A stretch of 58,649 bases of DNA from a virus. Taxonomy: Duplodnaviria > Caudoviricetes. A program made the position numbers and the translations under genes. The notes under the pieces are model-generated. The model did no database searches. It was not told the DNA's origin and saw nothing but the letters and a program-made list of their open reading frames with translations. The stretch is from positions 1 to 58,649 of the IMG/VR virus record IMGVR_UViG_3300032232_001117. One strand, written 5' to 3'. Below, one piece after another: positions 1 to 58,649 of this stretch; position 1 is the stretch's first letter, and each line of letters opens with the position of its first letter.

Positions 1-38
1 CCGCCTGTACCTTCGAACGGTACGGGCGGGGTTTTTGC
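1..38 (+). terminator. Intrinsic terminator (truncated at window edge)
   Basis: Hairpin CCGCCTGTACC-ttcgaac-GGTACGGGCGG followed by a T-run. Confidence 0.7.
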
Positions 39-59
39 TATATATGGGATAATTTATTC

Positions 60-608
60 ATGAAAGAAAATGAAGCGTTTCAATTTATTGGAGACATGCC
101 GTCATTTGACGAACTTCTCAGTGATGTCTCATCCCTAACCCCAGAAGACTGGTTGAAATACGTGCAACGTAAAAAGATTGGCGGTGCAGCAGGAGGTAAT
201 ACTGACACCATCCCATTGGTCTATGACGTAATGCAAAAACTCAACTCGGACGTAGTGCACGAACATTACAGACAATTTAGTAAGTATCTAGATGAAGTCG
301 TTCTTGCCACGATGGAAACAATTGGAGAAGTAAAAATTCAACAAGCAATGCTGACAAGGCTTAAGGCAAAAACAACTATTCCCAAACATAAAGATGTCGG
401 AAATCCATTAACCGCAAAAATCCATAGCCAGACTCACAGAATACACGTTCCAGTGATAACCAATGAAAATTGTATATTTACCATTGGTGATGAATCAAAG
501 AACCTAAAGCCTGGCCAAATATGGATTGTAGATAACGTAGGAAGACACCATGGTGTCAAGAATAGTGGAGACGAAGACCGAGTGCACCTAATCATAGACG
601 CAATTTAG
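60..608 (+). CDS. Aspartyl/asparaginyl beta-hydroxylase-like 2OG-Fe(II) oxygenase
   Basis: HxD (IPKHKD), RIHVP, distal His (HHGVKNSGDEDRVHLIID); leaderless start after GATAAT. Confidence 0.8.
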   Translation: MKENEAFQFIGDMPSFDELLSDVSSLTPEDWLKYVQRKKIGGAAGGNTDTIPLVYDVMQKLNSDVVHEHYRQFSKYLDEVVLATMETIGEVKIQQAMLTRLKAKTTIPKHKDVGNPLTAKIHSQTHRIHVPVITNENCIFTIGDESKNLKPGQIWIVDNVGRHHGVKNSGDEDRVHLIIDAI

Positions 609-673
609 AGAGTTCTCGGGGGTCTTGTATTTTTATACTAAACTAGTACCATGAACAGGTATTGGCTATAGCA

Positions 674-838
674 ATGTCTAAAAGAGAAAATGACGACCAT
701 TTTGAGAAGTACGCTAAGTATGCTAAAAACTCGCGCGGTGTTCCTGAAGAGTTTGAAGATTGGGCACTAGATAATGGCATAAAATTGCCACTCAAAAAGA
801 AAGCAACGGACAAGGACGAGTATGACTACCCCGAATGA
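674..838 (+). CDS. Small hypothetical protein (54 aa, MSKRENDD...)
   Basis: ORF read by hand, below the ORF-track cutoff; overlaps the next gene start. Confidence 0.55.
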   Translation: MSKRENDDHFEKYAKYAKNSRGVPEEFEDWALDNGIKLPLKKKATDKDEYDYPE

Positions 839-1016
839 GGAAACCCTAAAATCAAAAAAGGAATTTCTTAGATTTTTTGAATCTGAATTAAAACCAAACG
901 GATTTAATGAAGAAGAGTTTGAAGAATTTCTTGAGCGTTCAAAAAATTCAAATCCTGGTGCCAATCCACGAAACCCTTGGGTTGTGGCCGAGAAGCAGAG
1001 AGAGCGTGACATCTAA
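822..1016 (+). CDS. Hypothetical protein
   Basis: ORF in a tightly packed operon; TAATG coupling to the next gene. Confidence 0.6.
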   Translation: MTTPNEETLKSKKEFLRFFESELKPNGFNEEEFEEFLERSKNSNPGANPRNPWVVAEKQRERDI

Positions 1017-1267
1017 TGCTTCACAATGCAGAACCAGATAGTCCTGAAGAGGAAGCAATCAACAAGTCAAAGAAAGCACTTGATGCTTTTGCTCAAAAAG
1101 TAACAGACTTTCAAATTATTGCATCAACACTTAGTGGAGATACTCCAGTACGCGAAGCCTATAAAGCAGTTTTCGGTGAAGATAGACCAGACCTTGACCC
1201 CAATACACCTGAGGGCATGAGAACTAAAAACGAAATGAATGCTCTTATGGGTAAATCTAATGGATGA
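1016..1267 (+). CDS. Hypothetical protein
   Basis: ORF coupled to its neighbours. Confidence 0.6.
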   Translation: MLHNAEPDSPEEEAINKSKKALDAFAQKVTDFQIIASTLSGDTPVREAYKAVFGEDRPDLDPNTPEGMRTKNEMNALMGKSNG

Positions 1268-1958
1268 CGCAATAATTTCTTTTTCGGATAGTCAATGGCC
1301 TTTTTTTGACCCTGAATACGCAAAGCAACTAAAGAGCAACTACCCAGAACTTTGGTCTATGGGCGGAGGCTCAAAGGGTGACTATGTCAATGAAGTTCTT
1401 ATGTCTATCTATGAAAAAGGTGGGGTTGCAGAGACTCCAGAAGAAGTTGAAATTCTTGAACTAAGAGAATCTTGGATTAGAAGACATTTTGAAGACTCAA
1501 CACCAGCAGGGAACATAGCCCAAGTTAAATGGCTGGCTGTTTCTTACAGCGGCGAACCTTTACAAAAGAAATCAATTAACGAACAAGTGACTAGGTTTCA
1601 TGCTAGAAAAAACTGGCTTGATACTAAGGGCGCAAAACTAAAAGACCCTAAAGGTGGGCTAACTGCCGCTGGTCGTAAGCACTTCAAAAGAACAGAAGGC
1701 GCAAACCTCAAGCCAGGAGTCATGGGTGCAGCAGATACTCCTGAAAAACTACGTCGCAAAGGTTCATTCCTGACAAGGTTTTTTACAAATCCTTCAGGTC
1801 CTATGAAGGACGAAAAAGGAAAACCAACACGCCTTGCACTATCCGCAGCAGCATGGGGTGAGCCAGTCCCTCAGGATGCCTCAGACGCTGCCAGGCTGGC
1901 CGCTAAAGGGCGCAGAATGCTGGATAGGTATCAGAGCGCCAAGAAGAGGAGTAAATGA
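1260..1958 (+). CDS. Phage protein with C-terminal DUF6321-like basic domain (possible head-associated protein)
   Basis: KDPKGGLTAAGRKHF...GANLKPGV...RRKGSFLTRF...KPTRLALS motif; start placed at ATG 1260. Confidence 0.65.
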   Translation: MDDAIISFSDSQWPFFDPEYAKQLKSNYPELWSMGGGSKGDYVNEVLMSIYEKGGVAETPEEVEILELRESWIRRHFEDSTPAGNIAQVKWLAVSYSGEPLQKKSINEQVTRFHARKNWLDTKGAKLKDPKGGLTAAGRKHFKRTEGANLKPGVMGAADTPEKLRRKGSFLTRFFTNPSGPMKDEKGKPTRLALSAAAWGEPVPQDASDAARLAAKGRRMLDRYQSAKKRSK

Positions 1959-2437
1959 TGTCTACATGGGGTGAATACACCGGAAAAATAGTCGGATTTA
2001 GGTTTGTAGAAATCGATACCAAGGCTGAAAAAAAATGCCCTCCTGCCACACAGGACATAAAAGTAAACATCAAAAATAGACAGAAGGCTATTGATGATGC
2101 TGGATATGGTCCACTTAATCCCTCGCAGCCAAACCTTGACTTCTGGAAGAAGAAGGAAGATAGGTGGAATGTAAGCCTAGAGTCAGCAAAAAAACAGAGA
2201 TGCGGTAACTGTATCTTATTCGTTCGCTCGCCAAGAATCCTGAATTGCATTGAAGGCGGCCTGGGAAATGAATCTGGTGCTGCTTGGGATGTAATTGACG
2301 CCGGAAAGATTGGTTATTGCGAAGCCTTTGACTTCAAATGTCATTCAGAGCGCACATGTGATGCATGGGTAGTCGGTGGTCCAACCACGTCGGATAACGA
2401 CTCTCGTAAGCCTGGCTCAACAAAAGAAAACGACTAA
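1955..2437 (+). CDS. Conserved Cys-rich phage protein (CPPATQD...YGP.NP...CGNC...FKC...RTC.AW)
   Basis: Motif pattern typical of tailed-phage hypothetical proteins; ATGA overlap with the upstream gene. Confidence 0.7.
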   Translation: MMSTWGEYTGKIVGFRFVEIDTKAEKKCPPATQDIKVNIKNRQKAIDDAGYGPLNPSQPNLDFWKKKEDRWNVSLESAKKQRCGNCILFVRSPRILNCIEGGLGNESGAAWDVIDAGKIGYCEAFDFKCHSERTCDAWVVGGPTTSDNDSRKPGSTKEND

Positions 2438-2458
2438 GTTTCCCGCTACCTTGGGATA

Positions 2459-2500
2459 GCAAAACCCCCGCCCCTATTTGTACGGAGCGGGGGTTTTGCA
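2459..2500. terminator. Bidirectional intrinsic terminator
   Basis: GCAAAACCCCCGC...GCGGGGGTTTTGC between convergent genes. Confidence 0.8.
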
Positions 2501-2529
2501 ACTACTTAGAAAAGTAATTGAGTAATTGA

Positions 2530-2916
2530 TTAGTCGTTTACGCCCTCAGCCGAGATGTGAGTTGCTTCTGAAACCTCAGCAGCAACGAAGGTCACTGTCA
2601 TGTTTGCTCCTGCAGTGCTTGAACCAACTGCTGAAACATCGAGGCTCACAACTGCACCCTTAGCAAAGTCAACATTTGCTGAGGTCAATGTTCCCTGGTC
2701 AGATGTTCCAGCGGCTGCGATTGAAAACGCTGCTGCTACATCATTACCAACCTTGAGGTCTGCGGTCAAAGCAGAACCGACTGGAGCAGTGGTAACAGCG
2801 ACATAAGCGTCAACAATGACACCCTTGAAAGGCATCACTGCTGAAACGATGCTGCTAGTGCTAAGCGTTCCAGGAATGGTGAGAGTGATTGTTTGTGGGG
2901 CAATAATTGCTGACAT
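2530..2916 (-). CDS. Beta-rich Ala/Ser/Thr protein, possible virion decoration protein
   Basis: ORF with AGGAG RBS; composition typical of small structural proteins (inference). Confidence 0.6.
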   Translation of the reverse strand: MSAIIAPQTITLTIPGTLSTSSIVSAVMPFKGVIVDAYVAVTTAPVGSALTADLKVGNDVAAAFSIAAAGTSDQGTLTSANVDFAKGAVVSLDVSAVGSSTAGANMTVTFVAAEVSEATHISAEGVND

Positions 2917-2994
2917 TTTTTCTCCTATGGGAAGTTGTTGTGCCTTACGGCGCTATCTCTAAATAATACATCATGGGTACCCCCATGTGCGTAA

Positions 2995-5040
2995 TTACCC
3001 CTGATTGTCCTTAATTAATTTAATTTCACAGGAATCCGTTGTGCAATAAGACTCTCCGATTGCATCGGCTGCCATTCCAGCATAAACACCAGAGAAATCA
3101 ATGGGAAAAAGGTCCTTGGTGGCTTCTGTGTACTCTTCCTCGGTTATCTGCGTATACGGCATTTGCGGATAAGTAAAGTTGCCTTGCGGCAAAAACGAAA
3201 CCGTTTTAAGTTGACCGTCATACATATGGAGTACAGTGCCCACATGTTCTTTTTCTTTTTCTGCATCAAAAGAAATTGTAACTGATACCGAGTTATCGGA
3301 CCAGTAACGTTGAGCGGCTGCTGCTAGTGACATCTTTTCAAAAATTGTTACATCATTTTCCGAACGAATAGCGTCTGACTTAATTGGGAAGAACACAACA
3401 GATGTTGTATCCGGTGATTCAGATGCTGGTTCAACACGGTATTTAGCCATCTTGAAAAGCGGAAGCATTGGGTCATCGTTGGCAAAACGAATTGCGCGAT
3501 TGAAGAACTTCCCACCTGGTGTCCAGTGAACCCCAGGAGACTCACCAGCAAGAATAGAAACTGTTCCAGAAGGTTTAACTGTTGTCATCTTGATTGACTC
3601 ACGAATTCCAAGCCATTCAGAGTACGAAACGTCATATGCCTTTACTGTGTTGTAACCAGTATCCATCCATTCGCGAAGAACAGGCATTCCTACATTGTCA
3701 GCAAAGTTTGCAACACCTGACATTGATGTTCCAATACGACGGTTGCGTTGCATGATTGCGTTTGTTTCTTCCCAGTGTGTAGGAAGGAGCGTTACCGTTT
3801 TTGCATAAAGGTAAGCAAACTTTAATGTGCGCTTGTAGTCATCAAGAGAATCGTGACGATTTAAATATGTCTCAACAAGAGTGCAACATTCATATGACTC
3901 AAGAGACTGTTCTGCGCATGGGTTATATCCAGCAACACGCCAGTCTTTGTTGTTTGCAGGGTCAGCAAGACGACCGTACTTGCGAGACATGTCAAGCCAA
4001 ATAACTCCTGGCTCTCCATTAAGTGCGATTCCTTCAACAATTCCAGAAAGGTCTTTTCCAATAGATGTTTCTACAGAGTTGTTTGACATCCATCCCCATC
4101 CTGGAGCGTCTGGGTCATAAGAGTTGCGCTCAGGAAATACTGCAGAGTTCTTAAGGTTCAAGAACTCTTCATCATCAAGACTGCCAATAAGAAGTTCAGC
4201 AGAGCGACGTACGTTTCCAGAGACAACGCAAACACCAATCATGTTTCCAATGTCAGCAATGTTTACTTTGGTTATCTTTTCACCATTGCGACCTTTAAAC
4301 ATTGAACGAATGTGCTTATGAAGACGCTCAAGAGAAGCATGTCCAGCAGCAGTGCCACCAAATGTTTTAATAGGCGTTCCTGCAGGGCGAATAAGTGAAT
4401 AGTCAAACTCAACAGGGCTCTGCTCTGGCTTTAAATAAGAGTTAATAATAGAAATAAGTGAAGCAACCCATCCTTCACGGCTATCTTCAATTACCTCAAC
4501 AACTACAGGCTTTGTTGGTTCATAGATAGTAAAATCTTTGTCAGCGCCTTTGTTGTCAAACCCAACACCAACACCAAGCATTGATGCTTCCATAAGAAAA
4601 CCAAAAGGCTTTGCTGGATTGTTCTTATTCATTTCTGAAGTTGAAACAAATGCACAGTTCTGCAAAGCGGCAGAGTTTTTGTGAACATTCACAAGAGGTG
4701 TGCCCATTACCCACAAACCACGACCTGGTGGAGTCCACTTTAATTGAAACAAACGGTCAAACGCTTCTTTTGCGCTTGCCTGTGCTTTTGCGTCATTCCA
4801 AGGAAGACGGTTCGTCTTGCAGTGGTCTTTCTGTAGCGAATACATTCCGTTGATGACGCGTTCACAAACGTCAACCCATGTTTCTTTTGTTCCATCTTCT
4901 TTTAAACGAGAATATGTACGAAGAAAAGTAATTTCTCCTACAGAGTTTCCGCCAGCGTCTCTATAACCAAAAGGTGCCTGTTTTGACCTATATCCAGCAA
5001 GAAAATCTTCGTTTAGGCGGAAGGAAAAAATAGGTGACAC
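2995..5040 (-). CDS. nrdJ: Class II (adenosylcobalamin-dependent) ribonucleoside-triphosphate reductase
   Basis: PPGRGLW, ALQNC, VVSGNVRRSA, NPCAEQ.LE..ECCTL, TTVKPSGT, WSDNSVSVT, C-terminal CTTDSC. Confidence 0.95.
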   Translation of the reverse strand: MSPIFSFRLNEDFLAGYRSKQAPFGYRDAGGNSVGEITFLRTYSRLKEDGTKETWVDVCERVINGMYSLQKDHCKTNRLPWNDAKAQASAKEAFDRLFQLKWTPPGRGLWVMGTPLVNVHKNSAALQNCAFVSTSEMNKNNPAKPFGFLMEASMLGVGVGFDNKGADKDFTIYEPTKPVVVEVIEDSREGWVASLISIINSYLKPEQSPVEFDYSLIRPAGTPIKTFGGTAAGHASLERLHKHIRSMFKGRNGEKITKVNIADIGNMIGVCVVSGNVRRSAELLIGSLDDEEFLNLKNSAVFPERNSYDPDAPGWGWMSNNSVETSIGKDLSGIVEGIALNGEPGVIWLDMSRKYGRLADPANNKDWRVAGYNPCAEQSLESYECCTLVETYLNRHDSLDDYKRTLKFAYLYAKTVTLLPTHWEETNAIMQRNRRIGTSMSGVANFADNVGMPVLREWMDTGYNTVKAYDVSYSEWLGIRESIKMTTVKPSGTVSILAGESPGVHWTPGGKFFNRAIRFANDDPMLPLFKMAKYRVEPASESPDTTSVVFFPIKSDAIRSENDVTIFEKMSLAAAAQRYWSDNSVSVTISFDAEKEKEHVGTVLHMYDGQLKTVSFLPQGNFTYPQMPYTQITEEEYTEATKDLFPIDFSGVYAGMAADAIGESYCTTDSCEIKLIKDNQG

Positions 5041-5109
5041 GGTATTGCAACTTTCTATAGTGACGGCTGAGAGATACCCATGATACCTCTGCCGTTAAAA
5101 AATATACGT

Positions 5110-5418
5110 CTAAGCAATACCCAAATTTTTTGCTTGTTCAAGAGTTATGTAAGAACCTTTGTGGTGCAGGATTACTTTTGTTTTTGTAAAAGGAGTAATC
5201 TGTCTATCTTCGTAAATATTTTCTTCTACGAGAATTGTCTGCTTGTCTTTGAGAGATTCTATTACGCCACCAGTTAAGCCAACTATTCTTGTTGGTGGTC
5301 CTAACTCTCCAACGCAGTCACCTGTAGGATGTCCACAAACAGGGCATGGTTGACGAGTCGCTCGGTGAATTGTTATATTGCCAGACAATAATTCTTTTTC
5401 TGGAGGGCCATCAATCAT
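5110..5418 (-). CDS. Hypothetical protein with CxxC-H-C metal-binding motif
   Basis: CPVCGHPTGDC. Confidence 0.65.
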   Translation of the reverse strand: MIDGPPEKELLSGNITIHRATRQPCPVCGHPTGDCVGELGPPTRIVGLTGGVIESLKDKQTILVEENIYEDRQITPFTKTKVILHHKGSYITLEQAKNLGIA

Positions 5419-5434
5419 TAAAGAATATTACCAC

Positions 5435-5508
5435 CCCCGGTGATGCGTCTGGTTGACGCAAGGTGCCTTATAAGCACCCGCAGCAGGGTTCAATTCCCTG
5501 ACCGGGGA
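5435..5508 (+). tRNA. tRNA-Ile (anticodon UAU)
   Basis: Cloverleaf: acceptor CCCCGGT/ACCGGGG, D-stem TGCG/CGCA, anticodon stem GGTGC/GCACC with loop CT-TAT-AA, T-arm CAGGG-TTCAATT-CCCTG, discriminator A; no encoded CCA; G at position 8. Confidence 0.85.
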
Positions 5509-6138
5509 CTAATAGAAAACTTGCAAGTGAAAACCAAGATTATTGATTGCTTCTGCAGTGTCTTCTTCGTCCATGTATTCAGGGTCATAATCTTCACTTA
5601 CGATTTTATAAAGAAGTGCTGGAAAACTTTTATCCCTTAATACATTTACTGCACCGTTTGGATAAACAGTTATTGGCTCAAATACCGCTCTTCTGTTAAG
5701 TCTGTATTTATATGAAGTAGAAACAAGGGTCAATTCAGCGCCGCCTACATCGTCGCCTTCTGCATGAGTTACGGTGACACATTCACTGACTCCTGTTGTG
5801 TCATCAAGAAAAGCCTTAGACAGGTCTAAGCCGCGAGTTTTTTCAATATCTGGAGAACAGTATCCTTCTGCAACCATAGTAATGCTATCTATATTCCAAA
5901 AACCACGAATCATCCTAAGCATTGACGCGCACCTTTGAAGCCTCTCTACCGGAGGGTCTTTCATATGCTTTTGGCTTATTTGACAGATTGTTACTATACG
6001 GCTGTCTTTCCAGCCTATGAAATTAAAAGCAAGGTCTTCACCAATGCCTGATTCTTCAATAAAAATCTTTTTAGCCATTTGTGCAGAAGTGAGCGCTAAC
6101 GCTATTTTTGAAAATTCGTCTGGGTAAAAACCGTCCAT
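5509..6138 (-). CDS. Hypothetical protein
   Basis: 209-aa ORF with ATG start; no motif recognised. Confidence 0.7.
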   Translation of the reverse strand: MDGFYPDEFSKIALALTSAQMAKKIFIEESGIGEDLAFNFIGWKDSRIVTICQISQKHMKDPPVERLQRCASMLRMIRGFWNIDSITMVAEGYCSPDIEKTRGLDLSKAFLDDTTGVSECVTVTHAEGDDVGGAELTLVSTSYKYRLNRRAVFEPITVYPNGAVNVLRDKSFPALLYKIVSEDYDPEYMDEEDTAEAINNLGFHLQVFY

Positions 6139-6208
6139 ACAGACACACTAGTAGAAGGGTGCTATAGTTTGTAGGTACACCACAATTTACAATAACACAG
6201 GACAGGAC

Positions 6209-6481
6209 ATGACACAGAAAAAAGCCCAAGCCAAGAAAAAGACAACAGCAAAAAAAACAGCGGCTAAGAAGCCTGCTGCAAAGAAGGCTGCTGCAAAGAA
6301 GGCTCCGGCAAAAAAGCCAGGACGCCCAGCAAAAGTGAATATTGAAGAGAATGTAATCAAGATTGATGACATCGCAGAAATCACAATTGACCCAGAGGTA
6401 GTAGCCGAGATTTCAGAAGTCATTTCTTCAGTATCCAATAAGTCTTGGTTCAAGAAAATCCTCGCTTTTCTTAAGAAGTAG
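6209..6481 (+). CDS. Histone H1-like Lys/Ala-rich DNA-binding protein
   Basis: KKTAAKKPAAKKAAAKKAPAKK repeats and a GRP AT-hook-like motif. Confidence 0.7.
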   Translation: MTQKKAQAKKKTTAKKTAAKKPAAKKAAAKKAPAKKPGRPAKVNIEENVIKIDDIAEITIDPEVVAEISEVISSVSNKSWFKKILAFLKK

Positions 6482-6489
6482 ATTTTCTA

Positions 6490-6503
6490 CGAAAATTTGT
6501 TCG
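6490..6503. promoter_or_regulatory. SOS-box-like operator
   Basis: CGAAA-ATTT-GTTCG, one mismatch to the Gram-positive CGAAC-N4-GTTCG; lies upstream of an operon with a LexA-like gene. Confidence 0.4.
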
Positions 6504-6564
6504 CATCGGGGTTGTTTATCCCGTAAACCTTAGATATGTTTCAATCGTCCCCTAGGAGGTGACG

Positions 6565-6780
6565 ATGAAAAATCACGGTATCAAGGAAATGAATGCCATA
6601 ATTAAAGAAGTTGAGTCAATCGGCTTCCGTGTTGAGCAGACAAAAAGAGGCGTCTACAAACTGTACCCACCAGCCTCAATCGGTGGGCGCGTTTATATGA
6701 CCCACGGCACACCTAAATCAATTAAGGCAATCAAAAGTCAGTTCAGAAAACTGTATGGCGTTGAATTGAAGTCCGTATGA
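6565..6780 (+). CDS. HicA-like (dsRBD-fold) small protein
   Basis: GFRVEQTKRGVYKLYPP...THGTP pattern; AGGAGGT RBS. Confidence 0.6.
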   Translation: MKNHGIKEMNAIIKEVESIGFRVEQTKRGVYKLYPPASIGGRVYMTHGTPKSIKAIKSQFRKLYGVELKSV

Positions 6781-7118
6781 CAGACAATAGAGAACTACCT
6801 ATACCCCTTTTGTCCTTTGACGCTATATGGAAGATGTATCCAGATACAGGATTGACCGAACTTGAAAATCTTGTAGGAGTGCACAAAAAACGCATGTACG
6901 GATGGAGCAAAAACGGATTAACCCTTCAGGATGCCGAACATATTGCTAGCAAAATCGGCCTGCACCCTTCATTTATTTGGGGACCCGAGTACCACATCGC
7001 TGTCTACATGATGGAGATTGTTGAACAAATACGTTATCAACGAAAAATTGATAAGCAAAAATTAAGGAGAAAGGTAATTAACGATGAAAAAAACAAAGTT
7101 AAACAGACTTCCAGGTGA
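6777..7118 (+). CDS. HTH DNA-binding protein
   Basis: HTH-like segment and AEHIASKIGLHPSFIWG motif. Confidence 0.65.
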   Translation: MTDNRELPIPLLSFDAIWKMYPDTGLTELENLVGVHKKRMYGWSKNGLTLQDAEHIASKIGLHPSFIWGPEYHIAVYMMEIVEQIRYQRKIDKQKLRRKVINDEKNKVKQTSR

Positions 7119-7371
7119 AACTCGGTCTGAAGCAGAATCACGAGTTTATTTAGAGCGCAGGACTGCGGTGGTTAATTTTATTATAAAATTTTCACAAGAA
7201 AACGGTTACGCGCCGAGCATTAGAGACCTCATGCCAGCGATAGGAGTTTTCTCTACGTCTACTGCCTACAAAGTTCTCTTTAGAATGGAAGAACAAGAAC
7301 TCATTCTTGTCTCCCAGGGTGTTGCGAGGAGCATGAAAGTTCTGCCACTTGGGATGGAACTAGTTTCCTAA
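7084..7371 (+). CDS. LexA-like winged-helix DNA-binding protein (no peptidase domain)
   Basis: FIIKFSQENGYAPSIRDL...GVFSTST...L..MEEQELI...GVARS. Confidence 0.8.
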   Translation: MKKTKLNRLPGETRSEAESRVYLERRTAVVNFIIKFSQENGYAPSIRDLMPAIGVFSTSTAYKVLFRMEEQELILVSQGVARSMKVLPLGMELVS

Positions 7372-7375
7372 TTTG

Positions 7376-7448
7376 CGCGTCGGGTAGGATTCGAACCTAC
7401 AGTCTACAGATTAGAAGTCTGTTGCCTTATCCATTTGGCCACCGACGC
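7376..7448 (-). tRNA. tRNA-Arg (anticodon UCU)
   Basis: Minus-strand cloverleaf: GCGTCGG/CCGACGC acceptor, ACAGA-CTTCTAA-TCTGT anticodon arm, GTAGG-TTCGAAT-CCTAC T-arm. Confidence 0.93.
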
Positions 7449-7455
7449 AATGTGG

Positions 7456-7659
7456 TCACTTTAGTTTGTCTAGGGTCAAATCACAAGCATTGACAAAAGA
7501 ACGTGCTTCATCTGGCGAAGCGAAAGATGCTGCTTGATAGTAGTTGTCATCTCGTTTGCGCAATAAAAGCCATTCGTCTTTTTCATGAACCTTTACAACA
7601 TGATAAGAGTCTTTGCCCTTGATTTGAATTCCAGTAGAACCGAACTCGTATTTTGACAT
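7456..7659 (-). CDS. Hypothetical protein
   Basis: 67-aa ORF with purine-rich RBS. Confidence 0.6.
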   Translation of the reverse strand: MSKYEFGSTGIQIKGKDSYHVVKVHEKDEWLLLRKRDDNYYQAASFASPDEARSFVNACDLTLDKLK

Positions 7660-7764
7660 TTTTACCCTTCTTTTTGTGGGTTATCATATTCCCAATTGTC
7701 TATTTATGCAATTGTGGGTTCTGGTACAATTACCCTGTACGCCTCAATCGCATATGGAGAAAAA

Positions 7765-8475
7765 ATGTCTGGAATCAACGCACCATCAATCGTTACTTAC
7801 GAGTACATGGTTGGAGACCTCAATAACTCTTTTATCAATGTGTCCTTCCCCTTCAAGGTTCAAATTGAGGGTATCTGGTTCACTGCAGATAGAAGAATGC
7901 TTGAAGGAACCTTTGATGGTGACTTGTTTGAAGACGCTGGAAGAACATTGATACTTTCAGCACAAAAATCAAAGTCTCCTCGTACGGTTCTTTCTGCCGT
8001 TGATACGCCGACAGACTGGGCACCGTTCTTTGGTTATGACGCCCCAGAAGACCAAACAGACGTTGTTTATGGCAGTGACGAGTTTAAGCCAACTATTTGG
8101 CTCGGTCTTCCAGAAGATGCGCCTGCTGGCATGTTTAAAGATGCAACAACGCAATACATCAACAATTACTACGACAACTCGGCATCATTCCGCTCATCAA
8201 CTGGTTATGCACCAGGATTAGACGACGCCCATAACCCATACTGGGGAAACAATGGCTGGAGCAGTGGCGAGTTTGCTGCCAACAAATACAAGACGAACAT
8301 GGCAATCCTTAACCCAGATGAAATTCTCACCATGTTTGTATACAGTGACGATGGCGACTGGACAGACTATGAAGGCGACGCAACCGTAACGATTCATGTT
8401 GCATACACTGGCGTTTCTGAGACCGTAGAAAAAGAAGACTCTAAGGCCCCTTGGGTGACTTGGTGGAATGACTAA
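7765..8475 (+). CDS. Hypothetical protein, N-terminus resembles that of 2530..2916
   Basis: GGAG RBS before ATG 7765; MSGINAPSI...SFPFKVQI vs MSAIIAPQT...VMPFKGVI. Confidence 0.7.
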   Translation: MSGINAPSIVTYEYMVGDLNNSFINVSFPFKVQIEGIWFTADRRMLEGTFDGDLFEDAGRTLILSAQKSKSPRTVLSAVDTPTDWAPFFGYDAPEDQTDVVYGSDEFKPTIWLGLPEDAPAGMFKDATTQYINNYYDNSASFRSSTGYAPGLDDAHNPYWGNNGWSSGEFAANKYKTNMAILNPDEILTMFVYSDDGDWTDYEGDATVTIHVAYTGVSETVEKEDSKAPWVTWWND

Positions 8476-8491
8476 TTGATAGTCTTGCCGT

Positions 8492-9133
8492 ATGGCAAAA
8501 TTCCCTTCAACATACGCTTTAGATACTGGTAAAAAACTCAGCGACCGTTTCTTTGACATCCGCTGGCTTTCTTCCGGAATGGATGCACACCCCAAAAAGT
8601 GGTACACCATCGGCGAGGAACTACCAAGCGATGACCCGACAGAGTGGGGGCGTGGAGAAGTTGACGCTGAAGGCCATTTAGTAGTTAAGTACTACCGTGA
8701 AGAGGTTTTCGGACCAGAAGACGAAATGGTCAAAATGTGGTTTGTGCTTCTTGATGGGAGACACCTTCAGCCAGCACACTTTATATTGCTCGGCTATGCG
8801 GACGATAGATACCCGTGGGGGACCGTAATAGAGGGCTCAGAAGCCTCTCAAGTTCTTGAGAAGGAGTACATGTCTACGTGGGCGGGCATGATTAATTGGC
8901 GTGCCGGGGACCCAATGATTCAGCAAATCACCACTGCTCCAAACTGGAGACGCAAGAGAATTTCAGTCATGATGTTTGGCGTATGTGATGTTGTAAACGC
9001 TTGTTACGGATTTAGTCCTGGCAAAGTTATTCACGGCGGAGCAGTTACCACATCAGACGGTGAAAAGTTGCGAAATATATACCCTGGTGGTAGCGCCCGA
9101 ATAGACCCACGACAAGGGGAAGTTAAGCCCTAA
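8492..9133 (+). CDS. Hypothetical protein with possible C-terminal GNAT-like fold
   Basis: IQQITTAPNWRRKRISVMM...TTSDG resembles the acetyl-CoA-binding motif A. Confidence 0.5.
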   Translation: MAKFPSTYALDTGKKLSDRFFDIRWLSSGMDAHPKKWYTIGEELPSDDPTEWGRGEVDAEGHLVVKYYREEVFGPEDEMVKMWFVLLDGRHLQPAHFILLGYADDRYPWGTVIEGSEASQVLEKEYMSTWAGMINWRAGDPMIQQITTAPNWRRKRISVMMFGVCDVVNACYGFSPGKVIHGGAVTTSDGEKLRNIYPGGSARIDPRQGEVKP

Positions 9134-9819
9134 GGGGCAACCCTGTTATTTTCTAGCCATGCTTTGGCGGTTACAGGCATAACACTACTGAACATTTGTT
9201 CAACAGCGACAGAGTAATCACGAATTTCCATTTGTGCTGTTTCGGCGCTCCGAAGAGAGCAGAAATTCATAATTGAGCGGGCGTTAACCGTCCAATAAAA
9301 CTGTGTATACATCCCGACTGGAAGAACAACACGAGCCAGTTCTTTGGCTACGCCGTCGTTAATCATTTCCATGTACGACTTGTAGGCAGCCTTATAAGCC
9401 TCATGGATAGAGTTCTTTGAACGCATCGCCACTTCCATATCAACCTGCTCAAACATGTAAGCCCCCGGTTTTCCTGTTTGCGTTCTAATAACGCTTAATT
9501 CAGGAACAAAAAACTCGTTAGGAACCTCTGAGTAGCGAGCAGAAAACTCGTTAAACGAGCCAATCCGATGACGAAACCACTCTCTGGCGACAAAAACAGG
9601 ACACTTCACATGAAACCGGAAAGAATTGTGCTCAAAAGGGGTTCCGTGACGCTCACGCATCAAAAAGTTGATAAGACCTTTGTCAGCATTTGTGAGTTCG
9701 GTCTTGTCATCTTCGTTCTGCGCAAAACTAACCCTGGCCGAATTTACGACAGACATATCGTCAGCCATATAGCCATCTAAACGGACAAACCCGTTATCTA
9801 GTAAATCTACATGAAGCAC
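9130..9819 (-). CDS. thyX: FAD-dependent thymidylate synthase
   Basis: HGTPFEH, signature RHRIGSFNEFSARY, KELARVVLP, AQMEIR. Confidence 0.96.
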   Translation of the reverse strand: MLHVDLLDNGFVRLDGYMADDMSVVNSARVSFAQNEDDKTELTNADKGLINFLMRERHGTPFEHNSFRFHVKCPVFVAREWFRHRIGSFNEFSARYSEVPNEFFVPELSVIRTQTGKPGAYMFEQVDMEVAMRSKNSIHEAYKAAYKSYMEMINDGVAKELARVVLPVGMYTQFYWTVNARSIMNFCSLRSAETAQMEIRDYSVAVEQMFSSVMPVTAKAWLENNRVAP

Positions 9820-9954
9820 TTTTTCTCCTGCTTTGGTTAAATCAAACTGAAATAGTCAAAAGCAATTTTTTATTTATGTAGTGGAAAGCAAGGGTTCCGT
9901 ATATCCATAACTTAAAAAAGAACTCAAGGTCCGAAACAATACTAATGATTCCCA

Positions 9955-10146
9955 TTATTGCTGTCTCGCACTAATATTCTGCCAGTATTCTCTTTCATTC
10001 TGTGATGACTCAAGTTTGTGAGCAGCCTCATGAATGCGCTTTTGTAAATCGCGAATCTTGTCTTCAAGTTCCCTAATGTAGGCAATCAAGTATTGCTGAG
10101 TTGCCACATCTCTGGGTTTCTGCTTAAAGGAATGTTCTTCGTTCAT
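9955..10146 (-). CDS. Small coiled-coil hypothetical protein
   Basis: Heptad-like ORF. Confidence 0.55.
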   Translation of the reverse strand: MNEEHSFKQKPRDVATQQYLIAYIRELEDKIRDLQKRIHEAAHKLESSQNEREYWQNISARQQ

Positions 10147-10319
10147 CTAAGTTTCTCAACTTCCTTTAAGGCATCACAATAAGAGCACTGAACTGCGTAT
10201 TCACAATTGGGGTCATGAAGTGGATTGGCGAGTCGCTTAGCAATCGCTTTCCACTTATTGCGGTCTTCTTCTAGTTCGCCGGACCTATCTAGCCAAAATT
10301 TAAATGTTATCTTGTCCAT
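10143..10319 (-). CDS. Small hypothetical protein (58 aa, MDKITFK...CSYC)
   Basis: Read by hand; coupled to both neighbours by overlapping start/stop codons. Confidence 0.55.
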   Translation of the reverse strand: MDKITFKFWLDRSGELEEDRNKWKAIAKRLANPLHDPNCEYAVQCSYCDALKEVEKLR

Positions 10320-10825
10320 TACAAAGCGCTATAACGCGCCTTCACCTCCTCGAAAAGAACTGGTTTAAAATCTGTCTGCTCAACACTAACACACTGATAC
10401 CAAGGGTCATTTAGCGATTCAGAATGCAGATGACCATGAATGTTTCCCTTATAACGGTACTTCTGATGTGAAGAAACAGGAATATGTGTCAGGATAAAGC
10501 GGTCAATAGACAAAGCGCCTGCGATGTCATAAAAATGCGGTGCATAAGTAGCCAAATCAAAACAGTCGTGGTTTCCCTTAACAAGAAGTTTCCTACCATG
10601 AAGTTTTGACATTGTTTTTACATGTTCTTTACGCATTGCAACATCCCCAAGATGGATGACCTTATCTTTGGGACGAACAGTTTCGTTCCACAACTGAATC
10701 ATCATCTCGTCCATCTCGTCGGCACTATCCCAAGGGCGCAACTTGTCGCCGTGTTTAGTAGAAAATTGACAAACGCTTTCATGCCCCCAGTGCGTGTCTG
10801 CTACTACAAAAGTTCTAATATTCAT
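10319..10825 (-). CDS. Calcineurin-like metallophosphoesterase
   Basis: ADTHWGH, HLGD, GNHD, THIP, HGHLH motifs. Confidence 0.9.
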   Translation of the reverse strand: MNIRTFVVADTHWGHESVCQFSTKHGDKLRPWDSADEMDEMMIQLWNETVRPKDKVIHLGDVAMRKEHVKTMSKLHGRKLLVKGNHDCFDLATYAPHFYDIAGALSIDRFILTHIPVSSHQKYRYKGNIHGHLHSESLNDPWYQCVSVEQTDFKPVLFEEVKARYSAL

Positions 10826-10903
10826 GCTAAATACCATAGCATTAGATAAATCTATCTGCAACAACACAGCGTATATTTATATTTATAGGGGTAGCATGCC
10901 GTC

Positions 10904-11383
10904 ATGCTTATTACGTTAGAACCCTGGGAATATGTGCACGCTTGTAACGTCGGAATAGCGAGATTTGCCGCCAACTGGGACAAAAACGATGCCCCCCACT
11001 ACAAAAAAGAACTAATGGAAGACGACCGAACCGCACAAGTTGCATCAGCGATTTGCGAATTGGCGGTCGCGAAAGCAACAAATCGTTACTGGTCCGGCCA
11101 TGTATGGCATAAGTCAGAACACGCCAGATACAGGGATGTTCCAGATGTAGGGAGCAACATAGAGGTGAGGCGCGTTCGTACAGGAGAAACAACAGCCGTA
11201 CGCCAGCATCAACTCGGCAAAGGCTTGGTCCTATTCGCAGCACGCCCTGAGCCTCCTGAGTTCCGACAAGTAGACATATGGGGCTGGCTTGACTATGACA
11301 GCGCTTGGGACCTCGCAGAACCTGCACACTACGACCCAACTCGCACGAGGTTGTTGCACAAGAACCACTTAACCGCTTTGTAG
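10904..11383 (+). CDS. Conserved phage hypothetical protein (possible PD-(D/E)xK-like)
   Basis: E.AVAK...PDVG.NIEVR pattern. Confidence 0.65.
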   Translation: MLITLEPWEYVHACNVGIARFAANWDKNDAPHYKKELMEDDRTAQVASAICELAVAKATNRYWSGHVWHKSEHARYRDVPDVGSNIEVRRVRTGETTAVRQHQLGKGLVLFAARPEPPEFRQVDIWGWLDYDSAWDLAEPAHYDPTRTRLLHKNHLTAL

Positions 11384-11881
11384 GGGATTCTTAGATAAAT
11401 CTTCCCAGAGATTGGGGAAAGTCATTCACTGCCGCACTGCTCCCCCCACGCCTGCGACGCCTCGGAAAAAGTCTCGGGGCTGAGGGGGCTGGAGACAAAC
11501 TAGTAGGCATGCCTTACACCCCCCCCCTTTATCCACAGGCACACCCCCCCTCTGGTCAATAGGCATACCCTATGAGGCATAGGTGATACCTACCCCCCTA
11601 TGGTTATGGTCTCTGGGTACGGCATTGGGTATGACATTGGGTATGGACACATAGCATGCTCTCGGCATGCCATGAGACAGCCCTGAACGCCTCATGAGAC
11701 TACCTATGAGACACCCCATCAGACTGTTCGCATAGTGCCCTTCGTAGTACGCACATAGCAACGAACATACATAGTCATACATCGCATGACCATGACGATA
11801 CAAAACCTCGCATCGTCAATCACACCAATGAAATCGTCAGTCTCTGCGCGCCACCACTGTGTCGTGTTCTACAATGATTCT
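11384..11881. other. ~500-bp non-coding region of unusual composition (possible genome end, packaging site or origin)
   Basis: C/G runs, a DnaA box at 11529-11537, many CATA/TATG/GGCAT words; TACAAT -10 at 11870 for the giant gene. Confidence 0.4.
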
Positions 11882-14800
11882 ATGCCCTTCTCTTATGACA
11901 TCTACCCTGACGAATCATCGCGCGCAAAGCGACGCTTACAAGCGCATTCATCGGAAGGCATAGAGGTCAAGGCATTAGGTTCTAACCTTGGTCAGATAGC
12001 ACGAGGACAAGCAGTGTATGACCCTAACGCATACGACGGTGACGGTGACGGCGTCGTACAGGACAGCACACCCTTTGAGAGACCAGCCGTATTGTCTAAC
12101 ATCGCCTCATTGACAAGGGGGCTCGCAAGTGCCACGGGTAGATGGGGAGATGACTATCAGAACTGGACAGCAGGTAAGACTAACGAGGAGATAGCAGAGG
12201 TAGTAGTACCTGATAACCCTGCTGACCTACTGTCATACATAGCGATACACGCAAGCACTCATGGTCTACCAAGAATCTATGCCAGTGTAGACGACCTTCT
12301 CTCACAGACACGACAATCGTTGCTTGGCGTGGACTTATCACCAGAGACAGTAGCCAATACTCGCAAACTATTAGTAGATACTCTCAATAACAATCCTCAG
12401 ATGAGAGAACTGATAGATAGATTCGGCATACCCCCAATAGTGACACGAAAGAATAAGCCTGAGGTATCAGGGGCAATGACGCAACACATGCTCATGTTCC
12501 TGTCTAAAGAAGGAATAGACCAATACACGGATGGCAAGAGGAGAGGCAAAGGCAGTATGGATACTTCCGTGTTGTCTCGTTTGTTTGGTGACGACATAGA
12601 TAAACTATCTGACCTATTACCAGACTTTGTTTCTGATAAAACAATGGAGAGCACATTCGTACACGAATACGGTCACTACCTATTCTCCTATGCTTCCTAC
12701 AACCACCCTGACCCAGAGGTCAGAGAGATGTTGTATGTCATAAACAACTCACCGTGGAAATGGTTGAGCGACCCAGACAACATAAACCGTTACGACTTAC
12801 CAGAAGAATGGTACGACTTGGCTACCCTTCTCACTAGTGGTCATACAGACATAGACCCAGATGATGAATACAACATAGAGGATTATGTCAAACCTAATGG
12901 AATAGTGCCACCCTCTAAGTACGCCCTAACTTCACCTTCAGAAATGGTTGCTGAACTATTTGCCGAAAGCATCTTAGAACCAAGGACTGATAATAGAAAT
13001 ACAGAAATCCTCCAAACCCTCACGGGTAGAAAAACCACCGACAAAGGATTCGCTTCTGTAACACTCCCTGGCACTAGGTGGTTTGACGATAAGTCAATAG
13101 AGGACATTGTTGATGCTGTTGTTCCATCCACACCAGAGAAAGCACGCGAAGAACTAGAAGCATGGTCGCAGTGGATGTTTGACTTATCAGGACCTGGCTA
13201 CTTTGATGTTGATACAGAGGGAATGACTCCGTCAGAAAAAGTAAACCTAGAACTAAAGCGTCTAAAGTTTCACATTGATAAGAAAATGGCAGGCAACTAC
13301 AACAGAGTCCTTAGAAAGGCTCGTCGTTACAAGGGGGAAGTAAAACCAGAGGAAGTATTTGACTTCTCCGAGGAAGCCCTTATGGGTCTACGGAACATGG
13401 TTTCAGAGGCACTGAACAACAGCCCTGAGTTCCTAAGCCATGTAAGAGACTTTGGTATGCCACCACTATTCGTAACTAAGGGTGAAATAGTTCCTGGCGC
13501 AATCTTTAACGGTAGCACTGGGGCATTGTTTATCACAATGAACAAACTATCCCTAGACCCAACACCTCTAGAAAACCCTGACGATGCGCGCGCAGGAAAA
13601 GGTAGAAAACTTGCTGGCACAGAGTGGTATCTAGAGTCAAACGGAAACTGGAAACCAGAAAGCGTTTTATTCCACGAGTTTGGTCACTTTGTAAACTACT
13701 TGTCCTCAAACCTTCACCCTGATAGGGAAACTCGTTACTTAGCAATGTGGTATTGGCGCATGAGTTGGGGCGAGGGCAACGGGTGGCGTATGAAAAGAAA
13801 GTGGAAGAAGTTTCGTAAAGAAAACCCTGGATACAACTACGACGCTGCTGATAAACGGTGGCTACAAGTTGAGGAAATCAGAGACGCCATAAACAGCAGT
13901 GGGGCGCTTGATTGGGAGAATGGTCCACCTCATGTATTGAGTGAGTACGGACAGCAAAACCCAGCAGAAACATTTGCTGAGGGATACGCAGCATGGGTTA
14001 GTGGTGACGCTGAACAGATGGCTCGTGTCAGCCCTGCCTTGGTAAATGACATAAAGAAGCATGTGACCTTCCCAACTCGCGAGGAAGCAACAACAGAAGT
14101 AGACATGACTCAGGCGATGGAAAGACCTAAGGGTTTTGCCTCACTAAAAATCAAGAGAAACGAAGATGGTACACGCGACCTCGCAGCAGCACTTGATGGA
14201 AGCAGTCCGTCACCCCTTGACGGGTCTAACTGGCTGAAAGACGCAACACCTAGAGAGATAGCGCAAGCGATTGTCCCACGCACAAGAGAAGATGCCGTGA
14301 ACTTGATGCTTATGAATCTACTTGCTGGTAATAGAAATCCAGACGCAATAACAATGGCTGCCATGCGCTCAATCCTATCCAAAATGCTGGATACCGACAT
14401 CTTTGACTTCTCACCAGAAGGCATTTCTCAAATGGAGAAGTGGATTGAGAAGGCGTTAGACGAATCTCCTCAGTTCCTATGGCAGGTGCGCAGATTCGGT
14501 TCTTTGCCCATGATTCCCACGGACAGAAACGCAGTACGTAAGTACAGAGACGCTTTAGAGAACGGTACCCCGATACCTATTCTTTCCATGAATGGCGCAA
14601 GAACAGAAGCCATTACATACCCATTCACAAATACTAACTACAACTTGACGGCAGAACAAGAACTCATGGAAACACTTTATAGTGGTTCTGTTGCCAACCC
14701 AGGCATTATGGGTTACTGCGTAGGAAGCCTATTCATGGTTATGAACATGCATCACCGTGAATGGCGTGGTATTTGGGACCCACAGAAGTCTCCACCACCA

Positions 14801-17800
14801 AAATTTGGAAGAACACGCCGTGTGCTTATGGGTGTTGGTAAAACACCCGGAGAACAACGCCCGTTCCCAGCGTACGACAAGTACGGAAGGCTTCTTGTAT
14901 CAAACTTTGGCACAAGCCTTGAGGGTACAATAATCCACGAGTGGAGTCATGGGTGGTTCTCTAGTCTCTTTGGTCCAAAACAAGGACTTGCAATTATTCC
15001 AGACATCAGAGACGAAGTCGCTCGTAAGAGTCGCATTATGAATCCGGGAACTATTCTTGATAAAAATGACCTTTATCAATTCGGTGGCAAGAGAGATGAT
15101 AGGTACGCATACTTCTTCCCAGACCTTTCGAGAGACGAAGCAGAAGCCCGTGTTGAGTTTGCAAAAGAATTCCTATCGCCTTGGTCACTAACGATTATCC
15201 CCGTATTGGAATCCCCTCGCGATGCAAGTCTTCTCATTCACTTTATGCAGATGGCTGTAAGTAAGACACAATCTGTTTACGGACCAGGTTCACCAGAAGT
15301 AGCAGAAATAACTCAAAGAATGAACGACTACGGTCAGGAACTCATGAATAGAGGGTTCCAAAGAATACGTGCCCTCACGAATGCAGCAAATGTACCAATA
15401 GACGCATTTGCGCATCAGATTGGTGTTGACCCTAACGACCCAGACCAGATGCAGAACATGGCGATGTTCTACGGGTACGAGCCGGGAATCAACCAAGATA
15501 CTTGGCAAGGTCTTGCGCAGGATTTCCCAGACATCTTCGGTGACCCGTCACTTCCTTTTTCCACACTTGCTGGTCAGTACGCACAAAAGAACCCACAAGA
15601 GACATGGGCTGAACTAAACATCCAAATGGCTCAACCTGATTCTGATTACAGAGACGAATACATCACCCCAGAACTGAGAGCAGCACTGTTGTATGTTCTG
15701 GGCGAACACGGCAACCCGTTTGATACAAACATAACCAACATTCCTTGGGAAACACGTGGAGGCTTTGCATCTAGAACAAAAAAGGTAGAACACGCTCGCG
15801 CAACCGTGATAAAGCGCTCATCCAATACGCTTGGTAATGTTGTTTCTTCACGCTCAACCATTGATAACAGAGCACTACGGGTAGTAAAGTCAACACGAGA
15901 CGAGCGTGGTCATACGCGCTTTGAGATTGGTGATTACACATTCACTATCCCTGGTGACAGTTTCATGCCAGACCTTTCAAGCGCATACACCGAGTGGGCA
16001 TCGGAGTCTCACTACGGTATTCAGCAGATGTCACGCATGATGATGGGTGTTCAGAAAAGCAGAAAAAACCCTCTCACCATGCCTGGCAACGCTGAGATTA
16101 ACGTTATTAGTTCAGGAAGACCTGTGACGGAACTAGATGAGAGAATGCTTTCATCCATTAGGTCAACAGCGACAAAGACTAATCGCATACTTGACGAAAT
16201 CAGAGACGGTGACTCCTATTCATCTATGCCTCTCTACCATGCCGTTAATGCAGTAGAACAAGATTCAGACATCCTTAGCGCATCAATCGGCGACACTATC
16301 TCCATGCCTTTATCTTCCTTCTCTCCCAACTTCATCAATCCAGACATGGTAACTAACAGAGGAGGAGGCGATGGTTCTGCCGTTATCAAACTCTCTATGG
16401 GTGCAAAAGTAATGGAGAGCAATCTTCTTGAAAACACAAACCGTAACGGGGAGTGGAGAGATGTTCCGATTGAAAGCATTACGGGTGGCAAATTTAAAGT
16501 TATTTCTAGAGATGAACGAAACGGTATCCCAGTAATAGAGATTGAACACACCGACATATTTGATACAACATCTGGTGAGTGGGTTAATGTTGACCCCAAT
16601 GACGCCATGTCGTCTATCCGTTATGAAGTTCTTACCGACAGAGGCATTAAGAAACTTGAGAAACTCAATAAGCGTCGCACGATTCTTGGAGAAGAAAACC
16701 CCGAATATGGGAAAATAACTGAAGAGATTGACGCAGTCGCAAACGATGTTGTTCGCAGTATGTTCGGTGGCAACACCGACCCAGTACTGCCTGTTCTTGG
16801 CATGTCAAGAGAAGACAGAATGAAGTTTGAAGAGCAGATGGATTTCCTATCAGCAATACCTGTTTCCTCAATGGATAAGCGTGGATTGCCAGGATTTGCA
16901 TCTGTAAGTGACGCCAATATGGCGTTTAGTCGCAGAATCACCCCAGAGCGTCGTGTTACTAAGTCAGCCATACGCATGCTCCAAGAGAACCGTGAATACA
17001 TCGCAGACAGAATGATTCCCGGTACTAATCGTGAAATTCTTGATGATGTATGGGTAGACAAAATGCTTGACAAACTCAACAATGGCGAGATAACTCACGC
17101 TGACGGCATGAACATAATGAATGTAATCATGGATTTAATCGGTGACAGAATAAAGAGAGACCCATCATCGCGTGATGCTACTGACGGGGATGTGTACCAC
17201 TACCAGAAACTCGGCAAGAGACTGCGCAGAGCAATGACGGCAGAAATAACAAGAGAAGAAACTCTAAATCTTAGTAAAGCATCAGGATTTGCCTCAACCT
17301 CGTCTAGAACCAATACAAAAATCTCTGAACCATTCAACCCAACCGTCATCTCAACCGAAGCCAGTGACGCTGAATGGGGTCAATTTGAGTCAAGTAGAAC
17401 TATTGTTCAGGCTGTTGTGTACGACATTGACGGCGAGAAGGTTGTGTTTGGTGTTGAGGAAAGACACGGGCTTGATACGACTGGAATCAAAGTCATTCCG
17501 CTTAACCCCTACGAGATTACCGAACTAGACCGCGACAGTGAAGAAGGCCAAGAGATGGCTCTTGATTGGCTCTACGCAAACCTTGCTGCTTACGAAGACG
17601 CGGATTACAACAATAGAAACGATACAGAAATCAGTGCTCTCCTTTATTCTGCTACTAAAGGTGATAAAGAATCAAAGAAAAAGTTTAAAGAATACGCCGA
17701 AAAAGGTCGTGAAATAGCACAACAAAGACGTCAAGAGGCGCTTGATGAGGAAAGCAAAAGGATTGACTCAAGAATGTCTGACCCTCAAGTCGCTTGGGAT

Positions 17801-20800
17801 GTTAAGTATATGCAAGAGAGACTTGCATATACGAGAAAGAAGAAAAAAGATGGTTACGTATCGGCTCCGTCTAAAGAAGAAATTGATGATGCAAAGATTA
17901 CTCCAGACAACTTAGTTCTAGTTCGTTGGAGCGAGTTCCCACCAGAGTATGACGCCGACGGCAATGTCATTCTTCAGCCCGCCAGCGAGTATGTAGCAGT
18001 CGATAGACAAACAATGCATTTCACGTTGAATCACTCGGTTGAAGAGCATATGTTCTGGAACGACGGCGATGGTGAAGGCTACCTAATTATGACCACGCTT
18101 GGTGATGTGTTAGAAGCAAACGGGACTGAGTCATTAGACAATCTCTACGGCGTAGATACATACTTCACTCCCAAGCCAGGCGAGGGATTAAAACTCCCTA
18201 AATCAAAAGTTATCAAAGTCTCTAAGGGTGAAGATAGAAAAGCAATCACCGCAAGAGTTGTCGAAGAAGAGTTTGATTCTTTTGCAGTTACTGGAGGACC
18301 TCACTACACGGGTACCGCAGGTTTCGACGATACGGTCAGAATTGTTGCAAGAGACTTAGGAATCGTTCCCGGAGGTCTTCACGCTAATAGACCTCATCAC
18401 TTACTTGAACAAATGAATAACTATTTAAGTGATTCTGGTTCAAAAGAACGAGACCTTCGACCAGAAAAAAACAATAGTGGTCCCTATGTTGAAGACATTG
18501 CAGAGATGGAAAAGAACGCGCTACTAAGACTTGCCGATAGAAAGCACGCTCCATGGAGTGGCGTAAACGAAAGTCGTGTCGCAAATCCAAAGGGCAGTTT
18601 AGCATCTGTATCTCGCTCAAGAACACGGGCAGATGAACGGTTGGCTAGTTTAAATAACGCAGAAGAAATAAAAGTTATTGATTCTGTTCAAAAAAGAATT
18701 GGCTTTGCTTCTCGCACAGACGCTGTTAACCCAAGAGGTAGAACCGTTGAAGAAGTAGCAAAAGAACTTGAATTAACAGAAGAAGAGAAGAGAATACTTG
18801 CTAAGTTTCTTCCCAATTTTGACAACGTTGAGGATTATCAGTTCCATCCTTCAATAACACCAGAACAAAAACGTAAAATTATTGATTCCATACGTATTCG
18901 TGTCGATGACGGTATTCCGTATATAACAATAGATGGCAACCCGTTCTTGATGGATGAAATTCCAGACAAGAGAGACTGGTCAACCGTACTCGCTCCTTCT
19001 GATGAACAAATCAAAACAGTAAGTGACCTATTATTAAAACTAGGAAGACAAGCAGGGTTCTCCACTTTTGAAAGACCCAACAATCTGGGGTTCACTTTAG
19101 AAGAAGAAGACAGAGCAAGAGAGCACATAAAACTTAATATTGTTGCTTTCAGTCAGTGGGCGATGGACCTATATAGAGAAATAGGCAACAAATACCCAGT
19201 CTTAGACGACAGCACGCTTGAAAGAAGCAATTTTCCTGACGTTCCAGGTGGAATGATTCACTACACCGGCATGGGTTTGTACTTCAACGCCCTTAGTGGT
19301 TTATTGCAAAGAGGAATACTTGACTACTACGGTGAAGAAGACTTCTTAAACGCTCATGACCTTTGGGGACATATAGCAACTGGTCGCAGTTTTGACAGAC
19401 ACGGTGAATGGGCAAACGCTTTAGCAATGTGGTCAATGATGGATAGGTGGGCAAAGGAAAACAATATATCTGAATCCGACTTAATACGCACGAAGTTGCG
19501 TTGGATGACAGGATTAGAATTTAACCGTTTTTCTTTTAGAAACTTTGCTGAGATTCCTGAAGACATGACGGATGCTGAAAGAATAGAATTGCAAACTTCT
19601 GTATACAGGGTGCTTAATAATGGCATGGCTACCGACGACGAGATTAAAGAAGTACTTGCCTTACTTGACCATGGGCGTGTTGCTCAGTCAGAAAACGCCA
19701 AGAAGTTGACTGACGCTACCGAAGGAGAAAAGGCTGAAATAGTTAAAACCGATGTCGTTAGAACAACACTTCTTGATAGAACCAAAAAAAGATTAGGTTT
19801 TGCTAGTGCTTCAAATACACGCAGGATTGTCGACATGGACCTCGGAGATTCTGGCTCAGAAACTGGTGAGGTTATTGCTGAAAAAATGGGCCTCACGGGT
19901 AAGGCTGCAAGAATAGCGAAAGAAGCATTCCAGCGCACTCTTGAATCAATATCAAATGGCACTTTCAGAAAGTACAAGATGGCTAAAGGTGTTGATGAGC
20001 ACAAGTCCCGACTTCTTGACTCAATACGCATAGTAATCAGCGCAGACGATGTTCCGATGATTATGGCTGACCCACACCCAGTTTTCTTTAGGCTTTTAAC
20101 AGATAGAAGAGACTGGTCAAAGATTGAGATTCCAAGCAATGCGACCATTAACGAGTTTGTAAAGAGGCTAAAAGAAGGAAACAATCCACTAGCCAGAAGA
20201 GGCAACCAACAACGCACTGACGAGAACACTGGTTATCAGAAATTTAATAAATGGGCGTTTGAGAAACTACTACCACTAATAAATGCAACAGAAAGACAAG
20301 AGTACGGCGAAAGACCCAATCCTGGAGAATTGGATTTAGATGACGAATTAATGGTTTTGTCTGGAAACGAATCATGGGCTTCACTCTATATTGGTTCTCT
20401 ATTTGACGGAGAAAGTGCTATAGGCAACAGCCTTATTGAAGCATTTGATGCACTGCACGAAGCAGTAGGTCATGTTGCAATTGGACGAGGGTTTGATAGA
20501 CACGGTGAATACGCAAATGCTCTTGCAGTACTTTCATTATTTAGACAACCAGAACTGCAAGAATTGCTCACAAAAGGAGAGATTCAAAAGTTGCTAGGGA
20601 AGATAATGGCTGACTACCTGGCGGGTCCTATCGGTCTTGCTACAAGAGAACAGAGCAACGTGCTTGAAGATGCGCTAAACGCTGCAAATCATGACATCAA
20701 AATGAGTCCAACTGGCGAACTTATGCAACTGATTACAGACTATGAAGGTGACCTTTTTGAACTTATAGACCTTTTAGAATCCGAAATAGATAAGACTCCA

Positions 20801-22174
20801 GCACTCAAGGAGGACGGTTCACCACTTGAGTCCCGTCCTAGTGGATTTGCATCACAAAGCAGACGTTCTATTGACCGTGTGAAACCAGAAGTACGTGACG
20901 AGATAGCAATTGCTGATGCCGTACACCTTTCCCCAAACAAGAAAACTTCTAAACCAGCAGGGTTTGCCTCAAGGGCAGTGGACTTCAAACAGGGTACGCA
21001 TAATATTGAAGTTAAAGACAATGCACCAGAAGCAGACATGTTTACTGCTGACGATAAAGGTCGGACTATCCAGGTGTACGTGCCAGAAGGCGTAGAGGTT
21101 ATAAACCCACGAACAGGCAAAAAGATGATTCTTGACTCACCTGATGCTTCAACAGAATTTGTTGCTGACGGTGGCAACTTATCTGAAGTTCCAGATGTGC
21201 ATTTGAATTCAGCCATCCTCAACAATGCAGAAGATGTTCCTGGAGAACGCAGAAGCGGATGGAGATTCTCAAAACCAGGCGGAAGATTTGAGTGGGTAGG
21301 TGGCGGAGGAGGCGCAACTGGGATGATGCGTCTTAGGGATAGAACAACAAAGGCTTTATTCGGCATAAAGTTTGAGGCCTCATTTATGGCACCAGAAGAC
21401 GATAGGTATGGAGAATGGACATCACCAATTCCAATTACCGACTCCAGCGCTGCTGACGCTCCAGAAGGAATAATAAACGAGGTTGTTGGTCAAGCAGTAC
21501 TTCAAGCGCTTGGCTTTGAGCCCGGGGCAACAAGAATAGTCAAGAGAAGTCCTCGTGGTGCTGGGGACAAAAATGGCGGAGCATCGATGCTAGTGGATTT
21601 TGTTCAAAATAGACACGGGAGAGTACGTGACGCTGACGACTATGCGCCTATGGCTGTACGAAAAGAATCAGCAATAAGAATGCTCCTTCTTGATGCAATA
21701 CTTGGAAATAGAGACAGAAATCCAAATAACTTTTTAACATCTATTCAGAGTGACGGAACAAGGGTTATCGTCCCCATAGACCACGGAGCCATCATGGCTA
21801 GAAGGTTGAATCAGTTTGATTTGAGAGGGGCAGTTTCTTCACAGATAGGATGGAACGCTATTGAGTACGAGAAGATTCTTGATGATATGACGCGAGCAGA
21901 ATTGATAGCAATCATGCCCGGCATTCTTGCTGACTACAGAGCCGACATAGAACAAAAGAAAACAGATATCGTAAAGGCAATGAATGAAGCGGTCGACAAA
22001 CTGATTTCGCTTCACGAAGAAGGTGAATGGCCTGATATGGAATACCTTGAAAAACTATATGAAGAATACGACAATAGGCTTAAGCCGGTTTTTTCAAGAC
22101 TAGATGAAGTAGCGTCAATGTCAGATGAGGACTTTTTGGACTTGTTTAAATATTTAAGATTTGGATACAAATAA
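11882..22174 (+). CDS. Giant multidomain (polyvalent) protein, ~3430 aa: 3 HExxH metallopeptidase modules, ART-like module, 2 H[DE]xxGH modules, C-terminal HipA/PI3K-like kinase
   Basis: HEYGH 12662, HEFGH 13673 and HEWSH 14936, each with a downstream Y...P.E..AE; HDLWGH 19355 and HEAVGH 20456; DAILGNRDRNPNN...IDHG at 21692-21787; leaderless ATG at 11882. Confidence 0.85.
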   Translation: MPFSYDIYPDESSRAKRRLQAHSSEGIEVKALGSNLGQIARGQAVYDPNAYDGDGDGVVQDSTPFERPAVLSNIASLTRGLASATGRWGDDYQNWTAGKTNEEIAEVVVPDNPADLLSYIAIHASTHGLPRIYASVDDLLSQTRQSLLGVDLSPETVANTRKLLVDTLNNNPQMRELIDRFGIPPIVTRKNKPEVSGAMTQHMLMFLSKEGIDQYTDGKRRGKGSMDTSVLSRLFGDDIDKLSDLLPDFVSDKTMESTFVHEYGHYLFSYASYNHPDPEVREMLYVINNSPWKWLSDPDNINRYDLPEEWYDLATLLTSGHTDIDPDDEYNIEDYVKPNGIVPPSKYALTSPSEMVAELFAESILEPRTDNRNTEILQTLTGRKTTDKGFASVTLPGTRWFDDKSIEDIVDAVVPSTPEKAREELEAWSQWMFDLSGPGYFDVDTEGMTPSEKVNLELKRLKFHIDKKMAGNYNRVLRKARRYKGEVKPEEVFDFSEEALMGLRNMVSEALNNSPEFLSHVRDFGMPPLFVTKGEIVPGAIFNGSTGALFITMNKLSLDPTPLENPDDARAGKGRKLAGTEWYLESNGNWKPESVLFHEFGHFVNYLSSNLHPDRETRYLAMWYWRMSWGEGNGWRMKRKWKKFRKENPGYNYDAADKRWLQVEEIRDAINSSGALDWENGPPHVLSEYGQQNPAETFAEGYAAWVSGDAEQMARVSPALVNDIKKHVTFPTREEATTEVDMTQAMERPKGFASLKIKRNEDGTRDLAAALDGSSPSPLDGSNWLKDATPREIAQAIVPRTREDAVNLMLMNLLAGNRNPDAITMAAMRSILSKMLDTDIFDFSPEGISQMEKWIEKALDESPQFLWQVRRFGSLPMIPTDRNAVRKYRDALENGTPIPILSMNGARTEAITYPFTNTNYNLTAEQELMETLYSGSVANPGIMGYCVGSLFMVMNMHHREWRGIWDPQKSPPPKFGRTRRVLMGVGKTPGEQRPFPAYDKYGRLLVSNFGTSLEGTIIHEWSHGWFSSLFGPKQGLAIIPDIRDEVARKSRIMNPGTILDKNDLYQFGGKRDDRYAYFFPDLSRDEAEARVEFAKEFLSPWSLTIIPVLESPRDASLLIHFMQMAVSKTQSVYGPGSPEVAEITQRMNDYGQELMNRGFQRIRALTNAANVPIDAFAHQIGVDPNDPDQMQNMAMFYGYEPGINQDTWQGLAQDFPDIFGDPSLPFSTLAGQYAQKNPQETWAELNIQMAQPDSDYRDEYITPELRAALLYVLGEHGNPFDTNITNIPWETRGGFASRTKKVEHARATVIKRSSNTLGNVVSSRSTIDNRALRVVKSTRDERGHTRFEIGDYTFTIPGDSFMPDLSSAYTEWASESHYGIQQMSRMMMGVQKSRKNPLTMPGNAEINVISSGRPVTELDERMLSSIRSTATKTNRILDEIRDGDSYSSMPLYHAVNAVEQDSDILSASIGDTISMPLSSFSPNFINPDMVTNRGGGDGSAVIKLSMGAKVMESNLLENTNRNGEWRDVPIESITGGKFKVISRDERNGIPVIEIEHTDIFDTTSGEWVNVDPNDAMSSIRYEVLTDRGIKKLEKLNKRRTILGEENPEYGKITEEIDAVANDVVRSMFGGNTDPVLPVLGMSREDRMKFEEQMDFLSAIPVSSMDKRGLPGFASVSDANMAFSRRITPERRVTKSAIRMLQENREYIADRMIPGTNREILDDVWVDKMLDKLNNGEITHADGMNIMNVIMDLIGDRIKRDPSSRDATDGDVYHYQKLGKRLRRAMTAEITREETLNLSKASGFASTSSRTNTKISEPFNPTVISTEASDAEWGQFESSRTIVQAVVYDIDGEKVVFGVEERHGLDTTGIKVIPLNPYEITELDRDSEEGQEMALDWLYANLAAYEDADYNNRNDTEISALLYSATKGDKESKKKFKEYAEKGREIAQQRRQEALDEESKRIDSRMSDPQVAWDVKYMQERLAYTRKKKKDGYVSAPSKEEIDDAKITPDNLVLVRWSEFPPEYDADGNVILQPASEYVAVDRQTMHFTLNHSVEEHMFWNDGDGEGYLIMTTLGDVLEANGTESLDNLYGVDTYFTPKPGEGLKLPKSKVIKVSKGEDRKAITARVVEEEFDSFAVTGGPHYTGTAGFDDTVRIVARDLGIVPGGLHANRPHHLLEQMNNYLSDSGSKERDLRPEKNNSGPYVEDIAEMEKNALLRLADRKHAPWSGVNESRVANPKGSLASVSRSRTRADERLASLNNAEEIKVIDSVQKRIGFASRTDAVNPRGRTVEEVAKELELTEEEKRILAKFLPNFDNVEDYQFHPSITPEQKRKIIDSIRIRVDDGIPYITIDGNPFLMDEIPDKRDWSTVLAPSDEQIKTVSDLLLKLGRQAGFSTFERPNNLGFTLEEEDRAREHIKLNIVAFSQWAMDLYREIGNKYPVLDDSTLERSNFPDVPGGMIHYTGMGLYFNALSGLLQRGILDYYGEEDFLNAHDLWGHIATGRSFDRHGEWANALAMWSMMDRWAKENNISESDLIRTKLRWMTGLEFNRFSFRNFAEIPEDMTDAERIELQTSVYRVLNNGMATDDEIKEVLALLDHGRVAQSENAKKLTDATEGEKAEIVKTDVVRTTLLDRTKKRLGFASASNTRRIVDMDLGDSGSETGEVIAEKMGLTGKAARIAKEAFQRTLESISNGTFRKYKMAKGVDEHKSRLLDSIRIVISADDVPMIMADPHPVFFRLLTDRRDWSKIEIPSNATINEFVKRLKEGNNPLARRGNQQRTDENTGYQKFNKWAFEKLLPLINATERQEYGERPNPGELDLDDELMVLSGNESWASLYIGSLFDGESAIGNSLIEAFDALHEAVGHVAIGRGFDRHGEYANALAVLSLFRQPELQELLTKGEIQKLLGKIMADYLAGPIGLATREQSNVLEDALNAANHDIKMSPTGELMQLITDYEGDLFELIDLLESEIDKTPALKEDGSPLESRPSGFASQSRRSIDRVKPEVRDEIAIADAVHLSPNKKTSKPAGFASRAVDFKQGTHNIEVKDNAPEADMFTADDKGRTIQVYVPEGVEVINPRTGKKMILDSPDASTEFVADGGNLSEVPDVHLNSAILNNAEDVPGERRSGWRFSKPGGRFEWVGGGGGATGMMRLRDRTTKALFGIKFEASFMAPEDDRYGEWTSPIPITDSSAADAPEGIINEVVGQAVLQALGFEPGATRIVKRSPRGAGDKNGGASMLVDFVQNRHGRVRDADDYAPMAVRKESAIRMLLLDAILGNRDRNPNNFLTSIQSDGTRVIVPIDHGAIMARRLNQFDLRGAVSSQIGWNAIEYEKILDDMTRAELIAIMPGILADYRADIEQKKTDIVKAMNEAVDKLISLHEEGEWPDMEYLEKLYEEYDNRLKPVFSRLDEVASMSDEDFLDLFKYLRFGYK

Positions 22175-22941
22175 TGTCATCAAAGTATTATTTTCTTATT
22201 GGTCCCAACTCCGTTGACTCCAGTGCCCCGTCAACTCTTTTTATCTATGAAACAGAAAACAATGACACAGAGGGTGAGTACACTGTCTACCATAGGGACG
22301 AAAATCTTCAGAACTATTGGGAAAAGTGGTTAGAACAGGACTACTTTACTCCTTCCCAGTTTGTAAACCGATTTGGATACAGTGCTGTTGACGCTGGTCC
22401 ACTTAAAGACGAGGGCCACTTCCAAGAACTACTCATAGAAGCAGGCATTGTCAATAGAGACACAGTCAAGGGCAAGGTGCTGGCATGGGTAGACACAACT
22501 ACAAAAGACTTCCTATCAAACGCGCCTGATATTGACTTCAAAGAAGGCGGCTACACCAAGCCCGAACTTCGTGAGCGCATCAAGAACAGAATTATGGCTG
22601 GTGACAAAGGCGGAAACCCGGGGCAGTGGTCCGCCAGAAAAGCACAGTTGCTCGCTCTTGAGTACCGAAAAGCAGGTGGGGGCTACACGGGTAAGCCCAG
22701 AAAGATACAGCGTTCGCTCAAAAAGTGGACCAGAGAGAAATGGACCACATCAGATGGCAAACCAGCGATTCGTAAAGGTGGCACTCGGAGGTATCTCCCT
22801 GCTAGTGCTTGGTCTCGTCTTACGCCTGCTCAGAGGTCAGCGACGAATAGAAAGAAAGTCCAAGGAAGTAATCAGGGCAATCAATTCGTTGGAAATACAG
22901 AGAAGGCTAAGAACGCGGGAAGAAACGCTAGAAAGAGTTAG
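22174..22941 (+). CDS. Phage protein with C-terminal DUF5872-like domain
   Basis: YTKPELRERIK...GGNPGQWSARKAQLLA.EY..AGGGY...SLKKWT.EKW...RYLP. Confidence 0.75.
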   Translation: MSSKYYFLIGPNSVDSSAPSTLFIYETENNDTEGEYTVYHRDENLQNYWEKWLEQDYFTPSQFVNRFGYSAVDAGPLKDEGHFQELLIEAGIVNRDTVKGKVLAWVDTTTKDFLSNAPDIDFKEGGYTKPELRERIKNRIMAGDKGGNPGQWSARKAQLLALEYRKAGGGYTGKPRKIQRSLKKWTREKWTTSDGKPAIRKGGTRRYLPASAWSRLTPAQRSATNRKKVQGSNQGNQFVGNTEKAKNAGRNARKS

Positions 22942-23113
22942 AGCCTGACTTCTTCTTTGATTTACCAAGCACCTTTGCTATCAGGGTGAGGGTGAAAATC
23001 TGATTAGCATGTTTCTCTAGTAAAACTTCGTGTTGCTTTACTGTCTTTACTAAGTACAGGTTTAATACTATCGACAATGTTAGTAAAAAGCAAATAATGA
23101 TGGTCATGTTCAC
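22928..23113 (-). CDS. Small membrane protein
   Basis: N-terminal hydrophobic helix; AGGAGG RBS. Confidence 0.6.
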   Translation of the reverse strand: MNMTIIICFLLTLSIVLNLYLVKTVKQHEVLLEKHANQIFTLTLIAKVLGKSKKKSGSNSF

Positions 23114-23132
23114 CTCCTAGGGGTGATGAATT

Positions 23133-23321
23133 CTACCATCTACCTATCGGGCAGGATTCCATCTCGTACTCAACCTTGGTGAGTAGGAAGCATCCGCACA
23201 ACTTGCAGGTCTTTTTCCACTTCTTCATGTATGGGCATTTTTTACAAGCCGCATACCGATAAGAGGCAACCTTTAGCGAGACCTTCTTGGGTCCCGTCTC
23301 TAACGAAGTCTCGTCCCGCAT
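23133..23321 (-). CDS. Cys-rich DUF6171-like protein
   Basis: R...CKKC...CKLCGCFL..K...CPIGRW; start uncertain. Confidence 0.6.
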   Translation of the reverse strand: MRDETSLETGPKKVSLKVASYRYAACKKCPYMKKWKKTCKLCGCFLLTKVEYEMESCPIGRW

Positions 23322-23611
23322 TGTAAACAGAACTCCGACCACGGGTAGTAGCGACGCATATTGATTGGGTGTGGACAATCCAAAGTGTCTCCAACAAACT
23401 TGTTGACAGAATCACGAATCATCTGAGACATTGTCTTACCGACAGTCTCTGAAGCCTGCTTCCAGCGCTCTCTATCAGCCTCGGTGAGACGCACGAGGAC
23501 TGTCTTGTCGGCAGGGCCAGTCTCTGGTGACAACTCTGCGGAGATAGACGTACCAGTAGCAACTTCTCTTGCGAGAGCCGCTTCCATGTTGTTTTGGTCA
23601 TCACTGCTCAT
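23300..23611 (-). CDS. Ribbon-helix-helix protein with C-terminal Zn ribbon
   Basis: VLVRLTEADRERWKQAS...KTMSQMIRD; C.H...CLQC. Confidence 0.7.
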   Translation of the reverse strand: MSSDDQNNMEAALAREVATGTSISAELSPETGPADKTVLVRLTEADRERWKQASETVGKTMSQMIRDSVNKFVGDTLDCPHPINMRRYYPWSEFCLQCGTRLR

Positions 23612-24218
23612 CGATTACTTCCGCATCCATAATGTCGTCACTTTTTGCCTGCTGTAGTATCCCCATGACAGTAGCAGATGGGAGTACGCCAGAAGAACCC
23701 ATGATTTCTAGCAGTTTTCTTGCTTCGGTTTCAGGGTCAAAGGCGTCGATAGCGGCGGGACTCTGCGCTGCACCGGCAAGGGTTGCATTGATTGTCGTCT
23801 CACTGCTTCTGATATCTATGTTGACGTTGGTGCCGCCACTACTCATTTCCATTCCAAGTAGTTTTGTTCGTCTGTCAATGATTGATAGAACCTGTTGGAC
23901 TGCCTTCATGTCAGGCTCCACCGCAACTTCCGTTCCGTCATCCATCTTTACCTTACGATGCTGAGTCATGGGCCAGATTGCCGACTGAAGGTTGTCCAGA
24001 CGCTCCAGTTCCATCCGTAAGACCTCTGGATAGGCGAGGAGGGCTTCTTTGTTCATCTTCTCTAATTGGCGTCTTACAGCCTGATTGACGCCGCTTGTGG
24101 ACATCTCGAATCTTCTTGCGATTTCATGGGTGGATACACCAGCCTGTCGCATTTTGAACACACGAAGGTCTCTCTCTGCGAGGAACTCTCTCGTCATGAC
24201 CTTATTTTGTTTGCTCAT
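23601..24218 (-). CDS. Terminase small subunit-like HTH protein
   Basis: MRQAGVSTHEIA HTH followed by ELERLD.L...W...AV..VL.IIDRR.KLLG, as in actinophage TerS-like proteins. Confidence 0.6.
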   Translation of the reverse strand: MSKQNKVMTREFLAERDLRVFKMRQAGVSTHEIARRFEMSTSGVNQAVRRQLEKMNKEALLAYPEVLRMELERLDNLQSAIWPMTQHRKVKMDDGTEVAVEPDMKAVQQVLSIIDRRTKLLGMEMSSGGTNVNIDIRSSETTINATLAGAAQSPAAIDAFDPETEARKLLEIMGSSGVLPSATVMGILQQAKSDDIMDAEVIDEQ

Positions 24219-25945
24219 CTATTCACCTTAGCAAACTCCATCACTTCAAACGGAAACAATTTGCCTCTCCTCATTTTAGTTGGGAATGGGCGTTCATCAC
24301 GAGCACCTCGGAAATGGCGCACATCATAGACGTGAGGTCCACCGCCTGTGAGGTCTGGAGTGAGGGCAATACCGAACTCGGGCCAACGGGACCACACAGC
24401 GGAGCCAAACGGACGCATCTGCCTGTTAGTCATACTCTCTCCCAATGGAGCGTGATGCTCTAACCACAGTGCGCACTTGTAAACGTCACGAACATGGTCT
24501 AAGTAACGGGCGACTTCTACTGCAACAGACTCGGATGTGCGACCACCTGGGTCAATAAATGCTTTATACAGAGGCCCCATGACGAGGAGTTCTGGTTTTG
24601 CTTCCTCAATAGCCGTCTCTAATATCATTCTGTCCTCTGCTTTCATGAGGTCCAGTCCCGATGGCTTCACCAGCAGTTGAGCAGTGGGTTTAGTTGTGTA
24701 TCCCCTGTCCAATGCCGTATTGAGGATTGATGATGCTGTACGACGAATGATGCGCTCTGGGTTTTCCAAGTCAACAGTCAGTGTTCTGATTTGTTTCATC
24801 TTTTGATAAGTAAACGGGTTGATGCCACAACCCGAGAGGATTGCTACTTGTCGTGCAAGCATTGTTTTACCAACACCTTCGGCTGCAACAACGATTACTC
24901 GTTCGCCACGCTCAAGAATGTCTTCAATTACCCAGTCGTATGAGTCATCGGTACTTTCGTTGATGAATGAATCCCAATCAACCAAGCGACCGAAGTCAAC
25001 TGGCTTGTCCCTAGAAGCGAGGAGGGCAATGTCCTGTGCCTTGACAAGAACTTGCTGTGGCGTGAGGTCTGTTCTAACAAGTAAAGCCTCTAACTTTGTT
25101 CTCGCTTGAGAGAAGGCGTCGCTCGTTGGCGGGACCGCCACGGGTTCTACTGCCGGCGATGGGGTTGGTTTATCCATCTCTAGTGCAAGGAAGTCATCAA
25201 GTGAACCACCCATTGCAAGGTACTCAGTTACATCTTTGCCTTTTGGTGCGACCCAAATGTTCGCTACGCAACCAGCCTTTGTCAACTCTGACAGCACGAG
25301 TTTTGCGTGAGCGATTCCTGGCTCGTCATTGTCTGCAATGATTTCTACTTCGGCTCCTGCAAGTGCTTCTGTATGAATGTCAAGCCACTTACCAGCCCCG
25401 CCCGGCATTGTTGTTGCGATGATTCCTATTTCAATGAGAGTGTCGGCGTCTTTCTCTCCCTCAACAACCCAGATTGGATAGCCACCTGCTACTCCTTGCT
25501 TCACTGCTGGAAGGTTGTAAAGAATCTTTGGTGTATCGCCTAGCGCATAAACCCATCCACCTTGACCATCAGGCTTGCGTTGACGAAATGTTTTCTTGCC
25601 ATCAGCGTCTATGTAACGAAGTTTTTGGAACAGTAACTCACCGCTCTCATCAATATAGTCGTATGTCTTGACCAAGTCAAGTTTTGCTTTAGTGTTATTT
25701 GTACGTTTTTGTGGGGGGAACAAAGCGGCGAGTGTTACGCCAGCAGATTCACATATTTCTTTTGTGCTGCACGGGGAGCCCCGATGGCACGTGACAAGAA
25801 TGTTTCCTGTCTTTGCGTCTTCTGAAATAGAAAGAGATGGATTGTCGTCATCGTTCCTGCATGGACAGCGTGCTTCCCAACCGTTAGGTGTATCCCTTAC
25901 TCCATTGAGCCGAGAGAGAAACTCGTCAGTATGCAGATGCGTCAT
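24215..25945 (-). CDS. DNA primase-helicase (Zn finger + TOPRIM + RepA-like SF4 ATPase)
   Basis: ARCPC...PSLS...CH; VEGEKDAD, ADNDEPG, KGKD; Walker A-like AAEGVGKT. Confidence 0.9.
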   Translation of the reverse strand: MTHLHTDEFLSRLNGVRDTPNGWEARCPCRNDDDNPSLSISEDAKTGNILVTCHRGSPCSTKEICESAGVTLAALFPPQKRTNNTKAKLDLVKTYDYIDESGELLFQKLRYIDADGKKTFRQRKPDGQGGWVYALGDTPKILYNLPAVKQGVAGGYPIWVVEGEKDADTLIEIGIIATTMPGGAGKWLDIHTEALAGAEVEIIADNDEPGIAHAKLVLSELTKAGCVANIWVAPKGKDVTEYLAMGGSLDDFLALEMDKPTPSPAVEPVAVPPTSDAFSQARTKLEALLVRTDLTPQQVLVKAQDIALLASRDKPVDFGRLVDWDSFINESTDDSYDWVIEDILERGERVIVVAAEGVGKTMLARQVAILSGCGINPFTYQKMKQIRTLTVDLENPERIIRRTASSILNTALDRGYTTKPTAQLLVKPSGLDLMKAEDRMILETAIEEAKPELLVMGPLYKAFIDPGGRTSESVAVEVARYLDHVRDVYKCALWLEHHAPLGESMTNRQMRPFGSAVWSRWPEFGIALTPDLTGGGPHVYDVRHFRGARDERPFPTKMRRGKLFPFEVMEFAKVNR

Positions 25946-26295
25946 CGTTTAGCCGCTTGCTCCATAAGAAAGTCTCCACCGTTTGCATCACGCAATCCGA
26001 CTCCTTTGAAAACAATACGCCCCTCACGCCCCAGATTCAATTTTCGGGACCAGCGAAGTTGCGCGCGTTCTTGCTCATCCAAACCTCCCCAAATACCCCA
26101 AGGCTCCCACTCAAGTGAGTATTCAAGACACTCCTGTCGACAAACACATGTTTTACAAATCGCTTTTGCCATCAAAGTATTTTTTCTAAGTTCTGCAACT
26201 TCTTCCCGTTTACCAGTTTTTTGTAGAGGGAACCACCATTCGGTATCTCCACCCTTGCAAGCCCCGTTCTCTGGCGAAAAAATACCTTGTTCCAT
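25942..26295 (-). CDS. whiB: WhiB-family transcription factor
   Basis: C...AKAICKTCVCRQECLEY...GIWGGL...ER. Confidence 0.92.
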   Translation of the reverse strand: MEQGIFSPENGACKGGDTEWWFPLQKTGKREEVAELRKNTLMAKAICKTCVCRQECLEYSLEWEPWGIWGGLDEQERAQLRWSRKLNLGREGRIVFKGVGLRDANGGDFLMEQAAKR

Positions 26296-26714
26296 TAGCG
26301 CTCCTTGTTGCTTGCAATTCTTCTCACATCTTTTTCTGTGAGGAATACCGTTGCGTATCGCACACGAAGATTACCACCGTCATCGACAGTTACAACATCT
26401 ACTGAATCAATTGGTACACCAAATTTTGATGCGATAGTTGCTTGTGCTAAATAAATTTCTGTTTCTGCTGTTGCCATTTCATCATCTGTTACATCAGAGA
26501 TTCTTGCTGGCGATGCGACTGATTTCATTTCAATAACACGTGAGTCAATTCTCAAACATGCAACACACGCAAGTTTGGGTGAGGCAGATGCCCTCGGTCG
26601 TGTTTCCATGTGACCACAAGAAAGTATGTGCATGTATTGGACATGACCCCAGTTACCTATGCGTCTAATTTCAAGTACGTCACGACGCGGGGCTTTGCGA
26701 TGTTCTGTCGTCAT
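26295..26714 (-). CDS. Hypothetical protein with Zn ribbon
   Basis: LSCGH...CVAC. Confidence 0.65.
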   Translation of the reverse strand: MTTEHRKAPRRDVLEIRRIGNWGHVQYMHILSCGHMETRPRASASPKLACVACLRIDSRVIEMKSVASPARISDVTDDEMATAETEIYLAQATIASKFGVPIDSVDVVTVDDGGNLRVRYATVFLTEKDVRRIASNKER

Positions 26715-26730
26715 AAGTCATACAATAACA

Positions 26731-26760
26731 AAACCCCACCTGGTAATCCAAGTGGGGCTT
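26731..26760 (-). terminator. Intrinsic terminator after ssb
   Basis: AAACCCCAC...GTGGGG hairpin; U-tract on the minus strand. Confidence 0.6.
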
Positions 26761-26790
26761 CATTAGTTAGCACTTGCAAGTGCTTGTTAA

Positions 26791-27219
26791 CTAAAACGGT
26801 TCGTCTGCTGGAACTGTTTCTTTCGTGCGCTTTGGTCCTGACTTCGCTGAGTCTCCACCTTGCTGTGCCTTACGGCGTTCTACTGATTCAAGAGCACCAG
26901 TACGAATACCGATGTCCATTGCCTTCACTTCAACGGTTGAGCGCTTTGCACCCTCTTTGTCTTCCCATGAACGCTGGTCAAGAGTCCCGACCACAATCAC
27001 TCCCATGCCCTTTTCAAGGACATTCGCTGAGTTCTCTGCTACATAACCCCATGCAACGATGTTGAAGTATGCAGTCTTTTCGACCTTCTCGCCTGCTTGA
27101 TTGACGTAGTTGTCATTCACTGCTACCGAGAAAGTAAGTTGTGCCTTACCACCCGTTGTGAATTTCAATTCAGGGTCACTGGTTAGGTTCCCTACTAATG
27201 TTGTCGGCGTAATTGCCAT
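26791..27219 (-). CDS. ssb: Single-stranded DNA-binding protein
   Basis: LVGNLTSDPELKFT, KGMGVIVVGTL.QRSWEDKEG.KRS, acidic C-terminus DEPF. Confidence 0.95.
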   Translation of the reverse strand: MAITPTTLVGNLTSDPELKFTTGGKAQLTFSVAVNDNYVNQAGEKVEKTAYFNIVAWGYVAENSANVLEKGMGVIVVGTLDQRSWEDKEGAKRSTVEVKAMDIGIRTGALESVERRKAQQGGDSAKSGPKRTKETVPADEPF

Positions 27220-27253
27220 GATTATGTCTCCGTGTTTCTTTTTGAATCCGACA

Positions 27254-27285
27254 GGTTGCAGACTACAGGCTTACATGGCATAATG
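27254..27285 (+). promoter_or_regulatory. Outlying copy of the 32-bp phage promoter element
   Basis: GGTTGC-N10-CTTACATGG-CATAAT-G, leaderless ATG at 27291. Confidence 0.75.
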
Positions 27286-27290
27286 CAAAC

Positions 27291-27566
27291 ATGCAAGATA
27301 AATTTGAAGTACGCCTAATGGCTATTGGACACATGGCACGGATGCTGTTAGAGATGGCGCAGATTGACTTCGGGTCGCTCACGGAAGCACAGGAGGCTGA
27401 ATTGCTTGAGGATTACGAGGATGTTGCCACCCATATCGTTGATTCAATGGGCTTTGAGCCGGGGCCATCAGAAGATGGGGTCAGTTTCAGTGCGCAATTC
27501 ACCATTCAAGACCCTGAAAAATACATCAGAAAATTATTGGCTGAAGAGTCCTCCGCAAACCCTTGA
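27291..27566 (+). CDS. Acidic hypothetical protein
   Basis: Starts directly after a promoter element. Confidence 0.7.
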   Translation: MQDKFEVRLMAIGHMARMLLEMAQIDFGSLTEAQEAELLEDYEDVATHIVDSMGFEPGPSEDGVSFSAQFTIQDPEKYIRKLLAEESSANP

Positions 27567-27742
27567 TACGCAAGGGCTACAGAAGACGAACTCGTAAAAC
27601 CCTTGCTGGGTAAGGGTTTCCTTTAGGTAGACAACCCGCCCCTTAGGGGGTAAAATGGTATTACTCAGTTATCACTGACGACGACATAGGCAAGCGCTTG
27701 TTATCTGCTTGTTGCCCTATCCGCCGAGCACAGGAGAAACCC

Positions 27743-28684
27743 TTGAAACACCCCGTACGCCTTTTGGCTATTTCCATATCTATTGTGTCCTTCATTGGAC
27801 TAACGACGAAAGCCGAGGCTACGGATTCCCCTCCGACTACTTCAATACCGACAAGTCCCGCGACTCCAGAAGTAAAAGCGTCGAAATACGCTGGCATGCA
27901 CCCAGAGTTAGTAACGCAACTAAAGTCAAAAAAGGCTGGTTCTATTAGGTTTTGGGAAGCAGTTTCTTGGTGCGAGACCAACCACAAATGGAATGACGGT
28001 GGTCATTTTTCTGGTGGACTAGGAATGGCGCAATCAGTTTGGGTCAATTACGGGGGGAAGCAATTCGCTTCTCGTCCATCTAAAGCAACAAAGCACGAGC
28101 AGATAATCATCGCCAACCGTGCTTCCTTCTTTGGTTTTCAAACTAAAAACATATTTAGAACTCTTGACGATAAAGAAAACAACAAGCCGTTCTTCCGACC
28201 TGCAGTTGGTTGGAGAAGTATGAAGAACTGGGGCCGGGGCTGTGTTAATTGGGAAACACGTAAACCGTTGCGAGATAGATACACCGAAGCAGGAATGGCT
28301 GAATGGAAGAAAACCAGACCAGGATACAAGGCTGCTTCGGGCAAGGTTTCCTCTCAAAGCATCAGCAGTACGCAAGTAAAAAGTTGCCCTCAGTGGGAAG
28401 CAAAACTAAAAGCGCAAGGACTTATTCCAGTAAAGAAGTTTTCGTACATCATGTGGCGAGAGTCCCGTTGTCAAGAAAAAGTTGTTTCTAAGCCGAACTC
28501 AAATGGAACGAGAGATTACGGATTGTTGCAAATCAATTCGTCATGGAGAACAGTGACCAGACAAGTGTGTGGGGGGACTAATCTCAATGTTCTACTCAAT
28601 TCAAAGTGCAACCTGAAGGTAGCCAAGTATCTTTTTGACAATGGCGGGATTGGTCATTGGAAAGCAACGAGCGGTAGTAAGTAA
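27743..28684 (+). CDS. Secreted protein with two lysozyme-like domains: Rpf-like transglycosylase and SLT/lysozyme-like domain
   Basis: AGGAG + TTG start, signal peptide ending AEA; WEAVSWCE...GGHFSGGLG...W...GG..FA.RP..AT..EQI; MWRESRC...NSNGTRDYGLLQINS. Confidence 0.85.
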   Translation: MKHPVRLLAISISIVSFIGLTTKAEATDSPPTTSIPTSPATPEVKASKYAGMHPELVTQLKSKKAGSIRFWEAVSWCETNHKWNDGGHFSGGLGMAQSVWVNYGGKQFASRPSKATKHEQIIIANRASFFGFQTKNIFRTLDDKENNKPFFRPAVGWRSMKNWGRGCVNWETRKPLRDRYTEAGMAEWKKTRPGYKAASGKVSSQSISSTQVKSCPQWEAKLKAQGLIPVKKFSYIMWRESRCQEKVVSKPNSNGTRDYGLLQINSSWRTVTRQVCGGTNLNVLLNSKCNLKVAKYLFDNGGIGHWKATSGSK

Positions 28685-28869
28685 TGCCCCGCAAAGAACT
28701 AATCAATAACTACGGGATTGAGATTCATCTCACCTGTTCCTGTGGTGAAGTTCCTTCGCACTTTATGGAAGGTCGCTCACCTCGTTGCCCCTCGTGCATG
28801 GAGATTACAAAAATCGTTGTAAAAAACCATGACGAACGCTACGGTTCGCCAATTCAAAAGACCTACTAG
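28684..28869 (+). CDS. Small Zn-ribbon protein
   Basis: CSCG...CPSC. Confidence 0.55.
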   Translation: MPRKELINNYGIEIHLTCSCGEVPSHFMEGRSPRCPSCMEITKIVVKNHDERYGSPIQKTY

Positions 28870-29150
28870 TAAATGTAAGTTTCGGCGAGGCGGGGCTTCC
28901 CGCACGGCCATTCAGCAGTCTCGGTCATGTTTCCCACTGCGTTGCATCTAGAGCACCTAGAGAGAAACTCGGGTCGTGGTGTCTTGAACACAGCAAGCCA
29001 AGTCGTCTCGTCCATCGTGTTCTTTTCTTGTTCCCATGCATGACTCAAGATGTTTGTCGCACGTTCTCCTGGAGTCCCGTCAAACGGCATAACCCAGCCA
29101 GGGGCGTATTTAGGAAGGCGGATTGTCATCTGTGTTGTCGTCCCACTCAA
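28866..29150 (-). CDS. Hypothetical protein (H...CxxC...C); start uncertain
   Basis: ORF with CSRC motif. Confidence 0.55.
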   Translation of the reverse strand: MSGTTTQMTIRLPKYAPGWVMPFDGTPGERATNILSHAWEQEKNTMDETTWLAVFKTPRPEFLSRCSRCNAVGNMTETAEWPCGKPRLAETYIY

Positions 29151-29517
29151 TAATTTCTGCGACTATTGCTTTTGTGTACTTCTTGCGTAGACGCCACAAC
29201 TTCTCGTTGAACTGTTTGAACGCCTCTGTTTGTCTCGCTTTTTGTGCGATTTTTTCATCAAAGACTCCGTACTCCTTGAAAGCAACATTCTCCAAGTCCG
29301 GGGCTTCAAAGAGAATGTCGGAAATCCAGTCTGCCCTTTTGTCCATTGCCACCATCAACTCGGCGATTCCGTCGTAACCGAACTCGTTGTACACCTTCTG
29401 TGTGACCATGTCGCAGTAGTTCTTGCGATAAAGAATGTCAGCCGTCCCTGATGCCATGAACTGAGTCAAGAACTCAGCCATTATCTCAGATGGTTCTTGG
29501 TCTTCGTTGTCTTCCAT
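29110..29517 (-). CDS. Hypothetical protein
   Basis: Acidic helical ORF starting MEDNEDQ. Confidence 0.65.
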   Translation of the reverse strand: MEDNEDQEPSEIMAEFLTQFMASGTADILYRKNYCDMVTQKVYNEFGYDGIAELMVAMDKRADWISDILFEAPDLENVAFKEYGVFDEKIAQKARQTEAFKQFNEKLWRLRKKYTKAIVAEIIEWDDNTDDNPPS

Positions 29518-29563
29518 TGTGACCCCCAATGTACCACTTCTACTATTGTGACAGGAGGGTGTG

Positions 29564-30589
29564 TCAAGCCAGTGAAAGAACAAGTGATTGGGTCTCAGCC
29601 TTTTTACGAGTAACCCAAGAGTTGTAATCCATTGACGCAATTGCTCGCTCGTCTGGCTTGGCGTCCCGATAATGGTCTAGGTATTCACCGATTGCGTTAT
29701 AGACAGACCAACCATTGAATCCGTACCCACCAGCGTTCTTGTCGTTTACATAAAGTCCTCGTACAAGCAGGTGAATGTCATCAACATTTTTCTTTTGACG
29801 CTCTGTCTCGTCTTTCCTGTGAGGGAAAACTTCGGTAATAACTTTGTCCAACTTTACTGAGCCAGCCGGGACTGGGATGCGAAGCATTGTCTCAGCCATT
29901 GAAAGGAAACTAGTAGCCCAAGTTCCTGACATTGCGATGACTTGTGCCGCATCCTCAATTGCACTGTCTGCATTACGGGTGTGTCGTGCTGTGAACACGG
30001 AGTTTGCGCTCTTCAGTCCCGCCATCACCGTATTCTTGCAGACGGCTCGGATTGATGTGTTTGCGTAGGTAATTGCTGTCTTGCCGTCATGTCCGTTGCG
30101 AACAAGCAGGTAACGCTGAATCTTGTCGTTCACGCCAGTTGGGTCAATGAAAAGTGGTCCGAGGTCAAGGCAGGCGAAGAACTCACGACCTTCGTTCAAA
30201 ACACCACAGGTATCCACGATTGCGTCGCCCTTGGAGGCCCCGACAATGTCCAAAGCCCTGTCCAAGCAGTCCTTGTTTTGCTGGATAACAAATCGTGTTC
30301 CAACAGTTGATAAACCGTCAATGGTTCCGTCTGGATTTAGGCGAACTGTTGCTCGGCTATCGGAAATGAAAACGGGGCTTCCGTCGGGGTTTCGGAGGGG
30401 GTTGAGGTTGTCGTCTACTGCGATGACCTTTGTGAGAGCCACATCAAAGTCAGCCTGAGCCGCTGCGAGCATCGCTTCTGCGGTCTGTAGCCCAGCCATT
30501 GGCTGTCCAAGTCTGTGCCAAGGGACTTCCCTGTCAGCGTAAGCCATTCGTGCTCTGCCCATTGCGTCAATTTCTAATGCGTGTGCCAT
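29564..30589 (-). CDS. DUF932 family phage/plasmid protein
   Basis: MAHALE...VPWHRLG...QQN...G.L.EGR...YLLVRNGHDG...IRAVCKNT...RHT...GWSVYNAIGEY.DH. Confidence 0.88.
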   Translation of the reverse strand: MAHALEIDAMGRARMAYADREVPWHRLGQPMAGLQTAEAMLAAAQADFDVALTKVIAVDDNLNPLRNPDGSPVFISDSRATVRLNPDGTIDGLSTVGTRFVIQQNKDCLDRALDIVGASKGDAIVDTCGVLNEGREFFACLDLGPLFIDPTGVNDKIQRYLLVRNGHDGKTAITYANTSIRAVCKNTVMAGLKSANSVFTARHTRNADSAIEDAAQVIAMSGTWATSFLSMAETMLRIPVPAGSVKLDKVITEVFPHRKDETERQKKNVDDIHLLVRGLYVNDKNAGGYGFNGWSVYNAIGEYLDHYRDAKPDERAIASMDYNSWVTRKKAETQSLVLSLA

Positions 30590-30676
30590 GCGACTAAACT
30601 TTCTAATTAGATTTACACAGAAAGCGTAGCACCTGAACGCCGGGGCCACAACTCCGCTGGGGGGCTTGTGACGGGC

Positions 30677-30886
30677 TTAGACCCAAATGTCTTCGGCGTC
30701 TAACTCGTCATCCAACTCGTTGCCCTTGTACACGCCGTTTATGCGTCTTTCAGACAGTTGAGAGAGGCTCTTGGCGTGGTGTCCGTACTTGTCCCATACG
30801 ACTTTTGCGCCGATTACTGTGAGGGAGAAGAAGGCTATCTTCAGTAGGAGCCATGAGGCTATTGCTATTTCTTGGAATATGTTCAT
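30677..30886 (-). CDS. Small membrane protein
   Basis: Leaderless ATG after a promoter element; hydrophobic N-terminus. Confidence 0.7.
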   Translation of the reverse strand: MNIFQEIAIASWLLLKIAFFSLTVIGAKVVWDKYGHHAKSLSQLSERRINGVYKGNELDDELDAEDIWV

Positions 30887-30924
30887 ACTTCATTATGCCT
30901 TGTAGTGGTTTAGACAACAACCTA

Positions 30925-30940
30925 TGTGACCAAAGTCACA
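30925..30940. promoter_or_regulatory. Consensus CRP/GlxR-type site
   Basis: TGTGA-CCAAAG-TCACA, 2 bp upstream of a promoter element. Confidence 0.65.
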
Positions 30941-31180
30941 AGTATGAAAAGTAGTGAGAAAAGTTCACTCACAGAACTCAAAACTCAAAGAAAATAATAA
31001 CGGCGGGGCTCAGCCCCATCCAAAGTGTTACCCGAAAGTAGTACGGTGGCGGAAAGCGCCTGAACTACGGTCTAGTTTTCTTCTTCCGACGCCCCGCATA
31101 CTCGGTGATGGGGTGCCACACACGCAATGCGATAAAAGCAGAGAGCAGGACGACCACGAGCCAAGGGTCAATGTTGATAC

Positions 31181-31360
31181 TTACGTCCATTTGTTGAACG
31201 CCTTTCGCACTTTGAGTCTGCGTTTCTTGAATTTCTTTCGCTCTTTGATTTTGTATCCACCGACACGGAGCAGTGTCACAATGTGTTCTGGTATTCCGTC
31301 AGTAATCACTATCCCCTTTTGGTTCAGTGCTACACGGATGATTTCCTTCTTTTCGCTCAT
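31181..31360 (-). CDS. Small basic protein (59 aa, MSEKKEIIR...)
   Basis: Read by hand; leaderless ATG after the promoter element at 31365. Confidence 0.7.
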   Translation of the reverse strand: MSEKKEIIRVALNQKGIVITDGIPEHIVTLLRVGGYKIKERKKFKKRRLKVRKAFNKWT

Positions 31361-31396
31361 AGTTCAGTATGCCGTGTAAGGGTCAAGACCACAACC

Positions 31397-33319
31397 TCAC
31401 TCTGATGTTTCCTGTCCGACACCGAGCAGACGGAGTATCAACTGGCTTGCCCCCTCAGCGTCTTCGGCGGGGCTTCCATCAACAGCCTGATTGACGACAT
31501 TCCTCTTACGCTCAATGAGTGAGTAAATGTCCTCGTCTATCGTTCCATCGCATAACAAGTAAGTCGCCGTGACGGAAGACTTCTGCCCCAATCTATGACA
31601 GCGACTATAGGTTTGGTCAATATCAGCGGGCGTCCAAGGTAACTCCACGAACAAGACATCCTGTGCGACCTGAAGGTTGTGCCCCGTTTTCGCCGCTTGG
31701 ATTGAGAGAACAATGACTGGGGCTTCTTCACATGGCAATGTCATAAACTTGTGCTTCTGCGCTTCTATCTCGTTGATGTCCATGCCACCTTGTATGCGTA
31801 AGTTCCCGAACGCAAGGGCGAGTTCATCCACTACATCTCTGTGGTGTGCGGCGATTACGACTTTGCGTCCCTCTGCGACGCGGGACTCCACCCACTCTTT
31901 GATTGCTGGCATTTTTGCTTTCGCTGACAAACGCCGCAGAACAGAGAGGCGAACCAAGTGCTGATTTGACTCTGCTTTTATTTTTGCTACGACCGCTGCA
32001 GAGTTGGGGTTTAGTCCAAGTTCTTTTGCTATCTCTTTCGCTCGTTGCACGAGGTACTCAACGATGTCAGTTTCGGCTTTTCTATATTCCTTCATACCGG
32101 CTGCAGTCCCGTCGACTAGCACGGGGTCGTGGACAACAGGTGGTAGGTCGGATAGAACTTGCTCTTTTGTACGCCGAATGTAACAAGTTGAGCGAAGTGT
32201 GTCATTCAGTTCATCAAGATTGCTGTGTCCATCAAGATGCCATTGGCCCCATTTGTCTTTGAAGGCCCCGCAGTAACGTCGGTAGAAACCCCACTCGCCT
32301 CCGAACTTATCTAACTTTCCAAGAATGTTTAGTTGGCTTGCGTACTCGGCTGGTCTGTTAGTTACTGGCGTTCCCGTCAAACACAGGATTATTCCGGATT
32401 TCGGGGCCGAACGTGCAATCTTCACTGCGCTCTTTGTTCGCTGTGCTTGAGGTGACTTGCAATAGTGGCTCTCGTCAAAGACAAAAGATTTATGGTCAAG
32501 AAGTTGCTTTTCCCAATGTTTGATGTTAGAATAACCAATAACAACTACATCGTAATCAGAAGGAAACTCTTTACGGTCTTTTACGACTGCAACCCTGATG
32601 TGTGGAAGCCACCTATTGTATTCTGCTTTCCAGTTCAGAACCAGAGTTGCGGGGCACACGACGACGGCTGGGTACGCATCATTACCTGCATGTTCTAATG
32701 TTGCAATCGCTTGCAAGGTTTTTCCCAAGCCCATCTCGTCTGCGATAAAAGTTCGCCGTGCATTACTTGCGTAAGCAACCCCTGCTCGTTGGTATGGAAG
32801 AAGCGGGAGTCCCGCCACATCAATGTCAGCGTCAGTAAGTCGTGATGCTTCTCTAAGTTCCGACAGCGATGTGTCTATCTCCTTCAACATCTCACGAACT
32901 TCGTCTGGAACTTCTTGCTTGAAGGTGTCTGCCCACTTGACTGCCTCGGCAATACTGGTTTTCGGGGCTCGCCATGCCATCGTTTTTTTATCCCATGTAA
33001 TTCCAGGAATTTGTTTGACTGACTGAATCATCACTCTGTCGTATGAGAAATGTAAAAACAGCCACTTCTCGTCGCACCTGATGCCCCGTATTTCATTCTT
33101 CCGAGAGGGGAGTGTGAAGAGCAGGACTTCGGGTTCTATTTCAAACCCATTAGTCTCTGCGAACTCTCTCACCTCGTTTATTGAGGACATCGGGGCTCGC
33201 CACACACGTGCAACCTTGTCCCACTTCGCACCCTTTATTGCCTTGACCTCTGCGACCTCTTTGGGGTCGTAAGGAGACTGCAGAACTAGGTGGTCATCAT
33301 CAAGGCTGAGTGTTTTCAC
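31397..33319 (-). CDS. SNF2-family helicase with two N-terminal HARP-like repeats (SMARCAL1/HARP-like)
   Basis: IADEMGLGKT, DESH, LTGTP, Q...R.HRLGQ; two V..VK.I.G..WDK....WRAP repeats. Confidence 0.9.
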   Translation of the reverse strand: MKTLSLDDDHLVLQSPYDPKEVAEVKAIKGAKWDKVARVWRAPMSSINEVREFAETNGFEIEPEVLLFTLPSRKNEIRGIRCDEKWLFLHFSYDRVMIQSVKQIPGITWDKKTMAWRAPKTSIAEAVKWADTFKQEVPDEVREMLKEIDTSLSELREASRLTDADIDVAGLPLLPYQRAGVAYASNARRTFIADEMGLGKTLQAIATLEHAGNDAYPAVVVCPATLVLNWKAEYNRWLPHIRVAVVKDRKEFPSDYDVVVIGYSNIKHWEKQLLDHKSFVFDESHYCKSPQAQRTKSAVKIARSAPKSGIILCLTGTPVTNRPAEYASQLNILGKLDKFGGEWGFYRRYCGAFKDKWGQWHLDGHSNLDELNDTLRSTCYIRRTKEQVLSDLPPVVHDPVLVDGTAAGMKEYRKAETDIVEYLVQRAKEIAKELGLNPNSAAVVAKIKAESNQHLVRLSVLRRLSAKAKMPAIKEWVESRVAEGRKVVIAAHHRDVVDELALAFGNLRIQGGMDINEIEAQKHKFMTLPCEEAPVIVLSIQAAKTGHNLQVAQDVLFVELPWTPADIDQTYSRCHRLGQKSSVTATYLLCDGTIDEDIYSLIERKRNVVNQAVDGSPAEDAEGASQLILRLLGVGQETSE

Positions 33320-33371
33320 GCTCGTTATTGTAGCCCAGCGTTTTGAGTTCAGAGTTGAGTGGGTACAGCAA

Positions 33372-33404
33372 AGAGCCCACCTGAGGAGGGGTCAGGTGGG
33401 CTCT
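33372..33404. terminator. GC-rich hairpin, probable terminator
   Basis: AGAGCCCACCTGA...TCAGGTGGGCTCT. Confidence 0.65.
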
Positions 33405-33427
33405 CGCTGTCTGTTGTTTGGGTGGGT

Positions 33428-33544
33428 TTATTCCTCCCAGACGTGTATTTTGTCGTCAACGCACTCCATGTCGTAGACGAGCCAAGTTTGGTATGTTATG
33501 CCACACTTGCAAGTTTCCTCACAATCAATCACTGTTACCTCCAT
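33428..33544 (-). CDS. 38-aa Cys/His microprotein (paralog of 39021..39152)
   Basis: Leaderless ATG; CKCG.TY..W...M.C...H.WEE. Confidence 0.7.
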   Translation of the reverse strand: MEVTVIDCEETCKCGITYQTWLVYDMECVDDKIHVWEE

Positions 33545-33585
33545 GTATCCATTATGCCTTGTAAGGGTAGAAATAACAACATTAG

Positions 33586-33618
33586 TTATCCACAAATTTG
33601 TCCACAGGTTTATCCACA
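33586..33618 (+). promoter_or_regulatory. Three tandem DnaA boxes
   Basis: TTATCCACA 33586, TTGTCCACA 33598, TTATCCACA 33610 (12-bp period). Confidence 0.8.
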
Positions 33619-33922
33619 GGTACACGAAGAAAGCCCGGGCCGGCCGCAGCCCCGCGTCGTACAGCGCTTCCCGAACCTATTACGGTGGCGGAAAGGAAAC
33701 AGGAATGAAAATCTAGACGCCTCACGACGGGGCTGGCGCACGCACAGAAAAAAGGGAAAAGAAAACCCCCAACGATGAAAGGTTCGTTGAGGGTTTTCCT
33801 TGTAGTCTTCCCAATCGCCGAAGAACAAAAAACTCAGTCTTTGGTTTACCACTATTAGTAAAATTACTAACTACCTTCAGTATGCCGTCTAAGAAATAAA
33901 ACGACAACCCGTAAAGTTTTGA

Positions 33923-34171
33923 TTATCTGGAAGCCCCGGGCTCGTCGCCGAGGGGGAACTCAGTGCTGTCGTCCCAGTCTTTCAACACAATGTCTTCTGT
34001 TGCCTGTGGTATTTCGTTCCTGAAGTAAGGGTCATGTGGGGAACCACGCAGTTCGTTAGCGAGGTCAGGTCGTAGTTCAGCAAGCAAGTTGAAGTAAACC
34101 TGTCCGAGCCTGAGACCCGGGGCCTCTGCCCACTCTTGTTGAGCACAGAGTTTGAATGAGTAGTAGTTCAT
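33923..34171 (-). CDS. Hypothetical phage protein (LRLGQ.YFN.L...RP...DPYF)
   Basis: Recognisable small phage-protein pattern. Confidence 0.7.
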   Translation of the reverse strand: MNYYSFKLCAQQEWAEAPGLRLGQVYFNLLAELRPDLANELRGSPHDPYFRNEIPQATEDIVLKDWDDSTEFPLGDEPGASR

Positions 34172-34354
34172 TCTGCACCCCAGTGTGCGTACTCGGATTT
34201 CTGCGTCTTCGGCAGTCCCGTGCTAAAAAGCGAAAGTAAAAAAGTAATCATTGTTGTTCACCCTCTTTCTCTGCGTCTTGGTCACACAAGTATGCGTTAG
34301 CCCAAGAGTCCATGAAGTCGTCAAAGGCTTCCATGTCTTCCCATGTCCAGTCTT

Positions 34355-34579
34355 TCATTTGATTTCCTTCTTGCACCAGTCACACCTACGTCCTCTCCAC
34401 ACAAGGGGGTCGCCCTTGTAAATGGTTTGGCTGTCGTACACCTGAAAGTTGCTGTGGCTCAGGCAGTAAATGTATCTGCCGTTACGCCACGCTTTCGGTT
34501 GGCGCTCATCGCACCCATGTGGACAATCACCTGTAATGGGTATTTCACCACATTCTTCGCATTGGATTTTCGTTGTCAT
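34355..34579 (-). CDS. Cys-rich small protein
   Basis: Leaderless ATG; CxxC, CxxxC, CxxH, CxxC. Confidence 0.7.
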   Translation of the reverse strand: MTTKIQCEECGEIPITGDCPHGCDERQPKAWRNGRYIYCLSHSNFQVYDSQTIYKGDPLVWRGRRCDWCKKEIK

Positions 34580-34618
34580 ATCTACATTATGCCTTGTAAG
34601 CAATAAAAAAACAACCTG

Positions 34619-34900
34619 TTACAAGCCTCTATTGCTGGCTCGCCACTGCGAGGGTGAGTGGTTCTGCTCTACGTCCCGTTTTTCGTTTTCGTCGTAGTAG
34701 AGACGAAGGATGTGAATACATGGGTCGCCCTCACCGAACTCTTCATCTTCTATTTCGGTTGTTGGCAAACCATCGTGTGTGTAGCAAACCGGGGCTCCGA
34801 TGAAACCAGCCTCGTAGCCGACTCGCATCCATTCCTCAAAGTTTGGTTTTTTGTTCATGACCTCAGTTGGGTCAAAGTTGTGTGCGTCTTTTCCTGCCAT
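34619..34900 (-). CDS. Conserved hypothetical protein (FEEW...G...CYTHDGLP...GDPCIH)
   Basis: ORF motif; start placed at MAGKD. Confidence 0.7.
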   Translation of the reverse strand: MAGKDAHNFDPTEVMNKKPNFEEWMRVGYEAGFIGAPVCYTHDGLPTTEIEDEEFGEGDPCIHILRLYYDENEKRDVEQNHSPSQWRASNRGL

Positions 34901-35035
34901 TAGGTGAGTGTATCGCTTATGAGGGCTTACCACAACATCTGCGAGGTTTGCGTTGCAAGAATCTTGGCTTCTGCTTTTTCTTTTTTTCTTCGTCGGGCTT
35001 AGCCCCGTCTTCGTTTTCGCTCATACCCAATAATA

Positions 35036-35072
35036 CAAGAACCCCCACCGTAAATACGAATGGGGGTTCTTG
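35036..35072. terminator. Hairpin, probable terminator
   Basis: CAAGAACCCCCA...TGGGGGTTCTTG. Confidence 0.6.
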
Positions 35073-35134
35073 CGCCTCTTGAGGGGGGTTGTTGAGGTAC
35101 TTCTTACATTAGCCTGATTATTGGGCTACTGCAA

Positions 35135-35203
35135 CTATCTGCGCCAAAGAATCATTATTGCCGAGGCGATTCCGTAGAGTGCTGTGAATATGTGGTAGGT
35201 CAT
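35135..35203 (-). CDS. 22-aa hydrophobic peptide MTYHIFTALYGIASAIMILWRR
   Basis: Leaderless ATG after the promoter element at 35208; followed by a terminator-like hairpin. Confidence 0.55.
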   Translation of the reverse strand: MTYHIFTALYGIASAIMILWRR

Positions 35204-35269
35204 ACTTTATTATGCCCTGTAAGAGACAATACGACAACCTCATTTGGGAACTTTTTTGTGGGTTCTACT

Positions 35270-35662
35270 TCAGTCGTACTGCTTGTCACACATCATTGAG
35301 CGAACTTGGTCTGCGCTCAGCAGGAAGCCCCGGGCTGGGTTATCCCCATCAAATGCAAGGCTAATCTTGTTCATTGGCTGGTTTGCCCGAAGGTATCTCT
35401 TTAGCCGTGCAACGCTGACAATGAAGAAGGAATCCGGGGCCAACCGATAAACCCACCAGTCGGCTGTAGTCACATTTATCCCTGACAACTGCCAGTCTTT
35501 GCCTGCTGGTTTCTGCTCTGTCTCAACCACCATCTTGCCGTTACGATATCTGTCTGACTTGACCTCAACAGCCCCGGCTCCAAACAGTTCCTTAGCATTG
35601 TTCTCACCTTGTTCTCCGTAGGCGAGGTCGGCGTGAAAGTCGTAGCGTGGTTCGTATCCCAT
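35270..35662 (-). CDS. PD-(D/E)xK-like phage protein
   Basis: DLAYGEQGE...VEVKSD...G..VVE...SGI..T.ADWW. Confidence 0.65.
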   Translation of the reverse strand: MGYEPRYDFHADLAYGEQGENNAKELFGAGAVEVKSDRYRNGKMVVETEQKPAGKDWQLSGINVTTADWWVYRLAPDSFFIVSVARLKRYLRANQPMNKISLAFDGDNPARGFLLSADQVRSMMCDKQYD

Positions 35663-35761
35663 GCCTTGACGCTACCACGGGGCTGCGCCCAAGGGCTTAT
35701 CTTGTTCCACCCTCAATGGCGTAAGCAAGGAAGCAGATGAGAAGTAGTAGCCCTAAGAAAC

Positions 35762-35893
35762 TCATTGTAGGTAGTTCCCGTCTTTGTCATAGTTCTGATA
35801 GCAGTAGAGGCAACGGTTATCCTCGCCTTCACCGTCCCAACCTTTTTGGTTTGAGGTGCAGTAGCAGGAGTCGTGTTCGGGTTTTATTTTCAT
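35762..35893 (-). CDS. 43-aa Cys-rich microprotein (MKIKPEHDSCYC...CLYC)
   Basis: Read by hand; leaderless ATG after the promoter element at 35898. Confidence 0.65.
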   Translation of the reverse strand: MKIKPEHDSCYCTSNQKGWDGEGEDNRCLYCYQNYDKDGNYLQ

Positions 35894-35944
35894 ACTTCAT
35901 TATGCCTTGTAAGGGTAGGAATGACAACATTTATTCCAAGAAAG

Positions 35945-35977
35945 TTATCCACAGATTTATCCACAGGTTGTGGACAC
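35945..35977. promoter_or_regulatory. DnaA-box cluster
   Basis: TTATCCACA 35945 and 35957; inverted TGTGGACAC at 35969. Confidence 0.8.
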
Positions 35978-36034
35978 AGAAAGTCAGAAACTATGTGTGG
36001 GGCCACGGCCCCGGCGTTGTCTTCTTACCTGAAA

Positions 36035-36304
36035 CTAGTACGGTGGCGGAAAGGCTGTCCACAGTAAAGACTTTGACTTCGCATAGGACTCAATGAGTGC
36101 GTCGCTCAGTGAATCTCGGGGCTCCGTCCTGACGAGTTCCACATCTTGAAGGGGGTCAGTAACCGTGACGACCCATTTGCCTGCTTGTCGCTCCATAGCA
36201 AAGTCGTAACCAAGACCATCAAAGTACTTCACATACTGTCTGTCAAAGTAGTCGTTGTCATGCCCTTTAGGATTTTCGGGGCTTTTTCCCCAAGAGGACG
36301 GCAT
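36035..36304 (-). CDS. Hypothetical protein
   Basis: 89-aa ORF. Confidence 0.55.
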   Translation of the reverse strand: MPSSWGKSPENPKGHDNDYFDRQYVKYFDGLGYDFAMERQAGKWVVTVTDPLQDVELVRTEPRDSLSDALIESYAKSKSLLWTAFPPPY

Positions 36305-36443
36305 TACTTCTTCTTACGCTTTTGCTTCTTCGGTGCGTTGGTTCTACTGGTTGGCTTTACACGCCAGTCATACAGCCCCGACAGTTTGCTGAACTTGTTA
36401 CTCATAAGTTACCTCTCTTACGGAACAGGCTAACACATGGTAC

Positions 36444-36608
36444 CTAACAGTCGCAAAGGTCGCTCACATCGCATTGACAGAAGTCCTCTGTCATCTCACA
36501 GTAGAAGCAATAGGCTCCCTGTTTGTTCTTTGGGATTTTGTGACAGGTCTTGCAGAGAGGTCGGAACATCTCATCAAGTATCTCGTCAATTCTTTTCATA
36601 GCACTCAT
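36444..36608 (-). CDS. Cys-rich small protein
   Basis: Leaderless ATG; CxxC, CxxC, CxC, CxC. Confidence 0.7.
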   Translation of the reverse strand: MSAMKRIDEILDEMFRPLCKTCHKIPKNKQGAYCFYCEMTEDFCQCDVSDLCDC

Positions 36609-36646
36609 GTATTCATTATGCCGTATAAGCGACAATAATCCAACCC

Positions 36647-36964
36647 TTACTTTGTTTTATTTCGGATTTCTTCCAACTGCTCAAGCACAGCCTCAAAGGT
36701 AGGTGCCGTTCTCCACCAGATACGCTCGCCTGGGTATTCTTCTCCGTGAGCCCCGTCGTCGGGTTGGCACTGCTCGTAGTCGCAGTTGGCATCAAAGCAT
36801 TTGTTGGGTGCGTGATACAGAGGATGGGTGATGTCGTACTCAGGAAGTGGCCCCGTCTCGTCGATTGGGTTACAGTCATCGCAAGTACATTTTGGGTTGT
36901 GTTCAGTATCCGGGGCTTCGTCCTCGTCGGTGTCCCAGTCTCCGTGAAGTAGGTCGTCAGTCAT
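36647..36964 (-). CDS. Acidic His/Cys-rich protein
   Basis: Two H...C..C..C.P repeats. Confidence 0.6.
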   Translation of the reverse strand: MTDDLLHGDWDTDEDEAPDTEHNPKCTCDDCNPIDETGPLPEYDITHPLYHAPNKCFDANCDYEQCQPDDGAHGEEYPGERIWWRTAPTFEAVLEQLEEIRNKTK

Positions 36965-37067
36965 CGTCCCCTTCTTTCAAGCACACTCGGCACTCGCCTT
37001 CGTAGTTGTCTTGGCAGTAGCAGGTGTCGGGTGTGTCCCAGTTTTCGTAGATGTCGTTGTTGTTCAT
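36957..37067 (-). CDS. 36-aa Cys microprotein (MNNNDIY...CYC...CRVC)
   Basis: Read by hand; leaderless ATG after the promoter element at 37073. Confidence 0.65.
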   Translation of the reverse strand: MNNNDIYENWDTPDTCYCQDNYEGECRVCLKEGDDD

Positions 37068-37106
37068 AACACCATTATGCCGTGTAAGGGACAGGTTCAC
37101 AACCTC

Positions 37107-37385
37107 TCACCCGACCCTTTCTAGAAGGTCGTCCACCATGTCGTCGGTGATTCCCCAGTTCTCTTGCTCTATCTCGTCCTCAATGATTCTCGTGACCGTG
37201 GCGAGGTCGCTGGCTAGGTTCGCTAGTGTCGTGTTTGACCACGGCAGGTCGGGCAGGTCGGCAGGAGTTGGGTTGGAGTAGGAAGGCATCGTGCCGAGTT
37301 TCTTCAGCAGTTCTTCCAGTTCAGCCGCCTTGTACGCGATGAGGAGAAGGTGTTCTGGGTTGGGTTTGGGGTTATGGTTGTTCAT
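37107..37385 (-). CDS. Hypothetical protein
   Basis: Leaderless ATG after a promoter element. Confidence 0.7.
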   Translation of the reverse strand: MNNHNPKPNPEHLLLIAYKAAELEELLKKLGTMPSYSNPTPADLPDLPWSNTTLANLASDLATVTRIIEDEIEQENWGITDDMVDDLLERVG

Positions 37386-37453
37386 ACATCCATTGTGCCT
37401 TGTAAGGGGTAGGGACACAACCTGCCGACTACATTTTTTTACGAAACCCTCTA

Positions 37454-37469
37454 TGTTTCACGGGAAACA
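37454..37469. promoter_or_regulatory. parS-like site
   Basis: TGTTTCACGGGAAACA, 15/16 match to the bacterial parS consensus TGTTTCACGTGAAACA. Confidence 0.7.
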
Positions 37470-37620
37470 TTAGGCATACCTAACAGGGGTGTGTCAAGGT
37501 AACTTGATTAGCGACGCCTGCAGCCCCGACTCGGTTTCTTGCGCCGACGGGAATAAACAGGAGGCCGGGGCTCTCACCCCGACCTCTGTGTTACTGAACC
37601 TATTACGGTGGTGGAAAGGA

Positions 37621-37935
37621 CTAGTCCTTGACAGCCCAGACCCGTGATGGGCGACCTGGTCCCGTTTTCTTGTTTGCCTTCTCCACGACTTTTAGTCTGC
37701 CGTCACCTGCTAGTGCTTCTAGTCGCTTTGTGGTGTTCGCCTTGTCCATGTCCAGTATGTTGGAGATGTCCGAAGTTCGTGCTTCGCCGAGAAGTGCGAC
37801 TGCTAAATACACGGCTTCGTGGCGAGTTAGGTTGGCAAAGAGTGCGTCACGGAGAGCCGAGAAGTTAGACACAGTTGCCACTTTACGACCACCGACACGC
37901 AACTCGTTCTTGTTGAGTGTGATGTTGTTATTCAT
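37621..37935 (-). CDS. Winged-helix DNA-binding protein (TrmB/MarR-like)
   Basis: LTRHEAVYLA...GEARTSDIS..L.MDKANT...L..L...G......GRP...W. Confidence 0.75.
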   Translation of the reverse strand: MNNNITLNKNELRVGGRKVATVSNFSALRDALFANLTRHEAVYLAVALLGEARTSDISNILDMDKANTTKRLEALAGDGRLKVVEKANKKTGPGRPSRVWAVKD

Positions 37936-37998
37936 ACTTCATTATGCCGTCTAAGGGTAGAAACAACAACCTTGTTCTACATTATTTATTCACGGCTG

Positions 37999-38187
37999 TC
38001 AGAACAGGGGAAGTTGTTGGTCTTCTTCTCGGGGCTGACAAATCTCGTGAACATACCGATAGTGGTTGGTGTCCAACTTCTTGATGTTGTTTGTTGCGCC
38101 CTTCACCCAACCAGTAACAAGGTGTAACACGCTGTTCTGCTTTGGGTCTACTTCGTGCATACAAATCTCGCAAATAAATCGTGCCAT
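37999..38187 (-). CDS. Small Zn-binding protein
   Basis: CEIC...HEIC. Confidence 0.6.
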   Translation of the reverse strand: MARFICEICMHEVDPKQNSVLHLVTGWVKGATNNIKKLDTNHYRYVHEICQPREEDQQLPLF

Positions 38188-38335
38188 GTAGCCCCGAGTC
38201 TAGAAGTGTTTGATTGTGTAGGCAACCACAACGAATATAAATACTGCTGATGCGTAAACTAAAAATGATTCCATTCTGTTCTCCTTTGTTCGTCTTTGAA
38301 TACTAATGACCGGGACTGTCGGTTCTGAGAAAGTC

Positions 38336-38533
38336 TCAGTTGCTGAAACTCCAGTCGTCACGGACGATGTCGTAGGTCTCAGCCCACAGTTCGCCTTTGT
38401 ACTGACTGATTTCCTCTGTCTCCTCAATGAAGCGAGAAGCGAAGATGAGGGGGCACATACGGAAGGCGTAGCGCACAAGGACGGAAGCCAACGCAAAGCG
38501 AAGGCAAGATAGACGGGATGGATAATTGCTCAT
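38336..38533 (-). CDS. Hypothetical protein
   Basis: Leaderless ATG after a promoter element. Confidence 0.6.
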   Translation of the reverse strand: MSNYPSRLSCLRFALASVLVRYAFRMCPLIFASRFIEETEEISQYKGELWAETYDIVRDDWSFSN

Positions 38534-38571
38534 ACCTCATTATGCCGTATAAGCAACAATAATCCAACTTG

Positions 38572-38886
38572 TTAGTCAATAAAGTTTTCGGGCAAAAATG
38601 GAGTTACGAATGGCTCGCAATCCTCAAACACTAAGTCTCTCTCACCGATGCTCATCGGCTTCCTGCCCTCAGCCCCGGCTTGAACACATAACTCAATCAT
38701 GTTCAAACCATCTAGTCGGGACTTGTCTTCTACACAATCTATGGCGACATGTAGGGAGAGGTGCATGTCCGAGCACAGTATTTGTAGTTCAATGAGACGA
38801 CTCAAGCAGTCGTCTAACAACTCGCCTAAAGGCCCCGCCTCTCGCATTTCAAGCAGACGGTCAATGAATTCACTATTACTAAGCAT
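38572..38886 (-). CDS. Hypothetical protein
   Basis: 104-aa ORF whose stop abuts the next promoter element. Confidence 0.6.
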   Translation of the reverse strand: MLSNSEFIDRLLEMREAGPLGELLDDCLSRLIELQILCSDMHLSLHVAIDCVEDKSRLDGLNMIELCVQAGAEGRKPMSIGERDLVFEDCEPFVTPFLPENFID

Positions 38887-39020
38887 GTTCTACACAGTAC
38901 CCACACATTGTCGTAAACACAAACACGGGGCTGCGGGGTACAAGAATGTGTATGTCGGAGCCCTAGCCCCTGTCTCCCCTAGCCTGTCGTGTCCGAGGAC
39001 TTTGGGGAGCGTGGGGGGCT

Positions 39021-39152
39021 CTATTCCTCCCATTCGTGCGGGGGGAAGTCACCGTTCTCGTCTTCAAGGCACAGCATTTCTCCTGCCCTGTCGTACCATT
39101 GCGCATAAGTCCAACCGCACTTGCAGATTGTATCGTCTGTTACATATTCCAT
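39021..39152 (-). CDS. 43-aa Cys/His microprotein (paralog of 33428..33544)
   Basis: GGAGGAGG RBS; CKCGWTY.QW...MLC...HEWEE. Confidence 0.7.
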   Translation of the reverse strand: MEYVTDDTICKCGWTYAQWYDRAGEMLCLEDENGDFPPHEWEE

Positions 39153-39205
39153 ATTTACCTCCTCCCCCCCAGTATGCCGTATAAGAGTAAAAAACACAAC
39201 ATTAG

Positions 39206-39226
39206 TTATCCACAGATTTTTCCACA
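39206..39226 (+). promoter_or_regulatory. Two tandem DnaA boxes
   Basis: TTATCCACA 39206, TTTTCCACA 39218. Confidence 0.75.
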
Positions 39227-39608
39227 GGCGCACCCAATAACCAACGCACGCGCGCGATGCCGGGGCTATCGCCTGCGTGCGTTTATGTCTACACAGCGAA
39301 AGCACGCTTCGGCTCTCTCGTCCTCGTTATCACACAGCATTACGCCCGACGCCTGAGCCCCGGTCAGTTCGTAAAGACGCACATACCTTGCGTGTTCTGT
39401 TTCGTATGGTTTTCCTGTCAGTTTGTCTATCATTCTTTTTCCTCATAATCAGGGAAGTAGCAGTCCCTGTTGATACAGCCACCTTGCGACACACAGTCGT
39501 CATAGTAGGCACAGCCTGAACCACCAAGTCCTGAGTGTTCCGTCGTCTCGGGGCTCCTACCCGAACGCTTGCCCACCTTGTAGGCGACGAGGTTAGAGAT
39601 AAGCCCCA

Positions 39609-39929
39609 TTACTTACCCCCTACTTTCATTGTTCCGTAGTTCGGCTTGATTTCCTTTGCGATGTACGCACCGAGACTGTCAGCCGTGAGTAATCCAAAGA
39701 TTACCGTGTACGGCACTTCCTCGTACCAGTAGAAACGACTGGAACTCTTGTAGCGCACGACAAGCATCTTGTCTGCGACACAGTAGTTCCAGTAGGCGAT
39801 TGCTTCGCTGTGCTTGGGGCAAGAGCAAATGCTTGTGGCGCTCGCCATTGCTGTTTCGCCGTTTGCGTAGGTGATAAAGTCAAGACCTTCTGTGGTCGTG
39901 TCGTGGGTGAGTGTTGCTGTAACTGTCAT
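39609..39929 (-). CDS. KTSC-domain-like protein
   Basis: SEAI...Y......LVVRYK....Y.YE.VP...F.LL.ADSLG.YIAKEIKP.Y. Confidence 0.75.
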   Translation of the reverse strand: MTVTATLTHDTTTEGLDFITYANGETAMASATSICSCPKHSEAIAYWNYCVADKMLVVRYKSSSRFYWYEEVPYTVIFGLLTADSLGAYIAKEIKPNYGTMKVGGK

Positions 39930-39982
39930 ACCACCATTGTGCCTTGTAAGGCATAGATACACAACCTTTCTACAACAAATAG

Positions 39983-40007
39983 TTTTCCACAACTTTCCTG
40001 TGGATAA
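39983..40007. promoter_or_regulatory. Inverted DnaA-box pair
   Basis: TTTTCCACA 39983 and TGTGGATAA 39999. Confidence 0.7.
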
Positions 40008-40120
40008 CTATGGGGCAGAAGCCCCGACCTGCGAGAAGGAAAAATGAACAAAAAACTCGCAAGCCGGGGCCCCTACGCCGACCTTGTGTTACCTGAAACG
40101 ATAACGGTGGTGGAAAGCCC

Positions 40121-40588
40121 TTACCAAGACGATTGGTAAGTGAACTCCCAGTTCTCGTACTGTGGCGATAGGCAGGTGTTCACGATTTCCACGGTTTCCT
40201 GTAGCCCCGTGAAGTACCAGTCATCATAATCCGTTGAGCCAAAGAAGAACCCACTCCCTGTCGGTAGTAACTCATCAGCAAGGCTGTGGTCGGCAATGAC
40301 TTTTTCACAGAGTTCTTTTAGTTCTGTAAGACCTTCACGACTGACAAAGTATTCAGCGCAGTTATCTTCACCTTCCTGAACATTGTCTACGAACCACTTG
40401 TGGATTGCGTTCTCTTTGCGCCAGTAGCCAACCGATACTGAAACGGTTGCTGTTGGCAGAGTTTTCTCTCTCACGGCTGGTGAGCCGACTGCCGTAATGA
40501 TTTTATCGTAGGTGGTACGGCTACCTTCGGGTGCGTGTTCGCCCCCGACTACGAGTGTTTTTGCTGTTAGATATTGGTCAAGTCCCAT
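40121..40588 (-). CDS. Conserved phage protein (MGLDQYL...YWRK.NAIH.WFV...LPT.SGFFFGS..YD.WY...Y.SSW)
   Basis: Widespread phage family pattern; leaderless ATG. Confidence 0.85.
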   Translation of the reverse strand: MGLDQYLTAKTLVVGGEHAPEGSRTTYDKIITAVGSPAVREKTLPTATVSVSVGYWRKENAIHKWFVDNVQEGEDNCAEYFVSREGLTELKELCEKVIADHSLADELLPTGSGFFFGSTDYDDWYFTGLQETVEIVNTCLSPQYENWEFTYQSSW

Positions 40589-40612
40589 GTGTTCATTATG
40601 CCTTGTAAGAAA

Positions 40613-40834
40613 CTAGGCAACAACCTCTTCCCAATAATCTTCTCGGTAAATTAGTCCAAGCGAGGAACCACAGTCCCACTTGACATGGACAGTACCCAAG
40701 TCGTCTACCGACAAGACTGTGCCTTCTGCCCCGGGATTTAGTTTCGTGTAAGGGTCGCTTGAACTAACAAGACGGACACGCTTGCCCTTCATTTCTTTGA
40801 GGTGAGCGAGAACGCTCGGAAGAATGTCACGCAT
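40613..40834 (-). CDS. DUF4314 domain protein
   Basis: GKRVRL....DPY..L.PG.EGTV..VDDLGTVHVKWD.GSSLGLI...D. Confidence 0.85.
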   Translation of the reverse strand: MRDILPSVLAHLKEMKGKRVRLVSSSDPYTKLNPGAEGTVLSVDDLGTVHVKWDCGSSLGLIYREDYWEEVVA

Positions 40835-41006
40835 AAACCCACCCCTCAGGACGGTCTTTCTCGTGCTTGTCCTCTCGCAAGATGTATCCAGCGAGAATTG
40901 CCACCACAATGCCTGTGGGGTTCTCGTCTATGATTTTCTGCGCTTCGGCGTATGCCTCTGTTGATGTCATGTAATTGTGTTGTGTTGATGCCATGTAGTT
41001 ACTCAT
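40827..41006 (-). CDS. Small hypothetical protein
   Basis: Leaderless ATG after a promoter element. Confidence 0.65.
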   Translation of the reverse strand: MSNYMASTQHNYMTSTEAYAEAQKIIDENPTGIVVAILAGYILREDKHEKDRPEGWVYA

Positions 41007-41042
41007 ACATTCATTGTGCCTTGTAAGCGACAAGAAAACAAC

Positions 41043-41447
41043 CTAAGTAATTGTATTATTTACTTTTTGACACGGGCAGGGTCGCACTTCCCATGTGAGT
41101 TCGTGCGTTCCAAGATAAACAGTTGCTCCCCCACAGCCTGAACACGGGACTTCTTCGTCCCACTTCCACGCCCACGCACAGCAAGGTGCTCCACTCTCAA
41201 AGTTCTCGTTCGGGTGTCCACCCCTAGACGGCAGGAGTTTGCTGGCGAGCCCCGACATCGTCGTCATGAAAGTGACAGAACAGTCGTGGCAAATAGTAAG
41301 CCAATTTTGTTCAGGTGGATAACAGTCAAAAAAACCTGCGTAATAACCAAGCGAGTCTTTGTCAAAAGTCATTCCTGCTATTGGCAATGAAACATCGTTC
41401 CAAACCCTCGGGGCTTCGCCCCCACAGTTGTCGCAGATAACAGTCAT
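41043..41447 (-). CDS. Cys-rich hypothetical protein
   Basis: CDNC, CHDC, CSGC, CPC. Confidence 0.65.
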   Translation of the reverse strand: MTVICDNCGGEAPRVWNDVSLPIAGMTFDKDSLGYYAGFFDCYPPEQNWLTICHDCSVTFMTTMSGLASKLLPSRGGHPNENFESGAPCCAWAWKWDEEVPCSGCGGATVYLGTHELTWEVRPCPCQKVNNTIT

Positions 41448-41626
41448 TGGCGTACCTCGCCCATCTCTCCACATTGGAGACACATAAATGTAACACCACT
41501 CCACCCGTCTACTTCGGGGTCTACTGGAGCCCCGTACGGGTCGCAGGGGACAAACCCGTCACCTTGCGAGGTGTTGCGACAAGTACAGACTAGAAAGCCT
41601 GTGCGAGAGAGTGCGTAATCAAGCAC
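41444..41626 (-). CDS. Small Zn-ribbon protein
   Basis: CTC.NT...DGF.PCD..G...CLQCG. Confidence 0.65.
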   Translation of the reverse strand: MLDYALSRTGFLVCTCRNTSQGDGFVPCDPYGAPVDPEVDGWSGVTFMCLQCGEMGEVRQ

Positions 41627-41858
41627 GCGCTCCTGCTTCCATTGCTGGCGTTTTCCAGTAGGGCTTCATCTTTTCCGTGAACTCGGCGAGAATGGTTGTC
41701 ATGCGCTCGGAAGGAATGTTGTGTTGTTCCCATGAGCCGTTTTCCATTTCGTCAGTTAGGTTCAACACAGCCTCTTCGCCAGTTGTGGCAAGAGAAAAGT
41801 AGTGTTCGTCAATGATGTCAATGATTTCTGAGTTGGTGAATGTTGAAAAGTCGGTCAT
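41619..41858 (-). CDS. Acidic hypothetical protein
   Basis: Leaderless ATG after a promoter element. Confidence 0.7.
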   Translation of the reverse strand: MTDFSTFTNSEIIDIIDEHYFSLATTGEEAVLNLTDEMENGSWEQHNIPSERMTTILAEFTEKMKPYWKTPAMEAGARA

Positions 41859-42159
41859 AAGTACATTATGCCTTGTAAGGGCAGAAAGCACAACCTCTTT
41901 CTTAGACAGCATTTGCTCGCCTGTAACCCGAGAAAGAGAGACTATTCTCCCATAGCCGTCGCCGGCCCCGGCTTGCTTGCGCTTACTGAAACCGTTACGG
42001 TGGTGGAAGAGTCTCATCGTTCTTCTCCACACACATAACAATGGTTACTTCTAGACCATGCGTGAGTACAGTCCATCGGAACTTCCTTTGAGAACATTCC
42101 TGACCAGTCCGACTTGGCGATAAGCCAACCCAAAGCGAAACAATAAATGTACCAACCCA

Positions 42160-42540
42160 TTAGAGGCTACTCGTTCTCATTGCTTCATCAGCGTTCTCTT
42201 TCCAAAGAAAGTATTGCTGGCGCACAGACTGTGCTACCCATTCGGGAATGTCGTATTCGTTTCCGTCATACTCATCTGTTGGAGAGAAAGAGCCGAACAG
42301 GATTACATCACCACAGATTACCTGACCAAAGATAATGGAACAGATTGGGTTGAATGGAAGTCCGTCAATAAGACCTGTGTCATTTACATAGCCGTGAAAC
42401 TTCTCGCCACGCACGCAGTCAAACCAGTCACCTCTTGGTGAGGCGACAACTTCTTTGATTGTTGAAAAGGTTTCGCCCTGTGGGATTTCACGGATAGTGG
42501 GCGTGCTTCCGTCTGCTTTGATAATAAGTGCTGTTGTCAT
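42160..42540 (-). CDS. DUF3846 domain protein
   Basis: ALIIKADG...YVNDTGLIDGLPFNP...ICGDVILFG. Confidence 0.8.
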   Translation of the reverse strand: MTTALIIKADGSTPTIREIPQGETFSTIKEVVASPRGDWFDCVRGEKFHGYVNDTGLIDGLPFNPICSIIFGQVICGDVILFGSFSPTDEYDGNEYDIPEWVAQSVRQQYFLWKENADEAMRTSSL

Positions 42541-42799
42541 AAATACATTATGCCTTGTAAGTCGTATCAACACAACTTGACAACCAAAAAACTGAGATTT
42601 TTGTTTTTGTCTGGGTGGCGACGAAGGGCGTACATTTTGCCGTGTAAGAACCATTCCCACAACCTCACTAACAATAAAAGTTTTTGAGCCGAGAAACGGG
42701 GCCTTCGCCCTCTTGCGAGGAGGGGCGACTTGCTAGGCGATGCCGACTACGACATTCTTACTCGGGTATCATTGCGAGCCTAGTTGTGCGAGGTGGGGA

Positions 42800-43216
42800 C
42801 TAAGCCCCGAGCCTCGCAAGACAGTCACCAAGTGCTTCCCACAGAGAACCCTGTGCTTCTTCTTCTTCGTATTCCACTTCGTCACGGCTTTCTAACTTGA
42901 CGGCAGAACAGAACTCTTGTGCTGTACGGCAAACGACAAGCGCACAACGCTGGCGTTCGGGGTGTTCGGAAGGTCGCCCCTCTACTTCTCCGTTTTCGTT
43001 AGTTGGCGCAGCCCAACCAGTTGTGTGTACGGCGAGACCGATAATGGTGTGGTTTTCGGGGAACTCGCAAGTTTCCAATAGTTCGTAAACATCTCGGTTG
43101 CGCCCGATTTCTACCGTTCCACCATTTATGGCGACTCCGTACAGGACTGCCTGTGCGAGTGTCATTGGTGTGTCGGTGATTATTTTTTCTGTGGTGGATT
43201 TTGCTATGTTGCTCAT
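42800..43216 (-). CDS. Hypothetical protein (related to 46401..46835)
   Basis: DVYELL...TTGWAAP...PSEHPERQRC...GSL.EAL. Confidence 0.75.
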   Translation of the reverse strand: MSNIAKSTTEKIITDTPMTLAQAVLYGVAINGGTVEIGRNRDVYELLETCEFPENHTIIGLAVHTTGWAAPTNENGEVEGRPSEHPERQRCALVVCRTAQEFCSAVKLESRDEVEYEEEEAQGSLWEALGDCLARLGA

Positions 43217-43258
43217 ACATCTATTATGCCGTGTAAGACATAAGAACACAACCTATCG

Positions 43259-43492
43259 TCAAGATTTTAGTTCTACTTTTTCTATAACTGCGTCAGCAAT
43301 CCACTCCGAGACCTGATGCCCCGCGTCTTCCCATTCGTCAAACTCTTTGCTTATTTCTGCCCACACTTCTGTGGTGAGAACTTCGTGTTCGTCGTCACGG
43401 TAGTCAAACTGCTCTTTGTCCCAATACAACACACACAGTTCATCCTCGGGGCTGTATCGGCTGAGCATCTCTAAGAGTGTCTTGACCTTCAT
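43259..43492 (-). CDS. Acidic hypothetical protein
   Basis: Coupled to the upstream ORF. Confidence 0.65.
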   Translation of the reverse strand: MKVKTLLEMLSRYSPEDELCVLYWDKEQFDYRDDEHEVLTTEVWAEISKEFDEWEDAGHQVSEWIADAVIEKVELKS

Positions 43493-43914
43493 TAGTACAA
43501 CCCCAATTCTTCACGCCGTTCTTCCGACACGGCTGTCAAGGTCGTTGCGCTACCCATTGCGTCATGGTGCGAGAGAGAATACTCAATTCTGTCGGCGTGT
43601 ACTTCGTAGGTCATGCGCCAGTCGCTACGGACTGTCATTCCCTCAATGAGGTCGGCAACCGTCTTGGCGTAAAAGTATCCACTACTCTCTCCGTCCCATA
43701 GGCGTAAGTTAGATACTTTCCACCAGTCGGTTTCGTTAGAGTTGCGAAGTTCTTCCGTGACCATTGCGAAGTCCTCAACGGCGTATTCCCAGCAGTCGCC
43801 GTAGCAAGTTGAGCCGTACTCGGTATCTACCGACTTTGTTTCTCCGTCTTCCTCATAGGTGAGGCAGGAGCAATTGTTTGTGATTTCGCCTTGTGCGATT
43901 ACTGTGTTGTTCAT
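43492..43914 (-). CDS. Hypothetical protein
   Basis: Leaderless ATG; CSC...C.GDCW...SHHD. Confidence 0.75.
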   Translation of the reverse strand: MNNTVIAQGEITNNCSCLTYEEDGETKSVDTEYGSTCYGDCWEYAVEDFAMVTEELRNSNETDWWKVSNLRLWDGESSGYFYAKTVADLIEGMTVRSDWRMTYEVHADRIEYSLSHHDAMGSATTLTAVSEERREELGLY

Positions 43915-43959
43915 ACCTTCATTATGCCTTGTAAGGAATAAAGAAACAACCTCGCCCGA

Positions 43960-44478
43960 CTACTTTCTCCAGTCGGTGAGTATCCCTTGGTATTGGAGCA
44001 AGGCTTCCTCAACTCCACAGTCGGAACAGATTTCGGTTGAGTCGTCCAAGCGTGAGACAGCCCCGGGGTACGCACCAGGCGTGTCATCGTTCGGAATGAA
44101 GTGAGTGCATCGTGGGCATTCTCGGAATTGTGACTTGGTTTTCTTTTCTCCGACAAGCGAGCCATCAGGATTAGTGATTCTCATGTCATCACCCTTGGAA
44201 CAAATGTTGTCACGAAGGACATAAGAGTTGGCCCCGGCATTGCCTGCGAACTCTTTGTCAAGCGAGTCTGCTTTCCAAACACAACGGTTGTTGTCTGTGC
44301 GAGTGTTGTTCACAAAGTCCACCATGTCTTGGAGTCGTGTGAACCTGATAGCAAGCGTGAACGGTCTGTCCACCTTCGCTCCAAGTTCTTTTTCTTTGAG
44401 TAGGTCTTCTACTGTTACGCCGTACTCATCGGCAATTTCTAACAGTTCGGTCAGTTTCTTCTGCAATTTCTTATCCAT
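43960..44478 (-). CDS. Hypothetical protein with C-terminal CPRC...YPGA.SR.D....ICS.CG..EAL Zn finger
   Basis: Leaderless ATG; Zn-finger motif. Confidence 0.75.
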   Translation of the reverse strand: MDKKLQKKLTELLEIADEYGVTVEDLLKEKELGAKVDRPFTLAIRFTRLQDMVDFVNNTRTDNNRCVWKADSLDKEFAGNAGANSYVLRDNICSKGDDMRITNPDGSLVGEKKTKSQFRECPRCTHFIPNDDTPGAYPGAVSRLDDSTEICSDCGVEEALLQYQGILTDWRK

Positions 44479-44506
44479 AATTCATTATGCCGTGTAAGCG
44501 ACAACC

Positions 44507-44836
44507 TCACAACCTCGCCCTGTAACTCTTTAGAGCCTCTTCGTAAGTTGAGTAATACTCGCCATTAGCGAATGACCAACCCTCAGGTCGGGCGACTAGT
44601 GTCCACACAATGAATGGGTGAATAATGGTTTCGTCCTTGCCGTATCCGTCTCGCTCACAAAAAACATTCCAAGTGGCGTAGGTGTCACCCTTTACTCGCT
44701 CACGGATTTTTTTGAACTCCACGATACGGACAAACTCATCTTCGGTGTACTCCATTGGGAGTTTCTCACAGATAACCCAATACTCGGGTTCTGTTGTTTC
44801 GTTGCTAAATAGCACTGCTTCTACTTGTGTTGTCAT
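44507..44836 (-). CDS. Hypothetical protein
   Basis: Leaderless ATG after a promoter element. Confidence 0.7.
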   Translation of the reverse strand: MTTQVEAVLFSNETTEPEYWVICEKLPMEYTEDEFVRIVEFKKIRERVKGDTYATWNVFCERDGYGKDETIIHPFIVWTLVARPEGWSFANGEYYSTYEEALKSYRARL

Positions 44837-44859
44837 ACTTTCATTATGCCTTGTAGTAA

Positions 44860-45150
44860 CTAAGACAACAACCCCTCGTTCATAATTTTTTTGACAGAGT
44901 AGAACAACAACTGCTCGTTCATAATTTCTTTGACCGAGTAGAAGTAGTCCCGAGTTTCTTCCCAAGTTGCTTCTGACCAGTCAAGTCCACCGTATTCAGC
45001 GTCAATGAGTTGCTTCGCCTCAGTTGCGTCACACTCCATAACAACCATCACGGAGACAAGTTGTGAGGGTGAGTAGCCAGCGTGCCGGGGCTCCGTCTCC
45101 AGTACCTCGTAATACTTCTTGCGACAGTCGTTGTCGTACTTAGTTTCCAT
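44860..45150 (-). CDS. Hypothetical protein with duplicated C-terminus
   Basis: FYSVKEIMNEQLL / FYSVKKIMNEGLL. Confidence 0.65.
   Translation of the reverse strand: METKYDNDCRKKYYEVLETEPRHAGYSPSQLVSVMVVMECDATEAKQLIDAEYGGLDWSEATWEETRDYFYSVKEIMNEQLLFYSVKKIMNEGLLS
44865..44942. repeat. 39-bp tandem duplication
   Basis: 44865-44903 and 44904-44942 are near-identical. Confidence 0.85.
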
Positions 45151-45338
45151 TAGAGTCCTGCCTTTTCTGCGAGGCTTGCGAGGTCTTTCCCTTGCTTCAT
45201 GAGTGCTTCTAACTCGTTTAGTGCTTTCTCAAACTCTTCATCAGTTTTTTCCCACGCATCGTTGAGGTCGTCTACTGCGTGAGGAATAAGCCTGAGGACT
45301 GTTTTCATTTTTGTGATTAGTTCGTTGTTTTCGTTCAT
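45150..45338 (-). CDS. Small helical protein
   Basis: Leaderless ATG after a promoter element. Confidence 0.7.
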   Translation of the reverse strand: MNENNELITKMKTVLRLIPHAVDDLNDAWEKTDEEFEKALNELEALMKQGKDLASLAEKAGL

Positions 45339-45369
45339 AGTTCAGTATGCCTTGTAAGCCGTAAGAACA

Positions 45370-45611
45370 CAACCTCTTGCGAAACACATAACTGAGGTTG
45401 CGAACCTCGCCACTCCTAGCCCGTCGGCAGGCTTGCATTACTAAGTGAAGAGGACGGATGTACGGAGCGAGGACGGGTACACCAGAGGGAGTAGGGAGTC
45501 TAGAACAAACGACTATCGTGGGTAGAGCCTTATCACCGACAGAGCCTTATCTGTGCAGAGTAAGCGCACCGAAGTGGGTGCTATGTATTTCGCAAGAGGT
45601 TGCCCTCTCAC
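45370..45611 (-). ncRNA. Putative ~240-nt structured non-coding RNA
   Basis: Has its own promoter element (45617); 21-bp terminal stem 45582-45602/45370-45390 with a U.G wobble only on the minus strand; cUUCGg hairpin; no ATG start. Confidence 0.6.
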
Positions 45612-45810
45612 ACTTCCATTGTGCCTTGTAAGGGTCACGAACACAACTTGGTGAGAAAGATTTACCCTAAGTTTCTGTACGCAACTATGTAGCACCGTAC
45701 CGATAGTAGGGCGCAGATGACCTGTAGCCCCGTCGGCAACGGCAGTAAAACTGGGTAGGAAAATGCCAGCCCAAGCAGGATTTGCCTGCCTACCGTCTTG
45801 TCTGAAACTG

Positions 45811-46404
45811 TCACGGTGACGGAAAGCCTTCCACGAGTTTGTTTAGGTCGCCTTCGTTCATACAAAAAGTTCGGAAAGTTCTAAAAACAAAAGGCACGAG
45901 TCCTTCGGGTGGTTCATCGGCATCCATCGGTTCATCCCAAACAGGCATACCGTCATCGCCGTAGTGATACAGCATCGTACGGCAAGCAGACTCGCCTTCC
46001 CATGTGAACACAGTAACGATTACGCCTTCTTTCACTTTGGATGAAGGGTTGGTCTTGAAGTCCCGTTCAAGAGAGCCACGCTCAAAAGCGTCAAGCGTTT
46101 CTACTTCACCAACAGTTTCTGTATCGCCACCGTTTGCGTATCCCTCAACGACATAAGCAAGCCAGTCCCAACGCATTGTTTCGTTCTTTTCTTGTAGCCC
46201 ACCGATTATCTTATTGAGAAGAATCGGCAAGTTCTCTGTTGGGTGTCCGTCAAGCGTGTCGGCGATAACAAAAGGCATCCCATTATAGTCAGTTCCCAAG
46301 ATGAATGGAATACCATCGTCGGGGCCCCCATTCTGTAAGCAGAGGTCGGTCTTGTATTCCCGACACTCACGACTGATACCGTCAAGAATGTCCGTCAGTT
46401 TCAT
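45811..46404 (-). CDS. Hypothetical protein
   Basis: 197-aa ORF; ATGA overlap with the upstream gene. Confidence 0.7.
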   Translation of the reverse strand: MKLTDILDGISRECREYKTDLCLQNGGPDDGIPFILGTDYNGMPFVIADTLDGHPTENLPILLNKIIGGLQEKNETMRWDWLAYVVEGYANGGDTETVGEVETLDAFERGSLERDFKTNPSSKVKEGVIVTVFTWEGESACRTMLYHYGDDGMPVWDEPMDADEPPEGLVPFVFRTFRTFCMNEGDLNKLVEGFPSP

Positions 46405-46835
46405 GAGAACACCCCTTTCATGAGGTCTTGTGCCGAGCCACTAGCAGAGTCGCCTGCCTCGTCAATCTCTACATGGTCGTTATCAAGGAAGCGCATGAGA
46501 GCCGTGTTCATGCCCTTGTAGGTCATGCCCATGATACAGCGAGCAATGTGTGCCTCGTTCTCGCCTGTCTCAATGTCCTGTGCGATTACGCCACCGTAGG
46601 TGACAAGAAAGAATGAGCCGAAGCCCTGTGCGAACACTCGCACCTCATCAGTTGCCAGCAGTTCCCAAGGGTCGTCACCAGTCGCTATGAGCATTGGTGA
46701 GTTGTCTGACATGACTACGACACCACAAGTGCCAAAGTCTAGGGGGGTTGAGGTGTCCTCGGGGTCGTTCGGAATGGGGAGTTGAGCGTCTATCTCTCTT
46801 GCCCACCCGACTAGTTGTTCTTGTGTTATTTCCAT
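46401..46835 (-). CDS. Hypothetical protein (related to 42800..43216)
   Basis: Leaderless ATG; DPWELL...TYGG...ARC...SGSA.DL. Confidence 0.7.
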   Translation of the reverse strand: MEITQEQLVGWAREIDAQLPIPNDPEDTSTPLDFGTCGVVVMSDNSPMLIATGDDPWELLATDEVRVFAQGFGSFFLVTYGGVIAQDIETGENEAHIARCIMGMTYKGMNTALMRFLDNDHVEIDEAGDSASGSAQDLMKGVFS

Positions 46836-46872
46836 AAATCCATTATGCCTTGTAAGCAATGAGGTGACAACC

Positions 46873-47166
46873 TCACGCTACTGAATACTTAGGCTTCACC
46901 TCTTTCGCAATGAACGCACCGAGACTGTCGGCAAGCATGAGGTCAAAGATGACGCTGAACGGCACATTCTCGTAGTGGTAAAAAGTCTCTGACTTCTTGT
47001 ACTGAACGACAAGTTCTTGGTCAGCAAGGTTGTAGTACCAAAACTGAACAGCACTGCTGTTGTTGGGGCATGAGGCGAGGACTTGTCCGTCTCTCTGAAA
47101 GTGCGCCCACTCGCCATTGGCGTAAGTGATTAGGTCTTTGTCTTTGGTGATAGTTGTTGTTGTCAT
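46873..47166 (-). CDS. KTSC-domain-like protein (paralog of 39609..39929)
   Basis: ITYANGE...SCP..SSAV...LVVQYK...YHYENVP...ADSLGAFIAKEVKP.Y. Confidence 0.75.
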   Translation of the reverse strand: MTTTTITKDKDLITYANGEWAHFQRDGQVLASCPNNSSAVQFWYYNLADQELVVQYKKSETFYHYENVPFSVIFDLMLADSLGAFIAKEVKPKYSVA

Positions 47167-47261
47167 AACATCATTATGCCGTGTAAGAGATAAGGAAACA
47201 ACCTCTAAATAAATCTATCTAAGAGGTTGTGGTAGTAGTCCTTACAAGGCACAATGGAGAC

Positions 47262-47681
47262 ATGAGCAACAACAAGCCAATCAGCGTCAAAGTCAAGACG
47301 GATAAACTAATGACTGCCCTCACGGAAGCACTTACTTCTCGTACAGAGGAAGCCAAGGCTCACGCCAAGGCAGAAAAAGACCAAGAAAAAGCCATCAAGG
47401 AATGGGAAACCAAGGTCATTGACTACATAAAGTCAGGCAAGGCAAAGGTGAGCGACATCTCAACTAACCGAAACTGGCGTTCAGAGACAGAGGAAGCCAA
47501 AGTCACCATTACTTTGCCTGCCAGCCTTGCGTTCCCCCAAAGAGAAAACAACCTGCGCCCTCTGTACGAACTGAAAATGGAGATAGAGGAACTGGAAAAC
47601 GCACTCGCACTTCTCAAAATGAGTGACGACGAGTTCATCAACGCAAGCACCTACAAGGGTGTGGCTCGCCTCATCAAGTAA
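47262..47681 (+). CDS. Coiled-coil hypothetical protein
   Basis: Leaderless ATG after a promoter element. Confidence 0.75.
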   Translation: MSNNKPISVKVKTDKLMTALTEALTSRTEEAKAHAKAEKDQEKAIKEWETKVIDYIKSGKAKVSDISTNRNWRSETEEAKVTITLPASLAFPQRENNLRPLYELKMEIEELENALALLKMSDDEFINASTYKGVARLIK

Positions 47682-47697
47682 GTCGCCTCCCAGCGAG

Positions 47698-47741
47698 GGG
47701 AGAGTGGGACACGCACCGACAGGTAGCGACCCTGCTCTCCC
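47698..47741 (+). other. Long imperfect hairpin after the gene (terminator or processing site)
   Basis: GGGAGAGTGGG...CGC-ACC-gaca-GGT-A-GCG...CCTGCTCTCCC. Confidence 0.45.
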
Positions 47742-47839
47742 TAAGGGCGTAGCCCCGGGATTCGCTGAGTGACAATGGTCTCAAAAAATAATTACATAAC
47801 GAGGTTGTTCTTATGCCTAATACACGGCAGGCTGTACAC

Positions 47840-48085
47840 ATGAATACAGCACAAAACTACCAAGTAGCACGAGACAACTCAGGAAAGGTGAACTACGAAG
47901 CGTATAAAAACTGCCGAGGGTTCATCACGGAAAACGGCTTGGACTTCCCAATCGTTATTTCATCTGCTCGTTATCGCTACGGACACCTTGACCTTTTGGT
48001 TACACCAGAAAACGGGACTGGAGCGCGTTGGGTTCAGCGCACCAACATTCGTTTAGAAAATGACCCTGCAGAGGTTGTCGCCTAA
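47840..48085 (+). CDS. Hypothetical protein (YGH.D.LVTP..G.G.RWV)
   Basis: Leaderless ATG after a promoter element. Confidence 0.7.
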   Translation: MNTAQNYQVARDNSGKVNYEAYKNCRGFITENGLDFPIVISSARYRYGHLDLLVTPENGTGARWVQRTNIRLENDPAEVVA

Positions 48086-48108
48086 ATCCTTACAAGGCAT
48101 AATGAAGT

Positions 48109-48300
48109 ATGAAGAGATACATGGTACAAGTAACAGAAAGCATCAACCACTCATACGAGTTTGAAGCAGAGACAGAACAGGATGCCCTAGACGCCTATGA
48201 CCGTCTCACCGAAGCGCAACTCAAGTCACGAGACTTAGACGGAGACAGTGGATGGGACCGTCCATGGGATGTCTACGAAATAGAAGAGGTAACCAAATGA
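48109..48300 (+). CDS. Small acidic protein
   Basis: Leaderless ATG after a promoter element. Confidence 0.7.
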   Translation: MKRYMVQVTESINHSYEFEAETEQDALDAYDRLTEAQLKSRDLDGDSGWDRPWDVYEIEEVTK

Positions 48301-48455
48301 CCATGTCGGTTCCTACCCAGTTAGATGAGTATGAAAAAATCATTACTCGCATTATTGAGATTCTGCGCTTTGACGGCGAAGAGTTCACTGACGGTCAATG
48401 TCTTGACGAAATCATCGAACTCCTCAGGGAGCATGGTCGGGTGGTATTCCCATGA
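48297..48455 (+). CDS. Small hypothetical protein
   Basis: ATGA coupling on both sides. Confidence 0.6.
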   Translation: MTMSVPTQLDEYEKIITRIIEILRFDGEEFTDGQCLDEIIELLREHGRVVFP

Positions 48456-48661
48456 GCACCTTCAACCACATCTTTACCATCAGTTTCGAGGTGCCCAACT
48501 CTGTACAAGAAGACGGGGCTGACTGCATCCAAAAAGAGAAGACTGCAGTTATTGCGTCTTTACTGGAGCGAGTCGACATGCTCTTGCACGATGACAGTGA
48601 ATACCAAAAAGCAATGGAATGGCAGTTGTCATATGGCTCGGAGTCACAATACGGCAAGTGA
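48452..48661 (+). CDS. Small hypothetical protein
   Basis: ATGA coupling. Confidence 0.6.
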   Translation: MSTFNHIFTISFEVPNSVQEDGADCIQKEKTAVIASLLERVDMLLHDDSEYQKAMEWQLSYGSESQYGK

Positions 48662-48775
48662 CTAATAGGTGGAGTCCCCAGCGCGGGGCTGCGCTTTTTG
48701 TCTCTTACTAACTAACACGGTGGTGGAAACCTTGACACACCCCCAGTGTTTCCAAAAAAAAGTCAGTTTTTTGAA

Positions 48776-49015
48776 CTACTCGGCCGCTGCGTCGGAATCA
48801 GAAATGCTGATTTCTTCAACAACTTCTGCTACCACTACTTCTGGGGCTTCTTCTTGAACAGGTTCAGCAGTTGGCATTACGAAAGAATCTGAACCGATTC
48901 CTTGTGGCTCGTCTTTTGCTTTCTTTGCCTTCTTCTTTGGCTCAGCAACAACCTCGGCGACTTGAGCAAGTCCCGCGTTTTTGGCTGCTCTTTCTTCTGG
49001 AGTAAGTTTTCTCAT
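48776..49015 (-). CDS. Low-complexity Lys/Glu/Ala protein
   Basis: GGAAGGA RBS and TATAAT upstream. Confidence 0.6.
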   Translation of the reverse strand: MRKLTPEERAAKNAGLAQVAEVVAEPKKKAKKAKDEPQGIGSDSFVMPTAEPVQEEAPEVVVAEVVEEISISDSDAAAE

Positions 49016-49143
49016 GATATTTCCTTCCCGAAAATCTATAAGATTATAATACAACACCCGGGGCCATCGCCGGCACTGAGCGACTTTTAGATAAATCTTG
49101 ATAAAAGGTTGTCACATAAGCCCTTACACGGCACAATGAATAC

Positions 49144-49323
49144 ATGAACGAATACAAAGACCTAGACACACTTGAAATAACAGAAGAGAACATTGACGAC
49201 ATGCCTGAACTGGAATGTGACTGTGGATACTTCGGGGAAGGCACATGGACATTCCTAAAGCCCTACGACTTTGAGAGTGGCGAGTGGGTCTGCATGAACT
49301 GCAAAGAGGAGATAATCAAATGA
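49144..49323 (+). CDS. 59-aa Zn-ribbon protein (MNEYKDL...CDCG...CMNC)
   Basis: Read by hand; leaderless ATG after the promoter element at 49107. Confidence 0.7.
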   Translation: MNEYKDLDTLEITEENIDDMPELECDCGYFGEGTWTFLKPYDFESGEWVCMNCKEEIIK

Positions 49324-49808
49324 TTACAACAGAACACATAAACGCCATACACAAATCTATGTGGGATGATGCCATTGAGAGACATGGCGACAAGTTCAAA
49401 GTACCTTCTGATGTAATCACACAGATATCAAGCCACACTCGTGCGCTGTATGTACTACAAGGCTGGAATGGGTCGGGCAATCCTGCTCGCTACCTTTCCA
49501 CCTACTCCATACCAACAGAAGTAATCGCCCAAGTTCTCGCTGAATACTGCAACGAAATCGTGGACACCGATGAAATCGGTACCCCACGGCCCCGGCGAGC
49601 AGACAAGTATGACGCTCTTATTGAATGGTCTAAGCAACACATTTTCGAGCAGTTCACTACAGAACAACTAGTGGAGCAATCAGGCTTCTCCTATCCCACT
49701 ACTCTCAAGTTTCTCCAAGATTCTCCTACCTTTAGAAAGGTAAAGAAAGGTCTGTGGGAAGTGCGTGACGCAGACGCAGACAGAAAATCAAAAAAATCTT
49801 CACAGTGA
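49320..49808 (+). CDS. Protein with C-terminal winged-helix domain
   Basis: FTTEQLVEQSGFSYPTTLKFL...FRKVKKGLWEV. Confidence 0.7.
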   Translation: MITTEHINAIHKSMWDDAIERHGDKFKVPSDVITQISSHTRALYVLQGWNGSGNPARYLSTYSIPTEVIAQVLAEYCNEIVDTDEIGTPRPRRADKYDALIEWSKQHIFEQFTTEQLVEQSGFSYPTTLKFLQDSPTFRKVKKGLWEVRDADADRKSKKSSQ

Positions 49809-49845
49809 GGTTGTCACCTTGTTTCTTACAAGGCACAATGAAGTC

Positions 49846-50583
49846 ATGAGTAACAACACACAAACACAAACAGAAACAACCCCACTACCCCAATGCTGGA
49901 AAGATGTGCAGGACTGCATGGACGCTGGCATTGACCGAATCATCCTTTTCGGACCTGCTGGTACTGGCAAGACCTATGCTGGTCTCCACTTCGGAGATGT
50001 GCAGGCTGGCGCACACCGTCTTGTCTGCACCGATGACATGACTTCAATGGATGTGACTGGAGCCTTTATGCCTGATGGGAACGGTAAGTTCTCTTGGGTC
50101 GCTGGCGCTGGTCTCAAGGCTTGGGAAGGCAACGGCGTAACTGGTGGTCGCCTCATCGTGGATGAAGTGGATAAGGCTTCGGGAGATGTGTTCGCACTTC
50201 TACTCGCCATGCTTGACTCTCCTGAATCTGCTTCATGGGAACACCCCGAGACTGGTCGTATCCATCGTCCTAAGCAAGGCTTCTCTGCCGTGATGACCAC
50301 GAACATTGAGAACATGGAAGAACTACCAACGGCGTTGGCTGACCGATTCCCTGTGCGTGTTCGTATCAATGAGCCACACCCGACTGCACTTGAGAAGTTG
50401 TCGGCTGACCTACGCCAGTACGCAGTGCGTATGTGTGACGCAGGCAAGCGCCGAATCTCACTTCGTACCTTTATGGCTTACGACAAGTTGCGTAAGCAAC
50501 TAGGTGACGAGAACGCAAGCCGTATTATCTTTGGCTCCCGAGCGCAAGATGTTCTTGACGCAATCAAGGTGGACAGTATCTAA
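49846..50583 (+). CDS. MoxR/CbbQ-like AAA+ ATPase
   Basis: GPAGTGKT, LIVDEVD, MTTN, ALADRF, ISLR. Confidence 0.88.
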   Translation: MSNNTQTQTETTPLPQCWKDVQDCMDAGIDRIILFGPAGTGKTYAGLHFGDVQAGAHRLVCTDDMTSMDVTGAFMPDGNGKFSWVAGAGLKAWEGNGVTGGRLIVDEVDKASGDVFALLLAMLDSPESASWEHPETGRIHRPKQGFSAVMTTNIENMEELPTALADRFPVRVRINEPHPTALEKLSADLRQYAVRMCDAGKRRISLRTFMAYDKLRKQLGDENASRIIFGSRAQDVLDAIKVDSI

Positions 50584-52076
50584 TGAACCTGCACACTGAA
50601 AACGAAACTGGTCGTATCGCAGAACCCGAGTGGATTCATCGTGACGACACAGAACACGGTGCTTGGCAAGTTGACGACTGTGAAGCAAGGCGAGGAATCC
50701 CTGCAACTTCAATCGTTGACCGACAGATGTTGGCACCGAGAGCAGACACTCCACAAGCGAGAGCAATCCGAGCGCATGAACTAATGCATGCAAAGGTGTC
50801 TCCTGCTGGAGAGTGGGAGCAGTGGCAGAATCGCAAGATAGCGTCCGTAAAGGCGATGGTCGTATGCGAGGAACTACGAGTGAACTATCTCTGTGGCAAG
50901 GCTGGCTTTGATGTGATGACACACCTCACTGACGGAACCGAGACTGCTGATGGTGAACGCTATGCATGCACCAACGACTGGATAGGTGCAGTACACATGA
51001 CAATCGCAACTGCTGGCACTGCAAGCAGTAAGCCGTTTCTCAATGGCGTACGCCGACACAATCGTATGTGGGGTAAAGCACTTCTAAGTATCTCTAAGCG
51101 AGCAATCAAAGAGATGGACAAGGCGAACCTGACTGGCAAGTTGGCTTCTACCGAAACTGACCGAGCAACTGGTCTCGCTCCTAAGGGCTTTATCTTCACC
51201 GAGAAAATGGCTGAATGGGTTGACCGTCTCGCTGGTATGCCACCCGAGAATGTTCAAGAGGAAGAAGAAGGAAAAAGTAAAAAATCTGATTCTTCTACTG
51301 GCGAGGAAAAAGATAGCGACACAATCAAAGTCACTCACTCCAACATTGGAGAGAATAAGCCCAAGCCTCTTAGCGAAAAAGAGTACCTAAACAAAATCAC
51401 TTCTGTCACTCCTGACAGTATGGGTCGTGCTTCTACTCCGTATTGGGGAGAACTCAACATTCTGAAACTTCCACTCACGGTTGTCGCTCAAGGCAATCTC
51501 GGTAAAAAGCGTAGTGCTTCCAACATTGGTCGCTCACCACGCCGACTTCACCGATACATGAGTGACCCACAAAAGCGTATCTTTGACAATAAAAAGCGTG
51601 GCTTGGGTGGAGTGGTCGTTATTGACTGTTCAGGTTCTATGACTCTTACTCGTCACGATGTTCGCAAGATGTTGGACGCTTCACCCGGGGCTACAGTTCT
51701 CGCTTACTCCGACATTGGAGAGGGTCGTCCTAACGCTTGGATTCTCGCTGACAAGGGTCGTATGGTCTCTGACCTTGACTTCCCCGAGATGGGAGCAGGT
51801 AACGGTGTTGACTTCCCTGCTCTTGAGTGGGGCGTGAAGCACCGTCAACATTCATCGGCTCCAGTTATTTGGGTGACCGATGGGGGCGTGTGTGGTCCGA
51901 ATCAAGGATTCTCCACGCTTCTCGCTAACCAATGCACTGCATACGCCAAGGAAAAGAAAGTCGTCATCGTAGAGGACGCTACCAAGGCAGTTGAGACGCT
52001 TGAGAAGTTGAAGGCTGGAGCGCACATTGAGCAGTCTCTCCCTTACATGCTGAAAGACGCTTGGGGGGATAGGTAG
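50583..52076 (+). CDS. Metallopeptidase-like (HExxH) + VWA domain protein, partner of the AAA ATPase
   Basis: HELMH...EE.RVN; MIDAS IDCSGSM, WVTDG. Confidence 0.82.
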   Translation: MNLHTENETGRIAEPEWIHRDDTEHGAWQVDDCEARRGIPATSIVDRQMLAPRADTPQARAIRAHELMHAKVSPAGEWEQWQNRKIASVKAMVVCEELRVNYLCGKAGFDVMTHLTDGTETADGERYACTNDWIGAVHMTIATAGTASSKPFLNGVRRHNRMWGKALLSISKRAIKEMDKANLTGKLASTETDRATGLAPKGFIFTEKMAEWVDRLAGMPPENVQEEEEGKSKKSDSSTGEEKDSDTIKVTHSNIGENKPKPLSEKEYLNKITSVTPDSMGRASTPYWGELNILKLPLTVVAQGNLGKKRSASNIGRSPRRLHRYMSDPQKRIFDNKKRGLGGVVVIDCSGSMTLTRHDVRKMLDASPGATVLAYSDIGEGRPNAWILADKGRMVSDLDFPEMGAGNGVDFPALEWGVKHRQHSSAPVIWVTDGGVCGPNQGFSTLLANQCTAYAKEKKVVIVEDATKAVETLEKLKAGAHIEQSLPYMLKDAWGDR

Positions 52077-52094
52077 CCAAGTAGGTCTCCATGA

Positions 52095-52138
52095 CCTCTC
52101 TGTCGGTACAACTGTTGTTGCTCTTTCCGACAGAGGGG
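52095..52138 (+). terminator. Hairpin after the VWA gene
   Basis: CCTCTCTGTCGG...CCGACAGAGGGG followed by TTGT. Confidence 0.5.
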
Positions 52139-52172
52139 TTGTGGGCTAACTGCTTACAGGGCATAATGGATT

Positions 52173-52379
52173 ATGAACACTTATCGCATTACAGCAAAAT
52201 GGGGAGCGATGGAACTGTCCGAAGAAATGGACATCACTTCCGACTTCTCTCCTGAAATGGAAACTGAATACTGCAAAAACCACATAGTCTCAAAGTGGAC
52301 TCGGTTGTTTGGAGAATCGTTTATCGAAGGTGCTGACGAACTCACCACCAACTCGGTAAAGAAGGAGCAGTATGCCTAA
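52173..52379 (+). CDS. Small hypothetical protein
   Basis: Leaderless ATG after a promoter element. Confidence 0.7.
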   Translation: MNTYRITAKWGAMELSEEMDITSDFSPEMETEYCKNHIVSKWTRLFGESFIEGADELTTNSVKKEQYA

Positions 52380-53178
52380 CTGGTCTAGTACTTCTTTCTC
52401 TGTCCGTGGAACCGAAGCCGAAATCAAGGCTTTCTTCAATGGAGTGAAAGTCGTAAAGAACGAATCTGGGATGAACTCAGAAATCAAGATTCTTGAAGGG
52501 CACCTTCCATGTCCAAAAGAACTCAGTGAGACAACTTCAACATTTGCGTTGAAGGAAATCCCTGAAAACTGGACGAAGATGGTCACTGACGGAGAATGGA
52601 CTCAAGAGGACTACGACAAAAGAGTCGCAGAAAACAACGAACTACTGAAGAGGCAAGAAGAAAACAAAGCCAAGTTCGGGGCTAACGACTGGTACGACTG
52701 GCAGATTCAGAACTGGGGAGTCAAGTGGGGAGACTGCGAGACAAGTTTCTACGAAGAACCCTATCCCACTGGCTACGAAGACATTTGGTGTGTATCGGGC
52801 TACTTCCAAACTCCTTGGGGAACTGCTAGCGAAGGCTTTAGACAAATCTCTGCGAAGTTTCCGAACTGTGCTTTCATGTTTGACTCAGACGAAGAAGCAG
52901 GTTTCTTCTGTGGTATTGAGATTATGCATGACGGAGAGATTCCTTACGAAGAGTTCTTTGCTCCGTGTGACTACGACAAAGAAGTTGATTGGGATGATGA
53001 CGAGTCAATAGACGAACACAACGCATGGAAAGAAACTCTTTCCGACAAAATAAACGACAATGCAACAGCGTGGCTAATGGATAACGGATTCATGCAACCA
53101 AAAGTTGTCCCCATGAAGGTCGCAGTAAAAACTGAGAAAGACAAAACTAAGAAACCTCACTTCTGGAAGTTTGCTTAG
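52372..53178 (+). CDS. DUF1281/YubB ferredoxin-like domain protein
   Basis: MPNW...P.P.EL...DWYDW...NWGVKW...F.TPW. Confidence 0.8.
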   Translation: MPNWSSTSFSVRGTEAEIKAFFNGVKVVKNESGMNSEIKILEGHLPCPKELSETTSTFALKEIPENWTKMVTDGEWTQEDYDKRVAENNELLKRQEENKAKFGANDWYDWQIQNWGVKWGDCETSFYEEPYPTGYEDIWCVSGYFQTPWGTASEGFRQISAKFPNCAFMFDSDEEAGFFCGIEIMHDGEIPYEEFFAPCDYDKEVDWDDDESIDEHNAWKETLSDKINDNATAWLMDNGFMQPKVVPMKVAVKTEKDKTKKPHFWKFA

Positions 53179-53203
53179 TGCTCACTACAAGGCATAATGA
53201 ACT

Positions 53204-53404
53204 ATGAGTATTTACAGAATCACACTTCAGGTGACCTTAGATGTCACGACGGACGACGAAAAAACAGCAGTTTCTCAAGCAGTAGACTTAGTCAAAGAAC
53301 GCATCGGCGATGACGACACCGACCACAGAGACATGTGGGTGACGGGCGTCGCGCGCTCACTAGATGGCGAGTATCTAATATTCTCCCGTGAAGAGAATCA
53401 ATAA
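53204..53404 (+). CDS. Small hypothetical protein
   Basis: Leaderless ATG after a promoter element. Confidence 0.7.
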   Translation: MSIYRITLQVTLDVTTDDEKTAVSQAVDLVKERIGDDDTDHRDMWVTGVARSLDGEYLIFSREENQ

Positions 53405-53498
53405 GTCTGAAACATTTACGGTGGCGGAAAGGCCAGAGGTCGAGAAGACTTTTTCATTTTTTCTGTTTTTTTACGCAGCGCCGCCGGCCACGTGCAAC

Positions 53499-53753
53499 TT
53501 ATTTGAAAAGACTTTTATTCCAAAGACGCAGCACAACAATTCCAAAAGACATAATTCCTGCGTGCTGCCAACTAATGCTGCCCGACAAGATATCACTTCT
53601 AACTAAAAGATTACTAAAACCCCATATGCCTATCGTATACAAAAGACATGTAAAAACCAAGAAACGAATACCTGTCTTCACAACATCTAAAAGATATGCG
53701 CGCTCATCAGCGGAAGAAAGTTCTGGAGCATCCCAGTCTTCGAAATTAGACAT
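53499..53753 (-). CDS. Small membrane protein
   Basis: Two hydrophobic segments. Confidence 0.6.
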   Translation of the reverse strand: MSNFEDWDAPELSSADERAYLLDVVKTGIRFLVFTCLLYTIGIWGFSNLLVRSDILSGSISWQHAGIMSFGIVVLRLWNKSLFK

Positions 53754-54126
53754 TAGACTTTTTTACAATTTGGTGCACGCGTTGGCGGCTCAAGTCGTAA
53801 GAATCTGCAATTTGACGAAGAGTCATTCCCTGGCTGCGCATCTGAAGAATTTCAGAATTTCTGCCAGAATCAGACGCGGGCCCTGGTTTCAAAGGTCCCC
53901 ACTCCCAGCCTGGGAGTCCCGCGAGAATTTCCATTTTTTCTGCGGAGAGCATCGACTTCTTCTGGCGCTGGCGAATGTAACCAACCCATGCTCCGACAGC
54001 AATCTCTTGCCCGTGAAGAATTTCGATATGTACGGCCGGGACTCTGGTGTGCCCAGAGCGTTCGGCGAACTGCAGCAGTGCTGCAACATAAGTATTGAAT
54101 CTAGTTCTGTTGTCCATGGGTGTCAT
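53746..54126 (-). CDS. Helicase-associated (HA) domain + sigma70-region-4-like HTH protein
   Basis: L.QFAER.GHTRVP...VGAWV...RQ...L..LPGW.W; GMTLRQIADSYDLSRQRVHQI. Confidence 0.8.
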   Translation of the reverse strand: MTPMDNRTRFNTYVAALLQFAERSGHTRVPAVHIEILHGQEIAVGAWVGYIRQRQKKSMLSAEKMEILAGLPGWEWGPLKPGPASDSGRNSEILQMRSQGMTLRQIADSYDLSRQRVHQIVKKSNV

Positions 54127-54222
54127 AATAGAACAACATTAGACGGCGTGCGCGAATGCCTATAAATAAATTTTTTTACGATAAACTGTTTACAAGCCGC
54201 TGCGGTGGTGGAAAGGAACCCA

Positions 54223-54618
54223 ATGGGTAAAAAGAAAAAGTGGGAAGACTTCGTATCTTTTGTGCGCAGCGCTTCTGGTCCAGATATTAAAAAATTTATG
54301 AAAGAGGCCCTGGATGAAGATATGGAAAATTTTCTTTTTCTTGCGAACTCTGAAGAACCAGGCGGAATAATAATCCGCGGAATGCATTTTCCAGATTCTG
54401 ACTTACTGGATGCTGAGGGCGTAACCGTTTTTGAAACTTCCGAAGAGCGCGTCTACATCGCTGCTTATAGAAAAAGTACCCTCGAAGAAATTATGCAAAT
54501 AATTCAAGAAACGCTGCCAGAAAAATATCATGATGCCATCTGGGAAAAAGCGATGGAAAAGTTATTGTCCGCTGCTGAGCAAAAAATTGAGGCTGGAGAA
54601 ATCCGTGCTTTTATGTAG
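54223..54618 (+). CDS. Hypothetical protein
   Basis: AAAGGAA RBS before ATG 54223. Confidence 0.65.
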   Translation: MGKKKKWEDFVSFVRSASGPDIKKFMKEALDEDMENFLFLANSEEPGGIIIRGMHFPDSDLLDAEGVTVFETSEERVYIAAYRKSTLEEIMQIIQETLPEKYHDAIWEKAMEKLLSAAEQKIEAGEIRAFM

Positions 54619-55000
54619 CACGTCCCCATCCCCCGGGGTCGCGTCGTTCCTATGCCAGGCATTGAAGCGCGAAAGCCCCGGCGGGGGACTACCAGGTGAA
54701 AGGAGGAAAGCCTGGTGGCGAATTCAGAATACCACAGAAAAAAATCCTTTGGTTGACTTGCAAGTTGGCGGCGGGGCTGGTATCTTGAGTGACACAACAA
54801 GACCCGCGGGCCGGACATCAGTTGAAACTTTTCCTGAAAAATGGAACTCTTTTTGTGCTGCCCGAAAACTGAATACTAATTTGGGAAAGGTTCCCCGTAC
54901 CCCTCCAAAATGGGGGTTAGTCGGTAGGATAAGGAGTTATGTTCTTTTCTTTACATTGCTCCCATTACTTAACGGTGGTGTAAAGGAGATGTTTAATACC

Positions 55001-55375
55001 ATGTCTGAAGAACGTAAACCAGGTAGACCAACTTCCGCGAGAACATTAAGCCGCGCAAAGAAAGCGGCCATGATTCCAGATGCTGCAGTACTAGAAGTAT
55101 GGAACCACTGGATACAGGTAATGCGTAATGACTCCAAGAGGAAGCCAATACTAGATGCGACCCGTCGACAAATACTCGGGGCTGCGATTCACGACTACGA
55201 AGTCCAGGGATGCAAGGACGCCATAGATGGGTGTGCTCTCTCAGAGTTCCATATGGGTCGCAACAAAATGAATAAACGTTACGACTCGGTGGAATTAATC
55301 TTCAGAGATTCTGAGCACGTTGAGAAGTTTCATGAAATTCTGGATAAATCTACAGAAGACGGGGAGGCCTGGTGA
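55001..55375 (+). CDS. Phage replication-initiator C-terminal-like protein
   Basis: VWNHW...L...RR..LGAAI.DY....CK.AIDG...FHMG.N...YD...LIFRD..HVEKF; adjacent to a helicase loader. Confidence 0.65.
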   Translation: MSEERKPGRPTSARTLSRAKKAAMIPDAAVLEVWNHWIQVMRNDSKRKPILDATRRQILGAAIHDYEVQGCKDAIDGCALSEFHMGRNKMNKRYDSVELIFRDSEHVEKFHEILDKSTEDGEAW

Positions 55376-55833
55376 ACAAGCAAGAACTAGAAGATATTGT
55401 GGTGAGTGCCTACTCTATGTATAACCAGATACTTCTGGATGTAGACAGGAAGAACATACTGAGGGCTTGGTGGGAGATTCTCCAGGACTTGCCTTACGGT
55501 GGCGTAAAGCAATCCCTTACGGACCACGCGTGCATCTCCCCGTTCCTTCCCAAGCCAGGGGACTTGCGTCGCCGGCATTTGGATTCGGTATCCACAGAGG
55601 GAGACCCACCCCCACCACTCGTTGCCTGGAGCGCTGTAACGACTACGGTGGCGGATAGTAACGCTGGTGTGACACCCGACACATCCAAACTACATCCTTG
55701 TATACTACAAGTAATTTCTGAGTTGGGTTCAGCAGTCTATGGGTTGCGAAACGCAACTGACCAGGTTGCATTCATGAAGGCATACGAGCAAGTAGTGTCT
55801 TCTTATCAACAACAAAAGTACAAAATTTCCTAA
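55372..55833 (+). CDS. Replicative helicase loader/inhibitor (G39P-like)
   Basis: AWWEILQDLPY..V..SL..H...SPFLP.PGDLR...AW...AF.KAY. Confidence 0.75.
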   Translation: MNKQELEDIVVSAYSMYNQILLDVDRKNILRAWWEILQDLPYGGVKQSLTDHACISPFLPKPGDLRRRHLDSVSTEGDPPPPLVAWSAVTTTVADSNAGVTPDTSKLHPCILQVISELGSAVYGLRNATDQVAFMKAYEQVVSSYQQQKYKIS

Positions 55834-56101
55834 AGAGGAGCACGTCGGTTGTGTTTTCACCCGTTTCTAACAAGTCAGAGAGTAACCTCGTGAATACCGA
55901 GACATCAAATCCCGGATACCAAAACGCGACAGTCTCTATCCGTATGGACACCCCTTCGCGTGGTTGCCCTACCTGCGTGTATTTCACAGAGATTCCTGGC
56001 TCCCGATATGGAACCTGCCATAGATTCCCTACAGCCGTGACGGTGGCGGAAGATTACTGGTGTGGAGAGTGGCGTTCACTACACGGAGCATTTGATACTA
56101 A

Positions 56102-56269
56102 GTGAAGCGCAATCCAGGTCGTCCCCCCAAGTCTCCAGAGACTCCTTTCGTTCTTATGACGATGAAGGTCCCTGCTGAGTTCAAGCGTCTCATTATGGAG
56201 AAGGCTGATGCTTACGGCATGACGATGACTGAGTTCATAAAGATGGTGGTTGAAAGAGATGGGTCGTAA
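56102..56269 (+). CDS. Ribbon-helix-helix protein with AT-hook-like N-terminus (55 aa)
   Basis: Read by hand: PGRPPK...MTMKVPAEFK..I.EKA.AYGMTMTEFI. Confidence 0.65.
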   Translation: MKRNPGRPPKSPETPFVLMTMKVPAEFKRLIMEKADAYGMTMTEFIKMVVERDGS

Positions 56270-56600
56270 GCCTAAGAAATCCCGTACCCCCAAGGCTGTT
56301 CATACCCTGACAGTCAAGGTAACTGGTGCTGAGAAGAACCTCTTAATAGACGCTGCTCGCGCTCAAGGCATGACTCTTTCTGACTTCCTAGCCTGGGTCG
56401 CTTGGGATTACTGCCAGACCCAGAAGGGTCATACACCTGCTCCTGCTCCCCATCCAAGACCCACCCCTTCTGATTACCTTCGTATGTATCTAGATGGTGA
56501 GAAGGTTCTGATGCCTTGCGGTAAGGAAGAGTGCGACATGCAGATAGTTTCATTTGGCTCTGCCGAGTACTGCAACACCTGTTCCTTTAGAGTTGGTTAG
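56259..56600 (+). CDS. Ribbon-helix-helix protein with C-terminal Cys motif
   Basis: LTVKVTGAEK.LL..AARAQGMTLSDFL; PCG...C...CNTC. Confidence 0.7.
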   Translation: MGRKPKKSRTPKAVHTLTVKVTGAEKNLLIDAARAQGMTLSDFLAWVAWDYCQTQKGHTPAPAPHPRPTPSDYLRMYLDGEKVLMPCGKEECDMQIVSFGSAEYCNTCSFRVG

Positions 56601-56938
56601 ATTGCCCACATCTGACTGAGTGTCGGTCTAGTGGGTTTTACCCCTCTACGTCTTTGCTCCGCAGCCAGTTGTCTTGATGTAAGACCTGCCCATACTCCAT
56701 GCATATCTGCTGCTGGAAACCCTAATGCGTACTCCAAGCATAACTTTTGAACCGGACATGACTTGCATATGCTTCTTGCCTCTGCAATATAAGTAATATC
56801 CTTATGTTCTTTGGGGAACATGAGATGTGTTTTCCCTTTGCATGCAGCATCCTCAAACAAGTCCAAATCAGGTATATCTACAGATTTATCTAGTTTGGGA
56901 ATATTTTTATGGTTACTATTTGAATCCTTAGTACTCAC
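56597..56938 (-). CDS. whiB: WhiB-family transcription factor (second copy)
   Basis: AACKG...ARSICKSCPVQKLCLEYAL...GVWAGL. Confidence 0.92.
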   Translation of the reverse strand: MSTKDSNSNHKNIPKLDKSVDIPDLDLFEDAACKGKTHLMFPKEHKDITYIAEARSICKSCPVQKLCLEYALGFPAADMHGVWAGLTSRQLAAEQRRRGVKPTRPTLSQMWAI

Positions 56939-57038
56939 TACTACTCCCTATGTAATCTCTCATTAGTTCTCTCTTCTCTCCCCTATGGGATTAACCACAT
57001 ATCGGGAAACATGGTAGGAAGTCTGGGCGCTTCATCTA

Positions 57039-57653
57039 TCATTTGTTCTTCTCAGATTCCTGCACATAGGTGTTGAAAGGGCTTCCCGTATAAGGGTCAA
57101 ACTTGGCAGAAACCTGTAGCGCTTTAAGTAATGCACTCTTGGCTTGGGCCGGCGATATCTTCTTGCCAGATACCAATACTTGTAACGCCCCTAGCGTGTA
57201 GGGTGCTCCAGTGCCGGTCGCATATAGACCAGACGCTTCTGGGGTCCACGAGTAGTCGCTCTCAATAATGTAAATCGTGGAATTAACGACAACCATTATT
57301 GATGAATCCTGCTCAGCAATAGTGTTGTTGTTATTGTTCCCTACCGAATACCCGTGGGTTTCAAAACAAGACCTTAGTGCCGGGATGAACTTAGTCGTCA
57401 TGAAGGAGTCTAGTCTCTTCCCCTTTAGCCCTACTGTAGGAGCAGGAGGCTGAAAGGCATGGTGAAGGAGGTTTATGGCTCTCATGTCGCCCGCAGCACC
57501 CAGTAAGTATTTGCCATTTATAGCAATCTTTGCTGAACCAGACCCAAGAGTGGATATCTGGTATGCGTTTCCGGAGTCGTCTAGAGAAGATATTCTTGTA
57601 TCAGCGGCGACAACGACATACCCGTCTCCCTGAATACCTGCAATTGTTGTCAT
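57039..57653 (-). CDS. Proteasome beta-subunit/HslV-like Ntn hydrolase
   Basis: N-terminal MTTIAGI, AADTRIS, K, GAAG, ATGTGA.Y.LGAL, D.YTG. Confidence 0.85.
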   Translation of the reverse strand: MTTIAGIQGDGYVVVAADTRISSLDDSGNAYQISTLGSGSAKIAINGKYLLGAAGDMRAINLLHHAFQPPAPTVGLKGKRLDSFMTTKFIPALRSCFETHGYSVGNNNNNTIAEQDSSIMVVVNSTIYIIESDYSWTPEASGLYATGTGAPYTLGALQVLVSGKKISPAQAKSALLKALQVSAKFDPYTGSPFNTYVQESEKNK

Positions 57654-57710
57654 TTAATACACTCTCCACGAGTAGTTGTGTATTAAATGTGGCTTATCTA
57701 CAACTAAATG

Positions 57711-57941
57711 TCAAGCACGCTTTATCCATTTGAGCATATTGCGCCAGTGGACCCACTGCCACAATACCCACATCGCTAAAAAACCAGGTTTATTGAAGAC
57801 GATTGAATAAATTAACCAGGGAAAAGAGTGAAGGGCGACAATCATGTGCCCATACCATTTCTTGTTACCGATTAGGTAACTTCCAGATACTCCTATGAGT
57901 TCCATGGCGAACAAGAGCCAAGTCCAGATTAATTCGCTCAT
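57711..57941 (-). CDS. PnuC-like small membrane protein
   Basis: IG..GSYL.G.K.WYG......W..YS.......GFL.......H.RN..KW. Confidence 0.6.
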   Translation of the reverse strand: MSELIWTWLLFAMELIGVSGSYLIGNKKWYGHMIVALHSFPWLIYSIVFNKPGFLAMWVLWQWVHWRNMLKWIKRA

Positions 57942-57949
57942 AGATTTAT

Positions 57950-58649
57950 CTAATCTGCCTTGTACTCTTTGCCTCGGTACATGCCCCAACCATCGTAGAT
58001 AGCCATGCATTCGTAAGAGAACTTGTGGTCTCCGTCGTCTTCGTACATAACGACACCGATACCCTGTTGCCAGTTTTCATGTCTAGTTAAAGGACGTCCG
58101 TCTAGGTCAACGCCACCCCTAGTAGAAGGGATAGCGCCATCAATCCTGGCAAGACACCCAGGGCTAGCCGCCATAATGGTGCGTGGGCCATCGTAGTCTT
58201 CACGGGTTTTGTAAGCCGTTTCAATTCTGTGGATGTGTCCATAGATGATTGAGACCTTTTCGTTATTGAGATATATATGAGCAGTTGAGCCAGAAGACTT
58301 AACACGGTCACCGTGAATAATCTTCAGTTTCTTATTAATCCAGAAGTCAGCGGCTGGATATCCAGGCCTGTATTCCACTCCGTACTCTTCCATTCGGCAA
58401 AGATATGGAACTGAAAGAACTGGCCAAGACTCAGGAGTGTTTCCTTTTCTAAGACCATAGGCAGCACCAGCGTTTGTGAGTAGATACTTAGGCATGCGCT
58501 CTTCGTGGTTTCCAGCGAGCCAAATAATCTTAGAGTGTGGACAGGCTGCTCGCATTTGAGCGCACAACATGGTGGCTCTGTCAATCGCTGCTTGAGTTGT
58601 TTGGACATACGCTGGGTATGTGAGGTACTTGCCCATCTCTGGAAGGTCA
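57950..58649 (-). CDS. Metallophosphoesterase (5' end probably outside the window)
   Basis: GNHEER, IHG, GHIHR, PGCL, NWQQG. Confidence 0.85.
   Translation of the reverse strand, partial: DLPEMGKYLTYPAYVQTTQAAIDRATMLCAQMRAACPHSKIIWLAGNHEERMPKYLLTNAGAAYGLRKGNTPESWPVLSVPYLCRMEEYGVEYRPGYPAADFWINKKLKIIHGDRVKSSGSTAHIYLNNEKVSIIYGHIHRIETAYKTREDYDGPRTIMAASPGCLARIDGAIPSTRGGVDLDGRPLTRHENWQQGIGVVMYEDDGDHKFSYECMAIYDGWGMYRGKEYKAD

Follow-up and report, generated by a model that had tools for sequence, protein, structure and literature searches.

The genomic window analysed here, a stretch of 58,649 nucleotides with a completeness of 39% (CheckV), derives from an uncultured myophage of the WhiB-encoding, actinobacterial type. 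An open frame runs without interruption from 11786 to 22174 on its plus strand and encodes 3462 amino acids when read from the ATG at 11786. Residues are numbered from this ATG throughout, and subtraction of 32 gives the numbering from the ATG at 11882. The second ATG is more likely to be the start of the gene, because the consensus of the homologs begins at Met33 of the frame (MPFSYD) and because a -10-like TACAAT is located 7 nt 5' of it. The neighbors of this giant gene within the window are replication and nucleotide-metabolism genes, and no portal, capsid or S78 prohead protease genes were found within the 58.6 kb. An identical protein (P0002) is encoded on a 96-kb contig; comparison of the giant ORF with 50,697 phage records by near-DNA search and by tblastn gave no match.

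Judging from its sequence, the protein appears to consist of a leader of about 110 amino acids followed by ten modules, with a GFAS-type site at each junction (Table 1). Three of the modules are zincin-like and carry HExxH, one is ADP-ribosyltransferase (ART)-like, two belong to no known family, two carry H[DE]xxGH, one is a short spacer and one is kinase-like, the individual identities being weak.

Table 1. Features of the giant ORF, its tetrapeptide sites and modules, and the HslV-like gene of the window.
Feature	Coordinates	Strand	Remark
Giant multi-module ORF	11882..22174	+	3430 aa from Met33
S0 block, aa 59-111, KALG..DPxAxDGDGDGxVQDxTPFERPA	11960..12118	+	ends at site 1
Site 1, GLAS, aa 112	12119..12130	+	G[FLM][ARS]S in 23/23 covering homologs
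S1, zincin-like, HEYGH at 12662-12676	12119..13045	+	H293, E294, H297 invariant in 14 aligned homologs
Site 2, GFAS, aa 421	13046..13057	+	strict 15/23, relaxed 23/23
S2, zincin-like, HEFGH at 13673-13687	13046..14131	+	H630, E631, H634 invariant
Site 3, GFAS, aa 783	14132..14143	+	23/23 homologs
S3, zincin-like, HEWSH at 14936-14950	14132..15760	+	H1051, E1052, H1055 invariant
Site 4, GFAS, aa 1326	15761..15772	+	21/23 homologs; pLDDT<50
S4, ADP-ribosyltransferase-like (weak)	15761..16891	+	Foldseek
Site 5, GFAS, aa 1703	16892..16903	+	strict 21/24, relaxed 24/24; pLDDT<50
S5, 131 aa, no family	16892..17284	+	
Site 6, GFAS, aa 1834	17285..17296	+	24/24; module insertions of 275, 410, 50 columns adjoin
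S6, folded domain without family match	17285..18592	+	pLDDT 75-88 over about aa 1880-2190
Degenerate site, GSLAS, aa 2270-2274, then 31-aa spacer	18593..18607	+	relaxed motif in 9/24 homologs, mostly xFVS
Site 7, GFAS, aa 2306	18701..18712	+	20/22 homologs; in pLDDT<50 segment 1-49 of model
S7, HDLWGH module (19355-19372)	18701..19795	+	phrog_3170
Site 8, GFAS, aa 2671	19796..19807	+	10/22 in column, elsewhere ~30 aa upstream; pLDDT<50
S8, HEAVGH module (20456-20473)	19796..20842	+	paralog of S7
Site 9, GFAS, aa 3020, then 35-aa spacer (S9)	20843..20854	+	strict 18/21, relaxed 21/21; pLDDT<50
Site 10, GFAS, aa 3059	20960..20971	+	strict 14/23, relaxed 23/23; 413-column module insertion adjoins
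S10, protein-kinase-like (PI3/4-kinase, CtkA or HipA type)	20960..22171	+	
HslV/proteasome-type Ntn peptidase, starts MTT	57039..57653	-	phrog_1040

The module identities proposed in the first-pass annotation stood up in part: the three HExxH motifs are invariant among the aligned homologs, and the ART-like and kinase-like folds are weak, with Foldseek E-values of about 3e-3. A Pfam scan of the whole giant protein returned only a PI3_PI4_kinase match in S10 (E 8.6e-5, 23 bits, under the cut-off of 27.1) and a SprT-like match in S1 (E 0.099 at best), with no match to the MPTase model. Leads for S2 in the ESM Atlas were Peptidase_M90, ATLF and Phage_min_cap2 (0.92-0.93), and S3 is paralogous to both S1 and S2. 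The top Foldseek matches of S4, obtained with a low-confidence model, were ART toxins (E 2.8e-3, none at or below 1e-3). For S10, Foldseek gave CtkA in the PDB (2.5e-3) and a phage PI3/4-kinase-domain protein in BFVD (7e-13). Profile searches with the three thirds of the giant protein against PDB sequences gave no usable match. A search for stand-alone shorter forms of residues 2306-3462 gave 12 proteins; the six that were inspected resemble fragments or gene calls from an internal Met, and none of these six begins at a site, so that they give no sign of genes split at the motif.

Conservation and linker position of the tetrapeptide

Nine copies of GFAS, together with the variants GLAS and GSLAS, had been reported for this protein, and all of them are present (Table 1). 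From composition, 0.047 copies of GFAS would be expected in the giant protein, against nine observed (Poisson P(>=9) = 3e-18); the runner-up tetrapeptides occur in 3 copies each. Elsewhere in the 58.6-kb window, searched in six frames, GFAS is found once, at 24594 in a + frame, and because this copy lies within the span of a primase/helicase ORF encoded by the other strand (24215-25945, -) it is in no likely gene. Codon usage differs among the GFAS copies, as had been claimed, and there is no DNA-level repeat family across the sites beyond the 12 motif bases. The sole substantial DNA repeat (60 nt, 77% match) is one between the two H[DE]xxGH modules.

Conservation of the sites was determined in 24 aligned homologs with identities from 100 to 28%. 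The relaxed motif is found at 10 of the 11 sites in 21-24 of the 21-24 homologs that cover them, either in the same column or shifted by about 30 residues. Conservation of the motif columns ranges from 0.69 to 0.98 at 10 of the 11 sites, compared with 0.37-0.88 in the flanks, the exception being the site at residue 2671 (0.23). The hydrophobic residue at position 2 and the Ser at position 4 are the best-conserved positions of the motif, and the residue between them is variable. The most distant homolog (P0026, 28% identity) has no GFAS; at the aligned columns it carries 10 GLAS as well as GMAS and others, which amounts to a switch of the whole set from F to L with the boundaries kept.

Structure prediction covered 8 of the 11 sites. 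The AF2 models are shallow (10-11 rows), with mean confidences of 50.8 and 62.5, and in them all 8 sites are located in segments with pLDDT<50, within poorly predicted linkers that join the folded blocks. Of the residues in the better model, 29% have pLDDT<50, and all 5 sites are among them (chance 0.002); the weaker model discriminates poorly because 59% of its residues fall below 50. Module-sized insertions and deletions in homologs are likewise found at the sites. The four largest internal insertions (50-413 columns) lie at most 4 residues from the sites at 1834 and 3059, the inserted modules each come with a site of their own, and the S6, S9 and S10 modules are missing from the giants of related records G005-G009. 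Burial of the sites in folded domains, or homologs that lack the motif at module boundaries, had been named as findings that would speak against a polyprotein; these points, all that could be addressed in silico, came out in its favor.

The motif and the leader block in related phages

The motif is not confined to the giant protein; in relatives it is a genome-wide, lineage-specific signal. Its carriers in the larger related records are several large proteins of the head module, one of which is in every case a Peptidase_S78 (prohead protease) fusion, and a protein encoded at the tape-measure position, where the site follows a leader of 20-50 amino acids. The lineages spell it GLAS, GFAS, GMAS, GMRS, GFSS or PLGS, and further GLRS or GLSS, and its general form can be written as [G/P/A]-[F/L/M]-x-S-[R/S/T], with GFAS as the spelling of the giant's lineage. 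In G006, GLAS occurs 29 times compared with 1.46 expected, and 28 of the 29 copies lie in six ORFs of at least 794 amino acids. Carriers in this genome are the homolog of the giant, the S78 fusion, the tape-measure-position protein and three more large proteins whose genes lie between those for the portal and the major capsid protein. The spelling is [ED]-GFAS-RG in G007 (21 GFAS), [PA]-LGS-RS in G008 (24 in one 3987-aa ORF) and a mixture in G005. Tandem doublets of the motif occur, 6-11 residues apart, and the largest predicted polyproteins of the clade reach 5358 aa and 26 sites. The giants of the relatives are about 28-30% identical to that of the window, and their HslV-like gene is 93-96% identical to its counterpart there.

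The S78 fusion of G006 is a protein of 2089 aa, encoded directly downstream of the portal gene (PF04860), whose N-terminal Peptidase_S78 domain (PF04586, residues 22-165) scores 44.5 bits against a cut-off of 21 and matches phrog_80 at 1.4e-26. An S78 domain stands at the head of the most motif-dense ORF in all four large records and at the start of frames of 2136-2455 aa in four of five further records. There is no conserved motif at the end of the delta domain in the major capsid protein (5 records, 71-92% identical), and the motif is absent from the G006 portal. A recurring tetrapeptide was found neither in Gordonia phage DalanDe, which has a 1633-aa protease fusion and a capsid protein that is 48% identical, nor in Actinomycetia phage DSL-LC01, where an HslV-like gene and a head-module protein of 3289 aa are present.

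The S0 block of the leader is present in 3-4 large proteins per related genome, among them the giant and the S78 fusion, and in the head-module proteins it is positioned before the first site. The motif follows within 60 aa of the block in 39 of 96 S0 proteins, compared with 16% at random positions, and 26 of the 29 S78-bearing S0 proteins of at least 1000 aa have at least 4 motifs. We regard the block as a candidate capsid-targeting propeptide. Three S0-tagged giants (L026, L028 and L089) have no recurring tetrapeptide.

A possible processing signal and its alternatives

Since the tetrapeptide separates modules and is used by relatives across all of their large head-associated proteins, it is most likely a cutting site, and we favor, with some reserve, the explanation that GFAS is one lineage's version of a signal for the processing of polyproteins that are targeted to the capsid. 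The S0 leader block would carry the precursor into the prohead, where a co-packaged, phage-encoded endopeptidase would cut at or beside the tetrapeptide; this could be Peptidase_S78, which relatives fuse to a motif-rich cargo chain, or the zincin modules of the precursor itself. The released enzymes would then be carried inside the head and pass into the host together with the DNA. Cleavage, packaging, ejection and the pairing of an enzyme with a bond are thus predicted steps for the giant polyprotein. That it is packaged in the virion receives indirect support from the relatives, whose head-module proteins, the prohead-protease fusion among them, are marked by the motif and share the S0 block with the giant; the link to head proteins is drawn from these relatives, with giants of only about 28-30% identity, because the window contains no portal, capsid or S78 gene. 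Several observations count against a processing signal. The capsid proteins of 5 records have no conserved motif at the end of the delta domain and the G006 portal has none, unlike in T4/phiKZ-type systems, in which the shell proteins share it, and the tape-measure-position protein carries the motif although it is no head protein. The motif is also missing from DalanDe and DSL-LC01, which are cultured or named relatives, and from the three S0-tagged giants mentioned above.

The cutting enzyme could be Peptidase_S78, the HExxH modules of the precursor or the HslV-like peptidase. The prohead protease had been named as a candidate in the first-pass annotation; no such gene is found in the window, and the enzyme is known only from relatives. 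Across lineages with different spellings the S78 domain retains 78-90% identity, which argues against it as the determinant of specificity, and an alignment of S78 domains from six lineages and spellings, too few for this purpose, displayed no obvious specificity-linked substitutions. Outside the giant ORF, the sole candidate processing protease of the window is the HslV-like peptidase, whose gene is intact (Pfam Proteasome PF00227, 28.4 bits against a cut-off of 22.4) and encodes a Thr after the Met. Several other mechanisms were considered and rejected. Prp, the L27-type cysteine protease that cuts F|A, was found in none of 5 records (PF04327), two complete genomes included, although the positive controls were detected. 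Autoproteolysis of the G|S, HF|S or SEA type requires a folded, strained context, whereas the sites have disordered, variable flanks. The sortase motif LAxTG is one residue out of register and missing in most lineages, the GxDS site of carrier proteins would need a carrier fold that the giant protein does not have, and the motif bears no resemblance to a 2A-like ribosome skip.

Cutting might also take place in the cytoplasm, by a soluble enzyme and with no need for packaging: the HslV-like peptidase, acting after F/L/M, or a host protease. The modules would in that case be phage enzymes that work inside the cell and are translated as one polyprotein. An HslV-like gene is present in all 5 large related records (two complete genomes among them), that of the window is intact, with an N-terminal Thr and a score above the Pfam cut-off, and a conserved hydrophobic residue with a Ser two positions on and a variable residue between them would suit an enzyme that selects a hydrophobic P1. 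Such an enzyme would account for the motif in the tape-measure-position protein, and the giant gene does sit among replication and nucleotide-metabolism genes. However, the HslV-like proteins of G006 (GLAS) and G005 (mixed) show 93-96% identity to that of the window (GFAS), DSL-LC01 has the gene and no punctuated protein, and enzymes of the HslV type degrade processively and depend on an ATPase partner. In addition, a Prp-type protease is lacking, and the motif proteins, apart from the giant and the one at the tape-measure position, lie between the portal and capsid genes. We consider cytoplasmic cutting quite unlikely, even though T5 and lambda are established cases in which the tape measure protein is cleaved while the tail is assembled (bioRxiv 10.1101/2022.09.20.507954). 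Of a slightly better standing, and still unlikely, is an uncleaved docking or tethering peptide that binds the inner capsid, a scaffold or a chaperone, with the giant remaining full length as beads on a string. Linker position, repetition and lineage spelling suit a binding peptide equally well, doublets 6-11 residues apart would give avidity, and phage N4 packages a protein of about 3500 residues unprocessed, as stated in an excerpt of PMC5512222. Yet docking has no need for a site at every module boundary, nor for one after the 20-50-aa leader of the tape-measure-position protein, and it does not call for inserted modules that each bring their own site; with the capsid protein 71-92% identical across spellings, there is also no obvious co-varying receptor.

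Two further readings, which we judge very improbable and about equally so, dispense with cutting altogether. The motif might be an acceptor of modification, its Ser being phosphorylated by the protein's own kinase-like module or glycosylated. The conservation of positions 2 and 4, the kinase-like C-terminal module of the window protein and the disordered linkers, which are typical for modification, agree with this; but the kinase module is missing from the equally punctuated giants of G005-G009, and both the site at every boundary and the module-sized indels would be left unexplained. Alternatively, the motif might be a passive linker remnant, copied along with modules and kept uniform by gene conversion, which the internal paralogs (S1-S3 and S7-S8) and the gain and loss of modules at the sites would suit. 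The codons differ, however, with no DNA repeat across the sites, and selection on recognition is required because unrelated modules and proteins of one genome share the motif while their flanks vary freely, and because whole genomes change spelling together.

Returning to the processing signal, we tentatively put forward a broader scenario. A large clade of uncultured actinobacterial myophages may make much of its head cargo as S0-addressed polyproteins, one of them fused to the prohead protease, with a private tetrapeptide code that co-evolves with the packaged protease in each lineage. Dozens of enzymes might be delivered per particle, and the code might insulate processing from competitors and from host proteases.

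Comparison with known systems

The prohead protease of phage T4, gp21, cuts at L/I-x-E, and gp175 of phiKZ is likewise a prohead protease that cuts at a short consensus. For gp245 of SPN3US, an A-x-E consensus with 14 sites in 9 substrates is established (PMC10052503). These systems resemble the one proposed here, as it is seen from the genes of relatives, in that one short motif occurs in many head-associated proteins, the protease would itself be a substrate, N-terminal propeptides (20 to about 250 residues in the known systems) would be removed, and the cargo would be ejected into the host, as is thought for those phages. In T4, phiKZ and SPN3US the protease is of the T4 gp21 family, and the substrates mostly lose one propeptide. 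In contrast, the protease of the relatives is a Peptidase_S78 (HK97 type) fused to cargo chains of 2000-5300 aa, and each substrate is predicted to be divided by 8-24 cuts into its single enzymes. The motif is lacking in the capsid protein (5 records) and in the G006 portal, and its spelling varies between close lineages.

With respect to HK97 itself, the S0 block after the S78 domain may act as the encapsidation segment that also follows S78 in gp4, although 1900-5100 residues of modules come after S78 and S0 in the relatives. The HK97 protein has a mass of about 25 kDa and bears no cargo. It is said, in work by Duda, Oh and Hendrix from 2013, to be a maturation protease with a C-terminal capsid-targeting tail. 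The cargo-loading peptides of encapsulins are short, disordered sequences of Gly, Ser and hydrophobic residues that direct cargo into the interior of a shell with the HK97 fold, in a single terminal copy that is left uncleaved; the tetrapeptide differs from them in its 10-26 internal copies at module junctions. Polyproteins of RNA viruses (3C-like/NS3) share with the giant a single product, a short junction motif in linkers, a lineage-specific consensus and a candidate protease inside, whereas the giant belongs to a tailed phage with a dsDNA genome, to which ordinary gene expression is available; a polyprotein would be of use to it for packaging and delivering enzymes together and not for saving genome space.

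In polyvalent proteins, too, many unrelated enzymatic modules, zincin, ART and kinase-like among them, are joined in one chain. The excerpts of Iyer et al. (2017, PMC5512222) predict that these proteins reach the host along with the DNA and propose that their embedded metallopeptidases process them; those excerpts name no recurring cleavage signal, unlike the giant, whose modules are delimited by a defined tetrapeptide that other proteins of the virion module share. The giant has several unrelated domains in one phage polypeptide, as far as its weak domain calls allow, and the curated signature domains of the class (e.g. MPTase) have no Pfam match in it. Full-text literature searches found no description of a tetrapeptide-punctuated phage polyprotein.

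If the processing signal is real, polyvalent phage proteins would gain a readable processing code, and the sequence of a giant ORF would suffice to predict its mature products. It would also mean that dsDNA phages use polyprotein cargo delivery, with an HK97-type protease bearing its own cargo. The S0 block and the tetrapeptide would be candidates for an address tag and a release site with which capsids could be loaded with foreign proteins. Phages that otherwise resemble each other at 90% change the tetrapeptide rapidly and in concert, and would offer a clean natural case in which a recognition site co-evolves. The family is a large one: the leader block was found in 770 clusters (E<=1e-3) among 1.84 billion representatives.

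A recurring tetrapeptide at the module junctions of a giant protein

The giant protein of this virus record (58,649 bp, 39% complete according to CheckV) is encoded by an open frame of 3462 amino acids, from whose first position, 11786, residues are numbered here. The start at 11882 chosen in the first-pass annotation is Met33 of this frame. It is the likely start of the gene, because the homolog consensus begins there (MPFSYD) and the ATG is preceded by TACAAT-N7, with a spacing that matches a promoter-like repeat present in ten copies elsewhere in the window.

A recount confirmed the nine GFAS copies of that annotation, together with one GLAS and one GSLAS, at the positions listed in the table. 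The composition of the protein predicts 0.047 GFAS (P of at least nine about 3e-18), and the runner-up tetrapeptides reach three copies each. The sole further GFAS in the six frames of the window falls inside the span of an opposite-strand primase/helicase ORF. Codon usage varies among the copies, as previously claimed, and no DNA repeat spanning the GFAS sites was found in the window.

A word-indexed search with the giant protein retrieved 25 proteins of 100-28% identity, none with a functional name, and GFAS occurs 5-13 times in every homolog except one. We aligned 25 sequences with MAFFT and scored a strict motif, G[FLM][ARS]S, among the homologs covering each column (table). Relaxing the pattern to G-Phi-x-S or x-Phi-A-S (Phi being hydrophobic) brings sites 421, 1703, 2306, 3020 and 3059 to all covering homologs. 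In 13 diverse rows, the motif columns have conservation values of 0.69-0.98 at 10 of the 11 sites, the exception being site 2671 (0.23), and the 20 residues on each side have values of 0.37-0.88. The positions kept most strongly are the hydrophobic residue and the serine two places on; what lies between is variable (A, F, V, S, I, T), and V, S or A sometimes replaces the leading glycine. The most distant homolog, at 28% identity, has no GFAS and carries ten GLAS as well as GMAS, GHAS, GTAS and GPAS, its GLAS lying in the same alignment columns as 6 of the 11 window sites. At 10 of the 11 sites a motif is kept at the module boundary down to 28% identity. If the sites share one recognition partner, they would be expected to change jointly in this way.

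The proposal that the sites lie in disordered linkers was examined with two AlphaFold2 models built from shallow alignments of 10-11 sequences, covering residues 1290-2290 (mean pLDDT 50.8) and 2263-3462 (62.5); sites 112, 421 and 783 are outside them. All eight distinct sites modelled have pLDDT below 50. The segments that hold the sites span model residues 1-192, 366-487, 519-551 and 966-1001 in the first model and 1-49, 368-416 and 753-820 in the second. Of all residues in the second model, 29% are below 50, and 5/5 sites fall among them (chance 0.002); in the first the share is 59%, so that it discriminates site placement poorly. The four largest internal insertions among the aligned homologs (275, 410, 50 and 413 columns) are no more than four residues away from sites 1834 and 3059, and the length of a given module between its sites is otherwise the same in different homologs. 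Judged from these insertions and constant lengths, the modules behave as cassettes, every one of which comes with a site of its own.

As for the module list of the first-pass annotation, the HExxH and H[DE]xxGH motifs stand as such, and the remaining modules are plausible, with weak support from curated models and Foldseek. Pfam matches were confined to PI3_PI4_kinase (below cut-off) and SprT-like (E 0.099), and PHROGs gave two families, both of unknown function. The three HExxH modules are paralogs of one another, their His-Glu-His invariant in 14 aligned homologs; matches of module S2 to ESM Atlas zincins (Peptidase_M90, ATLF) serve as leads only. For residues 1290-2290, a poor model, ADP-ribosyltransferases lead the Foldseek matches in the PDB, with E 2.8e-3 for the best and every match above 1e-3. 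The C-terminal module matches CtkA (2.5e-3), then PI3K, actin-fragmin kinase and HipA, and in BFVD a phage PI3/4-kinase-domain protein (7e-13); further BFVD matches include a 1201-aa 'portal protein, HK97' and head-morphogenesis-domain proteins.

Lineage-specific spellings and a shared leader block

Family-alignment scans recovered more distant giants and large records, and five related records were read whole: G005 (118 kb), G006 (132 kb), G007 (151 kb) and G008 (141 kb), the latter two with terminal repeats, and G009 (78 kb). It is these relatives, and not the phage of the window itself, that link the motif to head proteins. G006 has 29 GLAS where 1.46 are expected, 28 of them within six ORFs. 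Ten are in the giant homolog, which carries NUDIX and DUF3626, and nine in a 2089-aa protein adjoining the portal gene, with an N-terminal Peptidase_S78 (S78, HK97-type prohead protease) domain (Pfam 44.5 bits, cut-off 21; phrog_80 1.4e-26) and a sigma-70 region-4-like HTH. Three proteins of 1744, 1298 and 794 aa between the protease and major capsid genes have two each, and a 1517-aa protein at the tape-measure position, which follows the sheath and tube genes and matches a tail-lysin PHROG, has three. The 794-aa protein combines DUF3721, the leader block described below, its two GLAS and a Zeta_toxin kinase domain. The predicted cargo is diverse, since DUF3721, Zeta_toxin, NUDIX, DUF3626 and the sigma-70-like HTH all occur in motif proteins of this one genome. 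No GLAS was found in its portal, capsid, sheath or 1224-aa tail-fibre protein.

Other lineages spell the motif differently. G007 uses [E/D]-GFAS-R-G (21 GFAS; 19 motif matches in a 4898-aa S78 fusion), G005 several forms side by side (GFAS, GFSS, GLAS and GMAS, with [RS]-T-G after them), and G008 [P/A]-LGS-R-S (24 in a 3987-aa S78 fusion, 7 in a 2693-aa giant). The most motif-dense ORF begins with an S78 domain in 4/4 records, and S78 starts frames of 2136-2455 aa in 4/5 further records, the fifth being a 32%-complete fragment. Among 67 viral loci, 27 of 50 distinct frames of at least 800 aa have at least four motifs, with GFAS, GLAS, GMAS, GLRS, GMRS and GFSS the top spellings. G008 also has PPFF, PFFP and FFPP in 13-14 copies each (0.12 expected), which would indicate a PPFF repeat protein.

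The first site of the giant directly follows a leader block, S0 (residues 59-111, KALG..DPxAxDGDGDGxVQDxTPFERPA). S0 recurs downstream of the protease domain in the S78 fusion (about aa 430-530) and in each genome also in one or two other head-module proteins (about aa 210-300). An S0 profile search of 1.84 billion representatives gave 770 clusters at E <= 1e-3, 174 of them at <= 1e-10. The best 150 of the 770 include 91 proteins of at least 1000 aa, of which 51 contain four or more G[FLM][ARS]S and 43 repeat a single spelling at least four times (GFAS 14, GMRS 10, GLAS 8, GLSS 5, GFSS 2, GLRS 2, PLGS 1, SLRS 1). S78 is present in 33 of these 150 clusters; 29 of the 33 are at least 1000 aa long, 26 of the 29 have at least four motifs, and the largest has 5358 aa and 26 motifs. 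Of 96 evaluable proteins, 39 have a motif within 60 residues after S0; for random positions in the same proteins the figure is 16%. Because the prohead protease carries S0 and must enter proheads, we infer that S0 is an encapsidation tag, parted from its cargo at the first site.

Three S0-bearing giants of 3400-3480 aa from metagenome and viral loci (L026, L028, L089) have no recurring tetrapeptide by the patterns used; either the code is missing or it takes a form outside those patterns. One of them, L028, has a HEWSH zincin motif beside S0. In two other giants, of 2462 and 3082 aa (viral loci L069 and L094), the commonest tetrapeptide is GSKS, six copies each, which may be another spelling or an unrelated repeat.

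Candidate proteases

That GFAS is a cleavage or sorting signal releasing effectors from one precursor, as first proposed, is the reading towards which we lean; candidate scissile bonds are G|F, F|A and A|S. The S78 prohead protease is a candidate cutter as a head protease fused to the densest predicted substrates, and consensus-site prohead proteases are already established elsewhere, in T4 and phiKZ. Another has been established in SPN3US (PMC10052503). However, the S78 domain is 78-90% identical across lineages with different spellings, the capsid proteins of five records have no conserved motif at the expected end of the delta domain, and lineage-matched sites are borne by the tape-measure-position protein, which is not a head protein (after a leader of 20-50 aa and near aa 580-640). 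The embedded zincin modules, also candidates, are the core that the giants of all six genomes have kept, and their divergence is as fast as that of the motif. Zincins typically prefer a hydrophobic P1' residue, so their cut would be G|F. Cutting by these modules would agree with Iyer et al., who proposed a processing role for metallopeptidase domains in polyvalent proteins (PMC5512222). A cut after F, L or M would suit the HslV-like Ntn peptidase, a further candidate, whose gene is intact and found in 5/5 records; yet the protein keeps 93-96% identity across lineages that spell the motif differently, and Actinomycetia phage DSL-LC01 has the gene and lacks a punctuated protein. A Prp-type protease was rejected (PF04327 in 0/5 records).

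The proposed processing would resemble the prohead-protease maturation of T4/phiKZ-type phages and the processing proposed for polyvalent proteins. It would differ from both in that an HK97-type protease is fused to its own cargo, that 8-26 predicted cuts per precursor would yield separate enzymes where those systems trim one propeptide, that an address block is common to several precursors, and that shell proteins stand outside the tetrapeptide code. The tetrapeptide also varies between lineages with 70-96% identical capsid and HslV-like genes. Our full-text literature searches turned up no account of a motif that recurs at junctions in giant phage proteins.

Host and neighboring genes

The hosts are probably Actinobacteria, because G005-G009 and the window each encode two or three WhiB proteins and the relatives' capsid protein is nearest to those of Brevibacterium and Gordonia myophages (46-48% identity). 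One window WhiB gene adjoins the HslV-like peptidase gene, as in DSL-LC01, and the AAA ATPase and its 497-aa partner are similar to a CobS/CobT-like pair annotated in that phage.

The promoter-like element places a -10-like CAYAAT 7 nt upstream of the start codons of small genes, so close that the early transcripts may be leaderless or nearly so. At the same distance from its ATG the giant gene has TACAAT, without a GGTTGTG box, and it is preceded by a non-coding stretch with C-tracts (CCCCCCC), repeated GGCATGCC and GGTATG-like words.

Coordinates of features in the window and, where stated, in related record G006
Feature	Position	Strand	Remarks
Non-coding stretch	11384-11881		about 500 bp, 5' of giant gene
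Giant ORF	11786-22174	+	
Site 112 (GLAS)	12119	+	strict motif 23/23
Site 421	13046	+	15/23
Site 783	14132	+	23/23
Site 1326	15761	+	21/23
Site 1703	16892	+	21/24
Site 1834	17285	+	24/24
Site 2271 (GSLAS)	18593	+	1/24; mostly xFVS; weakest site
Site 2306	18701	+	20/22
Site 2671	19796	+	10/22; shifted about 30 residues in many homologs
Site 3020	20843	+	18/21
Site 3059	20960	+	14/23
255-aa gene	22174-22941	+	ATGA overlap with giant's stop; two PHROGs of unknown function, DUF5872 weakly
WhiB-family genes	26056-26271, 56669-56854	-	both above Pfam cut-off
Promoter-like element, AGGTTGTG-N(about 17)-CTTACAAGGCAYAATG-N5-(T)ATG	37403, 39947, 41876, 42558, 43234, 44854, 45629, 46853	-	ten copies on both strands
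Promoter-like element	47244, 49828	+	
AAA ATPase	49765-50583	+	CobS or MoxR-like PHROG matches
497-aa partner of AAA ATPase	50583-52076	+	phrog_33218
HslV-like Ntn peptidase	57039-57653	-	
G006 gene after giant	27693-28355		same position as 255-aa gene
G006 794-aa protein	L118:9001-11385	-

Follow-up and report, generated by a model that had tools for sequence, protein, structure and literature searches.

Few non-coding RNAs (ncRNAs) of phages have been described, and most of these are unexplained. Among the closest described systems are the ncRNAs of the mycobacteriophages L5, D29 and StarStuff, very abundant and stable early transcripts with no known function that are made from Pleft at the right end of the genome (PMC5712189). 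The locus considered here lies in a 58,649-nt viral DNA (IMG/VR record IMGVR_UViG_3300032232_001117), referred to below as the window, meaning the whole stretch that was analysed. It resembles these ncRNAs in belonging to an actinophage, in having an early-type promoter and in lacking a conserved ORF. It differs from them in that theirs occupy a region of about 500 bp at the genome end, which is not known to have a stalk or tandem internal-loop architecture (PMC5712189). A comparison of model R1 with the right end of L5, a cluster A mycobacteriophage (50500–52297), with filters off, gave no homology, the best match covering 32 nt at 7.6 bits. Abundant ncRNAs expressed early by actinophages have, as a general kind, a precedent in L5 and D29; what is new is the RNA family, which is well defined, supported by covariation and built on a modular invariant core.

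The family appears to be previously undescribed, as judged by searches for a matching Rfam family and for a published account; no description was found in the literature searched. At the gathering score, Rfam 15 returned only a tRNA for the whole window, located elsewhere, and the element with its flanks gave no match at E up to 10. The members on contigs L121 and L299 gave only chance matches of 9.7–13.1 bits, against gathering scores of 38–50. The Rfam comparison proposed with the original prediction thus identified no known family for any of three divergent members at E up to 10. Neither the window segment 44800–46400 nor the L121 and L104 members matched any of 50,697 phage records by blastn, and two neighbouring proteins used as single queries found no relatives. 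Exact-pattern scans of one genome for each of 185,579 species returned at least 120, 8 and 6 stretches; none of those listed is a member as judged by nhmmer or model R1 (the highest scores were 11 bits, with E 0.061, and 8 bits). A sample of 151 genomes from the phylum to which G002 belongs, with three further genomes, gave a single 18.4-bit match, which lacks the motifs. A cellular copy was therefore not found in the genomes searched, a result that falls short of proving absence. A 19-mer match in L094, a contig labelled Atribacteria, was set aside as chance, lying inside unrelated coding-looking sequence.

The phage host is actinobacterial, judging from WhiB and Rpf-like domains. The structured RNA gene occupies positions 45360–45611 of the window on the minus strand, has a size of roughly 190–240 nt, and sits in an array of small genes of a large actinophage (CheckV figure 39% for 58.6 kb), with DUF932, DUF4314 and DUF3846 among the neighbouring genes. 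Its promoter (45618–45648, minus strand) consists of a −35-like AGTTGT/TTGTGT (TTGTGT at 45646–45641), a 17-nt spacer with CTTACAAGG, and the −10 CACAAT (45623–45618); a generic sigma-70 scan gives this copy no score. It is one of 35 copies in the window, retained from 38 matches to a promoter-core regular expression after exclusion of three unrelated ones (352, 22604, 57965). An ATG stands 5–6 nt past the −10 in 31 of the 35, as leaderless starts, four of these being assigned by eye where the script had reported an earlier out-of-frame ATG. The copies at 33892, 39184 and 42647 and that of the RNA have none at this spot. The absence of an ATG after the promoter copy at 45617, which had first been noted from the sequence, was confirmed; a GTG (45609–45611, minus strand) at the predicted transcript start, in the register of repeat family D2, fills the position where ATG stands in 31 other copies. 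The predicted overlap of the 3′ arm with the −35 of the next promoter (GGTTGT, 45374–45369) is likewise present. A promoter stands ahead of every family member inspected, and most members have a fresh promoter downstream, abutted or overlapped by the 3′ strand of the stalk formed by the two ends.

The GTG opens an ORF of 32 codons (45513–45611), and the element has no conserved ORF. Across the four closest lineages the corresponding reading frame measures 32 aa for both the window and L064, 9 aa for L025 and L029 and 37 aa, in another frame, for L099; the frame is shifted by a 1-nt deletion in L025 and L029 and by a 2-nt difference in L099, and 1-nt indels are scattered through the members. 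A conserved ORF with a stem that is not kept was the outcome named beforehand as contrary to an ncRNA, and the opposite was observed: the ORF is not conserved and the stem is. In L086, a leaderless GTG heads a real-looking 62-aa zinc-ribbon ORF.

The stem in question is a long stalk. Its 5′ strand (45580–45610, minus strand), GUGAGAG followed by CAACCUCUUGCGAAAUACAUAGC, forms 31 pairs with 45392–45360, and its 3′ strand (45360–45392, minus strand) overlaps the −35 and the spacer of the next promoter. The original prediction of 21 bp between the ends holds for arms at 45582–45602 (minus) and 45370–45390 (plus) with one mismatch (two matches, in 0 of 100 shuffles), and the pairing exceeds it, with 24 contiguous pairs and 7 more reaching the predicted +1. 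As had been stated, the single non-Watson–Crick position reads U.G in RNA of the minus strand, and the opposite strand has A.C there. The energy of the window stalk is −50.5 kcal/mol, compared with a shuffled mean of −19.3, and helix 1 covaries at 21 of 24 pairs. In all 14 full-length members the flanks pair over 28–36 pairs at −42.6 to −56.1 kcal/mol, independently of the alignment, and each of these stalks beats all 100 of its own shuffles. The stalk sequences are unrelated across lineages, yet the pairing is kept. An RNase III processing stalk is expected to be a near-perfect duplex of about 20 bp or longer, and the flanks of all 14 members form a duplex of this type.

Besides the window, at least 20 contigs of viral or metagenome origin carry members of the family; several of these contigs have two copies, and some genomes hold 2–3 copies in separate locations. 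A covariance model made from five close sequences led to 14 full-length members (E 1e-10 to 1e-78); additional scans with an nhmmer profile were also made, and further members are L299/L316, L319 and the one-module L318. In the alignment, which was fitted to the model structure and is biased toward it, 92.2% of 969 cells pair, compared with 42–47% when partners are slid by 1–3 columns, and both sides change in 57 of the 76 pairs. The covariation score of 0.594 compares with 0.09–0.12 in the slid controls and was reached by none of 500 shuffles. Comparison with homologs, as proposed at the outset, thus showed a stem kept through double compensatory changes. The excess of G.U over A.C cells (69 and 19), together with a stalk that is stronger on the promoter's strand in 12 of 14 members, favours a minus-strand RNA; folding of the single sequence does not separate the strands (z −3.05 for minus, −3.79 for plus). 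Between the window and L025, 221 of 244 columns of the element are identical, while the neighbouring protein is 58–59% identical and the upstream DNA cannot be aligned, which suggests that the element is under constraint. Some relatives can do without it: L096, with a downstream protein 76% identical, lacks a copy in the 10 kb to each side.

The stalk encloses a rod-shaped core that runs from a P2 helix through an invariant internal loop, present twice, to a variable apical hairpin; in the loop, GAUAAGGCUCU faces CCGYCCUC. The loop is asymmetric (5′ GA-UAA-GG-CUCU opposite 5′ CC-GYCC-UC, in two tandem copies) and small, the consensus having one or two loops of 3 × 4 nt plus the CUCU side, with a covarying helix between the two. 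On the minus strand, motif A1 (45541–45551), with UAAGGCUCU in 14 of 14 aligned members, faces and pairs with motif B2 (CCGUCCUC, 45450–45457). Motif A2 (45524–45534) is also found in all 14, and the one-module variants, L299 and L318, have no other A motif; motif B1 (45469–45476) is CCG(U/C)CCUC-like in 14 of 14. Pair 74–204, between A1 and B2, covaries (AU 12, CG 1, UA 1), and this, with the existence of one-module variants, points to the loop module as the unit. The helices that hold the invariant motifs never vary in sequence and are therefore putative. The doubled words listed in the original prediction are all present, GAUAAGGCUCU as A1 and A2, CCGUCCUC as B1 and B2, and CUCCCU twice; the CUCCCU words lie in the variable apical domain (45478–45523, minus strand) and are not conserved beyond the closest lineages.

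The P2 segment (45566–45581, minus strand; helix 2, 6 of 7 pairs covarying) can fold as a local hairpin, GCACC-CACUUC-GGUGC, with a UUCG or GCAA loop depending on lineage, or its CCACUUC (45577–45571) can pair with GGAGUGG (45416–45410). The predicted CAC-UUCG-GUG hairpin can form locally, but the long-range pairing competes for its bases. On the 3′ strand of the rod, CCGACGGG (45420–45427, minus strand) is a small hairpin or bulge that could pair with B1 (CCCGUC), for which a C-G, U.G, U-A series was read by eye across members; it is found in 10 of 14 aligned members, the short L104/L118/L144/L125 group being without it. Where the rod meets the stalk lies the 3′ hairpin GAGGUU-CGC-AACCUC (helix 13, 4 of 5 pairs covarying), found at 45408–45394 on the minus strand as predicted and flagged terminator-like owing to a U-rich tail, a form present only in some lineages. 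The apical domain ranges from 20 to 57 nt across members (helix 9, 6 of 8 pairs covarying) and has a self-complementary hexamer in every one, UCUAGA (45504–45499) in the window; a 6-nt palindrome arises somewhere by chance in 26–50% of shuffled apical segments. Several structural readings were discarded: the helix GGUGUAC/GUACAUC of the single-sequence fold, which neither L064 nor L025 retains; a mini-hairpin AGA-UAAGGC-UCU inside motif A, since in L099 and L108 the base 5′ of UAAGG changes along with its B2 partner; and a tRNA-like T-arm for the 3′ hairpin, whose loop is not conserved.

Evidence at the RNA level comes from 18 freshwater or lake metatranscriptome runs of 17 studies, each holding 5–10% of the words of a 2-kb stretch; in 14 of the 18 these small word shares carry no evidential weight by themselves. 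In the other four runs, from four studies, contigs could be placed, and four of the five contig pieces lie inside the element, at 45381–45580, 45392–45580, 45410–45580 and 45426–45578. The innermost pair of the stalk, at 45580, is where three of them end, and one ends at 45578; one spans exactly 45392–45580. Assembled contigs reveal neither the strand nor the true ends nor how strongly the RNA is expressed, and some of the material in RNA libraries can be DNA; the flanking genes have no contigs in these runs, which is no argument for or against transcription there. The shared end at 45580 is a weak hint of a processed end, and this 5′ boundary falls at the inner end of the stalk rather than inside the duplex, where a simple RNase III cut would place it. 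Compensatory changes, a promoter and detection in RNA libraries (weak as to strand and ends) are what is generally expected of a structured ncRNA, and all three are seen here; the gene-less promoter slot encodes a real functional RNA. The non-coding, structured, minus-strand RNA that had been proposed is upheld by the loss of the ORF, the compensatory stem and the RNA-library contigs.

We lean, a little beyond even balance, to the reading that this is a structured ncRNA gene of an actinophage family whose excised, stable core binds a partner in trans. The transcript from the RNA's promoter would read into the next cassette, and the stalk would serve as a processing stalk, as in rRNA precursors. 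An RNase III-type double-strand-specific RNase, followed by trimming, could free a core of about 190–200 nt, from 45580 to about 45392/45381. This core may be a binding platform in which one or two invariant loop modules hold, in stoichiometric amounts, a protein or some other ligand that comes from host or phage, and it may work as a loop–loop (kissing) dimer. A decoy or sponge role in this wider sense, which the original prediction had raised, is possible. A more specific form, in which the core would become a kissing dimer or multimer through the apical palindrome, present 2–4 loop pockets and act early as a sponge for a host defence protein or a small immune signalling molecule, is quite unlikely; the dimer idea draws on the position of the palindrome and only two double changes. 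If true, such a sponge would be the RNA counterpart of the phage protein sponges that act against signalling-based defence.

It is unlikely, though worth serious attention, that the element instead acts in cis within early transcription units, insulating or processing read-through or serving as leader, antiterminator or stabiliser of the downstream gene, with no free RNA. The promoter that follows is invariably touched or overlapped by the 3′ strand of the stalk, the RNA lacks a terminator that convinces (the U-tailed hairpin being confined to some lineages), four lineages have one and the same conserved protein downstream of the RNA, and in L099 it is the 5′ leader of a gene with a Shine-Dalgarno (SD) sequence that follows directly with no new promoter between. 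However, lineages do not agree in the gene found downstream (the window has a 62-aa ORF there, L025 and L125 the MTTQ protein and L099 a homologue of 96 aa), and the fresh promoter of most members makes it independent of the RNA's transcript. A product would explain the invariant loops and the 2–3 copies spread over a genome better than a local signal would, and the confinement of the RNA-library contigs to the interior of the element argues weakly in the same direction. The shared early proteins have no informative Pfam or PHROG names; they were also considered as an RNA-linked partner and rejected, since their sharing reflects common descent of the phages.

A trans-acting core could also resemble 6S or Ms1, a rod whose open loops bind the host RNA polymerase and redirect transcription, which we consider very unlikely. 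Some actinobacteria use Ms1 in place of 6S, and the host here is actinobacterial; the rod is closed by its 5′ and 3′ ends, has conserved bubbles and is probably abundant and stable. Motif A also looks by eye like a −10 element, GAUAAGG resembling the −10 region GATAAGGTG of one L025 promoter. Against this, the motif lacks the T at −7 of the −10 element, three divergent members gave no Rfam match at E up to 10, the two small asymmetric loops (a single one in L299 and L318) do not amount to a large central bubble, and sequestration of polymerase is of no obvious use to a phage with 35 sigma-70-like promoters.

The original prediction had offered as one option an anti-SD function, in which pyrimidine-rich words mask the SD sequences of host mRNAs and the leaderless phage mRNAs are spared, and this is now highly improbable. 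The window phage is indeed leaderless at 31 of 35 promoters, motif B looks by eye like the 3′ tail of 16S rRNA, and the B motifs of L121, L108, L100 and L141 contain CCUCCU. But the proposed escape of the phage's own mRNAs was not supported, since SD-led phages carry the RNA too: the neighbouring genes of the L117, L121, L108, L100 and L141 members have GAAAGGA-type SD leaders, and early genes of RNA-carrying phages, including the L099 gene just mentioned, are SD-led. The invariant part is moreover CCGYCCUC and not CCUCC, CCUCCU occurring only in some lineages; the B motifs face A motifs in the rod (pair 74–204) and are not free single strands, and CUCCCU is lineage-specific.

There is extremely little to be said for an element working as DNA, be it an origin or iteron, a single-strand DNA hairpin promoter or priming site, or a set of palindromic protein-binding sites. 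The inverted repeat, the direct repeats and the restriction-site-like palindromes (TCTAGA, CCTAGG, CCCGGG and others) would suit it, as would the DUF932, DUF4314 and DUF3846 neighbours, families found in the leading regions of conjugative elements, which contain promoters formed by folded single strands. The excess of G.U over A.C cells, the stronger stalk on the transcribed strand, the promoter ahead of every member inspected and the coverage by RNA-library contigs all argue for RNA, and DnaA-box clusters are located elsewhere in the window. Next to no credence can be given to a leaderless gene for a 32-aa protein (a GTG at the leaderless start position, with L086 as precedent, but an ORF broken or frame-shifted in two of four lineages) or to a recently spread, functionless miniature mobile element (MITE-like terminal inverted repeats, but an arm pair that occurs once in the window, arms unrelated between lineages, and boundaries that match transcription signals and not target-site duplications).

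Many uncultured phages of actinobacteria encode the RNA, frequently as two copies, and it can be detected in the lake metatranscriptomes of numerous studies; on these grounds it is probably abundant in infections of freshwater Actinobacteria, a dominant bacterial group of lakes. The RNA of about 190 nt, its conserved loop module of about 25 nt, the possible dimerisation loop and the possible processing stalk are all objects for study, and gene-less promoter slots in the early-gene arrays of phages can be mined for further RNAs.

Under the preferred reading of an excised core acting in trans, several known systems share features with this RNA. 6S and Ms1 are likewise RNAs of about 200–300 nt, rods closed by their ends with conserved unpaired regions, stability and processing being putative here; they bind RNA polymerase and template product RNA, which would be hypothetical properties here, and they have one large central bubble between long helices, whereas the phage-encoded RNA has one or two small asymmetric loops and no Rfam match. 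The stalks of rRNA precursors and the RNase III sites between T7 early genes are alike in flanks that pair over more than two helical turns, but here the stalk encloses an RNA of about 190 nt and cleavage is suggested by contig ends alone. The phi29 pRNA, the retroviral dimerisation initiation site and the multimeric OLE, ROOL and GOLLD RNAs share the self-complementary loop hexamer or the helix between 5′ and 3′ ends, and pRNA, GOLLD and ROOL are phage-encoded as well. They differ in that the dimer is putative here, that neither Phage_pRNA nor any other family matched in Rfam and that, despite the loop palindrome, the RNA sits in a small-gene array of a large actinophage genome that is not phi29-like, whereas pRNA belongs to small genomes and lies beside packaging genes. 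RNA anti-CRISPRs, which mimic repeats, and pseudo-ToxI antitoxin repeats are small phage RNAs among the early genes that titrate a host protein, with repeats that raise valency; their unit is a hairpin repeat, while here it is a two-stranded internal loop.

The window record (58.6 kb, completeness estimate 39%) carries a repeated promoter, GGTTGT-N9-10-CTTACAAGGCATAATG, 24 copies of which were grouped as one repeat family. A regular expression for the promoter core returned 38 matches, reduced to 35 by removal of three unrelated ones (352, 22604 and 57965). These are spread over 30.8-53.2 kb, on the minus strand to 47.2 kb and on the plus strand beyond. In 31 of the 35, an ATG lies 5-6 nt past the -10 (read by eye in four of the 31, where the script gave an earlier out-of-frame ATG), so these 31 copies head an array of small genes with leaderless starts. 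L025-type relatives, viral contigs bearing a related element, show a different spacer (CCYTACTAYC) in the same layout. The leaderless starts are compatible with an actinobacterial host, and so are two Pfam matches in the window, to an Rpf-like transglycosylase domain and to WhiB (E 6.9e-13), both hallmarks of Actinobacteria and of phages that infect them. The window also encodes a primase-helicase, a SNF2 helicase, a class II ribonucleotide reductase, DUF932, DUF4314 and DUF3846. A giant ORF of 3462 aa occupies 11786-22174 (+), and tRNA-Ile(TAT) and tRNA-Arg(TCT) lie at 5435-5509 and 7375-7448.

Four of the 35 promoter copies are without such an ATG (33892, 39184, 42647 and 45631-45618), all on the minus strand. 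Downstream of the copy at 39184-39171 come GGAGGAGG and an ATG, so that this start is SD-led, while the copy at 42647-42634 has no leaderless ATG and the next promoter copy follows 87 nt downstream. The copy at 33892-33879 precedes about 115 nt without an ORF, a second gene-less slot (33755-33873) whose 3' end is a hairpin and U-run (AACCCUCAACGA...UCGUUGGGGGUUUUCUUUU); on these sequence features it is a candidate small RNA, and R1, a covariance model built from five close sequences of the element, found no match in it. Two further motifs were seen in the window. Clusters of TTATCCACA-like words, presumably the DnaA-box consensus, lie at 33582-33621, 35941-35968 and 39202-39229, each directly upstream of a promoter copy. 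The motif CTTTCCRCCACCGTA adjoins G+C-rich hairpins in six copies at 31029-42021 (minus-strand sense) and at 53409 and 55636 (plus), and recurs at about 1385-1400 of L025, where an SD-led small ORF lies downstream of it; it may represent a second promoter or regulatory class.

The fourth exception heads the element studied here (45360-45611, minus strand). As originally predicted, its promoter copy (45631-45618) has no ATG after it; a GTG (45611-45609) stands instead, precisely in register with the ATGs of other copies. The GTG frame, which the original prediction had set against the stem as a possible gene, is 32 aa long in the window and in the close relative L064, 9 aa in L025 and L029 owing to a 1-nt deletion, and 37 aa in a different frame in the divergent L099. 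Scattered single-nucleotide indels separate the lineages over the remainder of the element, and no frame was open in every lineage compared, while the stem pairing is kept in 14 of 14 family members. Judged by these comparisons, the element does not encode a protein. This phage group does seem to use leaderless GTG starts: in contig L086 one begins a 62-aa ORF (6782-6970, plus strand) with a zinc-ribbon-like CxC...CPxC pattern, and the opening bases of that ORF (GTGAGTAGGCAA) are similar to those with which the RNA begins (GTGAGAGGGCAA). The element's GTG may therefore just mark the transcript start.

Exact-word scans and the neighbouring protein led to three close lineages (L064; L025, L029 and L092; and L093, 99% identical to the window), and a protein-alignment search to a fourth, L099. 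The L025-type phages have a promoter consensus and neighbours unlike those of the window. Their element is identical to the window's in 221 of 244 columns; the downstream protein shows only 58-59% identity, and the DNA upstream does not align. A two-word pattern, TAAGGCTCT-N5-12-TAAGGCTCT, followed by nhmmer and the covariance model, extended the family to no fewer than 20 contigs from viruses or metagenomes, not counting the window. Fourteen members are full-length and mutually distinct (E 1e-10 to 1e-78), L299/L316 and L319 are weaker or truncated, and L318 has one module. Two copies occur on seven contigs, one of which (carrying L118, L125 and L318) adds a one-module copy. Phages with the RNA have several early proteins in common, and in four lineages the same MTTQ-type protein is encoded downstream of it. 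A small hydrophobic ORF (45662-45865, minus strand) stops about 50 nt short of the promoter of the RNA; its position is conserved in L095, L098 and L099, and the RNA lies just downstream in three lineages. None of the RNA-linked proteins has an informative name, and contig L096, whose downstream protein is 76% identical, has no copy within 10 kb on either side.

The ends of the element pair, as predicted: the 21-nt arms (45582-45602 and 45370-45390) match with one mismatch, and two matches arose in 0 of 100 shuffles. The 21-bp length was an underestimate, since the stalk formed by the flanks comprises 24 contiguous pairs and seven more, 31 in all (-50.5 kcal/mol), the extra seven joining GUGAGAG at the predicted start to UUCUUAC (45366-45360). 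In all 14 members, without recourse to an alignment, the 48-nt flanks pair over 28-36 pairs (-42.6 to -56.1 kcal/mol), better in each than in all 100 shuffles, and the arm sequences are unrelated from lineage to lineage. In the 14-member alignment, which was fitted to the model's structure and is thus biased toward it, 92.2% of 969 cells are paired, vs 42-47% when 3' partners are slid by 1-3 columns; both sides have changed in 57 of 76 pairs, and the covariation score is 0.594, vs 0.09-0.12 when slid, a value reached in 0 of 500 shuffles. Covarying pairs are found in the stalk (21 of 24), the long-range helix of segment P2 (6/7), the next helix of the core, or rod (8/8), the apical stem (6/8) and the 3' hairpin (4/5). 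The fold of the single sequence beats shuffles whichever strand is taken (z -3.05 and -3.79) and so holds no strand information. The minus-strand orientation, originally proposed from the arm mismatch (U.G on that RNA), is supported by 69 G.U cells vs 19 A.C cells, and by a stalk that in 12 of 14 members is more stable when read from the promoter's strand (exceptions, L117 and L108). We regard a structured ncRNA family as very probable.

The order of parts was read from every two-module member. From the inner stalk end, (N)AUAG-CA, it runs through the P2 segment, two copies of UAAGGCUCU (A1 and A2), a variable, 20-57-nt apical hairpin, two CCG(U/C)CCUC-like motifs (B1 and B2), CCGACGGG (10 of 14 members) and the P2 3' strand to a 3' hairpin. 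A1 lies opposite B2, the base 5' of UAAGG pairing with the base after CCGUCC; at this pair (74-204) 12 members have A-U, L099 has C-G and L108 has U-A. Each module would thus be an asymmetric internal loop, 5' UAA against 5' GYCC, flanked by two helices (GA:UC and GG:CC), beyond which lies CUCU; helices of invariant bases lie outside the reach of covariation. L299 and L318 have one A motif, a hairpin and one B motif, which makes the module the conserved unit and the window RNA a tandem version. The apical loop of every member holds a self-complementary hexamer: UCUAGA (window, L064, L025, L125, L318), CCUAGG (L099, L299), ACUAGU (L117), GCUAGC (L104, L118, L144), CCCGGG (L121, L108, L100) or CCGCGG (L141). 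Because 26-50% of shuffled segments contain a hexamer palindrome at some point by chance, what counts is the apex position together with the double changes (CUAG to CCGG to CGCG) that preserve self-complementarity; the case so made is suggestive. The P2 local hairpin covaries (loop UUCG in the window, GCAA in L121 and L100), and the same bases (45566-45581) also covary in a long-range pairing with GGAGUGG (45410-45416); this dual pairing could be a switch or a pseudoknot.

Of the words sampled from a 2-kb stretch around the element, 5-10% recur in 18 metatranscriptome runs of freshwater or lake origin (17 studies), the element making up 12% of that stretch. When contigs from four runs of four studies were mapped, four of five pieces lay inside the element: 45381-45580 (run X2, depth 22), 45392-45580 (X4), 45410-45580 (X1) and 45426-45578 (X7), the fifth (X1) mapping to 44500-44673; such contigs carry neither strand nor expression level, and their empty flanks carry no weight. 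C45580-G45392 is the innermost stalk pair, invariant in 14 of 14 members, so the X4 contig is exactly the stalk-enclosed part. Three contigs end at one base, 45580, toward the 5' end of the RNA, which hints weakly that the end is real. The element is thus a promoter-headed, non-coding, structurally constrained unit that is present in RNA libraries.

The repeated words and both hairpins noticed originally are present, but the anti-Shine-Dalgarno role proposed for them, with escape of leaderless mRNAs, does not generalise: members occur in phages with SD-led early genes, the conserved pyrimidine part is CCGYCCUC, with the words engaged inside the rod, and CUCCCU is lineage-specific. A catalytic or base-pairing role seems to fit less well than stoichiometric binding of a partner by the core, which is suggested by the invariant internal loops, the one- and two-module forms, the 2-3 copies per genome and the probable abundance. 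In a binding scheme, the primary transcript would read through into the next cassette, as it must if the stalk holds the first transcribed bases and extends into the next promoter's spacer. The stalk, a duplex of 28-36 pairs whose length is kept and sequence is not, might then be the substrate of a double-strand RNase; RNase III needs about two helical turns of duplex. Excision followed by trimming would leave a core of about 190-200 nt, consistent with the contig ends, although a 5' end at the stalk's inner edge is a poor fit to a simple single cut. For the whole chain, an excised, trans-acting binding RNA, we lean slightly in favour.

Rfam 15, searched up to E 10, gave no match to the member in the window, in keeping with the predicted novelty, and only chance matches to two divergent members (9.7-13.1 bits, far under gathering scores). 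There was no match in cultured phage records by blastn, no family member among the matches listed for cellular genomes, and no description of this RNA in the literature searched. The phage RNA family is real and previously undescribed; its comparative support is good, and environmental RNA provides some evidence for it. Its stalk has parallels in the processing stalks of rRNA and in the RNase III sites that lie between early genes of T7. The nearest precedent in kind is an early ncRNA of mycobacteriophages L5, D29 and StarStuff, which is very abundant and stable and whose function is unknown (PMC5712189); as judged by model R1 on the right end of L5, it is not homologous to the window's family.
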